Under the pieces are notes generated by a model. It had not been told where the DNA came from. It was given only the letters and a program-made list of their open reading frames with translations, and ran no database searches. Positions 1-64,000 of a stretch of DNA of 64,000 nucleotides are shown here, piece after piece. The position numbers and the translations under genes were made by a program. The DNA is from Narcine bancroftii (Eukaryota), in assembly GCF_036971445.1 (NCBI RefSeq), contig NC_091469.1, positions 36,642,001 through 36,706,000 on the forward strand, in the 5' to 3' direction. Numbering within the stretch: the stretch's first letter is position 1; each line of letters begins with the position of its first letter.

Positions 1-244
1 CACTTTCAACCTGAAACCTTAATTCTTCCCACAGATGCGGCCTAACCTGAATATTTTCAGTAATTTTGGTTTTTATTTTGGGCACTTCAGTGAATTGACT
101 CAGGACTATACCTGAGCCAATCCACTCCACCTCTTCCAAGAACCACTAAACTTTACTCTTCTTGGTCACCATACAACCATTTTATCTTCATACTGTCACA
201 GGGTCATACAAAGCTGGTCTTCAGCCCACTGTGTTTATATTGGT

Positions 245-1075
245 CATCACACTTCCATCTATAAAAAGCCCATTTACCAGAACTTGGTTTGGAGTCGGCA
301 ATGTCTTCCTATCACCTGAATATCCTAATAGTCTATAAATGTCAGTTCACAAACCTCTTGGCAATACCTTGTGGACTCCAACCACCCTTTGGGTGAAAAA
401 AACCTCAAATCTTCTCTAACCCTCCTAAAACTTGTTCTGAAACTATGGTTTCTAGATTTAAATACATTTTCTGAGGAAAACCTTTCCTGTTATCTACCAT
501 AACTACACCCTAATAATTTTGCATCATTATACTAGGCTTCCCTTCAGCCTCCTCTATGCTATAAGAAACAAACCCAACCTATCCGTTTCCTCCTCATAAT
601 TGTAACATTCCATCCCAGCACCACCCTGGTGCATCTTCTCTGCACTCTTTCCTGTGTAGTCATACCCTTCACCTGATGTGGCAACCAGAACTGCTCATAT
701 ACTTTAGCTGTGGCCTAATTAATGTTTGGTGTTATACCTAGTCTCTCTGCTTTTCCGTTCCACACACTTTCTAATCGAAGCATTAGCGACAGATATATTG
801 TATGTCATTTTCACTGCCTTCGCTACGTGTGCTATCAATTTCAGGGATATATGGCCATATAGACTGAAGTCCGTATGTGCTCTCAGGGCCTTATATTTGT
901 TGTGTATGTCCTATCCTTATAAATCCTCTCAAAGAGTCTACCAGTAAATGTACATCAGGATTAAATTCCATTTTCTATTGTTATCAACTAGTCAATATCC
1001 TGCAGCCAGATTATCAACAACACTTCCAATTTTTGTGTCACCTGTAAACTTTTTATAGAATCTCATGCGGCACAT
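245..1075 (-). mobile_element. Degenerate CR1-type LINE 3' fragment
   Basis: Reverse complement resembles CR1 ORF2 C-terminal and 3' sequence, like other copies in the window (for example 24410-25165 and 53880-54540). Boundaries approximate. Confidence 0.55.
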
Positions 1076-1770
1076 CTAGATCATTCTCCTAAGTAGGAAA
1101 GATGCAGTCTCCAGTGTCTCTGCCTCATCCATCCGCACCCACTACACATCGGGGCTGGTAAAAGATTGGTATGGTCATACTTCAAGTGCCACTGTTGGAT
1201 TAGACAGCCTGGTAGATACAACATGAATTCCATTTTCTGCAGAAATATCTGTTAGAACACAAGGAAACTTCATCCTGTACAGTCCAAAACTGAAAAGTGG
1301 TCACCTGTTAACTCAAAGGTCAATGGTACGCGTGTGAGAGAAAGAAAAGCATCTTTCAAATTGCAGAACCTGGGTAGCCCGCCTGAGACCCAGGTGTGGA
1401 TACTGGGGCAAAGGTGCTGAAAGCACCTTTCAAATCTCAGGGGGCCATTAAATTGACAACACACTCACGGGAACTATGTCAGTCTCTCCCCTCCCCCCCC
1501 CCACCTGATCATAGCCCCCCTCCCTCCCCCTCTGCAAGTGCTGACATCACCAGAGTAACTGGGTAGGCCATTGACCCATTCAAACGACCAGAGCAGGACG
1601 CCCGGATAAGTTTTACACTGAGTTCTCTGACAACTTCTGAGGTAGGTCAGGGACCCACTTGGGTTCTGACCAGGTTGACCCAGTTGGACCTTTTCAAATG
1701 ACCATGTAACTGGGGCACTAACCGTGTAAATTGCCCGGTTAACCCCATTTTACTTGGCTGTTTGAACGGC

Positions 1771-2022
1771 TCTAGAGAGAGAGAAAGAGTGATGGGGAGA
1801 GAGAGCAGGGAAGAAAGAGGGGGGAAGAGAGAGAGAGGGAAGAGAGAGAAAGGGGGGAGAGAGAGAGGGAAAGGAAGAGAGGGGCGAGAGAGAAGAGAGA
1901 GGGGGAAGAGAGAAGGGGAGAGAGAGAAAGGGAGAGGAAGAGAGGGGCAAGAGAGGGAGAGAGGGGGAAAGAGAAGGGGAGAGAGAGAAAGGGAAGAGAG
2001 AGAAAGGCGGAGAGAGAGGGAG
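1771..2022. repeat. Purine-only (GA/GGA) low-complexity tract upstream of CHRNA6
   Basis: About 250 bp of almost only G and A; this explains the spurious R/E/G and S/L/P ORFs. Confidence 0.9.
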
Positions 2023-2300
2023 CGAGCTCCTATTCCATTGTTCCTTCCGGGCGATATCTCTTTCTGTTCTCCAGCCTGCAGTGAGCTGACGCTAGGGGAG
2101 GAGCGCAGGCGTGATGGTTTGAGGATGACTGACAGGAGACGAGGAGTTCAAACCAGCAGCCGGAGATTCGAGGGAAAGAGCAGAGCCTTGGGTCTGCATT
2201 CGCCTTGTTCCAGCCCCAGTGTCTGAGTGAAGGTCCTTTCCCACCAGAACTGCCTTTGGCAAAGCAACTCTACCGCCGCATCTGCACTCAAGAGGAACAG
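2023..2300 (+). promoter_or_regulatory. Probable CHRNA6 proximal promoter / 5' UTR (CpG-enriched)
   Basis: Local GC and CpG enrichment directly upstream of the exon 1 ATG. The TSS cannot be determined from sequence. Confidence 0.4.
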
Positions 2301-2352
2301 ATGACAACTCTCGGGAAGACGCGACTATTAATCCTTATTGTTTTGATTCACG
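2301..2352 (+). CDS. CHRNA6: CHRNA6 exon 1 (signal peptide [17 protein letters not shown])
   Basis: ATG at 2301, hydrophobic stretch, donor G|GTAAGG; phase 1 matches exon 2. Confidence 0.75.
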
Positions 2353-5300
2353 GTAAGGGTATCTTTTTAACCTCAATAAAAATAAAGTTTGCGAATATAA
2401 GGACTTCGTGATTGGTCTAAAACCCGGGTTATTGTACAGCATGTGGTTCCTGCTGTCTGCAGACAAGAATGAGATATGCTATAATGGATATGTTTATGCC
2501 CTTTAAATGTCTTGTTTTATGTGTGCGTAGATTGTTTTAGTTTCAAAACAGAGGACCGTCTATTCCAGAGGATATTCCGCCGATATAATCAATTCATCAG
2601 ACCAGTCGAGAATGTCTCTGACCCCGTGATAGTGCAGTTCGAAGTCTCAATGTCCCAGCTGGTCAAAGTAGTAAGTGCATCCATGCATGGAGTTAACTTA
2701 ATTACAAGTGTGTTTTTCGATTTATGGTGCTGTTACCTTTCAGAGTTTAATTCATTCCATTTCAATCACCTCTTTGACAGGATGAAGTCAACCAAATAAT
2801 GGAGACAAATCTTTGGCTGCTGCATGTAAGTTGTATCAGGTGTACTGCACAGATGTTCACTTCCAGGGGACAATGACATCACTCATGTAACATCAGGCCC
2901 TGAATATGGTCCATTAATTTGGTTTCTCAGAAATGGGAAGCAGAACAGAGTGATTTTTGTCTATTTACTTCCAATCATCTGATGCTGCCCTGCTTAATTT
3001 CATCTCAATTCATTATCAGTAGCAAGCAGATGGACTGTGGCATGTGCACTGAAATATTAGCAGTGGAGCCATCAGAATTCTCCTCATTTATTTGAAAGAG
3101 TGAACAAAAAAGAAATCTTATTCCATTGTAGCATTGCAAATGACCATGATTCAAAGCCAATAATTTCCTTATTTACTTCTTTGCTTCTTCAAAATATCAC
3201 TGTGATCTGGTATCTGAAAGGCAGCATCTGTGAGAATTCTGATTCCCTCAGGACTGCATCTTAGATTTCTGTGCTCATGGTTCTGGAGTGGGTCTTGAAC
3301 CTTCTGATGCAGAGGCTAAAACATTGCTAACTGAGCAAGAGCTGGCACTTTAGGCCAACATGGAGCTATCCTCATGCCATGTTAGATTCCCTGATGACAT
3401 TGGAAACATCCTGGATCTTTGTAAAAAGAACTTTCATTGAGGCAGATGGAACTATTCCATTCACTTTAAACAAAATAAACAAGGAACCAAAACAAACATA
3501 TGCAATAAATGGCCAAGAGTAACTAGCCAGCTGCTGTTTGCTGGAGAGCAGAACTGCATGAGAGGAACTCAAGATAATATGGATCATTTTGTCTAGTATT
3601 CAAACCCTACAGCAACTCATTTTGATTATAAGTGCAGCTTAAGGGATCTATTTCCATTCTAGTATTGGGATTGTAGCTGCTGCTTTGTGGAAGTGGACCA
3701 TGTGGCATAAATTCTTTGACCCAGTACCACAGTAAAATATTGGGTGTTAAATAAAAAGAATTCTGAAACTCAGTAAATTGCCAGTCCAGCTTTGAAATTT
3801 TTTGGCTTTGTTGGTTTTCATTGGAATGCTATATTAGGATATTGTTTCTATTTCATCTACTCTCTGGAATGAAGAAAAACTATTTTGTTTTAAATTCTTA
3901 GTAAGTAGAATACAATTCCTTCTGTTAAATAGCTGAAAATATGCTAGATGTTCAAATAATATTTTCCTTTATTTCTAGGCTGTTCTTATTTCATCTCAAT
4001 AGTGTGTAATTTTCATTCATTATTTTATGCTAAATGTTAATTAAAATTATGCCATTCAAGTACAATTTGATGTCTTTAATGTAAGTGCCCAGTTAGTGTG
4101 CTTAATGGTATTATAGTAACTTGGACACAGGAGGTTCTATGGGACTGATACGACATCATAAATGATTTTGGAAAGGAATAAGAGCTCACGAGACACTTTT
4201 GGCAACTTCCTTCTGGGTCAGTAGCAAAGCAACATCGTTTAATAACAAAATCATACAGGTTTTATTGATTGTTAAATACTAAGCAATACAGTTGCTGCCA
4301 CAACTAACATCAGGTGATTTCATGGTAGCAAAAGGAAATCTGGTTTACTGATTACTAAAATTATTTGTTCATTAATTTTCAGTTAAAAATGAAACCAACT
4401 ATAATGTTAAATTATGGATTTCATTATCTGTGACCCTTTTTGCAAGAAGAATGATTATACAGTAATTTGAATCAAATGGGTAATCATAGTGTAAAATAAT
4501 ATCAGTAAATAGGTAGTGAATTGTGACCATTAAATAATCATTCTATTGATAAAACAAGACATATCCCGAAACTGAATGCATTTCCTTTCTTCCCTGAGCA
4601 CTTCTAACAGATCTGGAATGATTACAAATTCCGATGGAATCCAATTGATTATAATGGAATCAAGTATATCCGAGTTCCATCTGATATGATTTGGAAACCA
4701 GATATTGTGCTGTATAATAAGTAAGTGTCACAGGATGTATAAATTGGTACCAGTGCATCAATTTTATGAGAGAATGTGTTGCTATTTCCACAGGTATTTG
4801 AAAGTTTCACTTATTAGTTTTGGATTTTTCACCTTTGCAGTGCAGTTGGTGCTTTCCAAGTTGAAGACAAAACCAAGGCCCTTCTCAAGTATGATGGCAC
4901 TGTTACCTGGATGCCTCCTGCTATTTTCAAAAGCTCCTGCCCAATGGACATCACTTATTTTCCATTTGACTATCAGAATTGCTCGATGAAATTTGGATCT
5001 TGGACCTACGATAAAGCTGAGATTGACCTAACAATCATAGGGACCAAAGTAAATCTGAAGGATTTCTGGGAGAGTGGTGAATGGGAGATCATTGATGCCC
5101 CTGGATATAAACATGAACTTAAGTATAATTGTTGTGAAGAGATTTATCCTGATATCACTTATTCTTTCTATATACGTAGACTGCCTTTATTTTATACGAT
5201 CAACTTGATCATTCCCTGTCTGTTAATCTCTTTTCTAACTGTTCTAGTTTTTTATCTGCCCTCTGACTGTGGAGAAAAGGTCACTCTCTGTATATCTGTC

Positions 5301-8300
5301 CTTCTCTCCTTGACAGTGTTTCTTCTGGTTATCACTGAAACTATCCCTTCCACCTCCCTGGTAATCCCTCTGATTGGTGAGTACCTCTTGTTCACAATGA
5401 TATTTGTAACCCTCTCTATCATTATAACAGTCTTTGTTCTGAATGTGCATTACCGAACACCAACCACTCACATCATGCCGAGGTGGGTGCAAAAAACCTT
5501 CTTGGAATTCCTACCTAAAGTTATGTTGCTAAGAAAACCGTTGGAAGAAAAGAAAATCAAGAAATTAAGAAACAAGCAAAAAAAGGATAAATGTACCCAG
5601 AAAGACTGCACCAACCATCTGGAATATGATGGCTTCATGTTCCCAAAAGATCAGCTGAAATATCATTGCCAATACTGCAAAGGGCCCATGAGTACAGCGA
5701 CCTCCAACTTGCAAGGACAAATCAGTCTTCAGTCATTTGACTCTCTGCTTAATGACTCATTTCTTTCTTCTGAAATCCAACAGACTATAGAGAGTATTAA
5801 ATATATTGCAGAAAATACAAGGAGTCAGAATGAAGCCAAAGAGGTAAGTAAAATTGTTGACTTTGTCTCCATTAAATGAGTCAGATTGAGGCAGCGCACC
5901 CCTGTTCTACTGCATTGGATACTGCCACCATGACTTTCCATACCTTTCTCTTTCATGCCATTCTTGCTTCACACATTGTAAATATATCTATCATACATGC
6001 CTCAGTCACTGTCTGTGGCAATGAATTCCACAAACCTCCCACTCACCCGGGAAGGCAGGTCCTCCTGAATTCCCTTTTCCATTTATTCAAACTTGTCATA
6101 TGGGTACTGGGCCTCTGTATATCTACTCCAACATATTGTTTGATAATTTTTAAAAAAGCATGTTTGGTTTACCTCTAAACATTTTCTTTTAAGGAAGGTC
6201 CAACCATTTATTTTGTGTATGAACCAGATAAACCTTTAATGGACTTCCTCCAGCACCTCACCATACTTCTAATATATGATTGTGTGCACTCATTTATCTG
6301 CCCTATTACATCTTCCAGCCAAACATTGGTGATGCTACTCAACAATTCATATCTTACTGCCATAAGGTGAATATCTCTTCAGCATAAAGATATATACAAA
6401 TTTCAATTTACTCAAAATCACACTTCCCTTCTAGATTTTTCTCCTATTGACTAATAAAGATACAAAAAAAAATGATTTGAACCCAGCCAGAAAGTCAATA
6501 ACTTTTCCTGTTCCCATTATTCCAGACCTGATATCCTAAGTATCTGTAAAGGAGCATATTTATCCAAGGGAATTATTCAACCAATGGGGCAGAATATCAC
6601 AGTACACAATTTTAAAGAAAGATGCAGTGTGCTCACAATGTATGTTCCAAAGTGATCAGTTATTATAAGAAGCTATTCATAACTACCCCCTCCCCCAATA
6701 ATATGTTAAGATAAATATGTACATCCATAATTCACTCAGGTTATTTGGTATTATCTGTATCAGCATTAATATTCACAAATAAGGATCTGTTTAAATTTAC
6801 ACCTTACTTATATCTTTAAAAAAATATTATGTTTAGTATTTAATTCATTCTTATATTGATTCACATTTCTATTTCTACATTTGTTAATTTACACATTTTT
6901 CATGATAAACTTTATTACAAAGCGAGCATATTTTATTTTTTGGTTTGCTAAATCTTGATATCAGTGTTGATTCTAATGAATTGTTATTTTTCTTTGATAA
7001 CTCTGGTAGGGTCGAGCCCTGTATTCTTAAGATTAATGTCAGCAAACTAGCTCTATTTTTATTTAATATTATGAGGTACAGTTCATTATTGGATATAAAC
7101 AAGAAACCCCAAGTGATCAAAGAATAACATTGAGAACATAGATGAAAGGTGAAGTGAACAATGAAAAATAATTTTCCAGACTATAATACATACTCAAATA
7201 CAGTTTCATGTGAAGGTTTATAAAATCATGAAGGGAGTAGATAAAGTATTTTTCCCAGAGTAGAGGAATCTAAAGCTAGAAGATATAGATTTAAGATGAG
7301 AGGAGAAAGACATTAAAGGGGATCTTAAAGGCCATTGTTTTTTCCACACAGAGGGTGGTGGGTACATGGAACAAGCTGCCAGCAGAAGTGATAGAGTTGG
7401 GTATAATCATAACATTTAAAAGACATTTAGGCAGGTCCATGGATAGGGTAAGTTTATAAAATATATGGAACCAGTTTGGGTAGACATCTTGGTTGGCATG
7501 GACAAGTTGGGCTGAAGGGCCTGTTTCTGTACTCCAAAACACTGACTCTAATTTGCTCTCACTTTTAGATGGTACACAGCAGTATATTTTCCAATGAACC
7601 CAGTACGTTTAAAGAGAACACAGGAAAATGGATCCCAGTGAGTTTCAAGGGAGTGTTGATTACAGAACCAAACGAATACAAGGGAGCACACAAAGTAGGG
7701 CCTCAGTGAGTTTAAAGGGGTTTTGGGAACCTGGAACCTCTGTGTGTTAAAGGGAGGGCAGAAATGATCAGCTAGATGCCAAATGATAAGTTGGTAGTGG
7801 ATTATCCAAGTTTCATTTATTGATTTCAGGCTACACCTGATCTTGTAAAGCTCCTTTTCCAAAATTATATCCTTCCTTTTTTCTAAAGTAAACAGGTGGA
7901 AATCACAAGATCTGTGACCCATTTCAGTCATCACACTGAAACCATACCCTTATCAAAAGAGGTTTTCTGAGCTACACATGAGATCCACAGATATTCTATT
8001 TTTGTAGTATTTGTTGAGAATTTAAAATATCGACTGACACTATAAGTGAGGCATTGATTTACAGATAGCTGAGATAATAGTTAATCAGGTAGAAGAGAGA
8101 TCTTATTCAGAGAAGATCTGTGGTATTCTCACAGTCATCTAGGCCATCCATTCTCAACATTAATTTGGCTCTGGACCCCTTAGGACACTGCTCTTCCTAT
8201 GAAGCAATCAGCAGAGAACTGTTAACATTGTGACATTGTGATTTATTATTGTTTGTTTTAATTATCTTATATAGGTTGATTTAAATAAAAAAATTCAAAA

Positions 8301-8891
8301 AAAAAAGCAGTAAAGTTTAGTTCTTCTGTGCTTACTGACTACATAAAAAGCATAGTAATATATTTTATGATTTCAGTCTGTGCCCCCCCCCCCATAAATG
8401 TGATATGATGTGGCTCTCAGGGGGAGCAGTATGGCCCCCCATTGAGAATGGCTGATCTAGCCCAATGATTTTCTCTCAATCGCTACCAACAAGCAAAGAT
8501 CATTTATGGGCATTTATTTGATTAATGGTTCTGTGATCTTGTTTTCCTTGAAATTGTAAGTTTGTTTAGCACAGAATAAGTGTACTGAATTTACACCACA
8601 TCTTACAAAATATTGTAGATTAAGATGATGAAAAATTTTAAAAAACATGAAATAAGTGATTCCATTACTTTGCTTGAAATCAACTTTTCCTGTCCCATGT
8701 TTTTGTTTGGTTTCAAAAGTTGTGAAAGAAGTCATTTGGTAACAGGGTATTCTATTTTTGTCTTGCAGGTGGAAGATGATTGGAAATATGTGGCTATGGT
8801 AATGGACAGGATATTCCTGTGGGTTTTCATTTTAGTTTGTGTTCTGGGAACTGCAGGGTTGTTTCTACAGCCATTGATGATGACAGAATAA
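2301..8891 (+). CDS. CHRNA6: Neuronal nicotinic acetylcholine receptor subunit alpha-6, spliced gene, 6 coding exons, about 490 aa
   Basis: Exons 2301-2352, 2531-2670, 2781-2825, 4611-4720, 4841-5843 and 8769-8891 join in frame (1473 nt). Cys-loop [15 protein letters not shown], vicinal loop-C cysteines YNCCEEIY (alpha subunit) and M1-M4 are present. [33 protein letters not shown] and linkage to CHRNB3 favour alpha6 over alpha3. Confidence 0.9.
2531..2670 (+). CDS. CHRNA6: CHRNA6 exon 2
   Basis: TAG acceptor; [40 protein letters not shown]; GTAAGT donor. Confidence 0.93.
2781..2825 (+). CDS. CHRNA6: CHRNA6 exon 3 (45 nt)
   Basis: CAG|[15 protein letters not shown]|GTAAGT, the canonical 45-nt nAChR exon. 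Confidence 0.93.
3205..3350 (-). mobile_element. Old tRNA-derived SINE fragment (SacSINE1/DeuSINE-like head) in CHRNA6 intron 3
   Basis: Reverse complement reads GCTCAGTTAGCAATGTTTTAGCCTCTGCATCAGAAGGTTCAAGACCCACTCCAGAACCATGAGCACA, a tRNA-like head with a B box. Family recognised from memory. Confidence 0.5.
4611..4720 (+). CDS. CHRNA6: CHRNA6 exon 4 (110 nt)
   Basis: CAG|[36 protein letters not shown]|GTAAGT. Confidence 0.93.
4841..5843 (+). CDS. CHRNA6: CHRNA6 exon 5 (Cys-loop, loop C, M1-M3, cytoplasmic loop)
   Basis: Overlaps ORF 4911-5879; acceptor TTTGCAG at 4840, donor GAG|GTAAGT at 5843. Confidence 0.95.
6190..7130 (-). mobile_element. Degenerate L1-clade LINE ORF2 fragments
   Basis: AT-rich minus-strand coding remnants similar in character to the L1-like element at 50440-51870; heavily decayed. 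Confidence 0.4.
7210..7545 (+). mobile_element. CR1-type LINE 3' end
   Basis: GTTTATAAAATCATGAAGGG...CACACAGAGGGTGGTGGG...GGGCTGAAGGGCCTGTTTCTGT, a typical CR1 3' terminus. Confidence 0.65.
8145..8454. mobile_element. hAT (Charlie-type) MITE, about 310 bp, in CHRNA6 intron 5
   Basis: TIRs CATCCATTCTCAA / TTGAGAATGGCTG (12/13 match); 8-bp TSD ATCTAGGC (8137-8144) / ATCTAGCC (8455-8462). Confidence 0.75.
8769..8891 (+). CDS. CHRNA6: CHRNA6 exon 6 (M4, stop)
   Basis: CAG|[40 protein letters not shown]. Confidence 0.93.
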
Positions 8892-10195
8892 TTGTGTAGC
8901 ATTTAATACCTATAAAAGTCAATAGTATTAAGATCCAGTTTGTCATGTGACATTGCAATCTACATTACATTAAAAAAATTAAAATGACTGCACTGAAATC
9001 TCCATTTTTCATACTGTGGAAATATTGATTGTTAACAAATCACTGACATGGCCACTTATGGACAAAACAACAAATCATCTATAGTACTATTCATATTATC
9101 ATATCTAAGACTTGAGATCATGTCCAGAGTGTGTAGCAAGAGATGTGATGAATATTTCATGAAAAAGCACTGTTTAACATTGGAAATGAAATTAACCGCA
9201 AAATTATCTCCTGGATTTTTCAATTTTTTTTTCTTATTACCTAGTAATGATTTGGTTGAGGATATGCAATAAACTGTAGATGCTGGAATCTGGAGCAAAC
9301 CCTCATCTGGAAAACTCAGCATTAGTGGGAGTAAAGAAATGGTCAATATTTTGGGCTGGAACCTTCAACAGGACTGAGAGGAGATGGCCAGAATTATGAG
9401 GGCAGAATGGCAGGAGTTGGACAAGGGGCCAGTAGGGAATAGGTGAACTAGAGAGGGATGAAGAATGACTATTCGTTCCAGCTTTTAAAATAGGATGCAC
9501 TTTCTACACATTTTGCCTGAAATATCTTGTGCACCATTTTTTTTTCAGAGTAAAATGAAGCATTTATTTGACAGGAATGCTCAAGTGAGGAATTTTAAGA
9601 CAAGAAGTAAAGTTTTGATATTGTTTCCAACACATGGCAATCCTTTGAGAACAAGATTTTCTGGACCATACGTAATTTTTAATTTTTTTTTAAATTTTTC
9701 ACACTATGAACCATACTGACCAAAATACACACAAACATTTCCCTCTTGAATATACACAGTGTCATTTCCTCCCCTTTCCCCCCCCCCCCCCCACCTTTGG
9801 TGCATCATATTTTAAGAAAAAAAACACATTTGCTTCACCCTTTAGGTAACCACATGACTAATCTCTATTGATTTCAAATTATTTTTCATGCATGTTTCAA
9901 TTCATCTATGAAGTGTGGATACCATTGATAAGGCTGGTATTTACTGCATGTACCTAACTGGGGAGGCAGTGAGCAGTCAACACCTTGATGGGGACTTGCA
10001 ATTATACATAAACTAGGCTGGGTCAGGATGGTTGATTGTCTTCTCTGAAGGGCGTTGGTAAATCAATGAGATTTTGATGGCAATCATTTGATTTTATCGT
10101 CATCTTTACAACTGCTATTGTGATTTATCTAATTGTTGTATTTAAGTTTCTCATATGACCTCAGTTTTTTGGATTATTGGTTCATCCCTCTAGAT

Positions 10196-10874
10196 CACAC
10201 ATGTCAAACTCAGGCCCGTGGGCCAAATTTGGCCCATGATATAATTATATTTGGGCCGCAAGATCATATCAAATATGTATTAGACCTGGCCCGCTGGCCG
10301 CCACGCCAGTATAGCGCATGCACAGCTAATACTACAAATCCCAGAATGCTTTGCAAATGCGTTGGCACCGGCCCGTCAGCCCGCTAATCGCCCCCACCTC
10401 CTCTCTTTACTTTCATTAGCATCTGCGACCTGTCGCCCAACTCACATGTAATAAACCCCTCACGAAAAATGGCCAAACGAAAGACAGAAAACAGGACCTT
10501 TCAAGACAGGTGGGAGGCAGACTATATGTTCATCATTTTAAAAGACAACCCTGTTTGTCATTGAAGCAAGTTGTTATTTTTTTGACTTGTTGGCTTGTGA
10601 AAAAAAACCATTTAAAAGGAGCTTAAAGGCTATAGAGAAATATTATTTATTGAATATCTTATTTCTCATTTGTTAATGCTTCTTCTGGAAAGAGTTTAAC
10701 CAAAACTATTATTAAACATTTATTTTAATAAGAAAAAGTTTAACATTACATATGTTGAAAGAAGTGAAAACATGGAGATGTTTTTGAAAATTTTCAATAA
10801 ATATTTAGTTTGGCTCATGACTTAGTCCAAGTTTTTAATTTTGGCCCACTGTGAATTTGAGTTTGACACCCCTG
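10196..10874 (+). mobile_element. Internally deleted Charlie-group hAT DNA transposon
   Basis: Perfect 8-bp TSD CTCTAGAT (10188-10195 and 10875-10882); TIRs CAnnnnTGTCAAACTCA; transposase N-terminus MAKRKTENRTFQDRWEADYMF from 10469. Confidence 0.88.
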
Positions 10875-12377
10875 CTCTAGATCATAAATAGATAACTACT
10901 CTGTCATCCAAATTTTTAATCTGCAAACTAATTTGTTGGACTTGGTGCAAAGGGTTGATTTTATAGAGATTATATATCTGTGCTTTCACACTGATAACAT
11001 GGGGTGCTGATTATACTAATTTAATCAGCACTGATTCAAGGATGTCTTCTATGTAATGAACAACTATGGTTCACTACGACCTCATGCCTCTGACCTCAGG
11101 CAGTGAGGATAGAAGGGCTGTTTGGATCTGGGAAGCATTATAATCAAAAACTTTTGCAGCTGCTACATACCGATTAAGGGATCAAAGGTTCCTTTAATTG
11201 TCATGTAATAATACATTAAAAATGTAATATACATGATATACTTCAACTTTTGTCTGACATAAGACAGTCACCATGAGCATTGGCCAGCACCCCTAACAAT
11301 AGGAGAAAGAGGCTCTAATTTGTACAAAGCAATATTTATTTATCTTTTATCGATAAAATACTTGACCAGCATAGTATTATTTGTTTGGTTGTATATCTGC
11401 ATGTTTTCGCACTGACACCCAGAGAGCGCTGTTTTGTCGGATTGTACTTTCCGCAATCAGATGACAATAAACTTGACTTGAAAGAGAAACAAAAGAGACT
11501 CCCTTCAGAGACACAGGAAAAGAGATTACTGCTCTTCCTCACCCACCTACCATTCCCACACCATGCCTGTGGAGTTGTATCACTGCTATATCGTGGACTG
11601 GGCTGACCTCTGAAGTTCAGTCTGAGATACAGATGCAAAACTTAAAGTCGTCCAACTCATAACAATGTGAATTTATGGTGGATCTTGCAAAGGAAGAAGG
11701 AAAAATAATAAATTTACTTGGACTCGGCCACATATTAATGCACAATGGTTCTCATGGTGAGAGCTTTAGTGTTGTTATGGGAATCAACGTGTAGTAATTT
11801 ATGGTATACTTTTAGGATTTGAGGGTGGCACAGTGATTAAATTAACAGAATATTAGCCCAAATATCAGAACCCATTCGAATCATATTACAGCTACTGTAA
11901 TCCAGCACTCCCACTAATGCGGATCTGGGAGGGAGCAGAACCATTTCTTCCAGTACTGCTCCACAGGGGCCTATGGCCCAATTATCGTGCCTGACAGCCC
12001 TGTACATGTTTAAACTGCCTGTAGAATGGGGTTGGTGGTGTTTTTAATAGCAAAGAAACCCAAACAGGACTGTGCCCGATGTTTGGTACCGCAGAACACG
12101 AGGATTGTGGGCTCTGTGGGAATAAGCAGATGGTGCAGGGTTCTAAAACAGGAGATTCATTTCCCCCCCCCCCCACACCCCCATCCCTGTTCACCAAATA
12201 GAAGCTGGAGAGAAAACCCTATAGGGTAGGAGACCACAGAAGCAGGTTGACATAGAGATAAGTGATCAAAGTCTGCATTACCAGGCTGTAGGCTGCTGAC
12301 AGAGTCCTGAAGAAGGACAGGGCCTTAGGCACCGACAAATATGATAATCATTTTGGGGGTTCAGAAGCAGGGTGATC

Positions 12378-14356
12378 TGGAGTTGCCGATGACAATGACG
12401 ATGGAGATGACAATGGCGATGGAGTTGCCGATGACAATGACGATGGAGATGAAGATGACAATGGAGATGACGATGACAATGACGATGGAGATGAAGATGA
12501 CAATAATGATGGAGATGATGATGACAATGACGATGGAGATGAAGATGACAATGACGATGGAGATGATGATGACAATGATGATGGAGATGACGATGACAAT
12601 GATGATGGAGATGAAGATGACAATGACGATGGAGATGAAGATGACAATGATGATGAAGATGACGATGACAATAACGATGGAGTTGCCGATGACAATGACG
12701 ATGGAGATGAAGATGACGATGGAGATGACGATGACAATGACGATGGAGATGAAGATGACAATAATGATGGAGATGATGATGACAATGACGATGGAGATGA
12801 AGATGACAATGACGATGGAGATGATGATGACAATGATGATGGAGATGACGATGACAATGACGATGGAGATGACGGTGACAATGATGATGGAGATGAAGGT
12901 GACAATGATGATGGAGATGAAGGTGACAATGATGATGGAGATGTCGGTGACAATGATGATGGAGATGACGGTGACAATGATGATGGAGATGATGGTGACA
13001 ATGACGATGGAGATGAAGGTGACAATGATGATGGAGATGATGGTGACAATGATGATGGAGATGAAGGTGACAATGATGATGGAGATGAAGGTGACAATGA
13101 TGATGGAGATGGCGGTGACAATGATGATGGAGATGAAGATGACAATGATGAAGGAGATGACGATGACAATGATGGAGGTGAAGGTGACAATTATGATGGA
13201 GATGAAGGTGACAATGATGATGGAGATGAAGGTGACAATTATGATGGAGATGGCGGTGACAATGATGATGGAGATGAAGATGACAATGATGATGGAGATG
13301 ACGATGACAATGATGATGGAGGTGAAGGTGACAATTATGATGGAGATGAAGATGACAATGATGATGGAGATGATGGTGACAATGACGATGGAGATGACGA
13401 TGACAATGACGATGGAGATGACAATGACGATGGAGATGAAGATGACAATGACGATGAAGATGACGATGACAATAACGATGGAGTTGCCGATGACAATGAC
13501 GATGGAGATGAAGATGACAATGACGATGGAGATGATGATGACAATGATGATGGAGATGAAGATGACAATGACGATGGAGATGACAATGACAATGGAGATG
13601 ACGATGACGATGGAGATTACAATGACAATGATGATGGAAATGACGATGACAATGATGATGGAGATGAAGGTGACAATGATGATGGAGATGAAAGTGACAA
13701 TTATGATGGAGATGAAAGTGACAATGATGATGGAGATGACGGTGACAATTTTGATGGAGATGAAGATGACAATGATGATGGAGATGATGATGACAATGAT
13801 GATGGAGGTGAAGGTGACAATTATGATGGAGATGAAGATGACAATGACGATGGAGATGACGATGACAATGATGATGGAGATGACAATGACGATGGAGATG
13901 AAGATGACAATGACGATGAAGATGACGATGACAATAACGATGGAGTTGCCGATGACAATGACGATGGAGATGAAGATGACGATGGAGATGACGATGACAA
14001 TGACGATGGAGATGAAGATGACAATAATGATGGAGATGATGATGACAATGACGATGGAGATGAAGATGACAATGACGATGGAGATGATGATGACAATGAT
14101 GATGGAGATGACGATGACAATGATGATGGAGATGAAGATGACAATGACGATGGAGATGACGGTGACAATGACGATGGAGATGACGGTGACAATGACGATG
14201 GAGATGATGATGACAATGATGATGGAGATGAAGATGACAATGACGATGGAGATGACAATAACGATGGAGATGACGATGATAATGCAGATGACAATGACAA
14301 TGATGATGGAGATGACGGTGACAATGACAATGGAGATGACAATGACAATGATGATA
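12378..14356. repeat. About 2-kb triplet-phased minisatellite, core unit about 24 bp (GATGGAGATGAAGATGACAATGAC), with higher-order duplications
   Basis: Seen directly. The marker GGAGTTGCCGATGAC recurs at about 12379, 12421, 12679, 13480 and 13942. Confidence 0.95.
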
Positions 14357-14794
14357 ATAAAAAGAATGAATTTGTTGTCATATGCATTGTTTAATGTACT
14401 TAAGCACCAATATTCTTTCTTGCTACAGCTAAAAAGAAAAAAAAACTACAATACTATTCACTAAATTAATTTAAAAAAGGGTTAATAAACACTAAAGATA
14501 GATAGATTGCCTCAATTCTGTCTAAGATGTCCAGAAACCCAAAAAATAAAAATTGTCTTGTGACAAAGTTAAAACTAATAAAACTGAAGGCACAAATGCC
14601 AAGACCCTGCCTGCAGGAGAGTCTCCAAATCCCATAGCAACAGCAAATTAAAACTCAGTGCACAATAATTTATTATTCAAAGCAGAGAGATTCATCACCT
14701 TAATGCAGGAAGCAAATGCTAAACTGGATAATTGGTTAACAGATGTGTTCCATCTATTCATGAATAATCAATTTCTCATCTGTGTCAAGATCAG

Positions 14795-15205
14795 AACCAT
14801 AGAATATTACAGCACAGAAAACAGGCCCTTTGGCCCTTCTAGTCTGTGCCAAACTATTATTCTGCCTACTCCCACTGACTTGCACACAGGGTATAGCCTT
14901 TCATACCCCTCTCCATCCATGTACCTGTCAACTTTTTATTAAATGTGAAAATTGAGCCCGCATTCACTTCAGCTGGAAGTTTGTTTCACACTCCCATCAC
15001 TCTCTGTATGAAAAAAGTCCCCCTAATGTTCCCCCTATACATTTCCCCTTTCACCATTAACCCATATACTTTAGTTTGTATCTCACCTACCCTCAATAGA
15101 AAAACCCTGCCTAAATTTACTCTCTCTATACCCCTCATAACTTTAAATACCTCATCAAATTTCCCCTCATTCTTCTATGCTCCAGGGAATAAAGTATTAA
15201 CCTTT
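14795..15205 (-). mobile_element. CR1-type LINE 3' end
   Basis: AGAACCATAGAA...ACAGCACAGAAAACAGGCCCTTTGGCCC is the reverse complement of a CR1 tail; related to 22175-22380. Confidence 0.65.
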
Positions 15206-15770
15206 ACTTTGACATATCATTGGAGAATGGTGTTCTGCTGGTTGGATTAAGATTAATTATACCTGAAACAATGCATAAAGAGATTCTCCAGAAAATACAT
15301 GAAGGCCACATGGGAAAGGAGAAATGCAAACTCAGTGGAGAGTCAGCTGTGTACTGGACTGATATATACAAAGACATCAAAAATATGGTGGCTACATGTC
15401 AAATATGCCAAAAGTACAGAAACACACATCAAAAAGAGGAAATGATTTCCACAGAAGTACCAGCCAGGCCATGGGACACAGTGGGAGTAGACTTGTTCAC
15501 CGAGAATCAAGAATGGTATTTAATAGTAGCCTGTTACTACTCTAAGTTTCCATTTGTCAAAAGAGTGAAAGACCTGAGAGCATCAACTATCACCTCAGAA
15601 ATGAGAGCACTCATAGTTTAATAGTTCGATAAGAACTATTAAAAATTAGTTGTGTAAATAAACTAGTGTACAAGTTCAGTTACTTAAGTTGCACGGGAAA
15701 GAAACTGATAAAGAACACTAAATTTTATTTTATATTGAGAAAGAGGGATGTTATGTAGTCAGGATAATGT

Positions 15771-16203
15771 CTTCTTTCTTTGGCTTGGCTTCGCGGACGA
15801 AGATTTATGGAGGGGGTAAAAAGTCCACGTCAGCTGCAGGCTCGTTTGTGGCTGACAAGTCCGATGCGGGACAGGCAGACACGATTGCAGCGGTTGCAGG
15901 GGAAAATTGGTTGGTTGGGGTTGGGTGTTGGGTTTTTCCTCCTTTGCCTTTTGTCAGTGAGGTGGGCTCTGCGGTCTTCTTCAAAGGAGGTTGCTGCCCG
16001 CCAAACTGTGAGGCGCCAAGATGCACGGTTTGAGGCGTTATCAGCCCACTGGCGGTGGTCAATGTGGCAGGCACCAAGAGATTTCTTTAGGCAGTCCTTG
16101 TACCTTTTCTTTGGTGCACCTCTGTCACGGTGGCCAGTGGAGAGCTCGCCATATAACATGATCTTGGGAAGGCGATGGTCCTCCATTCTGGAGACGTGAC
16201 CCA
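15771..16203 (-). mobile_element. RTE-clade LINE, 5'-truncated 3' end
   Basis: GHVSRMEDHRLPK...[22 protein letters not shown]-terminus and (AAAG)n tail; near-identical to the other copies. Confidence 0.9.
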
Positions 16204-16217
16204 GCACCACCGTGGGG

Positions 16218-16219
<2 letters not shown>

Positions 16220-16290
<71 letters not shown>

Positions 16291-16294
16291 GTGT
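16220..16294. repeat. (TG)n microsatellite
   Basis: About 37 TG units with one CG interruption. Confidence 0.95.
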
Positions 16295-17057
16295 GAGAGA
16301 CAAGTTTCCTGAGATGGTAGAAGGCATCAGTAAGTAAAGTTTCGTTTGTTATTTGAATCTTGCATCTCTAAGTTATTTAAGAAGCCTCCCAAGTAACACA
16401 GAATCATAACAATCCCCCTTCAGTTCTGATGCAAGCCACCCCATTAGAACTTCCCTGAAGAGAGCCCAGTGATCCAAAAACCTGAAGCTCTGCCTCCTGC
16501 ACCATGCCTTAACCTCACTGCTCAAGCAACCTCACCAGCACCTGGCATGGGTAGCAATCAAGAGATCACAACTAGAGAGGTCCTATCCTTCAACCTAGCG
16601 CCTAACTCCCTGAACTCTCATTGTCGGACCTCATCAACCTTCCAACCTACGTCATTGGTTCCCACATGGACCACAACATCTGGCTGCTCACTCTCCCTCC
16701 TGAGAACTCAATCTGTTGTCTATCAGCCATTTCCAGCCCTTTCTGGAGATCTTTGTCCTCAATTAATTTAATTTGAATCATTGATCAGAATTGTTTTAAA
16801 TCACCATTCAAATTGTTCAGCGTTAAATTTTGCACAACCAGTTCTTGATATGACAATACTGTCGAGTCTAATTTCCAGGCTTAAATGGCAACAGGAAAAT
16901 TAAAATCCATTTTATTAATTTACAGTCTCAGATGGAATGACAGAAAAAAATAATCTTTGACCAACAATCTTTGACTAACAATCATGGACAAGAAAAAAAG
17001 GATCAAAGAAAGCCCAGTGAAGGAAAGACACAAAACTATGTGTTTTAATGTTTTACA

Positions 17058-17284
17058 TTTTAGACATAGAGCATATTAACAGGCCATTTCGGACATGAGC
17101 CTGATCTGCCTAATTACACTAAATTAACTTACAACCCTGGTATGTTTTGAATAGTGGGAGGAAACTGGACTCCCGGGGAAAAACCATGCAGACATGGAGA
17201 GGCCTCCTTACAGACAGTATGGGATTTGAACCCTAGTTCAGATTGGTGGCATTGCAATAATGCTATGTACTAACAGTGGTGCCC
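17058..17284 (-). mobile_element. tRNA-derived HE1/V-SINE-like SINE
   Basis: Homologous to copies at 27705-27948, 45328-45537 and 54741-54960; reverse complement has B box GGTTCAAATCCC and a CR1-like tail. Confidence 0.65.
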
Positions 17285-17822
17285 CTCCTAAGCATTTGCT
17301 ATCACTCCTAATTTATACATTTCCAGTAAATCTAAATGTTATTTGCATTTGATGGTAAGCAAGAAATCTGCAGAGGCTGATGTCTAGTGCAGTATGCAAA
17401 AGTGCTAGATAAACTCAGTCAGTAATGCAGCATTTATAGAAAGCAAGAGGCAGTCAATATTTTGGGCCTGAGCTCTTTGTCATCAACCTGAATTTTGATA
17501 CTTCTGAAAAAGGGCTCAGGCCTAAAGAGTTTCTCTACCACTTTTGTGAATGGCATTTGCATTTGATGTTCATGTTTAGCCTCAACCATGTTTCCTTCAC
17601 ACACAGCATTCTGCTAATTTAATTATTCTGTAAATGTATTTCTGTTTCTGTGAGACTGACCTTAATTTACATTCATACATTGATTGATGTGAAGTTGCAC
17701 TTTACAGATGCATGGATTGTGGTTTCGGGTGTTGGTGTTGGCATACCTAATGTATGGGCATTGCTGCTTTATTTCACTGTATACTTTTAATGGCTGGCAA
17801 ATCAAGAGTGTGCAAATCAATT

Positions 17823-20800
17823 CTTTCTTTGGCTTGGCTTCGCGGACGAAGATTTATGGAGGGGGTAAAAAGTCCACGTCAGCTGCAGGCTCGTTTGTGG
17901 CTGACAAGTCCGATGCGGGACAGGCAGACACGATTGCAGCGGTTGCAAGGGAAAATTGGTTGGTTGGGGTTGGGTGTTGGGTTTTTCCTCCTTTGCCTTT
18001 TGTCAGTGAGGTGGGCTCTGCGGTCTTCTTCACAGGAGGTTGCTGCCCGCCAAACTGTGAGGCGCCAAGATGCACGGTTTGAGGCATTATCAGCCCACTG
18101 GCGGTGGTCAATGTGGCAGGCACCAAGAGATTTCTTTAGGCAGTCCTTGTACTTCTTCTTTGGTGCACCTCTGTCACGGTGGCCAGTGGAGAGCTCGCCA
18201 TATAACACGATCTTGGGAAGGCGATGGTCCTCCATTCTGGAGACGTGACCCATCCAGCGCAGCTGGATCTTCAGCAGCGTGGACTCGATGCTGTCGACCT
18301 CTGCCATCTCGAGTACTTCGACGTTAGGGGTGTAAGCGCTCCAATGGATGTTGAGGATGGAGCGGAGACAACGCTAGTGGAAGCGTTCTAGGAGCCGTAG
18401 GTGGTGCCGGTAGAGGACCCATGATTCGGAGCCGAACAGGAGTGTGGGTATGACAACGGCTCTGTATACGCTTATCTTTGTGAGGTTTTTCAGTTGGTTG
18501 TTTTTCCAGACTCTTTTGTGTAGTCTTCCAAAGGCGCTATTTGCCTTGGCGAGTCTGTTGTCTATCTCATTGTCGATCCTTGCATCTGATGAAATGGTGC
18601 AGCCGAGATAGGTAAACTGGTTGACCGTTTTGAGTTTTGTGTGCCCGATGGAGATGTGAGGGGGCTGGTAGTCATGGTGGGGAGCTGGCTGATGGAGGAC
18701 CTCAGTTTTCTTCAGGCTGACTTCCAGGCCAAACATTTTGGCAGTTTCCGCAAAGCAGGACGTCAAGCGCTGAAGAGCTGGCTCTGAATGGGCAACTAAA
18801 GCGGCATCGTCTGCAAAGAGTAGTTCACGGACAAGTTTCTCTTGTGTCTTGGTGTGAGCTTGCAGGCGCCTCAGATTGAAGAGACTGCCATCCGTGCGGT
18901 ACCGGATGTAAACAGCGTCTTCATTGTTGGGGTCTTTCATGGCTTGGTTCAGCATCATGCTGAAGAAGATTGAAAAGAGGGTTGGTGCGAGAACACAGCC
19001 TTGCTTCACGCCATTGTTAATGGAGAAGGGTTCAGAGAGCTCATTGCTGTATCTGACCCGACCTTGTTGGTTTTCGTGCAGTTGGATAATCCAAGAACGC
19101 GGCGCGGGCTACACACTCTACTGGTCTGGCAAGCCTTCGGATGAACGACGCCTATCTGGTGTAGGCTTCATGGTCAAGAGCTTCATTGCCTCCAAACTCG
19201 AAAACCTTCCGACAGGCCTCTCGGACCGAATCATGTCCATGCGACTCCCACTTCAAAACAAGCGTCACATCACCCTCATCAGTGTCTATGCTCCAACCCT
19301 CCAGGCGGAACCAGCAGAAAAGAACAAGTTCTACACCGACCTGCGCAACCTCATCCAACGTACCCCTACAGCCGACAAGGTTGTCATCCTGGGCGACTTC
19401 AACGCTCGTGTCGGCAAAGACTCAGAAACCTGGCCAGGAATCCTGGGCAAGCATGGCGTCGGCAAGTGCAACGACAATGGGCGCCTCCTGTTGGAGCTCT
19501 GCGCAGAACAGCGACTTGTCATTACAAACACCCTTTTTCAGCAGAGGGACAGCCTTAAGACCACCTGGATGCATCCCCGATCCAAACACTGGCACCTCCT
19601 GGACTACATCCTGGTGCGAGAAAGTGACAAACAAGATGTGCTCCACACCAGGGTCATGCCTCGCGCGGAATGCCACACTGACCACCGGCTGGTTCGCTGC
19701 AAGCTCAACCTTCACTTCAAGCCAAAGCCCAGGAACAATAAAGCCCCCAGAAAGAGGTTCAATGTTGGAAACCTGCAGTCAGACGAAGCGAGAGGAAACT
19801 TCCAGGCAAACCTCAAAGCAAAGCTCGACGTTGCAACCCGCCTCACGGACCCGTCCCCTGAAACCCTCTGGGATCAGTTGAAGACTACCATACTGCAATC
19901 CACTGAAGAGGTACTGGGCTTCTCCTCCAGGAAAAACAAGGACTGGTTTGACGAAAACAGCCAGGAAATCCAGGAGCTGCTGGCAAAGAAGCGAGCTGCC
20001 CACCAGGCTCACCTTACAAAGCCGTCCTGTCCAGAGAAGAAACAAGCCTTCCGTCGCGCATGCAGCCATCTTCAGCGCAAACTCCGGGAGATCCAAAATG
20101 AGTGGTGGACTAGCCTCGCCAAACGAACCCAGCTCAGCGCGGACATTGGCGACTTCAGGGGTTTCTATGAGGCTCTAAAGGCTGTGTACGGCCCCTCACC
20201 CCAAGTCCAAAGCCCGCTGCGCAGCTCAGACGGCAAAGTCCTCCTCAGCGACAAGATCTCCATCCTCAACCGATGGTCAGAACACTTCCAATCTCTTTTC
20301 AGTGCCAACCGCTCAGTCCAAGATTCCGCCCTGCTCCAGCTCCCTCAACAGCCCCTAAGGCTAGAGCTGGATGAGGTTCCCACCCTGGATGAGACATATA
20401 AGGCAATCGAACAACTGAAAAGTGGCAAAGCAGCAGGTATGGATGGAATCCCCCCAGAAGTCTGGAAGGCTGGCGGCAAAACTCTGCATGCCAAACTGCA
20501 TGAGTTTTTCAAGCTTTGTTGGGACCAAGGTAAATTGCCTCAGGATCTTCGTGATGCCACGATCATCACCCTGTACAAAAACAAAGGCGAGAAATCAGAC
20601 TGCTCAAACTACAGGGGAATCACGTTGCTCTCCATTGCAGGCAAAATCTTCGCTAGGATTCTACTAAATAGAATAATACCTAGTGTCGCCGAGAATATTC
20701 TCCCAGAATCACAGTGCGGCTTTCGCGCAAACAGAGGAACCACTGACATGGTCTTTGCCCTCAGACAGCTCCAAGAAAAGTGCAGAGAACAAAACAAAGG

Positions 20801-20904
20801 ACTCTACATCACCTTTGTTGAGCTCACCAAAGCCTTCGACACCGTGAGCAGGAAAGGGCTTTGGCAAATACTAGAGCGCATCGGATGTCCCCCAAAGTTC
20901 CTCA
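17823..20904 (-). mobile_element. RTE-clade LINE insertion with inverted 5' part (3' part 17823-19090 on -, endonuclease/RT-N part 19090-20904 on +)
   Basis: APE endonuclease (ISVYAPT, LGDFNARVG, LDYIL, TDHRLV) and RT (NYRGITLLS, QCGFR, KAFDTV; KQGCVLAP, LFADD). 11-bp TSD GCAAATCAATT at 17812-17822 and 20905-20915. Confidence 0.93.
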
Positions 20905-21189
20905 GCAAATCAATTAGGCTTATTTCAAATCTCACATCTGCATTCTTGTGATTCAAGCTGTTCTCAACATATCAAAGATGTGCCTTTTGTTCGCATTTAT
21001 TAGACTTCTGTGCTCATTAAGCTAAACCAAGTCTTGCAGCATGCAAGAAATCATCAGGTTAGTTGCACTTGCCAAGATTAGAAATGGCAAAAAGTGCATG
21101 TTACTTTTCTCTTCCCTGAACTCCAACAATATGTTTTAAATGCTACTCAAGAACACCATGATGTAATTTATGACATTGCTATTCTATCC

Positions 21190-22154
21190 CATTCAGAGCC
21201 AGCTCTTCAGCGCTTGACGTCCTGCTTTGCGGAAACTGCCAAAATGTTTGGCCTGGAAGTCAGCCTGAAGAAAACTGAGGTCCTCCATCAGCCAGCTCCC
21301 CACCATGACTACCAGCCCCCCCACATCTCCATCGGGCACACAAAACTCAAAACGGTCAACCAGTTTACCTATCTCGGCTGCACCATTTCATCAGATGCAA
21401 GGATCGACAATGAGATAGACAACAGACTCGCCAAGGCAAATAGCGCCTTTGGAAGACTACACAAAAGAGTCTGGAAAAACAACCAACTGAAAAACCTCAC
21501 AAAGATAAGCGTATACAGAGCCGTTGTCATACCCACACTCCTGTTCGGCTCCGAATCATGGGTCCTCTACCGGCACCACCTACGGCTCCTAGAACGCTTC
21601 CACCAGCGTTGTCTCCGCTCCATCCTCAACATCCATTGGAGCGCTCACACCCCTAACGTCGAGGTACTCGAGATGGCAGAGGTCGACAGCATCGAGTCCA
21701 CGCTGCTGAAGATCCAGCTGCGCTGGATGGGTCACGTCTCCAGAATGGAGGACCATCGCCTTCCCAAGATCGTATTATATGGCGAGCTCTCCACTGGCCA
21801 CCGTGACAGAGGTGCACCAAAGAAAAGGTACAAGGACTGCCTAAAGAAATCTCTTGGTGCCTGCCACATTGACCACCGCCAGTGGGCTGATAACGCCTCA
21901 AACCGTGCATCTTGGCGCCTCACAGTTTGGCGGGCAGCAGCCTCCTTTGAAGAAGACCGCAGAGCCCACCTCACTGACAAAAGGCAAAGGAGGAAAGACC
22001 CAACACCCAACCCCAACCAACCAATTTTCCCTTGCAACCGCTGCAATCGTGTCTGCCTGTCCCGCATCGGACTGGTCGGCCACAAACGAGCCTGCAGCTG
22101 ACGTGGACTTTTTACCCCCTCCATAAATCTTCGTCCGCGAAGCCAAGCCAAAGA
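21190..22154 (+). mobile_element. RTE-clade LINE, 5'-truncated, independent insertion
   Basis: RT C-terminus to tail; TSD ATTCTATCC at 21181-21189 and 22157-22165. Confidence 0.92.
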
Positions 22155-22881
22155 CAATTCTATCCGTATGACATAAAACCATAGAACACTGCAGCACAGG
22201 CAAAGACCATTCAGCCCTTCCACTCTGTGCCAAACAATTATATTGCTGTGTCACACTGTCCTGCATCCAGACCATAGCACTCCATACCTTTCCCATCCAT
22301 ACACCTGTCCAAAGTTTTATTAAATGTTAAAATTGAGCCCACATTCGCCACTTCAGCTGGCAGCTTGTTCCTCACTGCCTGCATTTGGCTCATATCTCTC
22401 TAAATCTATCCTACCCTTAAATGTGTTCATTTTTTTCTATTTTTTCTAAAAGATTAAATATTTAGTTTGTTTGCATGTGTCCATAAATTAAGTAGTTCAC
22501 TATCAGTAAAAATTGTAATCCTGTATCATGATTGAAAAATTTATTTAATTGATGAAAATTGTCTGGATTTATCACAAATTTGAGGAGTTGTTTAAAGGGT
22601 AATCATCTTAGAAAAAATTTAGTTAATTTGCTACAAGGGTACATTTGTCTAAAGGTTTAGATAGTCTTCTGATCTTTAATAGCACCCTTTTTTTTCTGTT
22701 GGAACATGAATCTTGTACGGTATAATTTTTTATTACTTTAAAGTTAGGTAGTATCTGTCAATTTTTTCCACATTAATTAATTTCCAGCAAGATTTATACA
22801 CTTGAGATTTTTGTTTTATTCACCATCACAGCTTTGGATAATGTGGCTTGTCCTTTGGCAATGAGTTTTATGTGAGAGATA

Positions 22882-23761
22882 TTCTTCTTTCTTTCTTTGG
22901 CTTGGCTTCGCAGACGAAGATTTATGGAGGGGTATATGTCCACGTCAGCTGCAGGCTCGTTTGTGGCTGACAAGTCCGATGCGGGACAGGCAGATACGGT
23001 TGCAGCGGTTGCAAGGGAAAATTGGTGGGTTGGGGTTGGGTGTTGGGTTTTTCCTCCTTTGTCTTTTGTCAGTGAGGTGGGCTCTGTGGTCTTCTTCAAA
23101 GGAGGTTGCTGCCCACCGAACTGTGAGGCGCCAAGATGCACGGTTTGAGGCGATATCAGCCCACTGGCGGTGGTCAATGTGGCAGGCACCAAGAGATTTC
23201 TTTAGGCAGTCCTTGTACCTCTTCTTTGGTGCACCTCTGTCACGGTGGCCAGTGGAGAGCTCGCCATATAACACGATCTTGGGAAGGCGATGGTCCTCCA
23301 TTCTGGAGATGTGACCTACCCAGCGCAGTTGGATCTTCAGCAGCGTGGATTCGATGCTGTCGGCCTCTGCCATCTCGAGTACTTCGATGTTGGGGATGAA
23401 GTCACTCCAACGCTGGTGGAAGCGTTCTAGGAGCCGTAGTGATGCCGGTAGAGGACCCATGATTCGGAGCCGAACAGGAGTGTGGGTATGACAACGGCTC
23501 TGTATACACTTATCTTTGTGAGGTCTTTCAGTTGGTTGTTTTTCCAGACTCTTTTGTGTAGTCTTCCAAAGGCGCTATTTGCCTTGGCGAGTCTGTTGTC
23601 TATCTCGTTGTCGATCCTTGCATCTGATGAAATGGTGCAGCCGAGATAGGTAAACTGGTTGACCGTTTTGAGTTTTTTGTGCCCGATGGAGATGTGGGGG
23701 GGCTGGTAGTCATGGTGGGGAGCTGGCTGATGGAGGACCTCAGTTTTATTCAGGCTGACTT
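22882..23761 (-). mobile_element. RTE-clade LINE, 5'-truncated, more diverged variant
   Basis: Same family, with diagnostic differences (WSDFIPN, ADSIES, RWVGH, GGGGTATATGTCC in the 3' UTR) and a small internal deletion. Confidence 0.9.
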
Positions 23762-23811
23762 AAAGTTCTTATTGGAAAGATTAAATTTGGAAAGATTAAA
23801 TCTCAATTCCC

Positions 23812-24315
23812 CTCCCCATTCCCTTGCTTTAATGTCTATCCATGGTCTCATGCTTTGCCAGAGTGAAACCACCTGTAAACTGAAAGAAAAACACCTAATC
23901 TTCTGTCTGGGCATCATCCAATCAGATGGGATTATCAACAACTTCTCCAGTTTCCATTGAACACTCCCTATCTTTTCTCTCCCTTGTCTCCTTTCCTCTC
24001 TCTCTCTTCCACCCCCCCCCCAACTTTCCATCTGTCTCCTTTCACAGAGCCAAATTCAATTCTCACATTTCCTCTTATCTTAGCCAATTAACACCTATTG
24101 CCTATTGGTCTGTACTCCCCCTTCCATTCTTCTTTCCCCAGCCTTCAATTCTGATGCCTGCCCTTTTTTTTCATTCACACTTTAAGGAAAGGCTCAGGCC
24201 CAAAAAATGGGTAATATATCTTTACCCCTGTGGATGCTATGAGATCAGCTGAGTTCCTTGAGCATTTCTGTGTTTTGACTGCGATTGCCATGTTTGCAGA
24301 CTTTTGTGTTTGACT
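23812..24315 (+). mobile_element. Penelope-like element 3' fragment (GIY-YIG C-terminus)
   Basis: CKLKEKHLIFCLGIIQSDGI resembles the Penelope E.HLIF.LG.LQP.G.N motif. Related terminal pieces at about 9270-9460, 17365-17550 and 34495-34640. Confidence 0.6.
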
Positions 24316-24409
24316 CTATAAGCCCAATAACAGTTGCAAATATCCTAAGAAAATTGCATTAGTGCCCAATCCCTTTCCAGGGGCTATAGTCAAAAAGTGG
24401 AAGAGGGAG

Positions 24410-25165
24410 ATGGTTTAATCCAGACAAATGTGAGATTTTGCAGTTTGGGAAGTCAAATGTAAGGGGGATGTTACAGTTAATGACAGAGCTCTTGAAAGCA
24501 TTGACATGTAGAGGGATCTGGATTCTTTAAGATAGCCATGCAAGTAGGTAGGCTGATAAATAAAGCAAATGATATGCTTAGCCTCAAAGGGTGAGGCTTT
24601 GCATATAAGAGTAAGGAAATTAGGTTGTAGCTATATATAATTTTGGTTAGGCTCCACTGGAGTAGTGTATGCAATTCTAGTTACTCTATTACAGAAAGGT
24701 TGTGAAGGCTTTGAAAAAGGTACAGAAGAATTTACCAGCATGCCAACTTGATTAGAGGGTATGAACTGAAAGAAAATGTTAAACAAACTGGAGTTGTTTA
24801 CTCTGGACTATTGAAGGCTGACAGGAGTGAAAGTTATAAAATTATAAGAGCCATCGATAGGGTAGACAGTCAGAATCTTTTCCCAGGATAAAAATGCCAC
24901 ATGCCAGAGGACTCGTGTTTAAGGTGATGGGGTGCAGTTTAAAAGAGATTCAAAAGTGATAACAGACAATATTTTTACAAAGAGAATGCTAGGTGCCTGG
25001 GACAGGTTGCCAGGAGTAATGGTGGAAGCGGAAACAACAGTAGCATTTAAAAGATGTGTAATCACAAAAATATTTTGGGAACATGTCACGTACAAGCAGC
25101 AAAATGTTTGATTTAATTAGGCATCGCTTTCAATGCAGACATGTTGGCCAAATGATTTCTTCCTG
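24410..25165 (+). mobile_element. Degenerate CR1-type LINE 3' portion
   Basis: FNPDKCEILQFG-type remnant, AGGCTCCACTGGAGTAGTGT (RPHLEYC-like) and a CR1 tail. Confidence 0.65.
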
Positions 25166-27319
25166 AGCTGTACTCTTCTATGTTTTTGTGGACTACGTCC
25201 ATTACTTTTGATCTGATCTCTTTCATTTTGTGGATCTGACACAGTTTAGCAGAACACCATGAGCTTGACCCATGATTCAGTGGCCTGTCATTTTATGTCT
25301 TTATCTCACTCCCACTCTAACCTTCCTCCAATGCCTCACAATGAAGGAACAGCTGTTTATCTCACTACATGACATACTCCTGGAACAACAATGACTTCAA
25401 TCAATTTGAATAAAATGCATTTCTTCAAGAGTTTTATTCCTATATTAACATATTGTTGGCATTAAAATTTAAATGAATCTCGAACATTCCCTTTCTCTTA
25501 TAGGTCTCTCTATATATTTATATATTTAAAGGTATCGGAAAGTGAAGTGCTCCGGTCGTGGTTTTCTTGTCCCTTTTCTTTTTTTTTGAGTCTGTAGGCA
25601 GTTGGGGAATTAATAGGATGTTTTTCTTCTTTTTTAAATTTCTTTTTACTTTTTTTTCTTTTTTTTATATAAATACCACATGTATTTGGATTAAGTTTGA
25701 AATATTGTAATATGCTTAGCAGTTTTATTTTAAATAAAGTTTTTTTTTAAGTTTTATTTCTGATTTCAAACAGTCCATTTAAATTTACTTATTGTGAACT
25801 TGATGAGAAGAGAGAGACTTGTGCTGACCAGGCATTGAAACAATTTAATATTGTCACTGCCAGCCTGAAATACTCATTCTGCCAGTTTAAAGTTTTACTA
25901 TGCAAATATTTTAAGTTGGCAGAATATCAAATAATTTTTTTAAAATATTTATATACTATATGTGCTGTGAATCCATGGTTTCATGAAGAAATTATAAACA
26001 TGTGGAAGAGAGTTAATCTAGTAGTACATACTGAGCATGTCAAAAGGTGGCAGGAGCTCAGGAAATGCTTGCAAGACATCAACAAAGAGCCAGTTATTGA
26101 CCACATCTGAATCCAAGGTGGAGCTGGAAATTATTGCTTCACAGTAAATGGAATAATTTTCTTTGAGATATTGTTAGACAGGTGTTCATCTTTCAGTTGG
26201 AACATTTAAATTAAAAGAACTTCTGTACCTGGGTGAAATAATTCTTGTGTGGTCTTTGGTCCACAGGAGGTAACAGAAGCTGCCAAACTAGGGATGTAGA
26301 CCCATGAAGTAAAATGACACAAAACAGACCCTTTGGCCCAACTTGTCCATGCCATCTGTTAGCATTTTAGGCTAGTCCTGTTAGCCTGCATTAAATCCAT
26401 ATCCTTCAATTCCTTCCTGTGCATACAAAGTCTATTGAACATTGAAATTGTGCCTGCTTCTCCAGATTCTTCTGGCTATTTGTTCCAGATAAGGACCACC
26501 CTCTGAATGAAAATGTTGCCCCTCAGGTCCCTCTTAAATCTCTGCCACTTTACCTAAATGTACCGGGCTTGTAGACCAATTGGGTGTAATTGTGTGACAT
26601 TGGCCTCATGTGCCGAAAGGGCCTGATACCGTGCTGTATATCTAAATTTAAAATTTAAATTTAAACTTATGCCCTCCAGTTCAATAATTCTCTATCTTGA
26701 GAAAAAAGACTGTGACCATTCACTTTATCTATGTCCCATATGTTTATACTTAAACAACAGTTTTTATTATTTGCTGTTTATCATCAAATGGGTACAGACT
26801 TCCTCAATGAGTTGTAACACCATTTCTCACTGACGCCATAGTTTTATATTTATTTTATTGTGTAATATTACAGTAATATTGATTTAACTCATAGGCTTGA
26901 TGTGGCAAAATATTATTCCATACATGTGAATATTTTAACAGGCGTAGATGCGCTCCATCTCTTGTAAATAAAATCTTTCAGTCTCAACAACTTCAGTCTT
27001 TGTATAATTGATCATGCTTCAGGGTCTGTTGTCAAAATGGCATTGCCTGCAAAACTGGGTCATCTTTACTCTTTAAATACAGTAAAAAAATATTTGTATT
27101 TCTTAGCTTTCCCTTGTAGTTTGCACAAGAAGGCAGATGGCATTGAATGTCATTGTGCCAGCTCACTCTTAACAATTTCTTAATGGCTCATGCAGAAATT
27201 TCTAGTAAAATATTCTGTCCAGAAATCACTAATTTTAATTCTTTATTTATCACATACTTAATTTCAATATAATTAACTCATAATGTGTCTAAATATCCTG
27301 GATTTCAATTTTTTATAAT

Positions 27320-28320
27320 TTGTGCCAAGGTAGTATTAATCTGCAAGAAGGACATCCAACTGCAGCTCCTTGCAGACCACCTTAGGGAACAGTAGCTCAA
27401 GCTGGTTGAACTCTGGATCATTCGGAAGGCAGGGGGGGATAACAGACAGTCACACTTAGGAAGCAGGAGGCAGGTAAGTGGGTGACTGTCAAGAGACAAA
27501 GGAAATAGGCAGTCAATGGAGGGTAACCCTATTTTGTATGCTGCTGAGAGATAAGCCTCAGTAGTCAAGTTTCTGGCAAAGGGTCTAGGCCTTTGGCTTA
27601 GAAGGGAAGGGAAGAGAAGAGAGAAGCTGCAGTGATACTTGAGTCAATAGAGGAACTGATGGGTGGTTCTGTACAGGAGATCAGGATTCCCAGTGTTCAT
27701 TGTAAATTTAAATACAATACAGTAACAGCCCCTTTTGTCCCACGAGCCTCTGCTGTCCAATTACACCCAATTAACCTACAATCCCAGTATGTTTTGAATG
27801 GTGGGAGGAAACTGGAGCCCCTGGGGAAAATTCACACAGACGTGGGGAGAACATACAAATTCCTTACAGACAGGTGGGATTTGAACCTCGCTGCTGATCA
27901 CTGGCCCTGTTACAACATTGCGCTAACCATTATGCTACCCATGCCATCCAAAATATAACTGTTGAAGGCCCCAGTGAGATTGTCTTCTATATTAATAAAT
28001 GGATGACAATGTAATTGCATAGTTAGTAAGTTTGTGGATGATACCAAAAGTAGTGGTATAAGGTCTAGATGAAGTGGGAAAGTGGGAGAAGGAGTGGCTA
28101 ATGGAATTTAATATGGATAAATGCAGGCTTCTGCTTTGGTAGGTTCAACCAAGGCAAGACATTCAATGTGAATGGTACTGCCTTAGGAGAGTTGTAGAAC
28201 AAAGAGACTTGTGGGTACAGGTACGTTATTCAAGGAAAGTGCTGAAGATGGTGGATAGGGTGGTGAAAAAAACATTTGACACAATGGCCTTCATCATTCA
28301 AAGCACTGAATACAGGAATG
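27320..28320 (+). mobile_element. CR1-type LINE fragments interrupted by an HE1-like SINE (27705-27948, -)
   Basis: 5' region remnants, plus AGTAAGTTTGTGGATGATACCAAA (SKF.DDTK) near 28025. Confidence 0.55.
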
Positions 28321-28614
28321 GGACCAATATTCAATCACCTCTCAGCCTCTCTTCAGCTTTTCACTATCTTCATATATGCAACATCACTGCCTTTTTACTT
28401 TATTCTCGACAGTGTCCCAATCTGAAATACTGACTAATCATTTCAACTCATGGATGCTGCCAAACCCATCGAGTTCCTCCAGAACCTCATTGTAGCATCT
28501 GCACCTTTTCTATTCCTCAAAGTGTTTCCATTGTTGATCTCCTCCTAATTTAGGTGGATTTTGCTTTTAATTTTATTGATAGGTAGACAATCAATAACAC
28601 TTTAATTTTAACTG

Positions 28615-28814
28615 TTTCTTCTTTCTTTGGCTTGGCTTCGCGGACGAAGATTTATGGAGGGGGTAAATGTCCACGTCAGCTGCAGGCTCGTTGGTGGCTG
28701 AAAAGTCCGATGCGGGACAGGCAGACACAGTTGCAGCGGTTGCAGGGGAAAATTGGTTGGTTGGGGTTAGGTGTTGGGTTTTTCCTCCTTTGCCTTTTGT
28801 CAGTGAGGTGGGCT
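28615..28814 (-). mobile_element. RTE-clade LINE, short 3' end
   Basis: Same 3' terminus and tail as the other RTE copies. Confidence 0.88.
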
Positions 28815-29979
28815 GCAACAAAGAAATAAATCACCAGACCAAGTTATGCAGAACATCTGGCAAACACTGTCTCCTGTTTACTTTTGTCTTCTTAACCAGT
28901 GGCTGATGTCAGACAATTAGATCAGCATGTCACATTTGATAAAGTCCTGAACTTGTTCAATCTTTCTCATTGCAGAACTGTACCTCTCCCACAATGGGCT
29001 TCCATCTGGAACTGAGCTAATCGACAGGCCTAATGCAAAATTGTTCACCCTGCATTGGAATATTTCATTGCATTTATTTTATCTCTATATTTACAGTCTC
29101 ACTGCTGAACGAGGGTTTGCTACTACTGCTCCTGCACAGTATACTCACTGTTTCACACTATGATAAATGGGTTAATAAATTCAGATTTTTAAAAAAATGA
29201 GACATTTCATAATATCTTTTCACTGTACTTGCTGGAAGATCCATCAAATTACAGGAGGAAATAGACATGAAGGGGAAGGTGCTGCAGTTTCAAATATACC
29301 AATGGAAAAGGCTACAGCCAAAATTAAAGACAGATTAAGGGCACACAGCAGTAGGGATGGTCAGGTTGGCTGCCAAGCACAGAAGGGTGTTTGAACACCT
29401 ACCTTCACTTTTCCCTTCCAATTTCACTGTCCCAATCACAAACTCAACACTGTCAGTCTGACAATCTGGTAAGACACTGTGCTGCCAATTATCAGCTTCT
29501 CTTCCATTACATATTAACCCTTGAGGTGGGTAGGATCATTAAATTTCTCATGCAGCTGGAGTGTGGAATAGTACAATCTAAAACCAATGTCATGACTAAC
29601 CAAGAAGACTACAATGGGATGAAGGAGGAGTTGGCAAGCGTAGACTGGGAACACAAGCTATATGTTGGGACAGTTGATGAACAGTGAATGACCTCCCCAA
29701 GGTGGTTTCTTACAATGCTCAACAAAAGTATATTCCAGCTAAAGCCTTGGATAACACGGAAAATAATAAAAGGTGTCAAATTAAAATTACATGCATGCAA
29801 AGTTAGTGCAAAAATCAAAGGGTGTAAAACTAAAAAAAGAAACCAAATAACCAATAAACAAGCAACAATCAAAGGATATTTAGATTATGGGAGTATGATA
29901 GGGTAGAATATAAAAACAAATGGTACAAGTGCTTAAAAGTACCCAAAACAAAATGGTGGCTAAAATAAACGTATGTTCG

Positions 29980-30620
29980 AGATTCAAGGTTTTATTTTAT
30001 TGTCACATAATAATACAGTAAAAATATAACATACATGATATACTTCAAATATTGTCTGCTGTAATGCAAACAAAGTCACCGTGAGCTCAGATTCCCTTAC
30101 AGTAGGAGAAAGAGAAGCAAAAAAGAGTCCCTTCAGATTCACTGAGTGTCCGTGGATTCACCTCCAGCTCCTGCAGTCGCGCAGGCTCCTGTTCAATCCA
30201 TCAGCAACTCGTGCTCCAAATCCAAACCTCCACCACGATCAGGATGCCTTCAGTGCTTGAGGCCCTTTGTGAGGCCTTCTTGCCTTCACCACCTTCTCAA
30301 ATTCTGGCTCTGTTACCTGGTTGCCTTCACCACCTTCTCAAATTCTGGCTCTGTTACCTGGTTCCCATAGCCCATGTGGGTCCCCCAACAGCAACTCACC
30401 CACAGCCTGTGAGGGTCCCTCAGCTGCTGAGCCCCTTGATGGTCCACTGCTGTGGTCACCATCCTGCAGGGTTATCTTCTATACTTCTCCTTTTAATGGG
30501 GGGGGGGGGGTGGGGAGAATGTTATCAACATTTCTGGTGTCTTGAACTGGTCTGCTGCACCCCCAGAATCTGCAAACCCTCATGGTCGCTGGTGAGCGCA
30601 GGCACACCCCCCTTGGGGAA
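29980..30620. repeat. Unclassified dispersed repeat (related copies at about 11180-11520 and 57726-58690)
   Basis: Shared start TCAAG...TATTGTCA..TAATA and AAAGAGTCCC...CACTGAGTGTCC. Internal 41-bp tandem duplication at about 30280-30363. Confidence 0.55.
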
Positions 30621-30639
30621 TGAGAAGGAATAATTAATA

Positions 30640-32705
30640 CAGTATGTTTCCCTATATCCGAAAAGCTTGGGACCAGATGGTTTTCGGTTATCGGGTTTTT
30701 ATGATTAATGGAACAGTCACTTTAACCAGCTCAGTAACATCAGCAGAATATGTATATCAGTGGTTAAACAACCACAACAAAAGAGAACAGAAGGCTTTTC
30801 GAGCATGAACTAATTCATACCAAAAAAATGACTTGACCTCTGTTGACAAAATGAGATAAATGCAGCACCAAACACTAGAAATTCTCCTCAGCAGCTTTTT
30901 CATATGATTCCTCCAGTGCCATCTGCCTCATTAAAAATGTTTCTTATCTTAGGAGTCTCTCTTTGTTCTCTTATGAATGCACGCTGATCTAGTCCCTCAA
31001 TAAGTCCATCGCACATTTTCACCATGTCATCTATAGATGTCCCCGGGAAGGAGTACTTCGTACCTTGTCCTCAGTTCTTAATATTACTTTGACTCCAAAT
31101 TATTTTCTTGCTCTCTTTGGAATAAGTGGGCCTACAGGTTTGAAATTGAATGCATCACAATCCCATGTAGTTGCCCTTGCTTCCCTGTCCCTCCCACTCA
31201 ATGGTTGTCTGGCAGGATAGCATATCTGACTTTGAAAAAAAATCAGAAGTTCCACTACTCCTAATGAATCTTAATTTTGTTTCTTATGGGGTTCTTCTCT
31301 CAATTATTTTCAAACTATTTTCTGGTTTGTGACCCCATTGGCTACCTTATTTTTATTATCAGTATTGGTCTGTCCATGTTACGCCAAGAGCCTCTCTTAT
31401 TGTGGAGTTAGTAGTTTAATGGGATTTTTTCACTTCTTTTTAATGGACCATAGGTTACAATACTCTGTGTTCTTCTATAAGATTTGTTAATATTCTATTT
31501 TATTTTCATGTACAAATGTAGCATTTATACAATTAAACTAATTAAAATATTAAAAGACATATCCCTAGTGACTCATACCTTTCTGTTTGCATAATAATGG
31601 GTAAGAAATTCACTCCCGCAAACTTTTACGTAACACAGCAAGCTTACACTTTAGTGTGCCGGCTGCATTTACACAATCCTAGCACACATATTCTGTCCTT
31701 GGCATCCTTAATTCCTGTAGGGGTTCTCTCATCTGCTGTGGCCAATGCACTGAACAAGGTAAAGTTCCAGAGAGTTGTGAACTTGGCCAGCACCATCACA
31801 GGCATCTGGGGCAATGCATCTGGGGCCAATAAACAGTGATATTTCATCAGCATTATCGTCTTGTTCTGGCGTCAGAATTCATCAGCGATGAACCTGGCAA
31901 ACTCTTCAATGAATTTCTCAGCCGCTTCGTGATCAGCAGATGCTTTATCACCACTAATCTTTAACAAATTAATGTGTGTCTTTTCTTAAATTGACTCTGA
32001 ATATTCAAAGTTACCTTCAATTTTCCGATCACCATAACCATATAACAATTAACGGAGCGGAAACAGGCCATGTTGGCCTTTCGAGTCCGCACCGGTTCAC
32101 TGATTTTGTGCGCCCTCTTCAGGGAATGGTCCTGGTAGATCTTCATTCAATAACGATGGGCGAATTCAATGCATTTCGTTTGGCAAGGACAGAGCTTTGC
32201 TTGTTTCACGATCAGCAAACCATTAAGTGGGACGTGTTCACTGCGATTCTGTCAGATCCAATTCATCAATGCACGATCGAGATCTTCACTTTTACCTTAA
32301 TGCAGTGTTTTTATATCTTTTATTAACCTTCAGAATCAAACTTCAACAGTTTATCCATCTGTATTCAGGTCATAGATTGTGGTCATTCCAACACCATACT
32401 CTTCTGTAAGACGTTTCACACTTAAACCACTGTCCATCCAGCTTAACTTTCTGTTCTGTAGACAAACATAAATACTTCCTCCTTTTCTTTTCACTGACAT
32501 CCATAGTGCTATCTGCAGACGTTTTTTGTCATTTGCACGAGAGCTCCAGTCGGATTCAAAATGGTGCCAACAGAACTTCAGAGCCCCATATGGGCAAGTT
32601 GGGTGACAATTTTTTTTCAACTTCTGTTGTCATGTTGGCGCCGCAAAATATTTGGTTAATGGAACATTTTGGTTAATGGAATTTCATATAAGGGGAAATT
32701 AACTC
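30640..32705 (-). mobile_element. Decayed Tigger/pogo (Jerky-like) DNA transposon with nested insertions
   Basis: TA-flanked imperfect 24-bp TIRs (CAGTATGTTTCCCTATATCCGAAA). Minus-strand remnants include SVKRLTEEYGVGMTTIYDL (CENP-B-type HTH), GDKASADHEAAEKFIEEF, NADE and KDAKDRI. Confidence 0.8.
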
Positions 32706-33146
32706 TAATGTTTAATGGGGAAATAGCCTAGGCTTCAACAAATATTTTGTGTCAGTCTTCACATTGGAAGACACATTTAACATGCAAAGAATTATGTTAA
32801 GGAAGATCTCAATACAGTTAAAGTCACTAACAACATAGCACCAGGCAAACTAATGGGTCTAAAGGTAGATTAGTCCCCTGGCCCTGCTTCAACAGATCTG
32901 AAATCTGAACAGTTTGCTTGTCTTTGAACTGAAGGTTGTCCAATAGTGGCTTTACGCATTGAGCCTGTGGCAAAACCTTTCTGCAAAATCGCAGAAATGT
33001 TATCTTATCAGCATCTTCAAGGGTAATTTTGTAGGAGTACAGTTTCAGACACTAAAATGAAATCTCAGTGTTTCTAAAGTTTTTGGCAATGGTTAGTGGG
33101 CACTTGAATCTCTAATTTTCTATTGCAGTTTCTCTTCCCTGATGAT

Positions 33147-33158
33147 ATATGATTGATT

Positions 33159-33195
<37 letters not shown>

Positions 33196-33249
33196 ACTAA
33201 AAAGATGTTTATCTTTTTTAACTCTGCTCCATAAATTAGTTATATGATT

Positions 33250-33308
<59 letters not shown>

Positions 33309-33357
33309 TGTTACTAAAAAGATATATATATTTTTTAAAAATCTGCTCCATAAATTA
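33147..33357. repeat. Two (TG)n microsatellites inside a tandemly duplicated unit of about 100 bp
   Basis: ATATGATTGATTG(TG)n..TTACTAAAAAGAT..CTGCTCCATAAATTA occurs twice. Confidence 0.85.
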
Positions 33358-35472
33358 CCTGAAGTTTAATTTCTATGGTCAGATGGAATTATGGGATATA
33401 AATTATTAAATAATATACTCGTGCTAATTATGCATTGAATATTACAGGGTATTGCTCTTAGTCTCCTACGATAACAAAAATATTTTAATGGTAGGAGATA
33501 TTCAATTCCATTGATATAAGGTTTATGAATTTTTACTACATGTATATAAATCAGTGCAACCTGTGTTATATTAAAAGGGCAGAGTTTCAGACTTGTGCTC
33601 AAATAGAGTTCATCTCAATAAGGTTCTTCACTTAGGCAGAGGGCATCTCAGAGCACTTACCAAATAAAAAATGTATTTGATAGATGTTTAAAATGGAGGA
33701 AAGTGAAAGCCACCGTCGAATGAGGGATAGAAGTAATTTTTTTTAAGATTAGAAGGTGGGGAGATAGAAATTATTGTTAGACTATCTCAGAAAAGGTCAT
33801 TGCTGAATGGATGCTATTCAGATTATTTTGATAGAACAAGAATACTTAAAATAAACAATTTAATTTAGCTCTGGACCTACAGATAAACATGCAGCCATCA
33901 AAGTCCTGAATGAATCAAACAGTGCTCCAATGCTGCTCTTGCTTTGTACTAATTGAGTTACTTTGTAACTCTATAATGCTCTAATTGTGCTCTTGTCCTT
34001 CTACCTTACATGGCTGTTATCGATTTAGAATTAACATATTAGTCTGCTTAAGGAAGAATCTTTTTCACTCTATTGTGACAAATGAAATTTAAAAATTTGT
34101 AAACTTAGACTACACAATGAGTTCCATGTGCAGTTCTGTTCTACATTTCACAAACAATGTTGTTATCATAAGGGTTGTACAGTGAATGTTCACCAAACTG
34201 ATTCCTGGAATGGCAGGGCTCTCAGTATGGGAGATACTTAATGAACAAGACTTGAATTCCCTGGAATTTAGAAGAATGAGAGGAGATCTCATTGAACTGG
34301 CAAAAATTTTGACAGGGCCAGACAGAACGGGCATAAGGGAGATTTTTTCTCAGTCCACAACAAATGGTCACAGTCCCAAATTTCAGGACAGAGATGAGGA
34401 GACATTTCTTATTCAGAGGATTGGAAACTTGTGGCATTTTCTTCTCCAGTAGGTGGTGAAGGAATAAGTAAAGAATAAACAGTACATTTTGCTCATACTT
34501 TGAAGGGCTCAAGCGCAAAACATTAGTTATGTATCTTTATGTTTGCTATCTAAAGTACCTTGTTTGACCTGCTGAGTTTCTCCAGCATTGTGTTTTTAAT
34601 TCAATCACTGTGTCTGCAAACCTTTATGTTTTACTGCAGTTCTAAGTTACTTGGCCACTGCAGATTGTCTCAGGTGTGTAGGTAGGTGTAAGCTGATGGG
34701 AATGTGATGACAATAGGTTACAAGGAATATTAGTTGGGGAATAGGATTGATATGTATACCAGCAGTGACTGGATAGGCCAATCAGGCTCAAATGTGCTTC
34801 AAGGAAATATTAATATGAATTCCTGAGATCTCTACTCTTCTTATCTCTGATAATCAGCATTTAAAATCTATTCAAATATATTGAATGAATTTAAAAACAC
34901 ATTAACAATATAAAAATAAAGAATAAAATTAAAATATGAATAAATCTTTAAAAATGTTTCAGTTGAGTCATCTGTTTTGACCCTTGTTAACATAGTAGTC
35001 ATTCCCAGTCAAATGACTGAGATCACCATTTGAGTGGCAGCCTCTTCCTGACAGAGCTGGATGTATCTGTCATCTGTAGGTCAGTTAGTGGGGTCATGGT
35101 GACCACAGCAATGGACAGAATGTTATATGCTCTTTCATCTGACCTTCAGCTCATTTCATACCCATCATTGGCTTTATTGTTAATGTGTGAGATACGTCAT
35201 TAAACACAAAGAAATGGGGTGAGATTCCAACAGAATGGCCCAGTCTGGCTAATGATTAATTTCTTTGTCATTTTCACTGATTTTATTTTTTAAATGGAGG
35301 ATCATTAATGGAACATTCAAATGCCAGGTTGAGGAGCAACCCCTCTTCTCCTTTAGCTTTGAGGAGAAGATTGTCAGGGAGCCCCAGCCAATAATGTGTG
35401 ATCCAAAAATGCAGAACCTGAAATAAAAGCAAAAGATTATGGAAACGTGCACAGGTTAGGCAACATCCATAT

Positions 35473-35654
35473 GGGGGTGGGGGGGGGGTGAAGGTTGGGG
35501 AGAAAATAAAGTGGGGAGAGAAGGTTGGGGGGAAGAGAAGATGGGGTCAGGAGAGAAGTGGGGGTGGGGAGAGAAGGTGGGGGAAGACTGGGGCGGTGGG
35601 AAGAGAAGGTTTGGGAGAAAATAAAGTGGGGAGAGAAGGTTGGGGGGAAGAGAA
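35473..35654. repeat. G/A-rich minisatellite, left part (split by the Gypsy insertion)
   Basis: Same motifs (GGGAAGAGAAGGTTGGGGG, GAAGACTGGGG) as 40205-40553. Confidence 0.85.
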
Positions 35655-38600
35655 ATGTGAAGTTAATAAAACATCGAATGCAAGTTTTATCTGGTAAATT
35701 TCTCAGTGTCTTTATTTTCCAGTTTCCATTGTTCTCCTGCTTGTGCTCTTATCTTTCTCTCATACCACGTGACTTCCGGTACATCTCATACATATTCATT
35801 ATCATGACATCCCTCCTTTAATCAGAAATAAACTTTACCTTCACTTATCAATATCCCTCGGAAGCCTACAAACATCGTAATTAATGGTAATACTATAACT
35901 CAACTACATAAAATTTACTTCCTAAAGCACTCATACATGCACTTTATGATATATGATTAGAATACTGTCCCAAAGTTCTTATTAAAACTATGGCACAAAG
36001 TCTTCATATCGTTTGGGCACTTTCCGGTTTCGTTTCGGCCTGCCTGCGATATTGTCGTCACTTCTCGGTTGTTCACTCTCAGCGTCGGAAATACTGCTCG
36101 CCAAGGCTTCGGGTGTTTCTGGCGCTCTAGTCACTTCATCAGGAGTGCTGGTAACTGCCTCTGGAACATCATCAGGTCTCTCAGTTTCAGCATCTCGTAT
36201 TGGCCTTTCAACCTCTTCGCTCGATGTATCTCTGGACTGGTACCTTTTTACACCTGATACATTTCTCTTATACAGGACTCCAGTCAGAGACGTGACTGTC
36301 ACCATACTACCACTTCTGGATATGACAGTATAGGGTTGATGGTAATAAGGTGTGTCTAGCTTACCACCAGTTTCATGCCTCACTAGAACATTATCTCCTG
36401 GCATGATGTCTGAGTACTTGGCTCCACGTTTCGAATCTGTGTACAGCTTTGCTGCACCTTTCTTTTCAGCATCGCGGTCCCTCATCTCCTGGTCGTCTCG
36501 GATTTCCTTTATTTCTGGCATTTTTGTGCGGATTTTTCTCCCAAAAAATGCTTCTGCAGGACTTTTTCCAGTGGTTGCATGAGGCGTTGCTCGATAGACA
36601 GCCACATAAGATAGCAATGCTTCTCGTCAATTTTGTCCTTCTGCGTGTGCAATCCTCAATCGTTTTTCAATGGACTGATTTTGTCTCTCTACTTCCCCGT
36701 TGGCTTGCGGCCATTTCGGAGTTACTTTATGATGGTGGATACCTGTGGTCCTCATGTATTCCGCAAATGTCTCTGAAATGAATTGTGGACCATTGTCAGA
36801 GTATAATGTAACAGGTAATCCATATCTTGCGAATATCTCTGCTAATGCTTGTATTGTTTTTTCAGTGGTTGTGGACTTCAACACCACGTACTCATAGTAT
36901 CTGCTGTAGTAATCTATCACTACCATAATTGATTCACCCGTCGGTAAAGGTCCAAGAAAATCAACAGCTACGTCGATCCATGGTCCTGTCGGGAGTTGCG
37001 TACTCCGGATCGGTTCTGGCGGATTACTCCTACTTGTGATTTGACATCCGTGACAAATTTTAACAAATTTCTCTGCGTCTTTATCACAACTTGGCCACCA
37101 TACCTTGGTTCTGAGGTTTTGCTTGGTACCAACAATACCTAGGTGTCCTTCATGCGCTAAGGATACGATCTTCGGTCTCAACCTTTGCGGAATCACCAAT
37201 CTGCAACCTCTTAATACACACTGTCCGATGCAACAAAGTTCGTCTCTGATGGGAATGTAAGCCTTGTGAGTACACTTGTCCCATTGTCCACTCTGTATGC
37301 ATTCTCTTACTTCCATGAGTTCTGGATCACGTTCGGATTCTCTCTCGACTTCCTTCGTAGTCACAGCTTTCGGTGTCGCCTGAATAGCTACGAAGCGTAC
37401 AAAGCTCTCTGTTTCTGTTCCCAATTCTGACTTGGATTGTGGACCACCATCCTTCACCAATCTGGACAGCGGATCAGCAATGTTTCCTTTCCCTGCAATG
37501 TGGATTACTTTATATTTGTAGGGTTGTAGTCTGAGTACCCATCTCTCTATTCTGGCACATGGTTTGGATCTAGGTGCATAGATCACCTCTAATGGCTTAT
37601 GATCTGTGATGAGTTCAAATTCAATGCCGTATAAATATGCATGGAACCTCTCACAGGCCCATACAAGTCTGAGTGCTTCTTTCTCTGTCTGAGAGTATCT
37701 TCTTTCCACATCTGATAACGATCTGCTGCCATAGGCAATGATTCTTGGTACACCTTTCCTGGTTAGTTTCCTTAGTGGTTCTGCCACTGTAGCGAAATTA
37801 GGAATGAACTTTGCACAAAAATTGACCAATCCCAGGAAACTCCTCACCTCTGTTGCATTCTGAGGTGCACGTGCCTCTGCAATAGCTTTCACCTTGGCCT
37901 CTGCAGGGTTTAGTCCTTCCCGTGTAAGTCTGTGTCCCATGAAGTCCATTTCTGACACACTGAACTGGCACTTGTTTCCATTCACGGTAAGGCCTGCCTC
38001 CTGTAGTCTAGATAGTAAACGCCTCAACCATCTGTCATGCTCTTCCTTCGTTGGTGCATGGACTATGATGTAGTCAGAAATGTTGGCAACTCCAGGAATG
38101 CCTTGAATCACTCAATGGATTTCATACTGGTAGATCTCCGAAGCTGCATTAATTCCAAATGATAGACTCTTGTAACGATACAATCCACAGTGAGTCACAA
38201 ATGTTGTTACATCTCGGGAACCTGGATCCAGCTCTAATTGATGATAGCCCCATTTCAGATCAATTTTTGAGAATACCTTGCTGGTAGTTAGTTCTTGAAG
38301 TATTTCCTCCACTGTTGGTATAGGGTGTCGTTCTCTAATTATAGCTTCATTGGCCATTCTCATGTCAACACATAGTCTTATGTCACCCTTTGGTTTGGGC
38401 ACAATCACTACAGGACTGACCCATTGTGTCAAATGTTCCACAGGTTCAATAATGTCTTGTTCGATCAATTCTTTAATTTTGTCTTCGACTTTCCTACGAA
38501 GTCCAAACAGAGTTCGGCGCATTGGTTGTGCCTTGGGTTTGACCGTTTCATCTATCACTAGCTTCAATTGTCGACCTTTCGGCTTTCCTACTCCTTGGAA

Positions 38601-40204
38601 GACTGCGGGGAATTCTTGCTTCATATCCTCGTATGACTGAATTGAATTGACACAAGCTCCAATATGAAGTATTGCCAGGTCTTGCGCTGTGCTTCTACTC
38701 AGCAATGGTTCTCCCCTCTCTTCTATGACCATAAACTCTGCTTCGTTGTACTTATCTCCAGCTTCAACAGTTGCAGTAAAACATCCAATGATCTGCAATG
38801 GCTTGGTTGCTGTGTATGGATACAGTTTCTTGGAACACTTCTTTGAGGTACAGATGATCTTTTTCCTTTTCAACTTCTCCCATAAATGTCGATCAATCAC
38901 ATTACTGTCACTGCCTGAGTCTACAATGACCTGCACTGTCACTCCACCATTGATCACTGGGACCTTCTCATGATGTACTTCATTCAATGTAAATTGGTAA
39001 CAACTCTGTCCCTCCTGGGTATCATCATCGTCACCGTCTATCTGGTGAATTGTATCTTTCTTTCCAGGATACTTTCCTTTCCCCCAGGCTTTGCCTTTGG
39101 AAGTTGTATTCTCCCTCTTCTGGTCTGCATTGGACTTGCTTTTGCACTTCTTTGCAAAGTGGTCCTTACCTCCACACTTTCTGCAAACTTTGCCTTTGGC
39201 CGGGCAATATGGGTCTTTTCCAAAGTGACCTCGGTTTCCACATCGATAACACTCCACGTCCTGTGACGACGTATATCTTGGCTGATTATGCGATAGCCTC
39301 TTAACTTGCTGGCTTGAGTTGTCCTTCAGGGTCATGTTATGAAATTGCCCTTCAACAGCCTCTAATGCAGCAGCAATAGCTAAAGCATCGGTGAGTTCCA
39401 ACTCACTCCCTCTTTCCAGTAGACGTCTTCTGAGTTTATCTGATCTACAGTGCTGTACGACTTGATCCAATAATTAGTTGTCCAAATCAGCTGGCATGTA
39501 ATTGCATCCAACAGCTAGCTGGCGTAGTCTCATCACGTACTGAGCAATTGTCTGGCCATCTTCTTGTCTCGTTCTCCGAAACAAATGGCGTTGAAATGTA
39601 GCATTCGGTGTCACTACATAGTGTGCATTTAATGCATCTACCGCTTTCCGGTACTCATCCTTTCTTCCAGTATTCAAAAGTGTCTTAAATGTTTCCTGAA
39701 CTGCGGGTCCCGCAGTGAAAAGAAGTAACGCCCTTCTCTGCGCTTTTTGTTCAACTGTACCGGTATCTAGAAATAGGCCACGACTATCGGCGTAGGATTC
39801 AAATTCTTCCAGCCATGCACTTACAGTGCTCGCATCACCCGTTGGGTCAAAATGAGCAATTCCACTATGTGTTAGAAAGTCACCGTCTGCCCCAGCCATG
39901 AGGAAATATTCCAGCCCCAAAAGTACTGAGTTAAAGAGAAAATTCTTATCACCTTGAAGTTCTCTTTAATCCTCTGTAATCTTCTTTAGTCTTTAATTTT
40001 CTTCAAGCTTCTTTCATCCTCGTCGCCAATGTCACATTTGTGGCCCGAAATGTGAAGTTAATAAAACATCGAACGCAAGTTTTATCTGGTAAACTTCTCA
40101 GTGTCTTTATTTTCTGGTTTCCTTTGTTCTCCTGCTTGTGCTCTTATCTCTCTCTCATACCACGTTACTTCCGGTACATCTCATACATATTCATTATCAT
40201 GACA
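35652..40204 (-). mobile_element. Near full-length Ty3/Gypsy LTR retrotransposon (Mag-like), decayed
   Basis: 5' LTR 40030-40204 (TGTCA...TGACA); PBS TGGCGACGAGGATG at 40015-40028 (3' end of tRNA-Ser GCU); PPT TAAAGGAGGGA at 35810-35820; 3' LTR 35652-35809. Domain order gag (two CCHC), PR (VDSG), RT, RH, IN. Confidence 0.95.
35988..39920 (-). pseudogene. Gypsy gag-pol, a single reading frame broken by three in-frame stops
   Basis: The four listed ORFs are in the same frame, with stops at 39474, 38112 and 36627. The RT DD motif reads ISDY, and the connection/RNase H region appears deleted. Confidence 0.88.
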
Positions 40205-40553
40205 GATGGGGTCGGGAGAGAAGGTGGGGGAAGACTGGGGAGGAGGGAAGAGAAGGTTGGGGGAAGACTGGGGAGGAGGGAAGAGAAGGTTGGGGGAAGA
40301 CTGGGGAGGAGGGAAGAGAAGGTTGGGGGAAGACTGGGGAGGAGGGAAGAGAAGGTTGGGGGAAGACTGGGGAGGAGGGAAGAGAAGGTTGGGGGAAGAC
40401 TGGGGAGGAGGGAAGAGAAGGTTGGGGGAAGACTGGGGAGGAGGGAAGAGAAGGTTGGGGGAAGAGAAGATGGGGTCAGAAGAGAAGTGGGGGTGGGGAG
40501 AGAAGGTGGGGGAAGACTGGGGAGGTGGGAAGAGAAGGTTGGGGGAGGAGAGA
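40205..40553. repeat. G-rich 33-bp minisatellite (GGGAAGACTGGGGAGGAGGGAAGAGAAGGTTGG x about 7)
   Basis: Seen directly; it produces the GGRLGRREEKV repeat ORFs. Confidence 0.95.
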
Positions 40554-40689
40554 AACTGAGTTTCCACCTCATCAACCTGGAATAGTTAGCCCTATTTCTT
40601 CCTCTGCCGCAATTTCTCTCTGTGATCTAATCCGCTGCATGCAATACCCAAGAATGAAAAAGCGAAGCTACTGAGTGCATAAATCTATT

Positions 40690-41180
40690 TGACGTTCCTT
40701 TGACGAATAGTGCTGAACAGTTTACAGGGTTGGGGGCCTTGGGCGATAGTGGAACTGGACGGCAAATAGAACCCCGGGGCGTTGCTCTTGCCGTTCAGCT
40801 TCTTTGAAACAGGGAAATCGATCAAGTGCAATCTCTCTCTCTCTCTCTCTCTGCCGCTGCCTGGTTGCTTCTCTCTCTCCCTCTGGGTTGTGCTGCCGCT
40901 CAAGGGATCAGTGCAGTCAGAAAAGCTCTCTCGCACGAGTCGTATCCATCTGCTTTCTCCTCCTCTGAGCTGCCTCTATCTACATGGGGCGAAGTCGAAG
41001 TTGACCTGCAGTTTCCTCCTGCGGAATAGCCTGGCTGGCAAGGCTGACCGCTTGTACCGGCCGCGGTCTGTCGAGGTGACATGCAGCTGCTAATAGCCCA
41101 GATTGTATGCGTCCTGTCGCTGCCCGGCAGTACAGGTAAGTCCCGGCTTTTCTGCTCCGAAGTGTAAATAAATCCTATCG
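40690..41180 (+). promoter_or_regulatory. CpG-rich CHRNB3 promoter / first exon region with a (CT)n tract
   Basis: Marked CpG enrichment against an AT-rich background around exon 1. Confidence 0.5.
41081..41135 (+). CDS. CHRNB3: CHRNB3 exon 1 (signal peptide [18 protein letters not shown])
   Basis: GACATGC start in a CpG-rich region, strong donor CAG|GTAAGT, phase 1 compatible with exon 2. Confidence 0.75.
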
Positions 41181-44100
41181 GAAAATAAGGATGTTACAAG
41201 TTTCAATCCTCACACTCATTGGCAGGTTGCAATTAAAGGACGAATTAGGCTTAGGGTGGACAGCAGTCGAAATGATTTATGAAACAGAAAAGTATCTTTT
41301 TTTTGGACTCGGCTCCCAGCGTTAAAAAGATGGGAGAATTCTATCAATGGTTTGAGAAATATTTCCAGTGACTTCAGGCAGGCATGCATTCACTTTAATG
41401 TCTTGTTTGCGACCCAGTCTTTAAAAATTAGGACGCAGGTACCCTGATTTGATGGCCGGCGAGCTTGTCATTGGATTCCCGGTGTGGTTAAGGTCAAAGG
41501 ATAGAAACATCCCCCCCCCAGTTCGTCCCAGATAGATAGAACAGGCAAGTGCAGACTTTATCTAAGGGGGTCGAGAATGTACACGATTTTTCAGCCAAGG
41601 TTCAAGAGGACAATGTAACTAAACTCGGCAAGGTCTGGGAGTCCATGGAGAGGACTCCGCATCCCACCATCTGGAGGGTTCTTAATCTCATGGTATTTAA
41701 TACCCACAAAAAAAAAACTGGTGGTTTGAATGCACATACATTGTTCAGAAGAGTATTTTGAAACCAAAAGCCAAAGCATTGTGGAAACCCATACTTGATT
41801 AATATCTGGAATAAAACTGATTTGCTTCTGATTATTGAAATCGTTTTTTTTTGGGGGGGGGGAAGTAATGATTTGTTATGTGTGGGTGTTTGCTGCTTCA
41901 TATCACAAGGCACAAGGAGATGGCAGCAGGCAAACCCCTCAAGCAAGCACTTTCAATGTGATCATGACTGATCTTTGCTGGGCTTTAACTCCTCTTCTGT
42001 GTCTCTTCTCCATAACCTTCCTCGATCTTTCAAAGATTTATCTATCACCACCTTGACTACTGAGAATTCCTGAGATTCACTCCACTTTGAAAGAATAAAT
42101 TTCTATGTCAGGGATGTGGATAGGAAAAGGTTAGAGAGATAAGGGCCAGACACCGGCAAATGGGACCATGCGGTACAGCTCTATGACTCTATGCAACTTG
42201 ACTCTATGTAGCATCGCCTTATCTTATAACTGTATCCTCGAATCATCCACACGTGAAAACTTCTCAATATCTCCTGACAAGCTGCCATTGGATCTTATAT
42301 TTTTTTTGAATAAGATTGTTCTTCTAAATTACATGAAGACTGTTTAGCCTCTCTTGATCAAGGAAGGAGAAGACTGATGTTTTGTTCCATTTTTAATAAT
42401 GTTGAACATTCTGAATTCATGACTCAAGTGGTGAACTCTACTTAAATGAACTACTCAAAGCAAACACATGAGCTAATATTGTACAGGATGAAGAATTTAA
42501 TATAAAGATAGATTAAATGTATTTTATGTATATTTTATGTGAAATTCCAAGATTCATTATAAAAAACAACAATTTCAGCAATTTATAAACTTAATTTATT
42601 AATACAAGGGTAAAAAATTCCAGGTGTAATACTTTATTTCTTTAGCAGTCTTGAAATAATTTTCTATCATAGTTATGGTATAATTGTGGAGATGTATGAA
42701 GTAGAATTGACCTGAAGAGTTGACTAAAATTATTTTGTGTTTTCCTTTCACTCTTTGACTCTTATGTGAGTTCCTCAACTTGAGGAAGACATCTGCCTAG
42801 TTTGCGGGCCTACAGCAATGTGGCATAAATCTTCCTTATCTTTTATTCTTCCTTTGAACGTTCAGCCATATTGCATTTTTCTTTGTACAGCTGCAGACAA
42901 TGCACATGGTTCAATGCCCAACTGCACTAACTTGACCAAAGCCATTGATGGCTATCTGAAAATGTCACAATTCATTTTGCATTTCCTAAAAAGGAAGTCA
43001 ACATTAATCTAAATAGATATTCAACCTGAAAAGACATTTTCAATCAATAATATTGTGGCTTTTCCCTTATTTTTATCCACAATTTCAAAATAATTCTTTT
43101 AACATTGAGTTATGCAGCCCAGGCTGTTTGACTCAATTTAGTTTATTCTGATTTTTTTTGCTCACTTGAGCCCTCATACTTTATCCCACCATTGCAGCAT
43201 GCTACTTCTATTTTCTCTCTCATGAACTGAATTAACATCCCTTTATTAACATAACTTGCTGCCCTATACAGGAACTTGGAACTACTTGATGTGCAGATTG
43301 AATTCAGCAAGAATGACATAACTTGCCCTGTTAGGGCATAATATAAATTCTATTGGGATGTCAGCAAACCAACTTAAATAACTTTAGCAGGTTATTACTG
43401 GAAACCCATTATTACTAAGTCACCAAATGCTAATTTACCAGCCAAAATGTTCATATATTTACTATCCTGCGAAATAATTTACAACAAAAAATAATCAGAA
43501 TTTCCAGCATTATTATGAGTAAAACTAAAGCCGTCAAGAACAAAGGAATTGTACTTTATTTTGAATGAGCAGGAATATATGAACATTTCTATAGCACTTC
43601 AGATAGCCTGTCAGTGCAGTTAGTTGACTTCTAAGGTAAAACAAAGGCTTATGCAGTGAAACAGATTGAAGATGTAACAGTGTTTCTTTTTATTTAAATA
43701 ATCGTACAAGCTCAAAATCTCTACCATAGCCAGACACAGACCAGATATGGTAGAACTCAGTGGAGATCTGAAAGCTTGTATTATAAACTGGCTTTCATCA
43801 TCATATTTTAAGGTAACCTTGAACAAATGTCACTTCAATGGATGGAATTACAAGACACTGACTTGCTGACCAAAGAATTTTGATGCTGACATCTTTGCCT
43901 CTGATACTTAATGCATTCACTTTCCTGGACTTCTTCTTTACCCATTCTTTGGCTTGGGTTCGCGGACGAAGATTTATGGAGGGGGTAAAAGTCCACGTCA
44001 GCTGCAGGCTCGTTTGTGGCTGACAAGTCCGACGCGGGACAGGCAGACCCATTACCCTTGTATCTATTTAACTCCACTACCATGCATAATGGCAGCATTG

Positions 44101-47100
44101 TATTGTACAAAAATACTTCCACTACTTACAGCAATGTATCATTATTTTAGGAATAGGGCAAACTGTTACTAGTGGCAAGAGGGCCCTTAACACAAAATAT
44201 AAAGTAATTGGTGAATGAAGCAGAAGTGACATGAGGACAAAAACAATCATTCAGTGCTGCAATGGGTTGGAATGAGTGTCAGAAGAGGTGGAAGTAACTG
44301 ATTCAGCAGTAATGTTTAGAAGGCAACTGTATTGTTGGGAAAATTTGCAGTGTGGCATGAAATATTAATTAGATCATACCTTTGAACTCCTGGCACAAAT
44401 CCAGGACAAACTGCCTCCTTCTGTGCTGCACCATTCTGTGATCATTTCTGTAAGCATAGTTGAATCTAATTGATGACTATTGCATTCTTGATAGGTGATG
44501 TCAAAAATGAAGTGTCATGGTTTCTTAGCCATGGCTAATTACTGATTGAATTACAGGATGTACAACGGTAGTAGATATGCATTTAAAAACTCCAAGCTAC
44601 CCTTGCTATTGATGTTTTCACAAAAACTGCCACGTGCCAAAGGAAGTTCAGAAAATAAGATACTGTATTCTAAATAACGACAACAAATGCATTACATTAT
44701 TTAAGCTTGCCCAAAGCTTCAGACAATGATTAGAGATTACTGCTACACTTCATCAATAATTAAAGTTGACATCCAAAGTTGTTGACTTAATTTAACTTCA
44801 GGGAATTTAGCTTGGGTCAAAATTTATATATGTCCATACTGTGATTCCTGTATTACACATTTTTGTCAATCATACAGTTGTGCATGTATTTATGACATCA
44901 TCCTGTCACAAGCTATGAACATCCACACTTCAACATTGCATTAGCCAATACTTAATCGAAAATATGGAAAAAAAATACAAAAGACTTCAGGCAGGAAAGA
45001 GCAAATATGAATCTGGAGTGTTACAACTTTTCAGATGGTTACAAATAATAAATGATTAATGTTAACATTTTACCTAATTTTAATTGTCGTATTAGAAGAG
45101 AACCAATAAGTTGATCCATTGATTTTTTATCAGACGTTGTTTTGTTCCATTCTATCTCCAGAAACCATGAAATAGATTGATGAGAGCTAAGATTCTGCAA
45201 CACATTTTTCTGTCTCTATTCTCCAGATGTTTATGGTTGAAAGATATGTGTGTTTCCATGTGGCCTATAGCACAAAATAGGGCCGACATTGTGCTAAATG
45301 CTTTATTTCTGCAATTTTAATTGAAATTAAAATTTAGGCATGCAGCAGGGTAACATATCCTTTCTGCCTTCAAGACCATGCTGCTCAATTACACCCAATT
45401 GACTTACAACCCAGTGGGCGAAAACCCACACAGACATGGGGAGAATGCACAAACTCCTTTCAGTCAGCGCCAGTTTCAAACCCCAGTCGCTGGCGCTGTA
45501 ATAGAGTTGCACTGACCTCTACGCTAACTGTGACACCCTAATATATTGTTGTTTCAATCTCTAATATATTGTTGTTTCAATCTGATTTGACATTTGTCAT
45601 TGTATCATCATAATTATGTCCACTCTATTTCAGCTGTTAGAACAATGAGGTTCCTTGCAGAGATGGAGGACATCCTGTTGAAGAACTTGTTTCAAGGATA
45701 CCAGAAATGGGTGAGACCAGTTAGAAATCGCAATGATACAATAAAAGTCAAGTTTGGACTTGAAATCTCCCAGCTTGTTGATGTGGTAAGCAAGTTTGAG
45801 TTGAAATCTTCAGAAAATATATCTTGACTCTCAGTATGGGCTATTTTTAAAAAAATATTTTTACTTGTTTCTACTCATTGATATGATATGAGTGTTACTA
45901 GCAATGTTAATATTTATGTAGTTCCATAAATCCCTCTTAAGCTGAGTGACTTGGTGGGCTATTTCTGAAGGTANNNNNNNNNNNNNNNNNNNNNNNNNNN
46001 NNNNNNNNNNNNNNNNNNNNNNNNNNNNNNNNNNNNNNNNNNNNNNNNNNNNNNNNNNNNNNNNNNNNNNNNNNNNNNNNNNNNNNNNNNNNNNNNNNNN
46101 NNNNNNNNNNNNNNNNNNNNNAGCAGTACATTTTCCTCTCATGGGTATTAGTGAACGATGAGTAGTTTGAGCATTGCCATGATATTAGCTTTACATTCTA
46201 AATTACATGAATTCTAAATTAGATAAATTCCATCGCCATCTTGATAGAATTTAAGCTTACATCAATGGGTCTGGACTCTGGAGACTATAGATAAGCACTG
46301 CTCCATAAAAGTAGTCAAGCACAAAAAGGTAGAATCAAGGAACAGGAATAGGCAATTCAATCCAAGCTTTCTGCACAATTCAATATGGCGAGGACTGATA
46401 CTTTATCTCAATACTGCTTTCCTGCTTTCTCCTCAATCCCCTCGATGCTTTTTTGTACACAGCAATATATCTACCACCCTCGTAATATGTTCAGCATCTT
46501 GACCTCCACCACCTTTCCACAGGTTCATCACCCTCTGATATTTGTACTCCATTGAGTCTTAAATACCTCAGTCACATTCCCTGAGACTGTGATGCCTGGT
46601 TAAAGACCAGACCGCATCCCTGAGCCAGAGGAATCATTTTTCATATACCCAGCCTGCCTAACCCAGACAGAATGTGTGCTTCTCAATGAGATTTCCTCTC
46701 ATTTGTTTAAATTTCAGTTGATTTGCTTCATTTCGATGTGGAAGGATGTTCTTATGGCTCCCTATATACACAGGAGTTGGATGACCATGGTAAGATGATC
46801 TGATTGGAACCAGATAATAGGAATCTCCAGGTGGTGAGGGTACCAGAGATATCATGAATGCAAGTGGGAAGAGACTGAACAAGGCAAAAAGGAATAGAGT
46901 CAAGTTAAGGAATTAAAAAAAAAATAAAAATAAATTCTTGGGCTAACTCCTCATCTTGAACTTGCTTTTCACCCAAATTACAACATGGTGGAAATTGGAT
47001 TCAAAACTAAAAAGAAAATGTACATTAAACTTCTGCTCAAGTTGCATAATTTGGAAAAAAAAAGCTTAAATCATACTGCATTTGGCTGTCCATTTCTTCT

Positions 47101-50100
47101 GTTACAGGATGAGAAGAATCAGCTGATGGCGACAAATGTTTGGCTAAAACAGGTAAGGACATCACTTCATGGTACCTGTACGATTCATAAACACTAGTCA
47201 ATCGGTATGAGTCCAGGGGATAGTTCATCCCTGTTGCCAATCTGAGCAACTAGGAACTTTCATTTGAAACAAAATAAAACAAAAGACCAGCTAATGGTTT
47301 CATCTTGTTCTTAAAAATGGCAAGTAATGGATTAAAGATCCTGACCTGTCACCAATCATCCAAGAACATTGAATTTCTGTTTCTTTTCATATCACTTCAT
47401 TGCTGCTTAACACTGGTATGTTATCAGTCATGTTGTTTGTTCCTAACCAGTGAAAGTGAGGGTGCTGAATTAGGGAAAAAAAGTAATTGTAAGTTGAAGG
47501 ATTTGATTATAACCAAAAGAGCTTGAGTTTCAATATTTCCAGTAACCTTGTACTTTTCTGGTATACCTGTGTTTTAAAAATAAAACCATAACTTCTCCTT
47601 GACAACTGCATGCTCAAATTTGTCAAGCTTAGTTTTTGATTGATAATGACAGTCACAACCTGCTTGATGTAATAAAGATTAATAATTGAATTAAAGAAGC
47701 TCATTAAAAAAAAAGATACGTAAAAGATATGCATAATAATCAAGGCTCTGACAGAATAAAATTCTGGATGAAAAGTCATTGGTGCCATGGTGAAATATGT
47801 ATAACCACCCCATAGTAATCCTCCAGAATAATTTGTTTGATCATTCTCTAAGAAAATAGCATTGCTCTCTCTAGTGTACTTTCCTTTTTACTTAGAATAT
47901 AACTTTATGAAGTTTCAATAGTATCACTGACAAACAACCTGTTTAAATTGTTTTATCCGTATTTTGATTTTTTTTCTCATAACATGATTATCTTTTGTAA
48001 TGTAGGAGTGGAATGACTATAAGCTGAGCTGGAATCCAGATGATTATGGCGGTATCAGTACAATCAGGGTTCCTTCTGACTCCATCTGGCTGCCTGACAT
48101 TGTCTTGTATGAGAAGTAGGTCTAGTACATTTCTTTATTCTCCACGTAAAGGCACTTTTAAAAATATGTACTCTATTATATTTTTGAGGTTTGATGAGGT
48201 AGCATTGGATGATGCTCATTGGAGTTCACAGTATACAGCAAAATGTCCTGTGTGGAACTCCAATCCTTCCTGCCATTATAAACAAGTGGCATCATGGGAC
48301 AGATGTACCCTTGTTTGCTCATGTTCATGTTCAACATACAAGAGCAGCACATTGTACTCTAAATATTTAATCGACTAAAATTGAACTAAATTTTGGGAAT
48401 GGAACATGGTATTAATGAAACAAATGTGATTGTTCTTCATGCTTCTTGTCCCTAATTTTGAAAACATTTGCAGCTGTTTGCAACTATGTGTCCATGTTTG
48501 CTAGCAATGCCTTATTTGAAGGGATAACTGTTATGGGCCCAGAGGACTCCAAAGCCCAGCAGTAACAGAAATTCACAAAGACAAATGGTTACTTCAACAA
48601 AAGTTGCTTTTAATTATCTTCAAACATAAAAACAGGATCAAACTTTGACTTATGACTATTTAACTTAACCTAACTTCCCCCTTCTAATTCTAAGTTCACG
48701 TATATGTAATGTGTATATAAGTTCAGAAAAGTTATTTGATTCACAGTCCAATCTCACTTCTCACTCCTCCAAGTTGACTGGTTGCAGGCAATTCTTATAA
48801 TGTGCACAAAATTTAATATTTATGAATTTCACTCAGCTTTGGTACTTGAAAGGTAAATGGTTACAACTCAGGAAGGTTCTTGTCAGTTTTCACAGAAAGA
48901 TGTGTTACTCGTTGGACACAAACTGATTCCTTCCAATCAGCCACGTCAGAGTCTTGCCAAAGTAACTTGCCCCATCAGGGTTTTCCAGAAAATATCCTCT
49001 TTCTTTTGTGTCATCATGGAGTTCCTTTTTGTTTCCCTTATTTTAAGTGAAACATTATACAGCCAGCCATCTCCTCTTGTATGGACCACAAGGGCTTTGA
49101 ACAGGCTGAACTAAGATCTCACAACCCATCTTTTTGTCCTGTTCCAGTCCCAGCTGCTGCTGCTGAACTGTAGAACTGAATTCTCTCCCTCTCCCTCTCC
49201 CTCTCCCTCTCCCTCTCCCTCTCCCTCAGAAAAACCACATGACCCTCCTAATCTTCTAAGTTCGTTCATCTGTTGCTTTCCAAAACAATAATCCATTACT
49301 CCACAGCGTATCCAATTAACACCTACTTGTGAAGTCCTTATAGGCATTCTTCAAAGTTTTTTTTGCAAAGGCACCTGGAGCCTGGACTGTCTGGTTTGAG
49401 CAGAGCTCTGGCATTTTAAATGAGATCTGTTTTGAAGTGTTTGTATGTGACCTACACTAAAAATCCTTCCCCATTTTATCTCCTTTTAAACCATATTTAT
49501 TTACAATATAAAATATAACTGAGAATTGTAACATGGTTGGAAGCAGAGTCTACATGAGAAATTTTTGGTCTTGGCCACATTATTGCCGCCCACATTAAAC
49601 TGGCATTATGCATTTTCATGAACATTTGAACAAACTGAGCCTGGGTTGGGAGGTATTTGCTGGGAGATGGGGAGGGAAGCAAACTTGTGGTCAAGAATCT
49701 GGGCAGGGATGGGACCGGCATTGCTGTTTCAGGTTTGCGGTCAGGATCAAGATAATAAGGGTGGGTTATTGGCTTAGGTCAGTATTACGAACTTCCATTT
49801 TAGTAAAATGAGATTATCGCTGTCAGGGATAGTATAGACAGGAGGGACTGAATGGTCAGGGTTAACATTTAACATTTCACACAGGCACAACACAAGTCAC
49901 AGTCCAATGATAATTCAATACATTGGAAGAACTGAGGGAAGGTTTGTCACAGTCTGTTTCAGAATTTGATACATTTGCAAAGACACTATGATTTTTCAAG
50001 GGAGAACCATTCTGGCTGCTGAAGGGAAAGCAGCTTTTTGAAAGTGGCACTAGTGGCCAGCCATTTCTGTTGAATTTCAAGCAAAGCATTCTCTGTGAAT

Positions 50101-53100
50101 GACTGGGCCTTTTCAGTGGATTGACCTGTGCCAGGAGCATCATTTTGGGAAGTGAAGTGCTTCATTTTGATTGTGACTAACAGTTAAGGTCACTTGGAGA
50201 CACTCCTTCATTTTAAGTGTGACTAGCAGTGAAGTTACTTGGAGAGACCAGTGCCAGGGTCTTGGAAGTTTCATGGATGCTGTCCAGTTGGAGTCTTGCC
50301 TATAAAAGAACCAGGAGTGTTATGACCACAGCTCATGTGAATGGACATTTCTTCAAAGGCACTGCAAGAAGAATTTCTGAGCCTGTAGCAGTAACAACTC
50401 CAGTCTTCCCATGAGTTCAACATTAATTCTGGACATCAAATTTATATGCAGATTGAGGAGGATTTACATAGATGGAAGAGCCTGCCCATTACTCTGATGG
50501 GCAGAATCAGTTGTATTAAGATGCAGTGATGCCAAGACTGCAATGTTTCTTTCAATCCTTGTCCATTCCTATACAAACACATTTTTTAAAGAATTTAACA
50601 AGCATTCAGTCAATTTATATGGAATCCTAAGAAACCAAGAGTCTGCATGGAAAAACTTACTTTGGATTATTCATTGGATGGACTACGATTAACTGATTTT
50701 TTTTCTACAAAAAATACATATAATTTGGCTGCCCAATCGAAATTTATACCATCTATTTTTGAGGGAAGGGATATTTTTGATCAGGTTCAAATTGGTCTTC
50801 ACATGACAGATGAGAAGAAAGCAGAAGATTTCATTTACAAATGAAATATTAAATTATTATCTGGAAAGACTGGTAATCCCATTCAAAAACACATAGTGTG
50901 AATATGGCAGCAAATGAATAAATATATAGGTCTAAAAGTGGGGTTATCTTCAAAAACACCTTTGTATCAAAATGAGTTATTGCTACTGACATCAGGAAAT
51001 AAAATCCTGGATCCTTTGCACAGTAAAGGGATCAAGTGTATTGAGGATTGTTAAGAACCAGGATAACTTATGACATTTGAACAAGTAAAAAATAGATATG
51101 ATTTGTCAAATAGAACTTTCTTCTGCTATCTTCAATTAAATCTCTTTTAAAAGATAGTTTAGAACTAGCCATGACCCTGCCAAGGTGTAGTGACATGGAG
51201 CCTTCTTCAAAAGGAGATCACGTAAACTTGTATTTCAGATATATTTCCTAATGTAGAGCAATAGCATGAAACTGGGCTTGCACAACTCGAGGAAAAGGGA
51301 TGAACGGACTGGGGAAAAGGATCCAAGAACAATATGGGTCAAAATTGTGCTTTCATAATATTACATCATTTATTAATGTCAGATATAGATTGGTACAATA
51401 CAATTTTATGCACCTTGTACCTTAAATTGTAAAAATTACATGGCTTAAGATCTGAAATTTCAGAATTGTGTTTTAGGTGTGGTATAGAGATTGGAACATT
51501 TATACATTCTACCTAGTTATGCATGAAATTACAATCCTTTTGGTATGACTTGATAGACATTTTGACCAAATTTATTGAAGTGGATTTTCCATTTGGAACC
51601 AGACTGTATTTATTGAGCATCTTATGGTTATTGGCACAAAACTATCAAATACAGTTCATGAGGATTGCACTAGCAGTAGCCAGGAAATGTATAGCTGTTG
51701 CATGGAAATCTGACACTCCCCCTTCCCCCCCCCCCCCCCCCACCCTTATTATTTGCTGGAATATAGAAATGCAAAGTTGTGCCCCCTGAAAAAGATAACA
51801 TCATCTTAGAAAGAAATATGACATGTTTGTTAAAATATAGTAACCTTATTTGAATCATACTGGCTCAAGGATATAATTAACTTCACCAAAAATGTTCAAA
51901 TAATATAGTTAGTTTAATAGCATTGAATTCCTTAAGATTAAGGTATGGACTAATTATTTAAGGCTTACTCAAACACCCCTTTTTTTAAAGTTAGCATTTG
52001 AGGAGGGGGGAGGAGATCTGGGCAATCATATGAGACTCGGAAATTTTAAAATACTATTTGTATGATGTATTTAAGGATGTTCTATGAGTCTTGGAACAAT
52101 TAAAGTAAAATATGCAAAAAAGAATTCTGAACACAATTTGGATCTTGCAGCAATCCAAAATTGCATGTTCTTGCTTTGAATTTCAAGCCCATTAAAAAAG
52201 TATCAAAGCTCTCCACCTGCAGCTGCATGTATGAGCAAAACGCATATCTCTCGAATGTTTTAATTTTCCTTGGAGAACAATGTTCATCAAACATCTTGAT
52301 AACCTTGTCAAACTTGCCCTGGTCTTCTGCCTTGGCAGAACAAATGTATTGAGACCTCTAGTGCTTGAGGTCTCACCATGATAAGTAACAATGCAATCTT
52401 CTGTGCATCAGGTTTGCTATTAAGTCTAATGGCTTGCAGGTACAGCATTAATCTTTATTTGAACATCTTCCAATCGTGGTCGATATTTCGAGTCCAATTT
52501 ACAGCATCTGACATTCACACTTTCCATATTTTCTGCGGATATCAACTGATTTTCACTCCTGGTACCATGCACACTGCTGGTAATATGTAATGTTTCTTTT
52601 ACTGTAATAAAGAAATTTGGGTTCTTTTAAAACAACAATACTTTATTTGCTATAGAACCCATTAACAACCGGGTGGAGGTATCCATCTTGAATCCAACCC
52701 AAGCTGCAAAAAACTTCCTATAGTGGTTAGGAGGATCACTAACACTCTATCTACAGTATCCAAAGTTCAGCATAGTCCACCAGTGTGGTCTTGAGAAAAG
52801 CAGTAGGGGTTTGTGGTGTATGGTGGGATGAGTGCAGGCAACAGACAATTTCTATTCACCATTTCAGGTATACAGAAAATTATTCTCCGAGAAATGTTTA
52901 GATGCGAGTAGGGCAGGTTTGTAGCTGGATGCCTATTTCTCAAGTAGCAACAGAAACCCATTATCTGATTGAATGTTTTCCTCATCAATTCCTTTCTATC
53001 ATTATATACTGTATGTATATTTTCATTGTCATGTTTCAGTCGACTCTTTGAGAGTGTAAGAGTGCATAAAATGACACTTAATTTTTTTTAAATTTTAAAA

Positions 53101-56100
53101 CAAACTTTTCTTTGCTCTGTTATTTCTCTCACAAAACCTGGCATTGTTGTAAAACAGCTCCAATCTGGTAATCCTTTTGGACAACATGGCTTTTGATGAA
53201 ATACAGAAAAATAGGTGGATGAGACAACATGTGTCCAGTGGTTTTCAAAATGGTTGACATGAGTCAGTGGTTAGCTGATCATGTGATATGTCTTCTGGAA
53301 GCACATCAATACTTTGTTGATACTGAGATGTGACTCCCAGACAATAATGTGCAAAGATAATGCCTATGCAACACAAGTATGAATATAGCACAATCATTAA
53401 ATACTGTGAAATAAAGGGAAAAAGTGTGGAATTCCTCTGGATTTTGAAAAATAGTGAACAGGATATGATTGATATGGTTTCCCCACATATCCATTAAATG
53501 ATATGAAGTCACACTTTTATTCATCCAGAAAATGACTAGCTGGCAGAAAGTTCAAGGCAGGGGAGAAGGGAAAACTCTACTCTGGCTTGCTTGGGCAAAT
53601 ACAGGCCAAAAGATGTATTAACTATTCCAAGGTCATCAAAAAATTTAGTTGCATTTTGTAAAGCATACAGGGTGGAAATAGCTGCTAGAAACATGAAATA
53701 ATTGAGGCTTCACACTGTACTTTTCTTCTAAAATTCTATTCAGGAACTATGACACATAGCATTCCACATGCAGGAAATCTGAAGAGAAAATTTCACCCGT
53801 CCTGTACAAGAAGTAATTGAAATAACAGCAAAGAAATAAAAATCAGTAATGCAGCCACCATGTCATCCAACAATGCAGCAAAAAAAAAAGGCCTTTCGGC
53901 TCAATTTGTCTCTGCTGACTTGGTTTTCTAATTACGCTTTTCCCATTTGCCTGTACTTGTCCCATATCCCTTCATATCTCTCCAAGTAAAGAACCTGGCA
54001 AAGACTTTTGAATATCATAATTGTAAAAGTCTCTACAGCTTTCTCTGACAACTCATTCCATGTACTGAATGTATAAAATTTACCCCTCGCATCTGTTTTA
54101 AATGTTTCCCCCTCTTACTTTAAATCTATACTCTTCAGCTTTGGACTCCTCTATCTTGGGAAAAATATTGTGTCCATTCTCCTTATTTAAGCTCCTCGTG
54201 ATTTTATACACTATATACTGTATAAGGTCACCTCAGCCTCCTACAGTCCAGGAAAAAAATTCCTGCCGAACCAGCCTCTCCTTGTAATTCAAGCTTTTCA
54301 GTCCCAATGACATCCTTGTGAATCTTTTAGACACTCTTTCCAGTTTAATGAAATTCTTCAATAGCTGGGCAACCAGAACTACCACATAGTACTCAAATTG
54401 TAGCCTTACTAATATATCTTGTACATAATAATTGTAACATGATATCACAACTCCTTTACTCTGATACTCTAATGCTATGACTAATGAAGGCAAATGTGGC
54501 AAATATCTTCACCACCCTGTACACCTGTGTTGCCACTTGCTTTGAATTGCAGAGGAGGAGGAGGAGGTCTGAAGGAAACTGAAGGATTGAATGTGAAACT
54601 GAGAGATACTGAATTATGCAAAGAGCAATGATAAGAGAGGATGCTGAAGGCTTGTTAATGACCTCTGTTCTGCTCCGAGGAGAATTAAATAGGAGGTGAG
54701 AGGAAACAGATGAGAGAGAAAACAAAAAATTGTGAGATATGGTCCTGTTTGCATAGCAGTTAGCACGATGCTGTTACAGTGCCAGTAACCCGAGTTCAAA
54801 TCCAGCACTGTCTGTAAGGAATTTGTACGTACTCTCCGTGATTTGTGTGGGTTTTCCTGGGTGCTCCAGTTTCAAAACATATGGGGTTGTAGATTAATTG
54901 GATGCAATTGAGTGGCTCAGGTTTCAATGGATAGAATCAGCTTCTAATGTGCTGTAAATAAAATTGTAAAAAATATTAAAACTCTAAAGTTGCTGAAGTA
55001 GAAGGAAATACACACTCACCATCTCTACAGAGAGAAAATATGAGTCAATACTTATTGGTTCAGATAAAATGCTGCATCTCCAACTCGTGTTATGCTTCAT
55101 TGAAAATGTATGAGGCAAAAGAGAGAGGTCACAGTGCAGGAATGCAGAATTTAAATGGTAGCTTCATATATTGGGCAAAATTAACTTGGATTAATTTCTG
55201 TCCCCAGAGACTCTGGTTGTTTGCTCAACATCCTGCACGTACTTGCTTGAGGCTGCTAGCTGCCTAAAGAAACATACGACTATTTGGCATTCAAGCGATG
55301 TCGTCTTCTGGCAAAGCCTGAAATAGGAGCAAGAACAATCTGTACAGTCCCTGAATACTGCTCCAGCATTCCATCAGCTGACCAATCTGAGATCTACATT
55401 GTGGTCTGACCTCCATGACATAGGAAAGGAATTAGGCCATTTGGTCCATTGAGTCAATCCTGTCATTCTATCATGGCTGATTTACCATTGTTTTCAACTT
55501 CATTCCCTTGTCTTATCTCCATAACTCTTGATTTCTTTCCTAATCTAGAACCTATCTTACTCTGTCTTTATTATAGCCAATGCATTCCCTCAATTCACCA
55601 TCCGCTGGGTAAAGAAATTTCTCCTCATCTCTGCTCTAAAGTTCCTTCTGATCCTAGGCTCCCCACCACAGGAAACAATGTCTCTCCACATCTCTCCATG
55701 TGTGAACTAAAGAAAAATATAGACCTGAAACATTCACTGTTTCTCTCTGCACAGATGCTATCTGAGTAGCTGAATAGTTCCAGTAAATAGTGTCTTATTT
55801 CAAATTCCCAGCATCTGTAATTTTTTGATTTTTACAAACTCCAGAGTGAATGATTTCTGATATGAAACCCTGTGATTGCAGACACAGCGAATTTCCAGAG
55901 AACTATTTTGAGGGAGGTAATTTCTGAATTAAGTGGCTGGGAAGAACCACATACTGGCTGTGACCAGCAGATCATCAGCTTTTAGTCATTCAAACCAGAG
56001 TCTGGGACCTGCTGCCTGATACATTGGGTCGAATCAATCATGGCATTCTGTTGCTGAACACCAGTGAAAGCCAAATACATGACTGTCTTACTGGGACTCC

Positions 56101-59100
56101 CCAGCATTAGACTGAGGAATCCCTGGAGTTAGACTGAGGGAGTGAATCTGATCCTGTGTTCACCTGGTGCAAGAATTTAAACTCCATTGATATCACTGAG
56201 GATTCTAATGGGTACTAGGGGGCGAAAGGGATGTAAAGCTTCTTAACTTATCTGGATTATTTTACTAAAGTTATTTCTAAGAGTTTCAATGTATTTTGAG
56301 AAACCGCAAACAGTTACATTGTTAAAAAATAAGTTTTACTTTAAATTTGAACAGCTTTAAAGTATCTTTGAGTTTTATGTTTAAAAAAGCATTGATGATT
56401 AAAAAATAAGAATGACAGCTTTAATAGAAGTCAAAGGTCCAACTCCAGCTTTGTCTTCTATTAAAGCCTATTGGGGAAGGACTTGGGCATTTCACCACCA
56501 CTACTGTTTGGCCCTCACCATTGAATTCATAAATTGTGCCCCTGCTTCAATCCCAGGTAAGTGTGAATGGGTGGGGGGGGGGGGCATGACCATTCAACCT
56601 TGTCAATGACATCCATCCACTACATACCAAAATGACACTGCTGCCTAGTGCTTTATTATGCTCACCAATGTGCTTTGTTACTTTCAGTGCAGATGGACAC
56701 TTTGAATCTTCCTTTGCGACAAAGGCTATTGTAAGATACAACGGGACAGTGAGGTGGACACCTCCTGCAAGTTACAAAAGCTCTTGCACAATAGATGTCA
56801 CCTTTTTTCCGTTCGACAAACAGAACTGCTCAATGAAATTTGGATCTTGGACCTATGATGGTGGATTGGTTGATCTAATTCTAGTGGATAAAGATGTGGA
56901 CCAGAAGGATTTCTTTGACAACGGAGAGTGGGAAATCTTAAATGCCACTGGGATAAAAGGGATAAGAAGAGATGGTTATTATTCCTATCCATTTATCACC
57001 TATTCTTTTATAGTGAGACGCTTGCCTCTATTCTACACTTTGTTCCTGATTGTCCCTTGCCTCGGCTTATCTCTTCTAACTGTCCTGGTATTTTACACAC
57101 CATCAGATGAAGGGGAGAAGCTATCACTCTCCACTTCAGTTCTAGTTTCCTTGACTGTGTTCCTTTTGCTTATTGAAGAAATAATCCCTACCTCCTCCAG
57201 GGTCATCCCTTTGATAGGGGAGTATTTATTGTTTATTATGATCTTTGTCACCCTCTCGATCATTGTGACTGTTTTCATTATAAACATACATCACCGGTCC
57301 TCGGCCACATACCACCCCATGGCTCCTTGGGTCAAGAAGCTGTTTCTTCAAACCCTTCCCAGACTTCTGTGTATTAGAGGCCACACTGATCGCTATCGCT
57401 GTCCAGGAAGTGCTCCCAATAGTCCAAAGGGAAAGCAAAATCCCCATGAAAAGCATTGTCACAGCTCAGCAAAGAGCAATGAAAATGCTGCCACGGTGGC
57501 CATCCTAGAAAAGGCTGCTGAGTCGGTGAGATACATCTCAAGTCACATAAAGAAGGAGCATTCCATTTGCGAGGTAAGGAAAATTGAGAGCATATTAGTG
57601 GTTGTCACAACACACAATACCATTAAGGTATATTGATTGCAACTTCACCTAATGATTCCAGCAATCTGGATACAATGTCCAGCAAAGGATCATTAAATAA
57701 GTGTGATTACTTGGGACGTCTGCCATTTCAAGATTATTCTATTGTCATGTAATAAAACAGAAAATGTGATATTACATAAAATTTCCTTTAATCTACTGTG
57801 AGGCAGACAAAGATTCACAAACAGCAGAAATTGCCCTCTGCCCCTTGGGTCCTCTAGACAAGCAAAAAAGAGTCCCCCTGAGTCACTGAGTGTCCATGGG
57901 TTTGCTTCCAGCTCTCATGTAGCCTCGGTAGCCACACAGCTTGCAATCCAAACTATCAGCAATCCAAGCTCCAGATTCAAATGTATTACACGATCAGGAA
58001 GCCTCCAGCGCCCATGGTACCCACTCAAGTTTCAGTTCTGATACATAGAACCTAGAACAATACAACACAGTACAGACCCTTTGGCCTTCAATTTTGTGCT
58101 GACCAATATATCCCTTAAAAAAAAAAGTACCAAACCCTCCCTACCCCGTAACCCTCTATTTTTCTTTCAATCATGTGTATGTCTAATGTTCAGCTTCACC
58201 CCATTCCCATCAGGGCATTCCAGGCACCCAAAACTTGCTGTGTAAGGAACTTCAGATTTCTCCCCTCCCTCAACATTATGCATATGCCCTCTGGTGTTTG
58301 TTGATCCTGCCCTAGGAAACAGGTGCTGGTTGTCCACCCTATCTATCTATGCCTCTCATAATCTTGTAGAGCTCTGAAAAGTTTCCTCTCATACATGGTA
58401 TCCCTTCAGCCCATCTCGAGCCAGTCTCCAGCAATCTGTAGTCTGCATGGGTTCCTCGCCTCAAGTCACCAACAGCCCGCCACCTGTATATTCTTCAATC
58501 TCAGAGCCCCTCGCTGGTCTGCCACCATGGTCGTCATCATGTGGGTTGTCTCCTCTGCTTATCCTTCTCAAATAGGGGGTGGTCTCCCTATTTTCTGGTG
58601 CCCTGCACTAGTCCTCTGCAGCCCCTCGTAGCCATTGCCATCTTGGGCCCAGACCCAGCGTTTGCAGGATTTTAAAATAAACAACTGTTGGCTCATTTAA
58701 CGAGCCAATTAAAGCCTCTATGGAGCTGATGGCAATCCTTCCTTTATATATTCCAAAATTGAGAGTGCAGTAAAGTGAGCTTTTGAGATTTGACCATGAG
58801 TGTAGGTCTAGACCAGTTGGTGAGGCCTTATAGTCACATATCTGCAAAATCTTCACTTTAACTAAACCTTGGTTCAATTTGTACCTTTTCTAAACATTTT
58901 CTTGTTATTTTGAATCTAATTTACCTTTACTAAACATTTTCTTGTAATTTTGAATCTAATTATCTCAGTCTATGAGGATTCAACCAAAGATGGCTTTGGA
59001 ATTCAAAGACCCTGAACTGGATCTCCCTTTAATGGCACAAATTCAAATACCAAGAAGCCAGTTTTTGAGCTGGAAGTTCAATTGGCCAGTGTGGTGAACT

Positions 59101-59943
59101 GCTGCTTTCCTGATTACCTGGCTCAACCCCGTTCTGTGACTGTGGGCTCCTCCCTCTTGTATAAAGCTTCTAACACCTTGACCCTTCCCCAGAAAGCCTG
59201 GGTCATGGCACAGGATGAGGTCCCTGTCCATTGTGAATAAAAGCTTGTAGATTAGATTCTCAGTTTCAGCCTCTTGAGTTATTTACTGGGTATCAGCCAG
59301 TTTTGCCATTAACCAGAATAATTTATGACAGTAGCCCATCCTACTTTGTTCCATTGTTTGTTAATGGTAGATGCATGTTGCTTAAAACAAAATAAAAATT
59401 GATCATAACTGAAGATCATTGGTTGCACTTCATAAATTAGCTCCAATTAGGAATAAATGTATAACTAACCAGGATTTTCAAAGTAGCACCTTGTGTTCTT
59501 TGTTCAGCAGAATGTAATGCATCGTCCTGCCTGCTCAACAGTTGTGCCATTCTTTAACCTGTGGTCCAAATTACCAAAATCTGATGCGCCTAATCCACTA
59601 TTCACCAATGAGTTTAATCCTCTTCTGCATCTAAAAGACAGTATGGTGCAAAAAGGAATTGGGAGTAAATATCTTTTACTAATCCAGTTTATGGATCAAT
59701 TTTCCACTTAAAAATCTCAAGTTTTTCGAGGATATGCTGGCAATGCTTAGATTATGTTTTTAATTCTGGTTTCCCTTTGCTCAGGTTGTGGAAGACTGGA
59801 AATTTGTAGCTCAAGTTCTGGACCGAATTTTCTTATGGCTCTTTTTGCTGGTAGCCATTCTTGGATCAGTGTTGATATTTGTACCAGCACTTCGAATGTG
59901 GGAGAGCATTGTCATAATGCCCAGCGTAAACTATAACAATTAA
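41081..59943 (+). CDS. CHRNB3: Neuronal nicotinic acetylcholine receptor subunit beta-3, spliced gene, 6 coding exons, about 468 aa
   Basis: Exons 41081-41135, 45634-45785, 47108-47152, 48006-48115, 56688-57573 and 59785-59943 join in frame (1407 nt). [37 protein letters not shown], no vicinal Cys, M2 [13 protein letters not shown] with Val at 9', and YHPMAPWVK are all typical of beta3. Confidence 0.93.
43947..44046 (-). mobile_element. RTE-clade LINE, about 100-bp 3' end, in CHRNB3 intron 1
   Basis: Family 3' terminus; TSD ACCCATT at 43940-43946 and 44047-44053. Confidence 0.88.
45328..45537 (-). mobile_element. HE1/V-SINE-like SINE
   Basis: Homologous to the other SINE copies (CAATTACACCCAATTGAC, AAAACCCACACAGACATGGGGAGAA). 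Confidence 0.65.
45634..45785 (+). CDS. CHRNB3: CHRNB3 exon 2
   Basis: TTTCAG acceptor; [40 protein letters not shown]; GTAAG donor. Confidence 0.92.
45974..46121. other. Assembly gap (148 N) in CHRNB3 intron 2
   Basis: Run of N. Confidence 1.
47108..47152 (+). CDS. CHRNB3: CHRNB3 exon 3 (45 nt)
   Basis: CAG|[15 protein letters not shown]|GTAAGG. Confidence 0.93.
48006..48115 (+). CDS. CHRNB3: CHRNB3 exon 4 (110 nt)
   Basis: TAG|[36 protein letters not shown]|GTAGG; not listed in the ORF track in this frame. Confidence 0.93.
48529..49533. mobile_element. Probable solo LTR, about 1 kb
   Basis: Bounded by TGTTA...TAACA, non-coding, with an internal (CTCTCC)n tract. No clear TSD. Confidence 0.45.
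50440..51870 (+). mobile_element. Degenerate L1-clade LINE ORF2 3' portion
   Basis: [12 protein letters not shown]...GLRL..F..YNLAAQ, and a Cys/His-rich C-terminal motif [13 protein letters not shown]...C.KLQSFW. Confidence 0.7.
52130..52755 (-). mobile_element. Gypsy 5' remnant: LTR, tRNA-Leu PBS and gag fragment
   Basis: gag-like [15 protein letters not shown]....[34 protein letters not shown] at 52554-52567 matches the 3' end of tRNA-Leu(UAA). Short LTR at about 52586-52755. Confidence 0.7.
53880..54540 (-). mobile_element. CR1-type LINE 3' portion
   Basis: [10 protein letters not shown]...[22 protein letters not shown], a CR1 ORF2 C-terminal motif. Confidence 0.7.
54741..54960 (+). mobile_element. 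HE1/V-SINE-like SINE
   Basis: tRNA-like head with B box GAGTTCAAATCC, core GTGTGGGTTTTCCTGGGTGCTCCAGTTTC and a CR1-like tail. Confidence 0.7.
56688..57573 (+). CDS. CHRNB3: CHRNB3 exon 5 (Cys-loop, M1-M3, cytoplasmic loop)
   Basis: Within ORF 56632-57636; acceptor TTTCAG at 56687, donor GAG|GTAAGG. Confidence 0.95.
58041..58396 (-). mobile_element. CR1-type 3' end nested in the unclassified repeat
   Basis: Reverse complement of a CR1 tail; ATACAT on both sides (58041 and 58391) is a candidate TSD. Confidence 0.6.
59785..59943 (+). CDS. CHRNB3: CHRNB3 exon 6 (M4, stop)
   Basis: CTCAG|[52 protein letters not shown]. Confidence 0.92.
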
Positions 59944-61479
59944 TCTTGTATATGGCCCAGTCATATTTGGAGCTGGTTTGCTAATATATCTCTTGTTACT
60001 ACATTCAACTATATTTTGTGGAAGGAAAATGATTTGATAAGGTGTCATTTGAAAAGCATCAGAAAAAAGACTCATTCTCAAAAGGTTTTTACTAGATATC
60101 AAAATGATTCATTGGAAGAATTTGAGCAACAAATTATGTTAAGTACAAATCACATTTCCATGCATTTTGGCAAATACAGTATTGAAAAACATTGAGTTTC
60201 CACTCCCCCGACTGAAGTGACTACTGAAATGCTTCCACTCATTACTCCTGTCTATGACCAAAAAAAAGGAGCAAAACTATTTGGCCCTACACATCTGCTC
60301 CAAATAGAAACTTTAGAAGTTATATATGTGAACCAACATGACAGGAAAAAAAATTCTGTGTGTGTATTTTAAGTCATTTTTCATTGTGGGGTGGAGAAAA
60401 GGACAATATAATAAATAGTTATTATTTTGGGATTCACCTATTTTCAGTCATATCAATCAAACTACATCATGTTGTCACCATTAAAGTACAACAAGAGATA
60501 GTTGTAATGCAATTGTTACAGTTGTATTCAAAATGCTGTCAGAGTTTAGCTCCATGGAAGATTTTCCATTCATTGATAGGCAAATAAGTTTGGATGGAAA
60601 CTTAAGAAAAATGAAAAAACTCTGACAATTAATTCACTTTCTAGCATAATCTACACCTCGATTGCCAATTGCATTCAAAGTAAAATTCAGTTATTTATAC
60701 TTAAGCTTATTGTAGTCTCATTTTGGATAAAATGTCAGTATATCATTGAGTAATGTATTTCATTCTTCAAAACATGACATTGTGTGTTGTGATCACACTT
60801 AATTTTATTTGAAATGTGAATGATAAATTCTCCAGCAGGACAATGTGAATTATATCACATATAGACACATGCACATATTTATTATATGATCATTATTTTG
60901 GCAGAAGAAAGTTTTATATTACAAACTAATAAACATGCTCTCATTTATAATGGCCACTTTATGAAAAAGTTCAGTCAAATTGGGTCTACTTGCTGAAGTC
61001 AATGATGCTGGCTATCTTGTTACTATGTTTATCAATGTTCTACATTTAGAAAATACAAAAAAAAAGGAACCTGAAGTCGCCACTTTCGTATTATGTCCTG
61101 CCTTGTTTAAGCTGGGTTTGTTGTTCTGAATCACAGTTAGGATTTCAAAGCCTTGAAATGCACATATAAGCTGCTGGTATTTCTTATAGTTGTATTCACC
61201 AATCAATGCTCTTGTAGTCTTCAAACCCAGTTAATTTGCATATCACTATGCCGTAGTAAAATATTCTCTTGCTACGAATATTCTTTCGGCTCTTTCATCC
61301 ACACAGAATAACAATGATATCCAACATTAATTTTTAAAAATACAACTTGAATCCTAAGCAAAGTGTGAAATGTGTCTATTTCAATGCAAGGAGTATTTGG
61401 AATAAAGGAAATGAACTTAGAGCATGGATCAGTACATGGAATTGCAATGTTGTGGCTGATGGAAGGATAGAATGAGCTG

Positions 61480-63450
61480 ATGCAGGTATTAAGGTATTTT
61501 AAAAGGGATAGGATGGGAGGAAAGAGAGGGGGCAGAGTATTACTGGTTAGTAATAATTTTGCAGTTGTGGAAAAAGGAGGCTGTAGAGGGAGTGACTACT
61601 AAGAAGGTGTGGATGGAAGTAAAAAATAGGAAGGGCACAATAAGTGTCCTAGGAGCCTCTAGGCCCCCAAATAGCCCCTGGGATACTGAGGAATGAAAAG
61701 TAGGCACATTTTGGAATTTTTCAGAATTACAGTGTAATTCTTATGGGGGACTTCAGCTTCCAAAATGTTGACTGGCACCACCAATGATAAAAGGAAACAA
61801 CATTGGAAAGTGTTTAATTGGGGAAGGGCTAATTATGATGGAATGAGGCAGGAACTAGGGAGAATAAATTGGAAACAGATGTTCATGGGAAAAAGCACAT
61901 AAGTAATTTCGAGGATGTCTAGGGATCAATGTGAAGGGTTCTGGATAAATTTGTCCCACTGAGACAGGGAAAAGATGGTAGGAAAAGGGAAATGTGGTTG
62001 AGAAAATAGATGAGGCAGCTAGTTGAGAGGAAGAAGGAAGTAGGTATTAGATTTTGGAAGCAAAAAACAGGAAAGGCTCATATGAATGATATTGTAGACA
62101 GGAAAGAACTTAAGAAAGGACTTGGAAGAGCTTGAGGGGGGCAAGAGAAGACCTTGAGAAGTAGGATTAAGGTGAATCCGAAGGTATTCTATGCGAAGAA
62201 CAGAAGGATGATGAGAGTAAAAGTATGTTGAGATTATGAAAGAGGAAGTGCTGGATCTTCATAAAAACATTAAGATTGATAAGTCCCCAGGACTTGATGA
62301 GATATATCCCAGGTTGCTGTGGGAAGGGAGGAAAGAGATAATTGGGGTGTTGGCTATGCTCTTTGCATCCACCTTAGCCACAGAGCAGTACTGGAGGGTT
62401 GGAGAATGGTAAATGCGGTCCCCTTGTTTAAAAAGGTAAGAAGGAGAATTCTGGGAATTAGAGACCAGTTAATCTAACTTTTGGAGAGGACTCTTAAGAA
62501 CAGAATTTATGAGCAGTTGAAGAAATGCAATCTTCTCAAGGATAGTCAACATGCCTAATTAAGTTTTGTGAGGAGGTAACAAAAAAAATTGATGGAGCTA
62601 GGAAGGTAGATATGGTGTATATGAATTTTAGTGGGACATTTGACAAGGTCCCCCTTGAGTACTTGTCCAGAACGTTGTGAGACATGGGATCCATTGAACC
62701 TTGGCTATGTGATTCAGAAATGGCTTTCCTGTAGAAAGCAAAGAGTAGTTGTTGACGGAATGTTTTCTGCTTGGATATCAGTGACGCATGGAGTTCCACA
62801 GGGCTCTGTTCTCAAACCCCTGCTCTTTGTGATTTTTATAAATGAACTAGATGAAGAAATGGAAGGATGGGTCGGTAAGTTTGCAGATGATACGAAAGGT
62901 GCAGGAATTTTGAATAGTTTTGATGGTTGTCGTAGGTTACAAAAGGATTCAGACAGAATGCAAAATTGAGCAGAATAGTGAAAGATGGAGTTCAATCCAC
63001 ATAAGTTTGAACTGATACAATTTGGAAGGTCAAACCTGAGGGCTGAGTACAGGATTCAGGGTCAGATACTTAACTGTATGGAGTGAAGAAGAATGAAAGG
63101 AGACTTAACAGAGATCTATAAGATTCTGAGATGCATATATAAGGTAGACAGGCAATGCCTTTTTTCCCCAGGGCAGGAGTAGCAAACACCAGAGGACATT
63201 TGTACAAAGTGAATAGAGGGAGGTTTAGTGGCGACATCAGGGTAGGTTTTTTACAGAGTTGTGGGTGCCTGGAATGACTTGTCAGGGGTGGTGGTGGAGG
63301 CTGAAATATTAGGGGAATTAAAGAGGGTCTTAGACAGGCCCATTGATGAAAGAAAAATATGAGGTAGAGAGGGTTTTGTTTATATTTGGTTAGAATATAT
63401 AGGCCGGCACAACATCAAGGGCCTGTACTGTGCTGTAGTGTTCTATGTTC
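61480..63450 (+). mobile_element. Degenerate CR1 LINE (endonuclease, RT, 3' tail)
   Basis: MGDF near 61743, KSPGLDEIYPR, GVPQGSVL.PLLFVIFINELD...KFADDTK, and tail GGCCTGTACTGTGCTGTAGTGTTCTATGTTC. Confidence 0.88.
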
Positions 63451-64000
63451 AAAGGATTGCTCAAATTTGGCATTATTTCCTCTGCCAAATTGGTATGGGC
63501 ATGACAACCTAAATGAAGTCTTCCTGTCCTGTAGGGACAGGAAAACTTCATTCTATGACTCACTCTCCTCCTTCCTTGCAGCTTTACTGTATAGAACAGG
63601 ATTTTAATCATGCAGTGCATTACCAACATTCCTTCATTAACATGGCTCATTCTCAGTCATCCACTGGTGCACTGCAGGGCCTGAGTCTACTTGTCCATGA
63701 ATACAGGAAGGCAGCAAGATAGTCAAGAGACAAACACTATTGTGGCCTGGATGACACACAAGAATAAAGAAAGTGGGTGTACGTAGCTTTGATGAGACCA
63801 CACATAGATCAGTTTTGGTCTATGGAAGTACATATTTTCCTTTGAGGCAGTACTATTTTGAATAAATAGGCTAATGCTAGAGCTGAGGAGATTGCTTCAT
63901 GATGAGAGGTTGTTTGAAATCTATCGCTTGTTGAAGTTGGGAAGAATAATAAATAATTTTGAAAGATTCTTAAAGGGTTCACCAGGTGGATGGTGAGAGG

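Follow-up and report, generated by a model that had tools for sequence, protein, structure and literature searches.

A 5'-inverted RTE retrotransposon copy within a single 11-bp target-site duplication, very probably formed by twin priming

The window, meaning the whole 64,000-nucleotide stretch of DNA that was analysed, contains a 3.1-kb RTE-type element whose front part is inverted and which lies between two identical 11-bp repeats (Table 1). Very probably, this copy results from one insertion, the 5' part of which was inverted by twin priming within a single 11-bp target-site duplication (TSD). The footprints left in the genome, namely the geometry of the halves, the spacing of the breaks, the microhomologies and the TSDs, argue for twin priming, and both ends of the cut DNA likely serve the element as primers for copying its RNA, in analogy to human L1. 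Inversion is common in this RTE family, not exceptional. The mechanism is known from L1; what is new is the clade of the element, together with the rate and the controls.

Table 1. Features of the inverted copy and its surroundings (positions in the window; reference positions are those of the full-length copy described in the text)
Feature	Position	Strand	Details
TSD copy adjoining the 3' tail	17812..17822	+	GCAAATCAATT; AATTGATTTGC when read in the sense of the element
Short purine tail	17823..17832	-	CCAAAGAAAG; typical of the family
Non-inverted 3' segment	17823..19091	-	reference 2286-3553
Inversion junction	19090..19091		TC, a 2-base microhomology common to both segments; within a 13-base hairpin (19082-19094)
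Inverted 5' segment	19090..20904	+	reference 467-2281
End of the TSD copy facing the internal priming site	20905..20907	+	GCA; compared with the element, 3/3 with the G variant and 2/3 with the common A variant
TSD copy next to the inverted segment, at its outer end	20905..20915	+	GCAAATCAATT
Separate 5'-truncated copy of the same family, 970 bp	21188..22157	+	own 9-bp TSD, ATTCTATCC

Re-checking of the sequence confirmed all coordinates given in the original prediction, as well as the location of the two halves on opposite strands within the identical 11-mer, which has no third occurrence on either strand of the window. A natural full-length copy of 3,555 bp with its own 12-bp TSD (L061:1657-5211) served as the reference. 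The forward-strand segment at 19090-20903 shares 99.2% identity with reference 467-2280, and the reverse-strand segment at 17823-19091 shares 98.8% identity with reference 2286-3553; both alignments are gap-free, with 15 differences in each segment. The inverted 5' segment comprises most of the endonuclease, the linker and the first half of the reverse transcriptase (RT), followed in the non-inverted 3' segment by the second half of the RT, the C-terminal region with a Cys/His motif and the 3' UTR. The element lacks its first 466 bases (1-466), and the frame of the 3' segment is split by one in-frame stop at 18374, so that the copy is dead; it is a single copy without evident function.

The two parts of the RT meet at the break with hardly any loss. 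The peptides GCPPKFL and IIQLHENQQG, expected from the sequence to be neighbours with a few bases missing between them, are continuous across the break position in 28 of 29 other loci, where the joined motif reads GCPPKFL-NM-IIQLHENQQG. Alignment to the full-length copy bore out this close spacing, with TC as a 2-base microhomology: one base was lost if the template had G at reference 2282, and four if it had the common A. The G is the rarer variant (4 of 53 copies), and the pairing at the internal priming site of the window copy likewise amounts to 3 bases or 0, depending on the template variant. Had G at reference 2282 marked a subfamily, the priming microhomology would have been settled, but this idea was rejected for want of linkage, the window copy being no nearer to G-variant copies than to A-variant copies. 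The window holds seven copies of the family, and the 5'-truncated copy downstream is an independent insertion outside the inverted element. A TSD belonging to either half of the inverted copy was looked for and none was found, which, together with the enclosing TSD, supports the proposal of a single integration event.

Sequence likeness supports the assignment of the element to the RTE retrotransposons, as an AviRTE-like member of a young, very abundant family. Long stretches of the protein (endonuclease and linker), compared by eye, are almost identical to the AviRTE translations in the available portion of supplementary file 3 of PMC4844689; along with the single-ORF build, this near-identity upholds the RTE assignment of the original prediction. 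Both elements have a single EN-RT ORF, with protein relatives in suboscine birds as well as in marine invertebrates, and by sequence likeness the present element is a relative of AviRTE rather than a claimed member of it. The accessible sections of PMC4844689 assign AviRTE to the RTE superfamily, where it groups with elements from aquatic animals, and the word 'inversion' is absent from the main text of that paper. Copy L189 carries an unbroken frame of 1,160 codons, and the Pfam domains of the element protein are RVT_1, Exo_endo_phos and Exo_endo_phos_2 only. The build is that of an RTE element: one ORF with an APE-type endonuclease and RT, without a separate ORF1 or RNase H, in 3,555 bp (about 3-4 kb being expected). 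Membership of the L1 clade (two ORFs, poly(A), about 6 kb) was ruled out by the one ORF, the length of 3.5 kb and the lack of poly(A). L1 ORF2 and R2 structures are matched only weakly (E about 1e-19), and the clusters found for the element in the protein atlas are generic EN-RT only.

The TSD length peaks at 11-12 bp, the first base is A in 28 of 30 cases and the tails are of AAG type; for animal RTE elements, the portion of PMC6007223 at hand gives a TSD peak of 10-12 bp, a first base that is often A and a microsatellite-like tail. The closest named homologues of the endonuclease belong to the electric ray Narcine bancroftii (96-99%); those of sea urchin (79%) and suboscine birds (62-70%) come next. 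The ray homologues speak for a ray as host, in line with the cartilaginous fish suspected earlier. Some homologues bear the name 'craniofacial development protein 2-like', which we take to be linked to the RTE endonuclease. In the 3.33-Gb genome, an exact 29-base motif of the 3' end occurs 70,508 times; for a 28-base motif close to position 2290, there are 18,544 exact matches.

The inversion rate was estimated from the first 100 exact 3'-end matches on contig C1, which cover 4 Mb near one contig end, a copy being scored as inverted when it has an adjacent opposite-strand piece of at least 28 bases. Ten of these 100 copies are 5'-inverted (95% CI 4.9-17.6%), and the event can no longer be regarded as a one-off. 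Extrapolation from the 70,508 occurrences gives about 7,000 inverted copies genome-wide (3,500-12,400), provided that these 4 Mb are representative. Altogether, 224 distinct 3' ends were annotated, drawn from the 100 listed matches of the 29-base motif, 90 of the 100 listed matches of the 28-base motif, 30 loci of a genome search with the window element (40 scored copies) and the window. The pooled set of 32 inverted copies consists of 10 from the 3'-end sample, 13 from the 28-base-motif sample, 8 from the genome search and the window copy. The TSD comparison rests on 32 inverted and 167 plain copies, 25 of the 224 ends having been set aside because they lay in a tandem array, had insufficient flanking sequence or adjoined a piece on the same strand. 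One of nine apparent inversions (L030/L074) proved to be an internal deletion. Two further inverted copies lie inside L1-clade hosts and stand outside the counts.

Inversion is associated with a longer non-inverted part, with 0 of 46 copies inverted below 570 bases and 10 of 54 above (p = 0.002). A sharp lower limit was rejected after a 12-base inverted scrap with a TSD was found on a 270-base copy, and the limit is soft. A finer search detected inverted 5'-end scraps of 11-17 bases in 5 of the 167 plain copies, with 0 in the control.

Comparison of the flanks revealed a marked difference between the two classes of copies. A strict TSD encloses the opposite-strand halves in 30 of 32 inverted copies, compared to 57 of 167 plain copies (p = 1e-10), whereas shuffled unrelated flanks yield one by chance in 227 of 45,156 pairs (0.5%). 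When only copies with 97% identity or more to the reference are considered, the counts are 26 of 27 inverted versus 40 of 115 plain. The low rate in plain copies could not be explained as a detection artefact, since under relaxed rules it reached no more than 60 of 167, compared to 57 under the strict ones, with the inverted copies staying at 30 of 32. TSDs of inverted copies are 8-15 bp long, mostly 11-12, and abut the element in 27 of 30 cases, compared to 22 of 57 in plain copies. At the inner junction, by contrast with the outer ends, a TSD of at least 7 bases is present in only 3 of 32 inverted copies, with a maximum of 7. For 6 of the 30 TSD-bearing inverted copies, the target is present once in uninterrupted sister copies of the host repeat, the overlap at these empty sites being equal to the TSD length in five and one base longer in one. 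The search for an empty site with a single target thus succeeded among host-repeat paralogues of other copies; for the window copy itself, no paralogue of the flanking sequence was found.

The breaks within the element are close together, at most 15 bases apart in 21 of 32 inverted copies and at most 50 in 25 of 32, and 466-1,309 bases were lost in 3 of 32. Microhomology at the TSD-side junction averages 1.59 bases against a null of 0.62 (27 copies; 0 of 5,000 simulations as high), and at the inner junction 2.35 against 0.66 (20 copies without extra bases; 0 of 3,000 simulations as high). Extra bases, 1-25 in number, occur at the inner junction in 12 of 32 copies, and 9 of the 27 abutting copies have zero microhomology at the priming junction. 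The short inverted repeat TTGGA-TAA-TCCAA that had been noted at the junction of the window copy is indeed present at 19082-19094. It is not diagnostic: stems of at least 5 bp are found at 4 of 32 inversion junctions compared to 5.8% of random joins. The hairpin was therefore discarded as a mechanistic clue and is probably incidental, because such stems are not enriched. Overall, one TSD around both halves, adjacent breaks and junction microhomology fit the twin-priming geometry originally recognized.

We propose that the window copy was assembled as follows. The endonuclease would cut both target strands, with an offset of 11 bases, while the first cDNA is still being made. One 3' end would prime at the RNA tail, by normal target-primed reverse transcription at the purine tail, with extension as far as position 2286. 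The second 3' end, with its 11-base overhang, would prime internally at about 2281, just upstream of the stalled first RT as in the L1 model, and be extended to 467; the two cDNA ends would then be joined via TC, and host repair would fill in. The RT might protect the second overhang by capturing it early, and this may be why inverted copies nearly always have a clean TSD while plain truncated copies mostly have none. As the element has a single ORF, an ORF1 protein is likely dispensable for twin priming, and a poly(A) tail is probably not needed for inversion either.

Several other routes to such a copy were weighed. Snap-back or template switching of the first cDNA, without a second priming event on the RNA, is improbable. 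In its favour are the 5-bp hairpin at the junction of the window copy, the short inverted scraps in plain copies and copy L204, whose 58-bp inverted piece lies wholly within its non-inverted part and which has no TSD; moreover, antisense 5' junctions of this kind are described for R2-based inserts in the available text of PMC11371274. Those R2 junctions, however, arise from cDNA fold-back that repeats sequence. Snap-back re-copies existing cDNA, whereas the inverted 467-2281 does not overlap 2286-3553, so that the inverted 1.8 kb needs RNA as its template; nor are hairpins enriched at the junctions. The lack of overlap largely refutes snap-back for the window copy. Less probable still is a later inversion, in which a normal 5'-truncated copy was inserted and its front was subsequently flipped by repair or by recombination with the copy at 21188-22157. 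The family exceeds 70,000 copies, this neighbour is 98.7% identical, only 270 bp away and opposite in orientation to the 3' half, and an inversion starting exactly at the 5' end of the element would give a formally identical product. But the neighbour is limited to reference 2585-3554, without either breakpoint, and is flanked by a TSD of its own; with 13 differences in 967 bases, it is no closer to the 3' half than distant copies are (11-17 in about 1,265). A later inversion would also have to break exactly at the TSD edge, and such a start for 27 of 30 copies is implausible.

An assembly or read artefact, that is, a fold-back chimera in a highly repetitive region, has a very slight probability. 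In short-read contigs of one sample, the sequence runs without interruption across each outer junction (17205-17842 and 20878-21180) and extends 20 and 27 bases into the element, which is below the 31-base bridging rule. No contig spanning the inner junction at 19090 is among the short-read contigs of a listing that omits records. The same contigs hold many other antisense-to-sense junctions of the RTE family, and a chimera would neither create a TSD nor join adjacent, non-overlapping parts of the element. No joint skipping the element, as from an empty allele, appeared among the joints listed, the flank contigs running on into the element. Two independent head-to-head insertions at one spot, one 5'-truncated and the other 3'-truncated, might be considered given the density of copies in the window and the true neighbouring or nested opposite-strand insertions of an L1-clade family in the same genome. 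In the L1-clade case whose flanks were read, however, each element had a separate TSD, whereas here one TSD surrounds both halves, the forward-strand half lacks a tail and 1-4 bases separate the two ends on a 3.5-kb element. The single TSD and the adjacent breaks refute the two-insertion reading, barring an allele that carries just one of the halves.

Twin priming, the reading preferred here, has its model in L1. The model is said to be that of Ostertag and Kazazian (2001). As outlined in the accessible parts of PMC12016303 and PMC2912911, both ends prime, and the cDNAs anneal via a few bases before repair. The inverted RTE copies resemble human and chimpanzee L1 in having an inverted upstream piece within one TSD and microhomology at both junctions, as far as the available text of PMC12016303, PMC2912911 and PMC4245944 describes them. 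According to the partial L1 sources, breaks lie within 20 bp in 132 of 287 human L1 cases, compared to 21 of 32 within 15 here; inverted inserts keep full-length TSDs in both; the TSD length peaks at about 15 in human L1 and at 11-12 here; and inversion affects 18-30% of human L1 copies but about 10% of all RTE copies here, or 10 of 54 when only those with at least 570 non-inverted bases are counted. The RTE element differs from L1 in its single ORF, the lack of an ORF1 protein, its short tail of (AAG) type instead of poly(A) and its non-mammalian host. The excerpted PMC4245944 states that inverted L1 inserts retain TSDs of 10-20 bp and suggests that a 5-base overhang is too short for priming; by analogy, the RTE data fit this suggestion, with an overhang of 11-12 bases apparently being enough.

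Inversions in human cells come almost only from L1, with one case of Nimb-2_DR in chicken DT40 cells, as reported in the consulted part of PMC4245944. That case is similar in having antisense element sequence at a non-L1 5' junction and differs in being a single cell-culture event; from what these sources present, neither it nor the R2 case represents a pattern of non-overlapping halves that recurs frequently in the germline. The words 'inversion', 'inverted' and 'twin' are all absent, by term search, from a 2026 paper on Bov-B insertion signatures (PMC13295347), and the accessible sections of PMC5389967 and PMC4476161 contain no case of RTE inversion. More generally, a literature search, shallow for most matches, returned no report of twin priming in RTE elements. 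A paper by Ichiyanagi and Okada (2008), reportedly a survey of RTE junctions, may bear on this claim.

A young family of more than 70,000 copies, with an estimated 3,500-12,400 inverted, provides a large natural data set from a non-L1 clade, in which the timing of RTE second-strand cleavage becomes testable from genome sequence. Repeat annotation will report the inverted copies as two separate matches. The broader proposition, that a single-ORF RTE element routinely uses twin priming in the germline, without an ORF1 protein, and has left thousands of flipped copies in one fish genome while an L1-clade family of the same genome has none, is in our judgement evenly balanced. If true, the EN-RT of the element and its 11-12 base overhang, and not factors of a mammalian host, would confer the ability, and whether a TSD survives would hinge on early capture of the second end.

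Whether the element or the host determines inversion is left open in the available text of PMC4245944. The same genome offers a comparison between two families. The second of these, approximately 6 kb long, has two reading frames and an A-rich tail and for these reasons presumably belongs to the L1 clade; of its domains, Pfam bore out the RT alone. Scoring of 35 of 40 loci, with two duplicates, left 34 distinct loci, none of which carries a 5' inversion. This 0 of 34 compares to 6 of 40 RTE copies with at least 850 non-inverted bases (p = 0.028), the L1 set being older and chosen by similarity, and suggests that the element rather than the host controls inversion. The two look-alikes among the L1-clade loci proved to involve separate antisense elements: for L281, a full-length copy nested inside another, and for L282-L285, a neighbouring element with its own TSD.

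In the AviRTE-like RTE family, a 15-base minisatellite sits in the 5' region of the element, near positions 235-296 of the reference (natural full-length copy L061:1657-5211, 3,555 bp), at the genomic loci L127, L184, L182 and L065; in some long copies it has grown to many hundreds of bases, and the expanded array of L127 keeps the reading frame. Two short derivatives, L052:793-1536 and L193:3525-4327, have the 5' end of the element fused directly to its 3' end, with joins of about 235-430 to 3245-3345, and derivatives of this type possibly constitute a non-autonomous SINE-like subfamily. At L219:333-1139, the element's final 153-174 bases are repeated as five tandem copies.

Among the sampled plain copies of the family, which are 5'-truncated but not inverted, no TSD could be detected in about two thirds, even under relaxed rules (107/167). 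Of the 57 with a strict TSD, 35 carry additional bases at their 5' end. Deletions at the target site may be frequent among plain copies.

The RT region of the family protein at L189:323-3676 shares 70-79% identity with proteins of sea urchin, lancelet, shrimp and medaka; for one carp protein the figure is 69%. Because the marine spread of these related proteins is patchy, the sequence comparison suggests horizontal transfer of the family, in parallel to AviRTE, for which horizontal transfer is known.

Around the inverted element, a 9-base copy of the TSD start, GCAAATCAA, at window 17797-17805 precedes the left TSD by 15 bases and seems to be a locally repeated stretch of the target. An inversion of at least 28 bases was found in none of the five additional 5'-truncated family copies in the window.

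Further features of the window
Feature	Position	Strand	Remarks
Receptor subunit, large exon	4818-5876	+	neuronal nicotinic acetylcholine; closest to alpha-3/alpha-6
Triplet repeat, ~2 kb	12300-14450		degenerate, GAT/GAC-type
5'-truncated RTE-family copy	15775-16203
5'-truncated RTE-family copy	21188-22157
5'-truncated RTE-family copy	22892-23761
5'-truncated RTE-family copy	28622-28814
LTR-type element, fragmented	35991-39965	-	PNMA-like gag, zinc knuckle, protease, RT, RNase H, integrase
5'-truncated RTE-family copy	43945-44048
Second receptor subunit, large exon	56590-57633	+	neuronal nicotinic acetylcholine; without vicinal cysteines

The window also contains an LTR-type element, which we take to be Gypsy-like, and a triplet repeat that has strong GC skew and is open in several reading frames. 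The two receptor-subunit exons share one strand, and the second subunit is presumably beta-3- or alpha-5-like.
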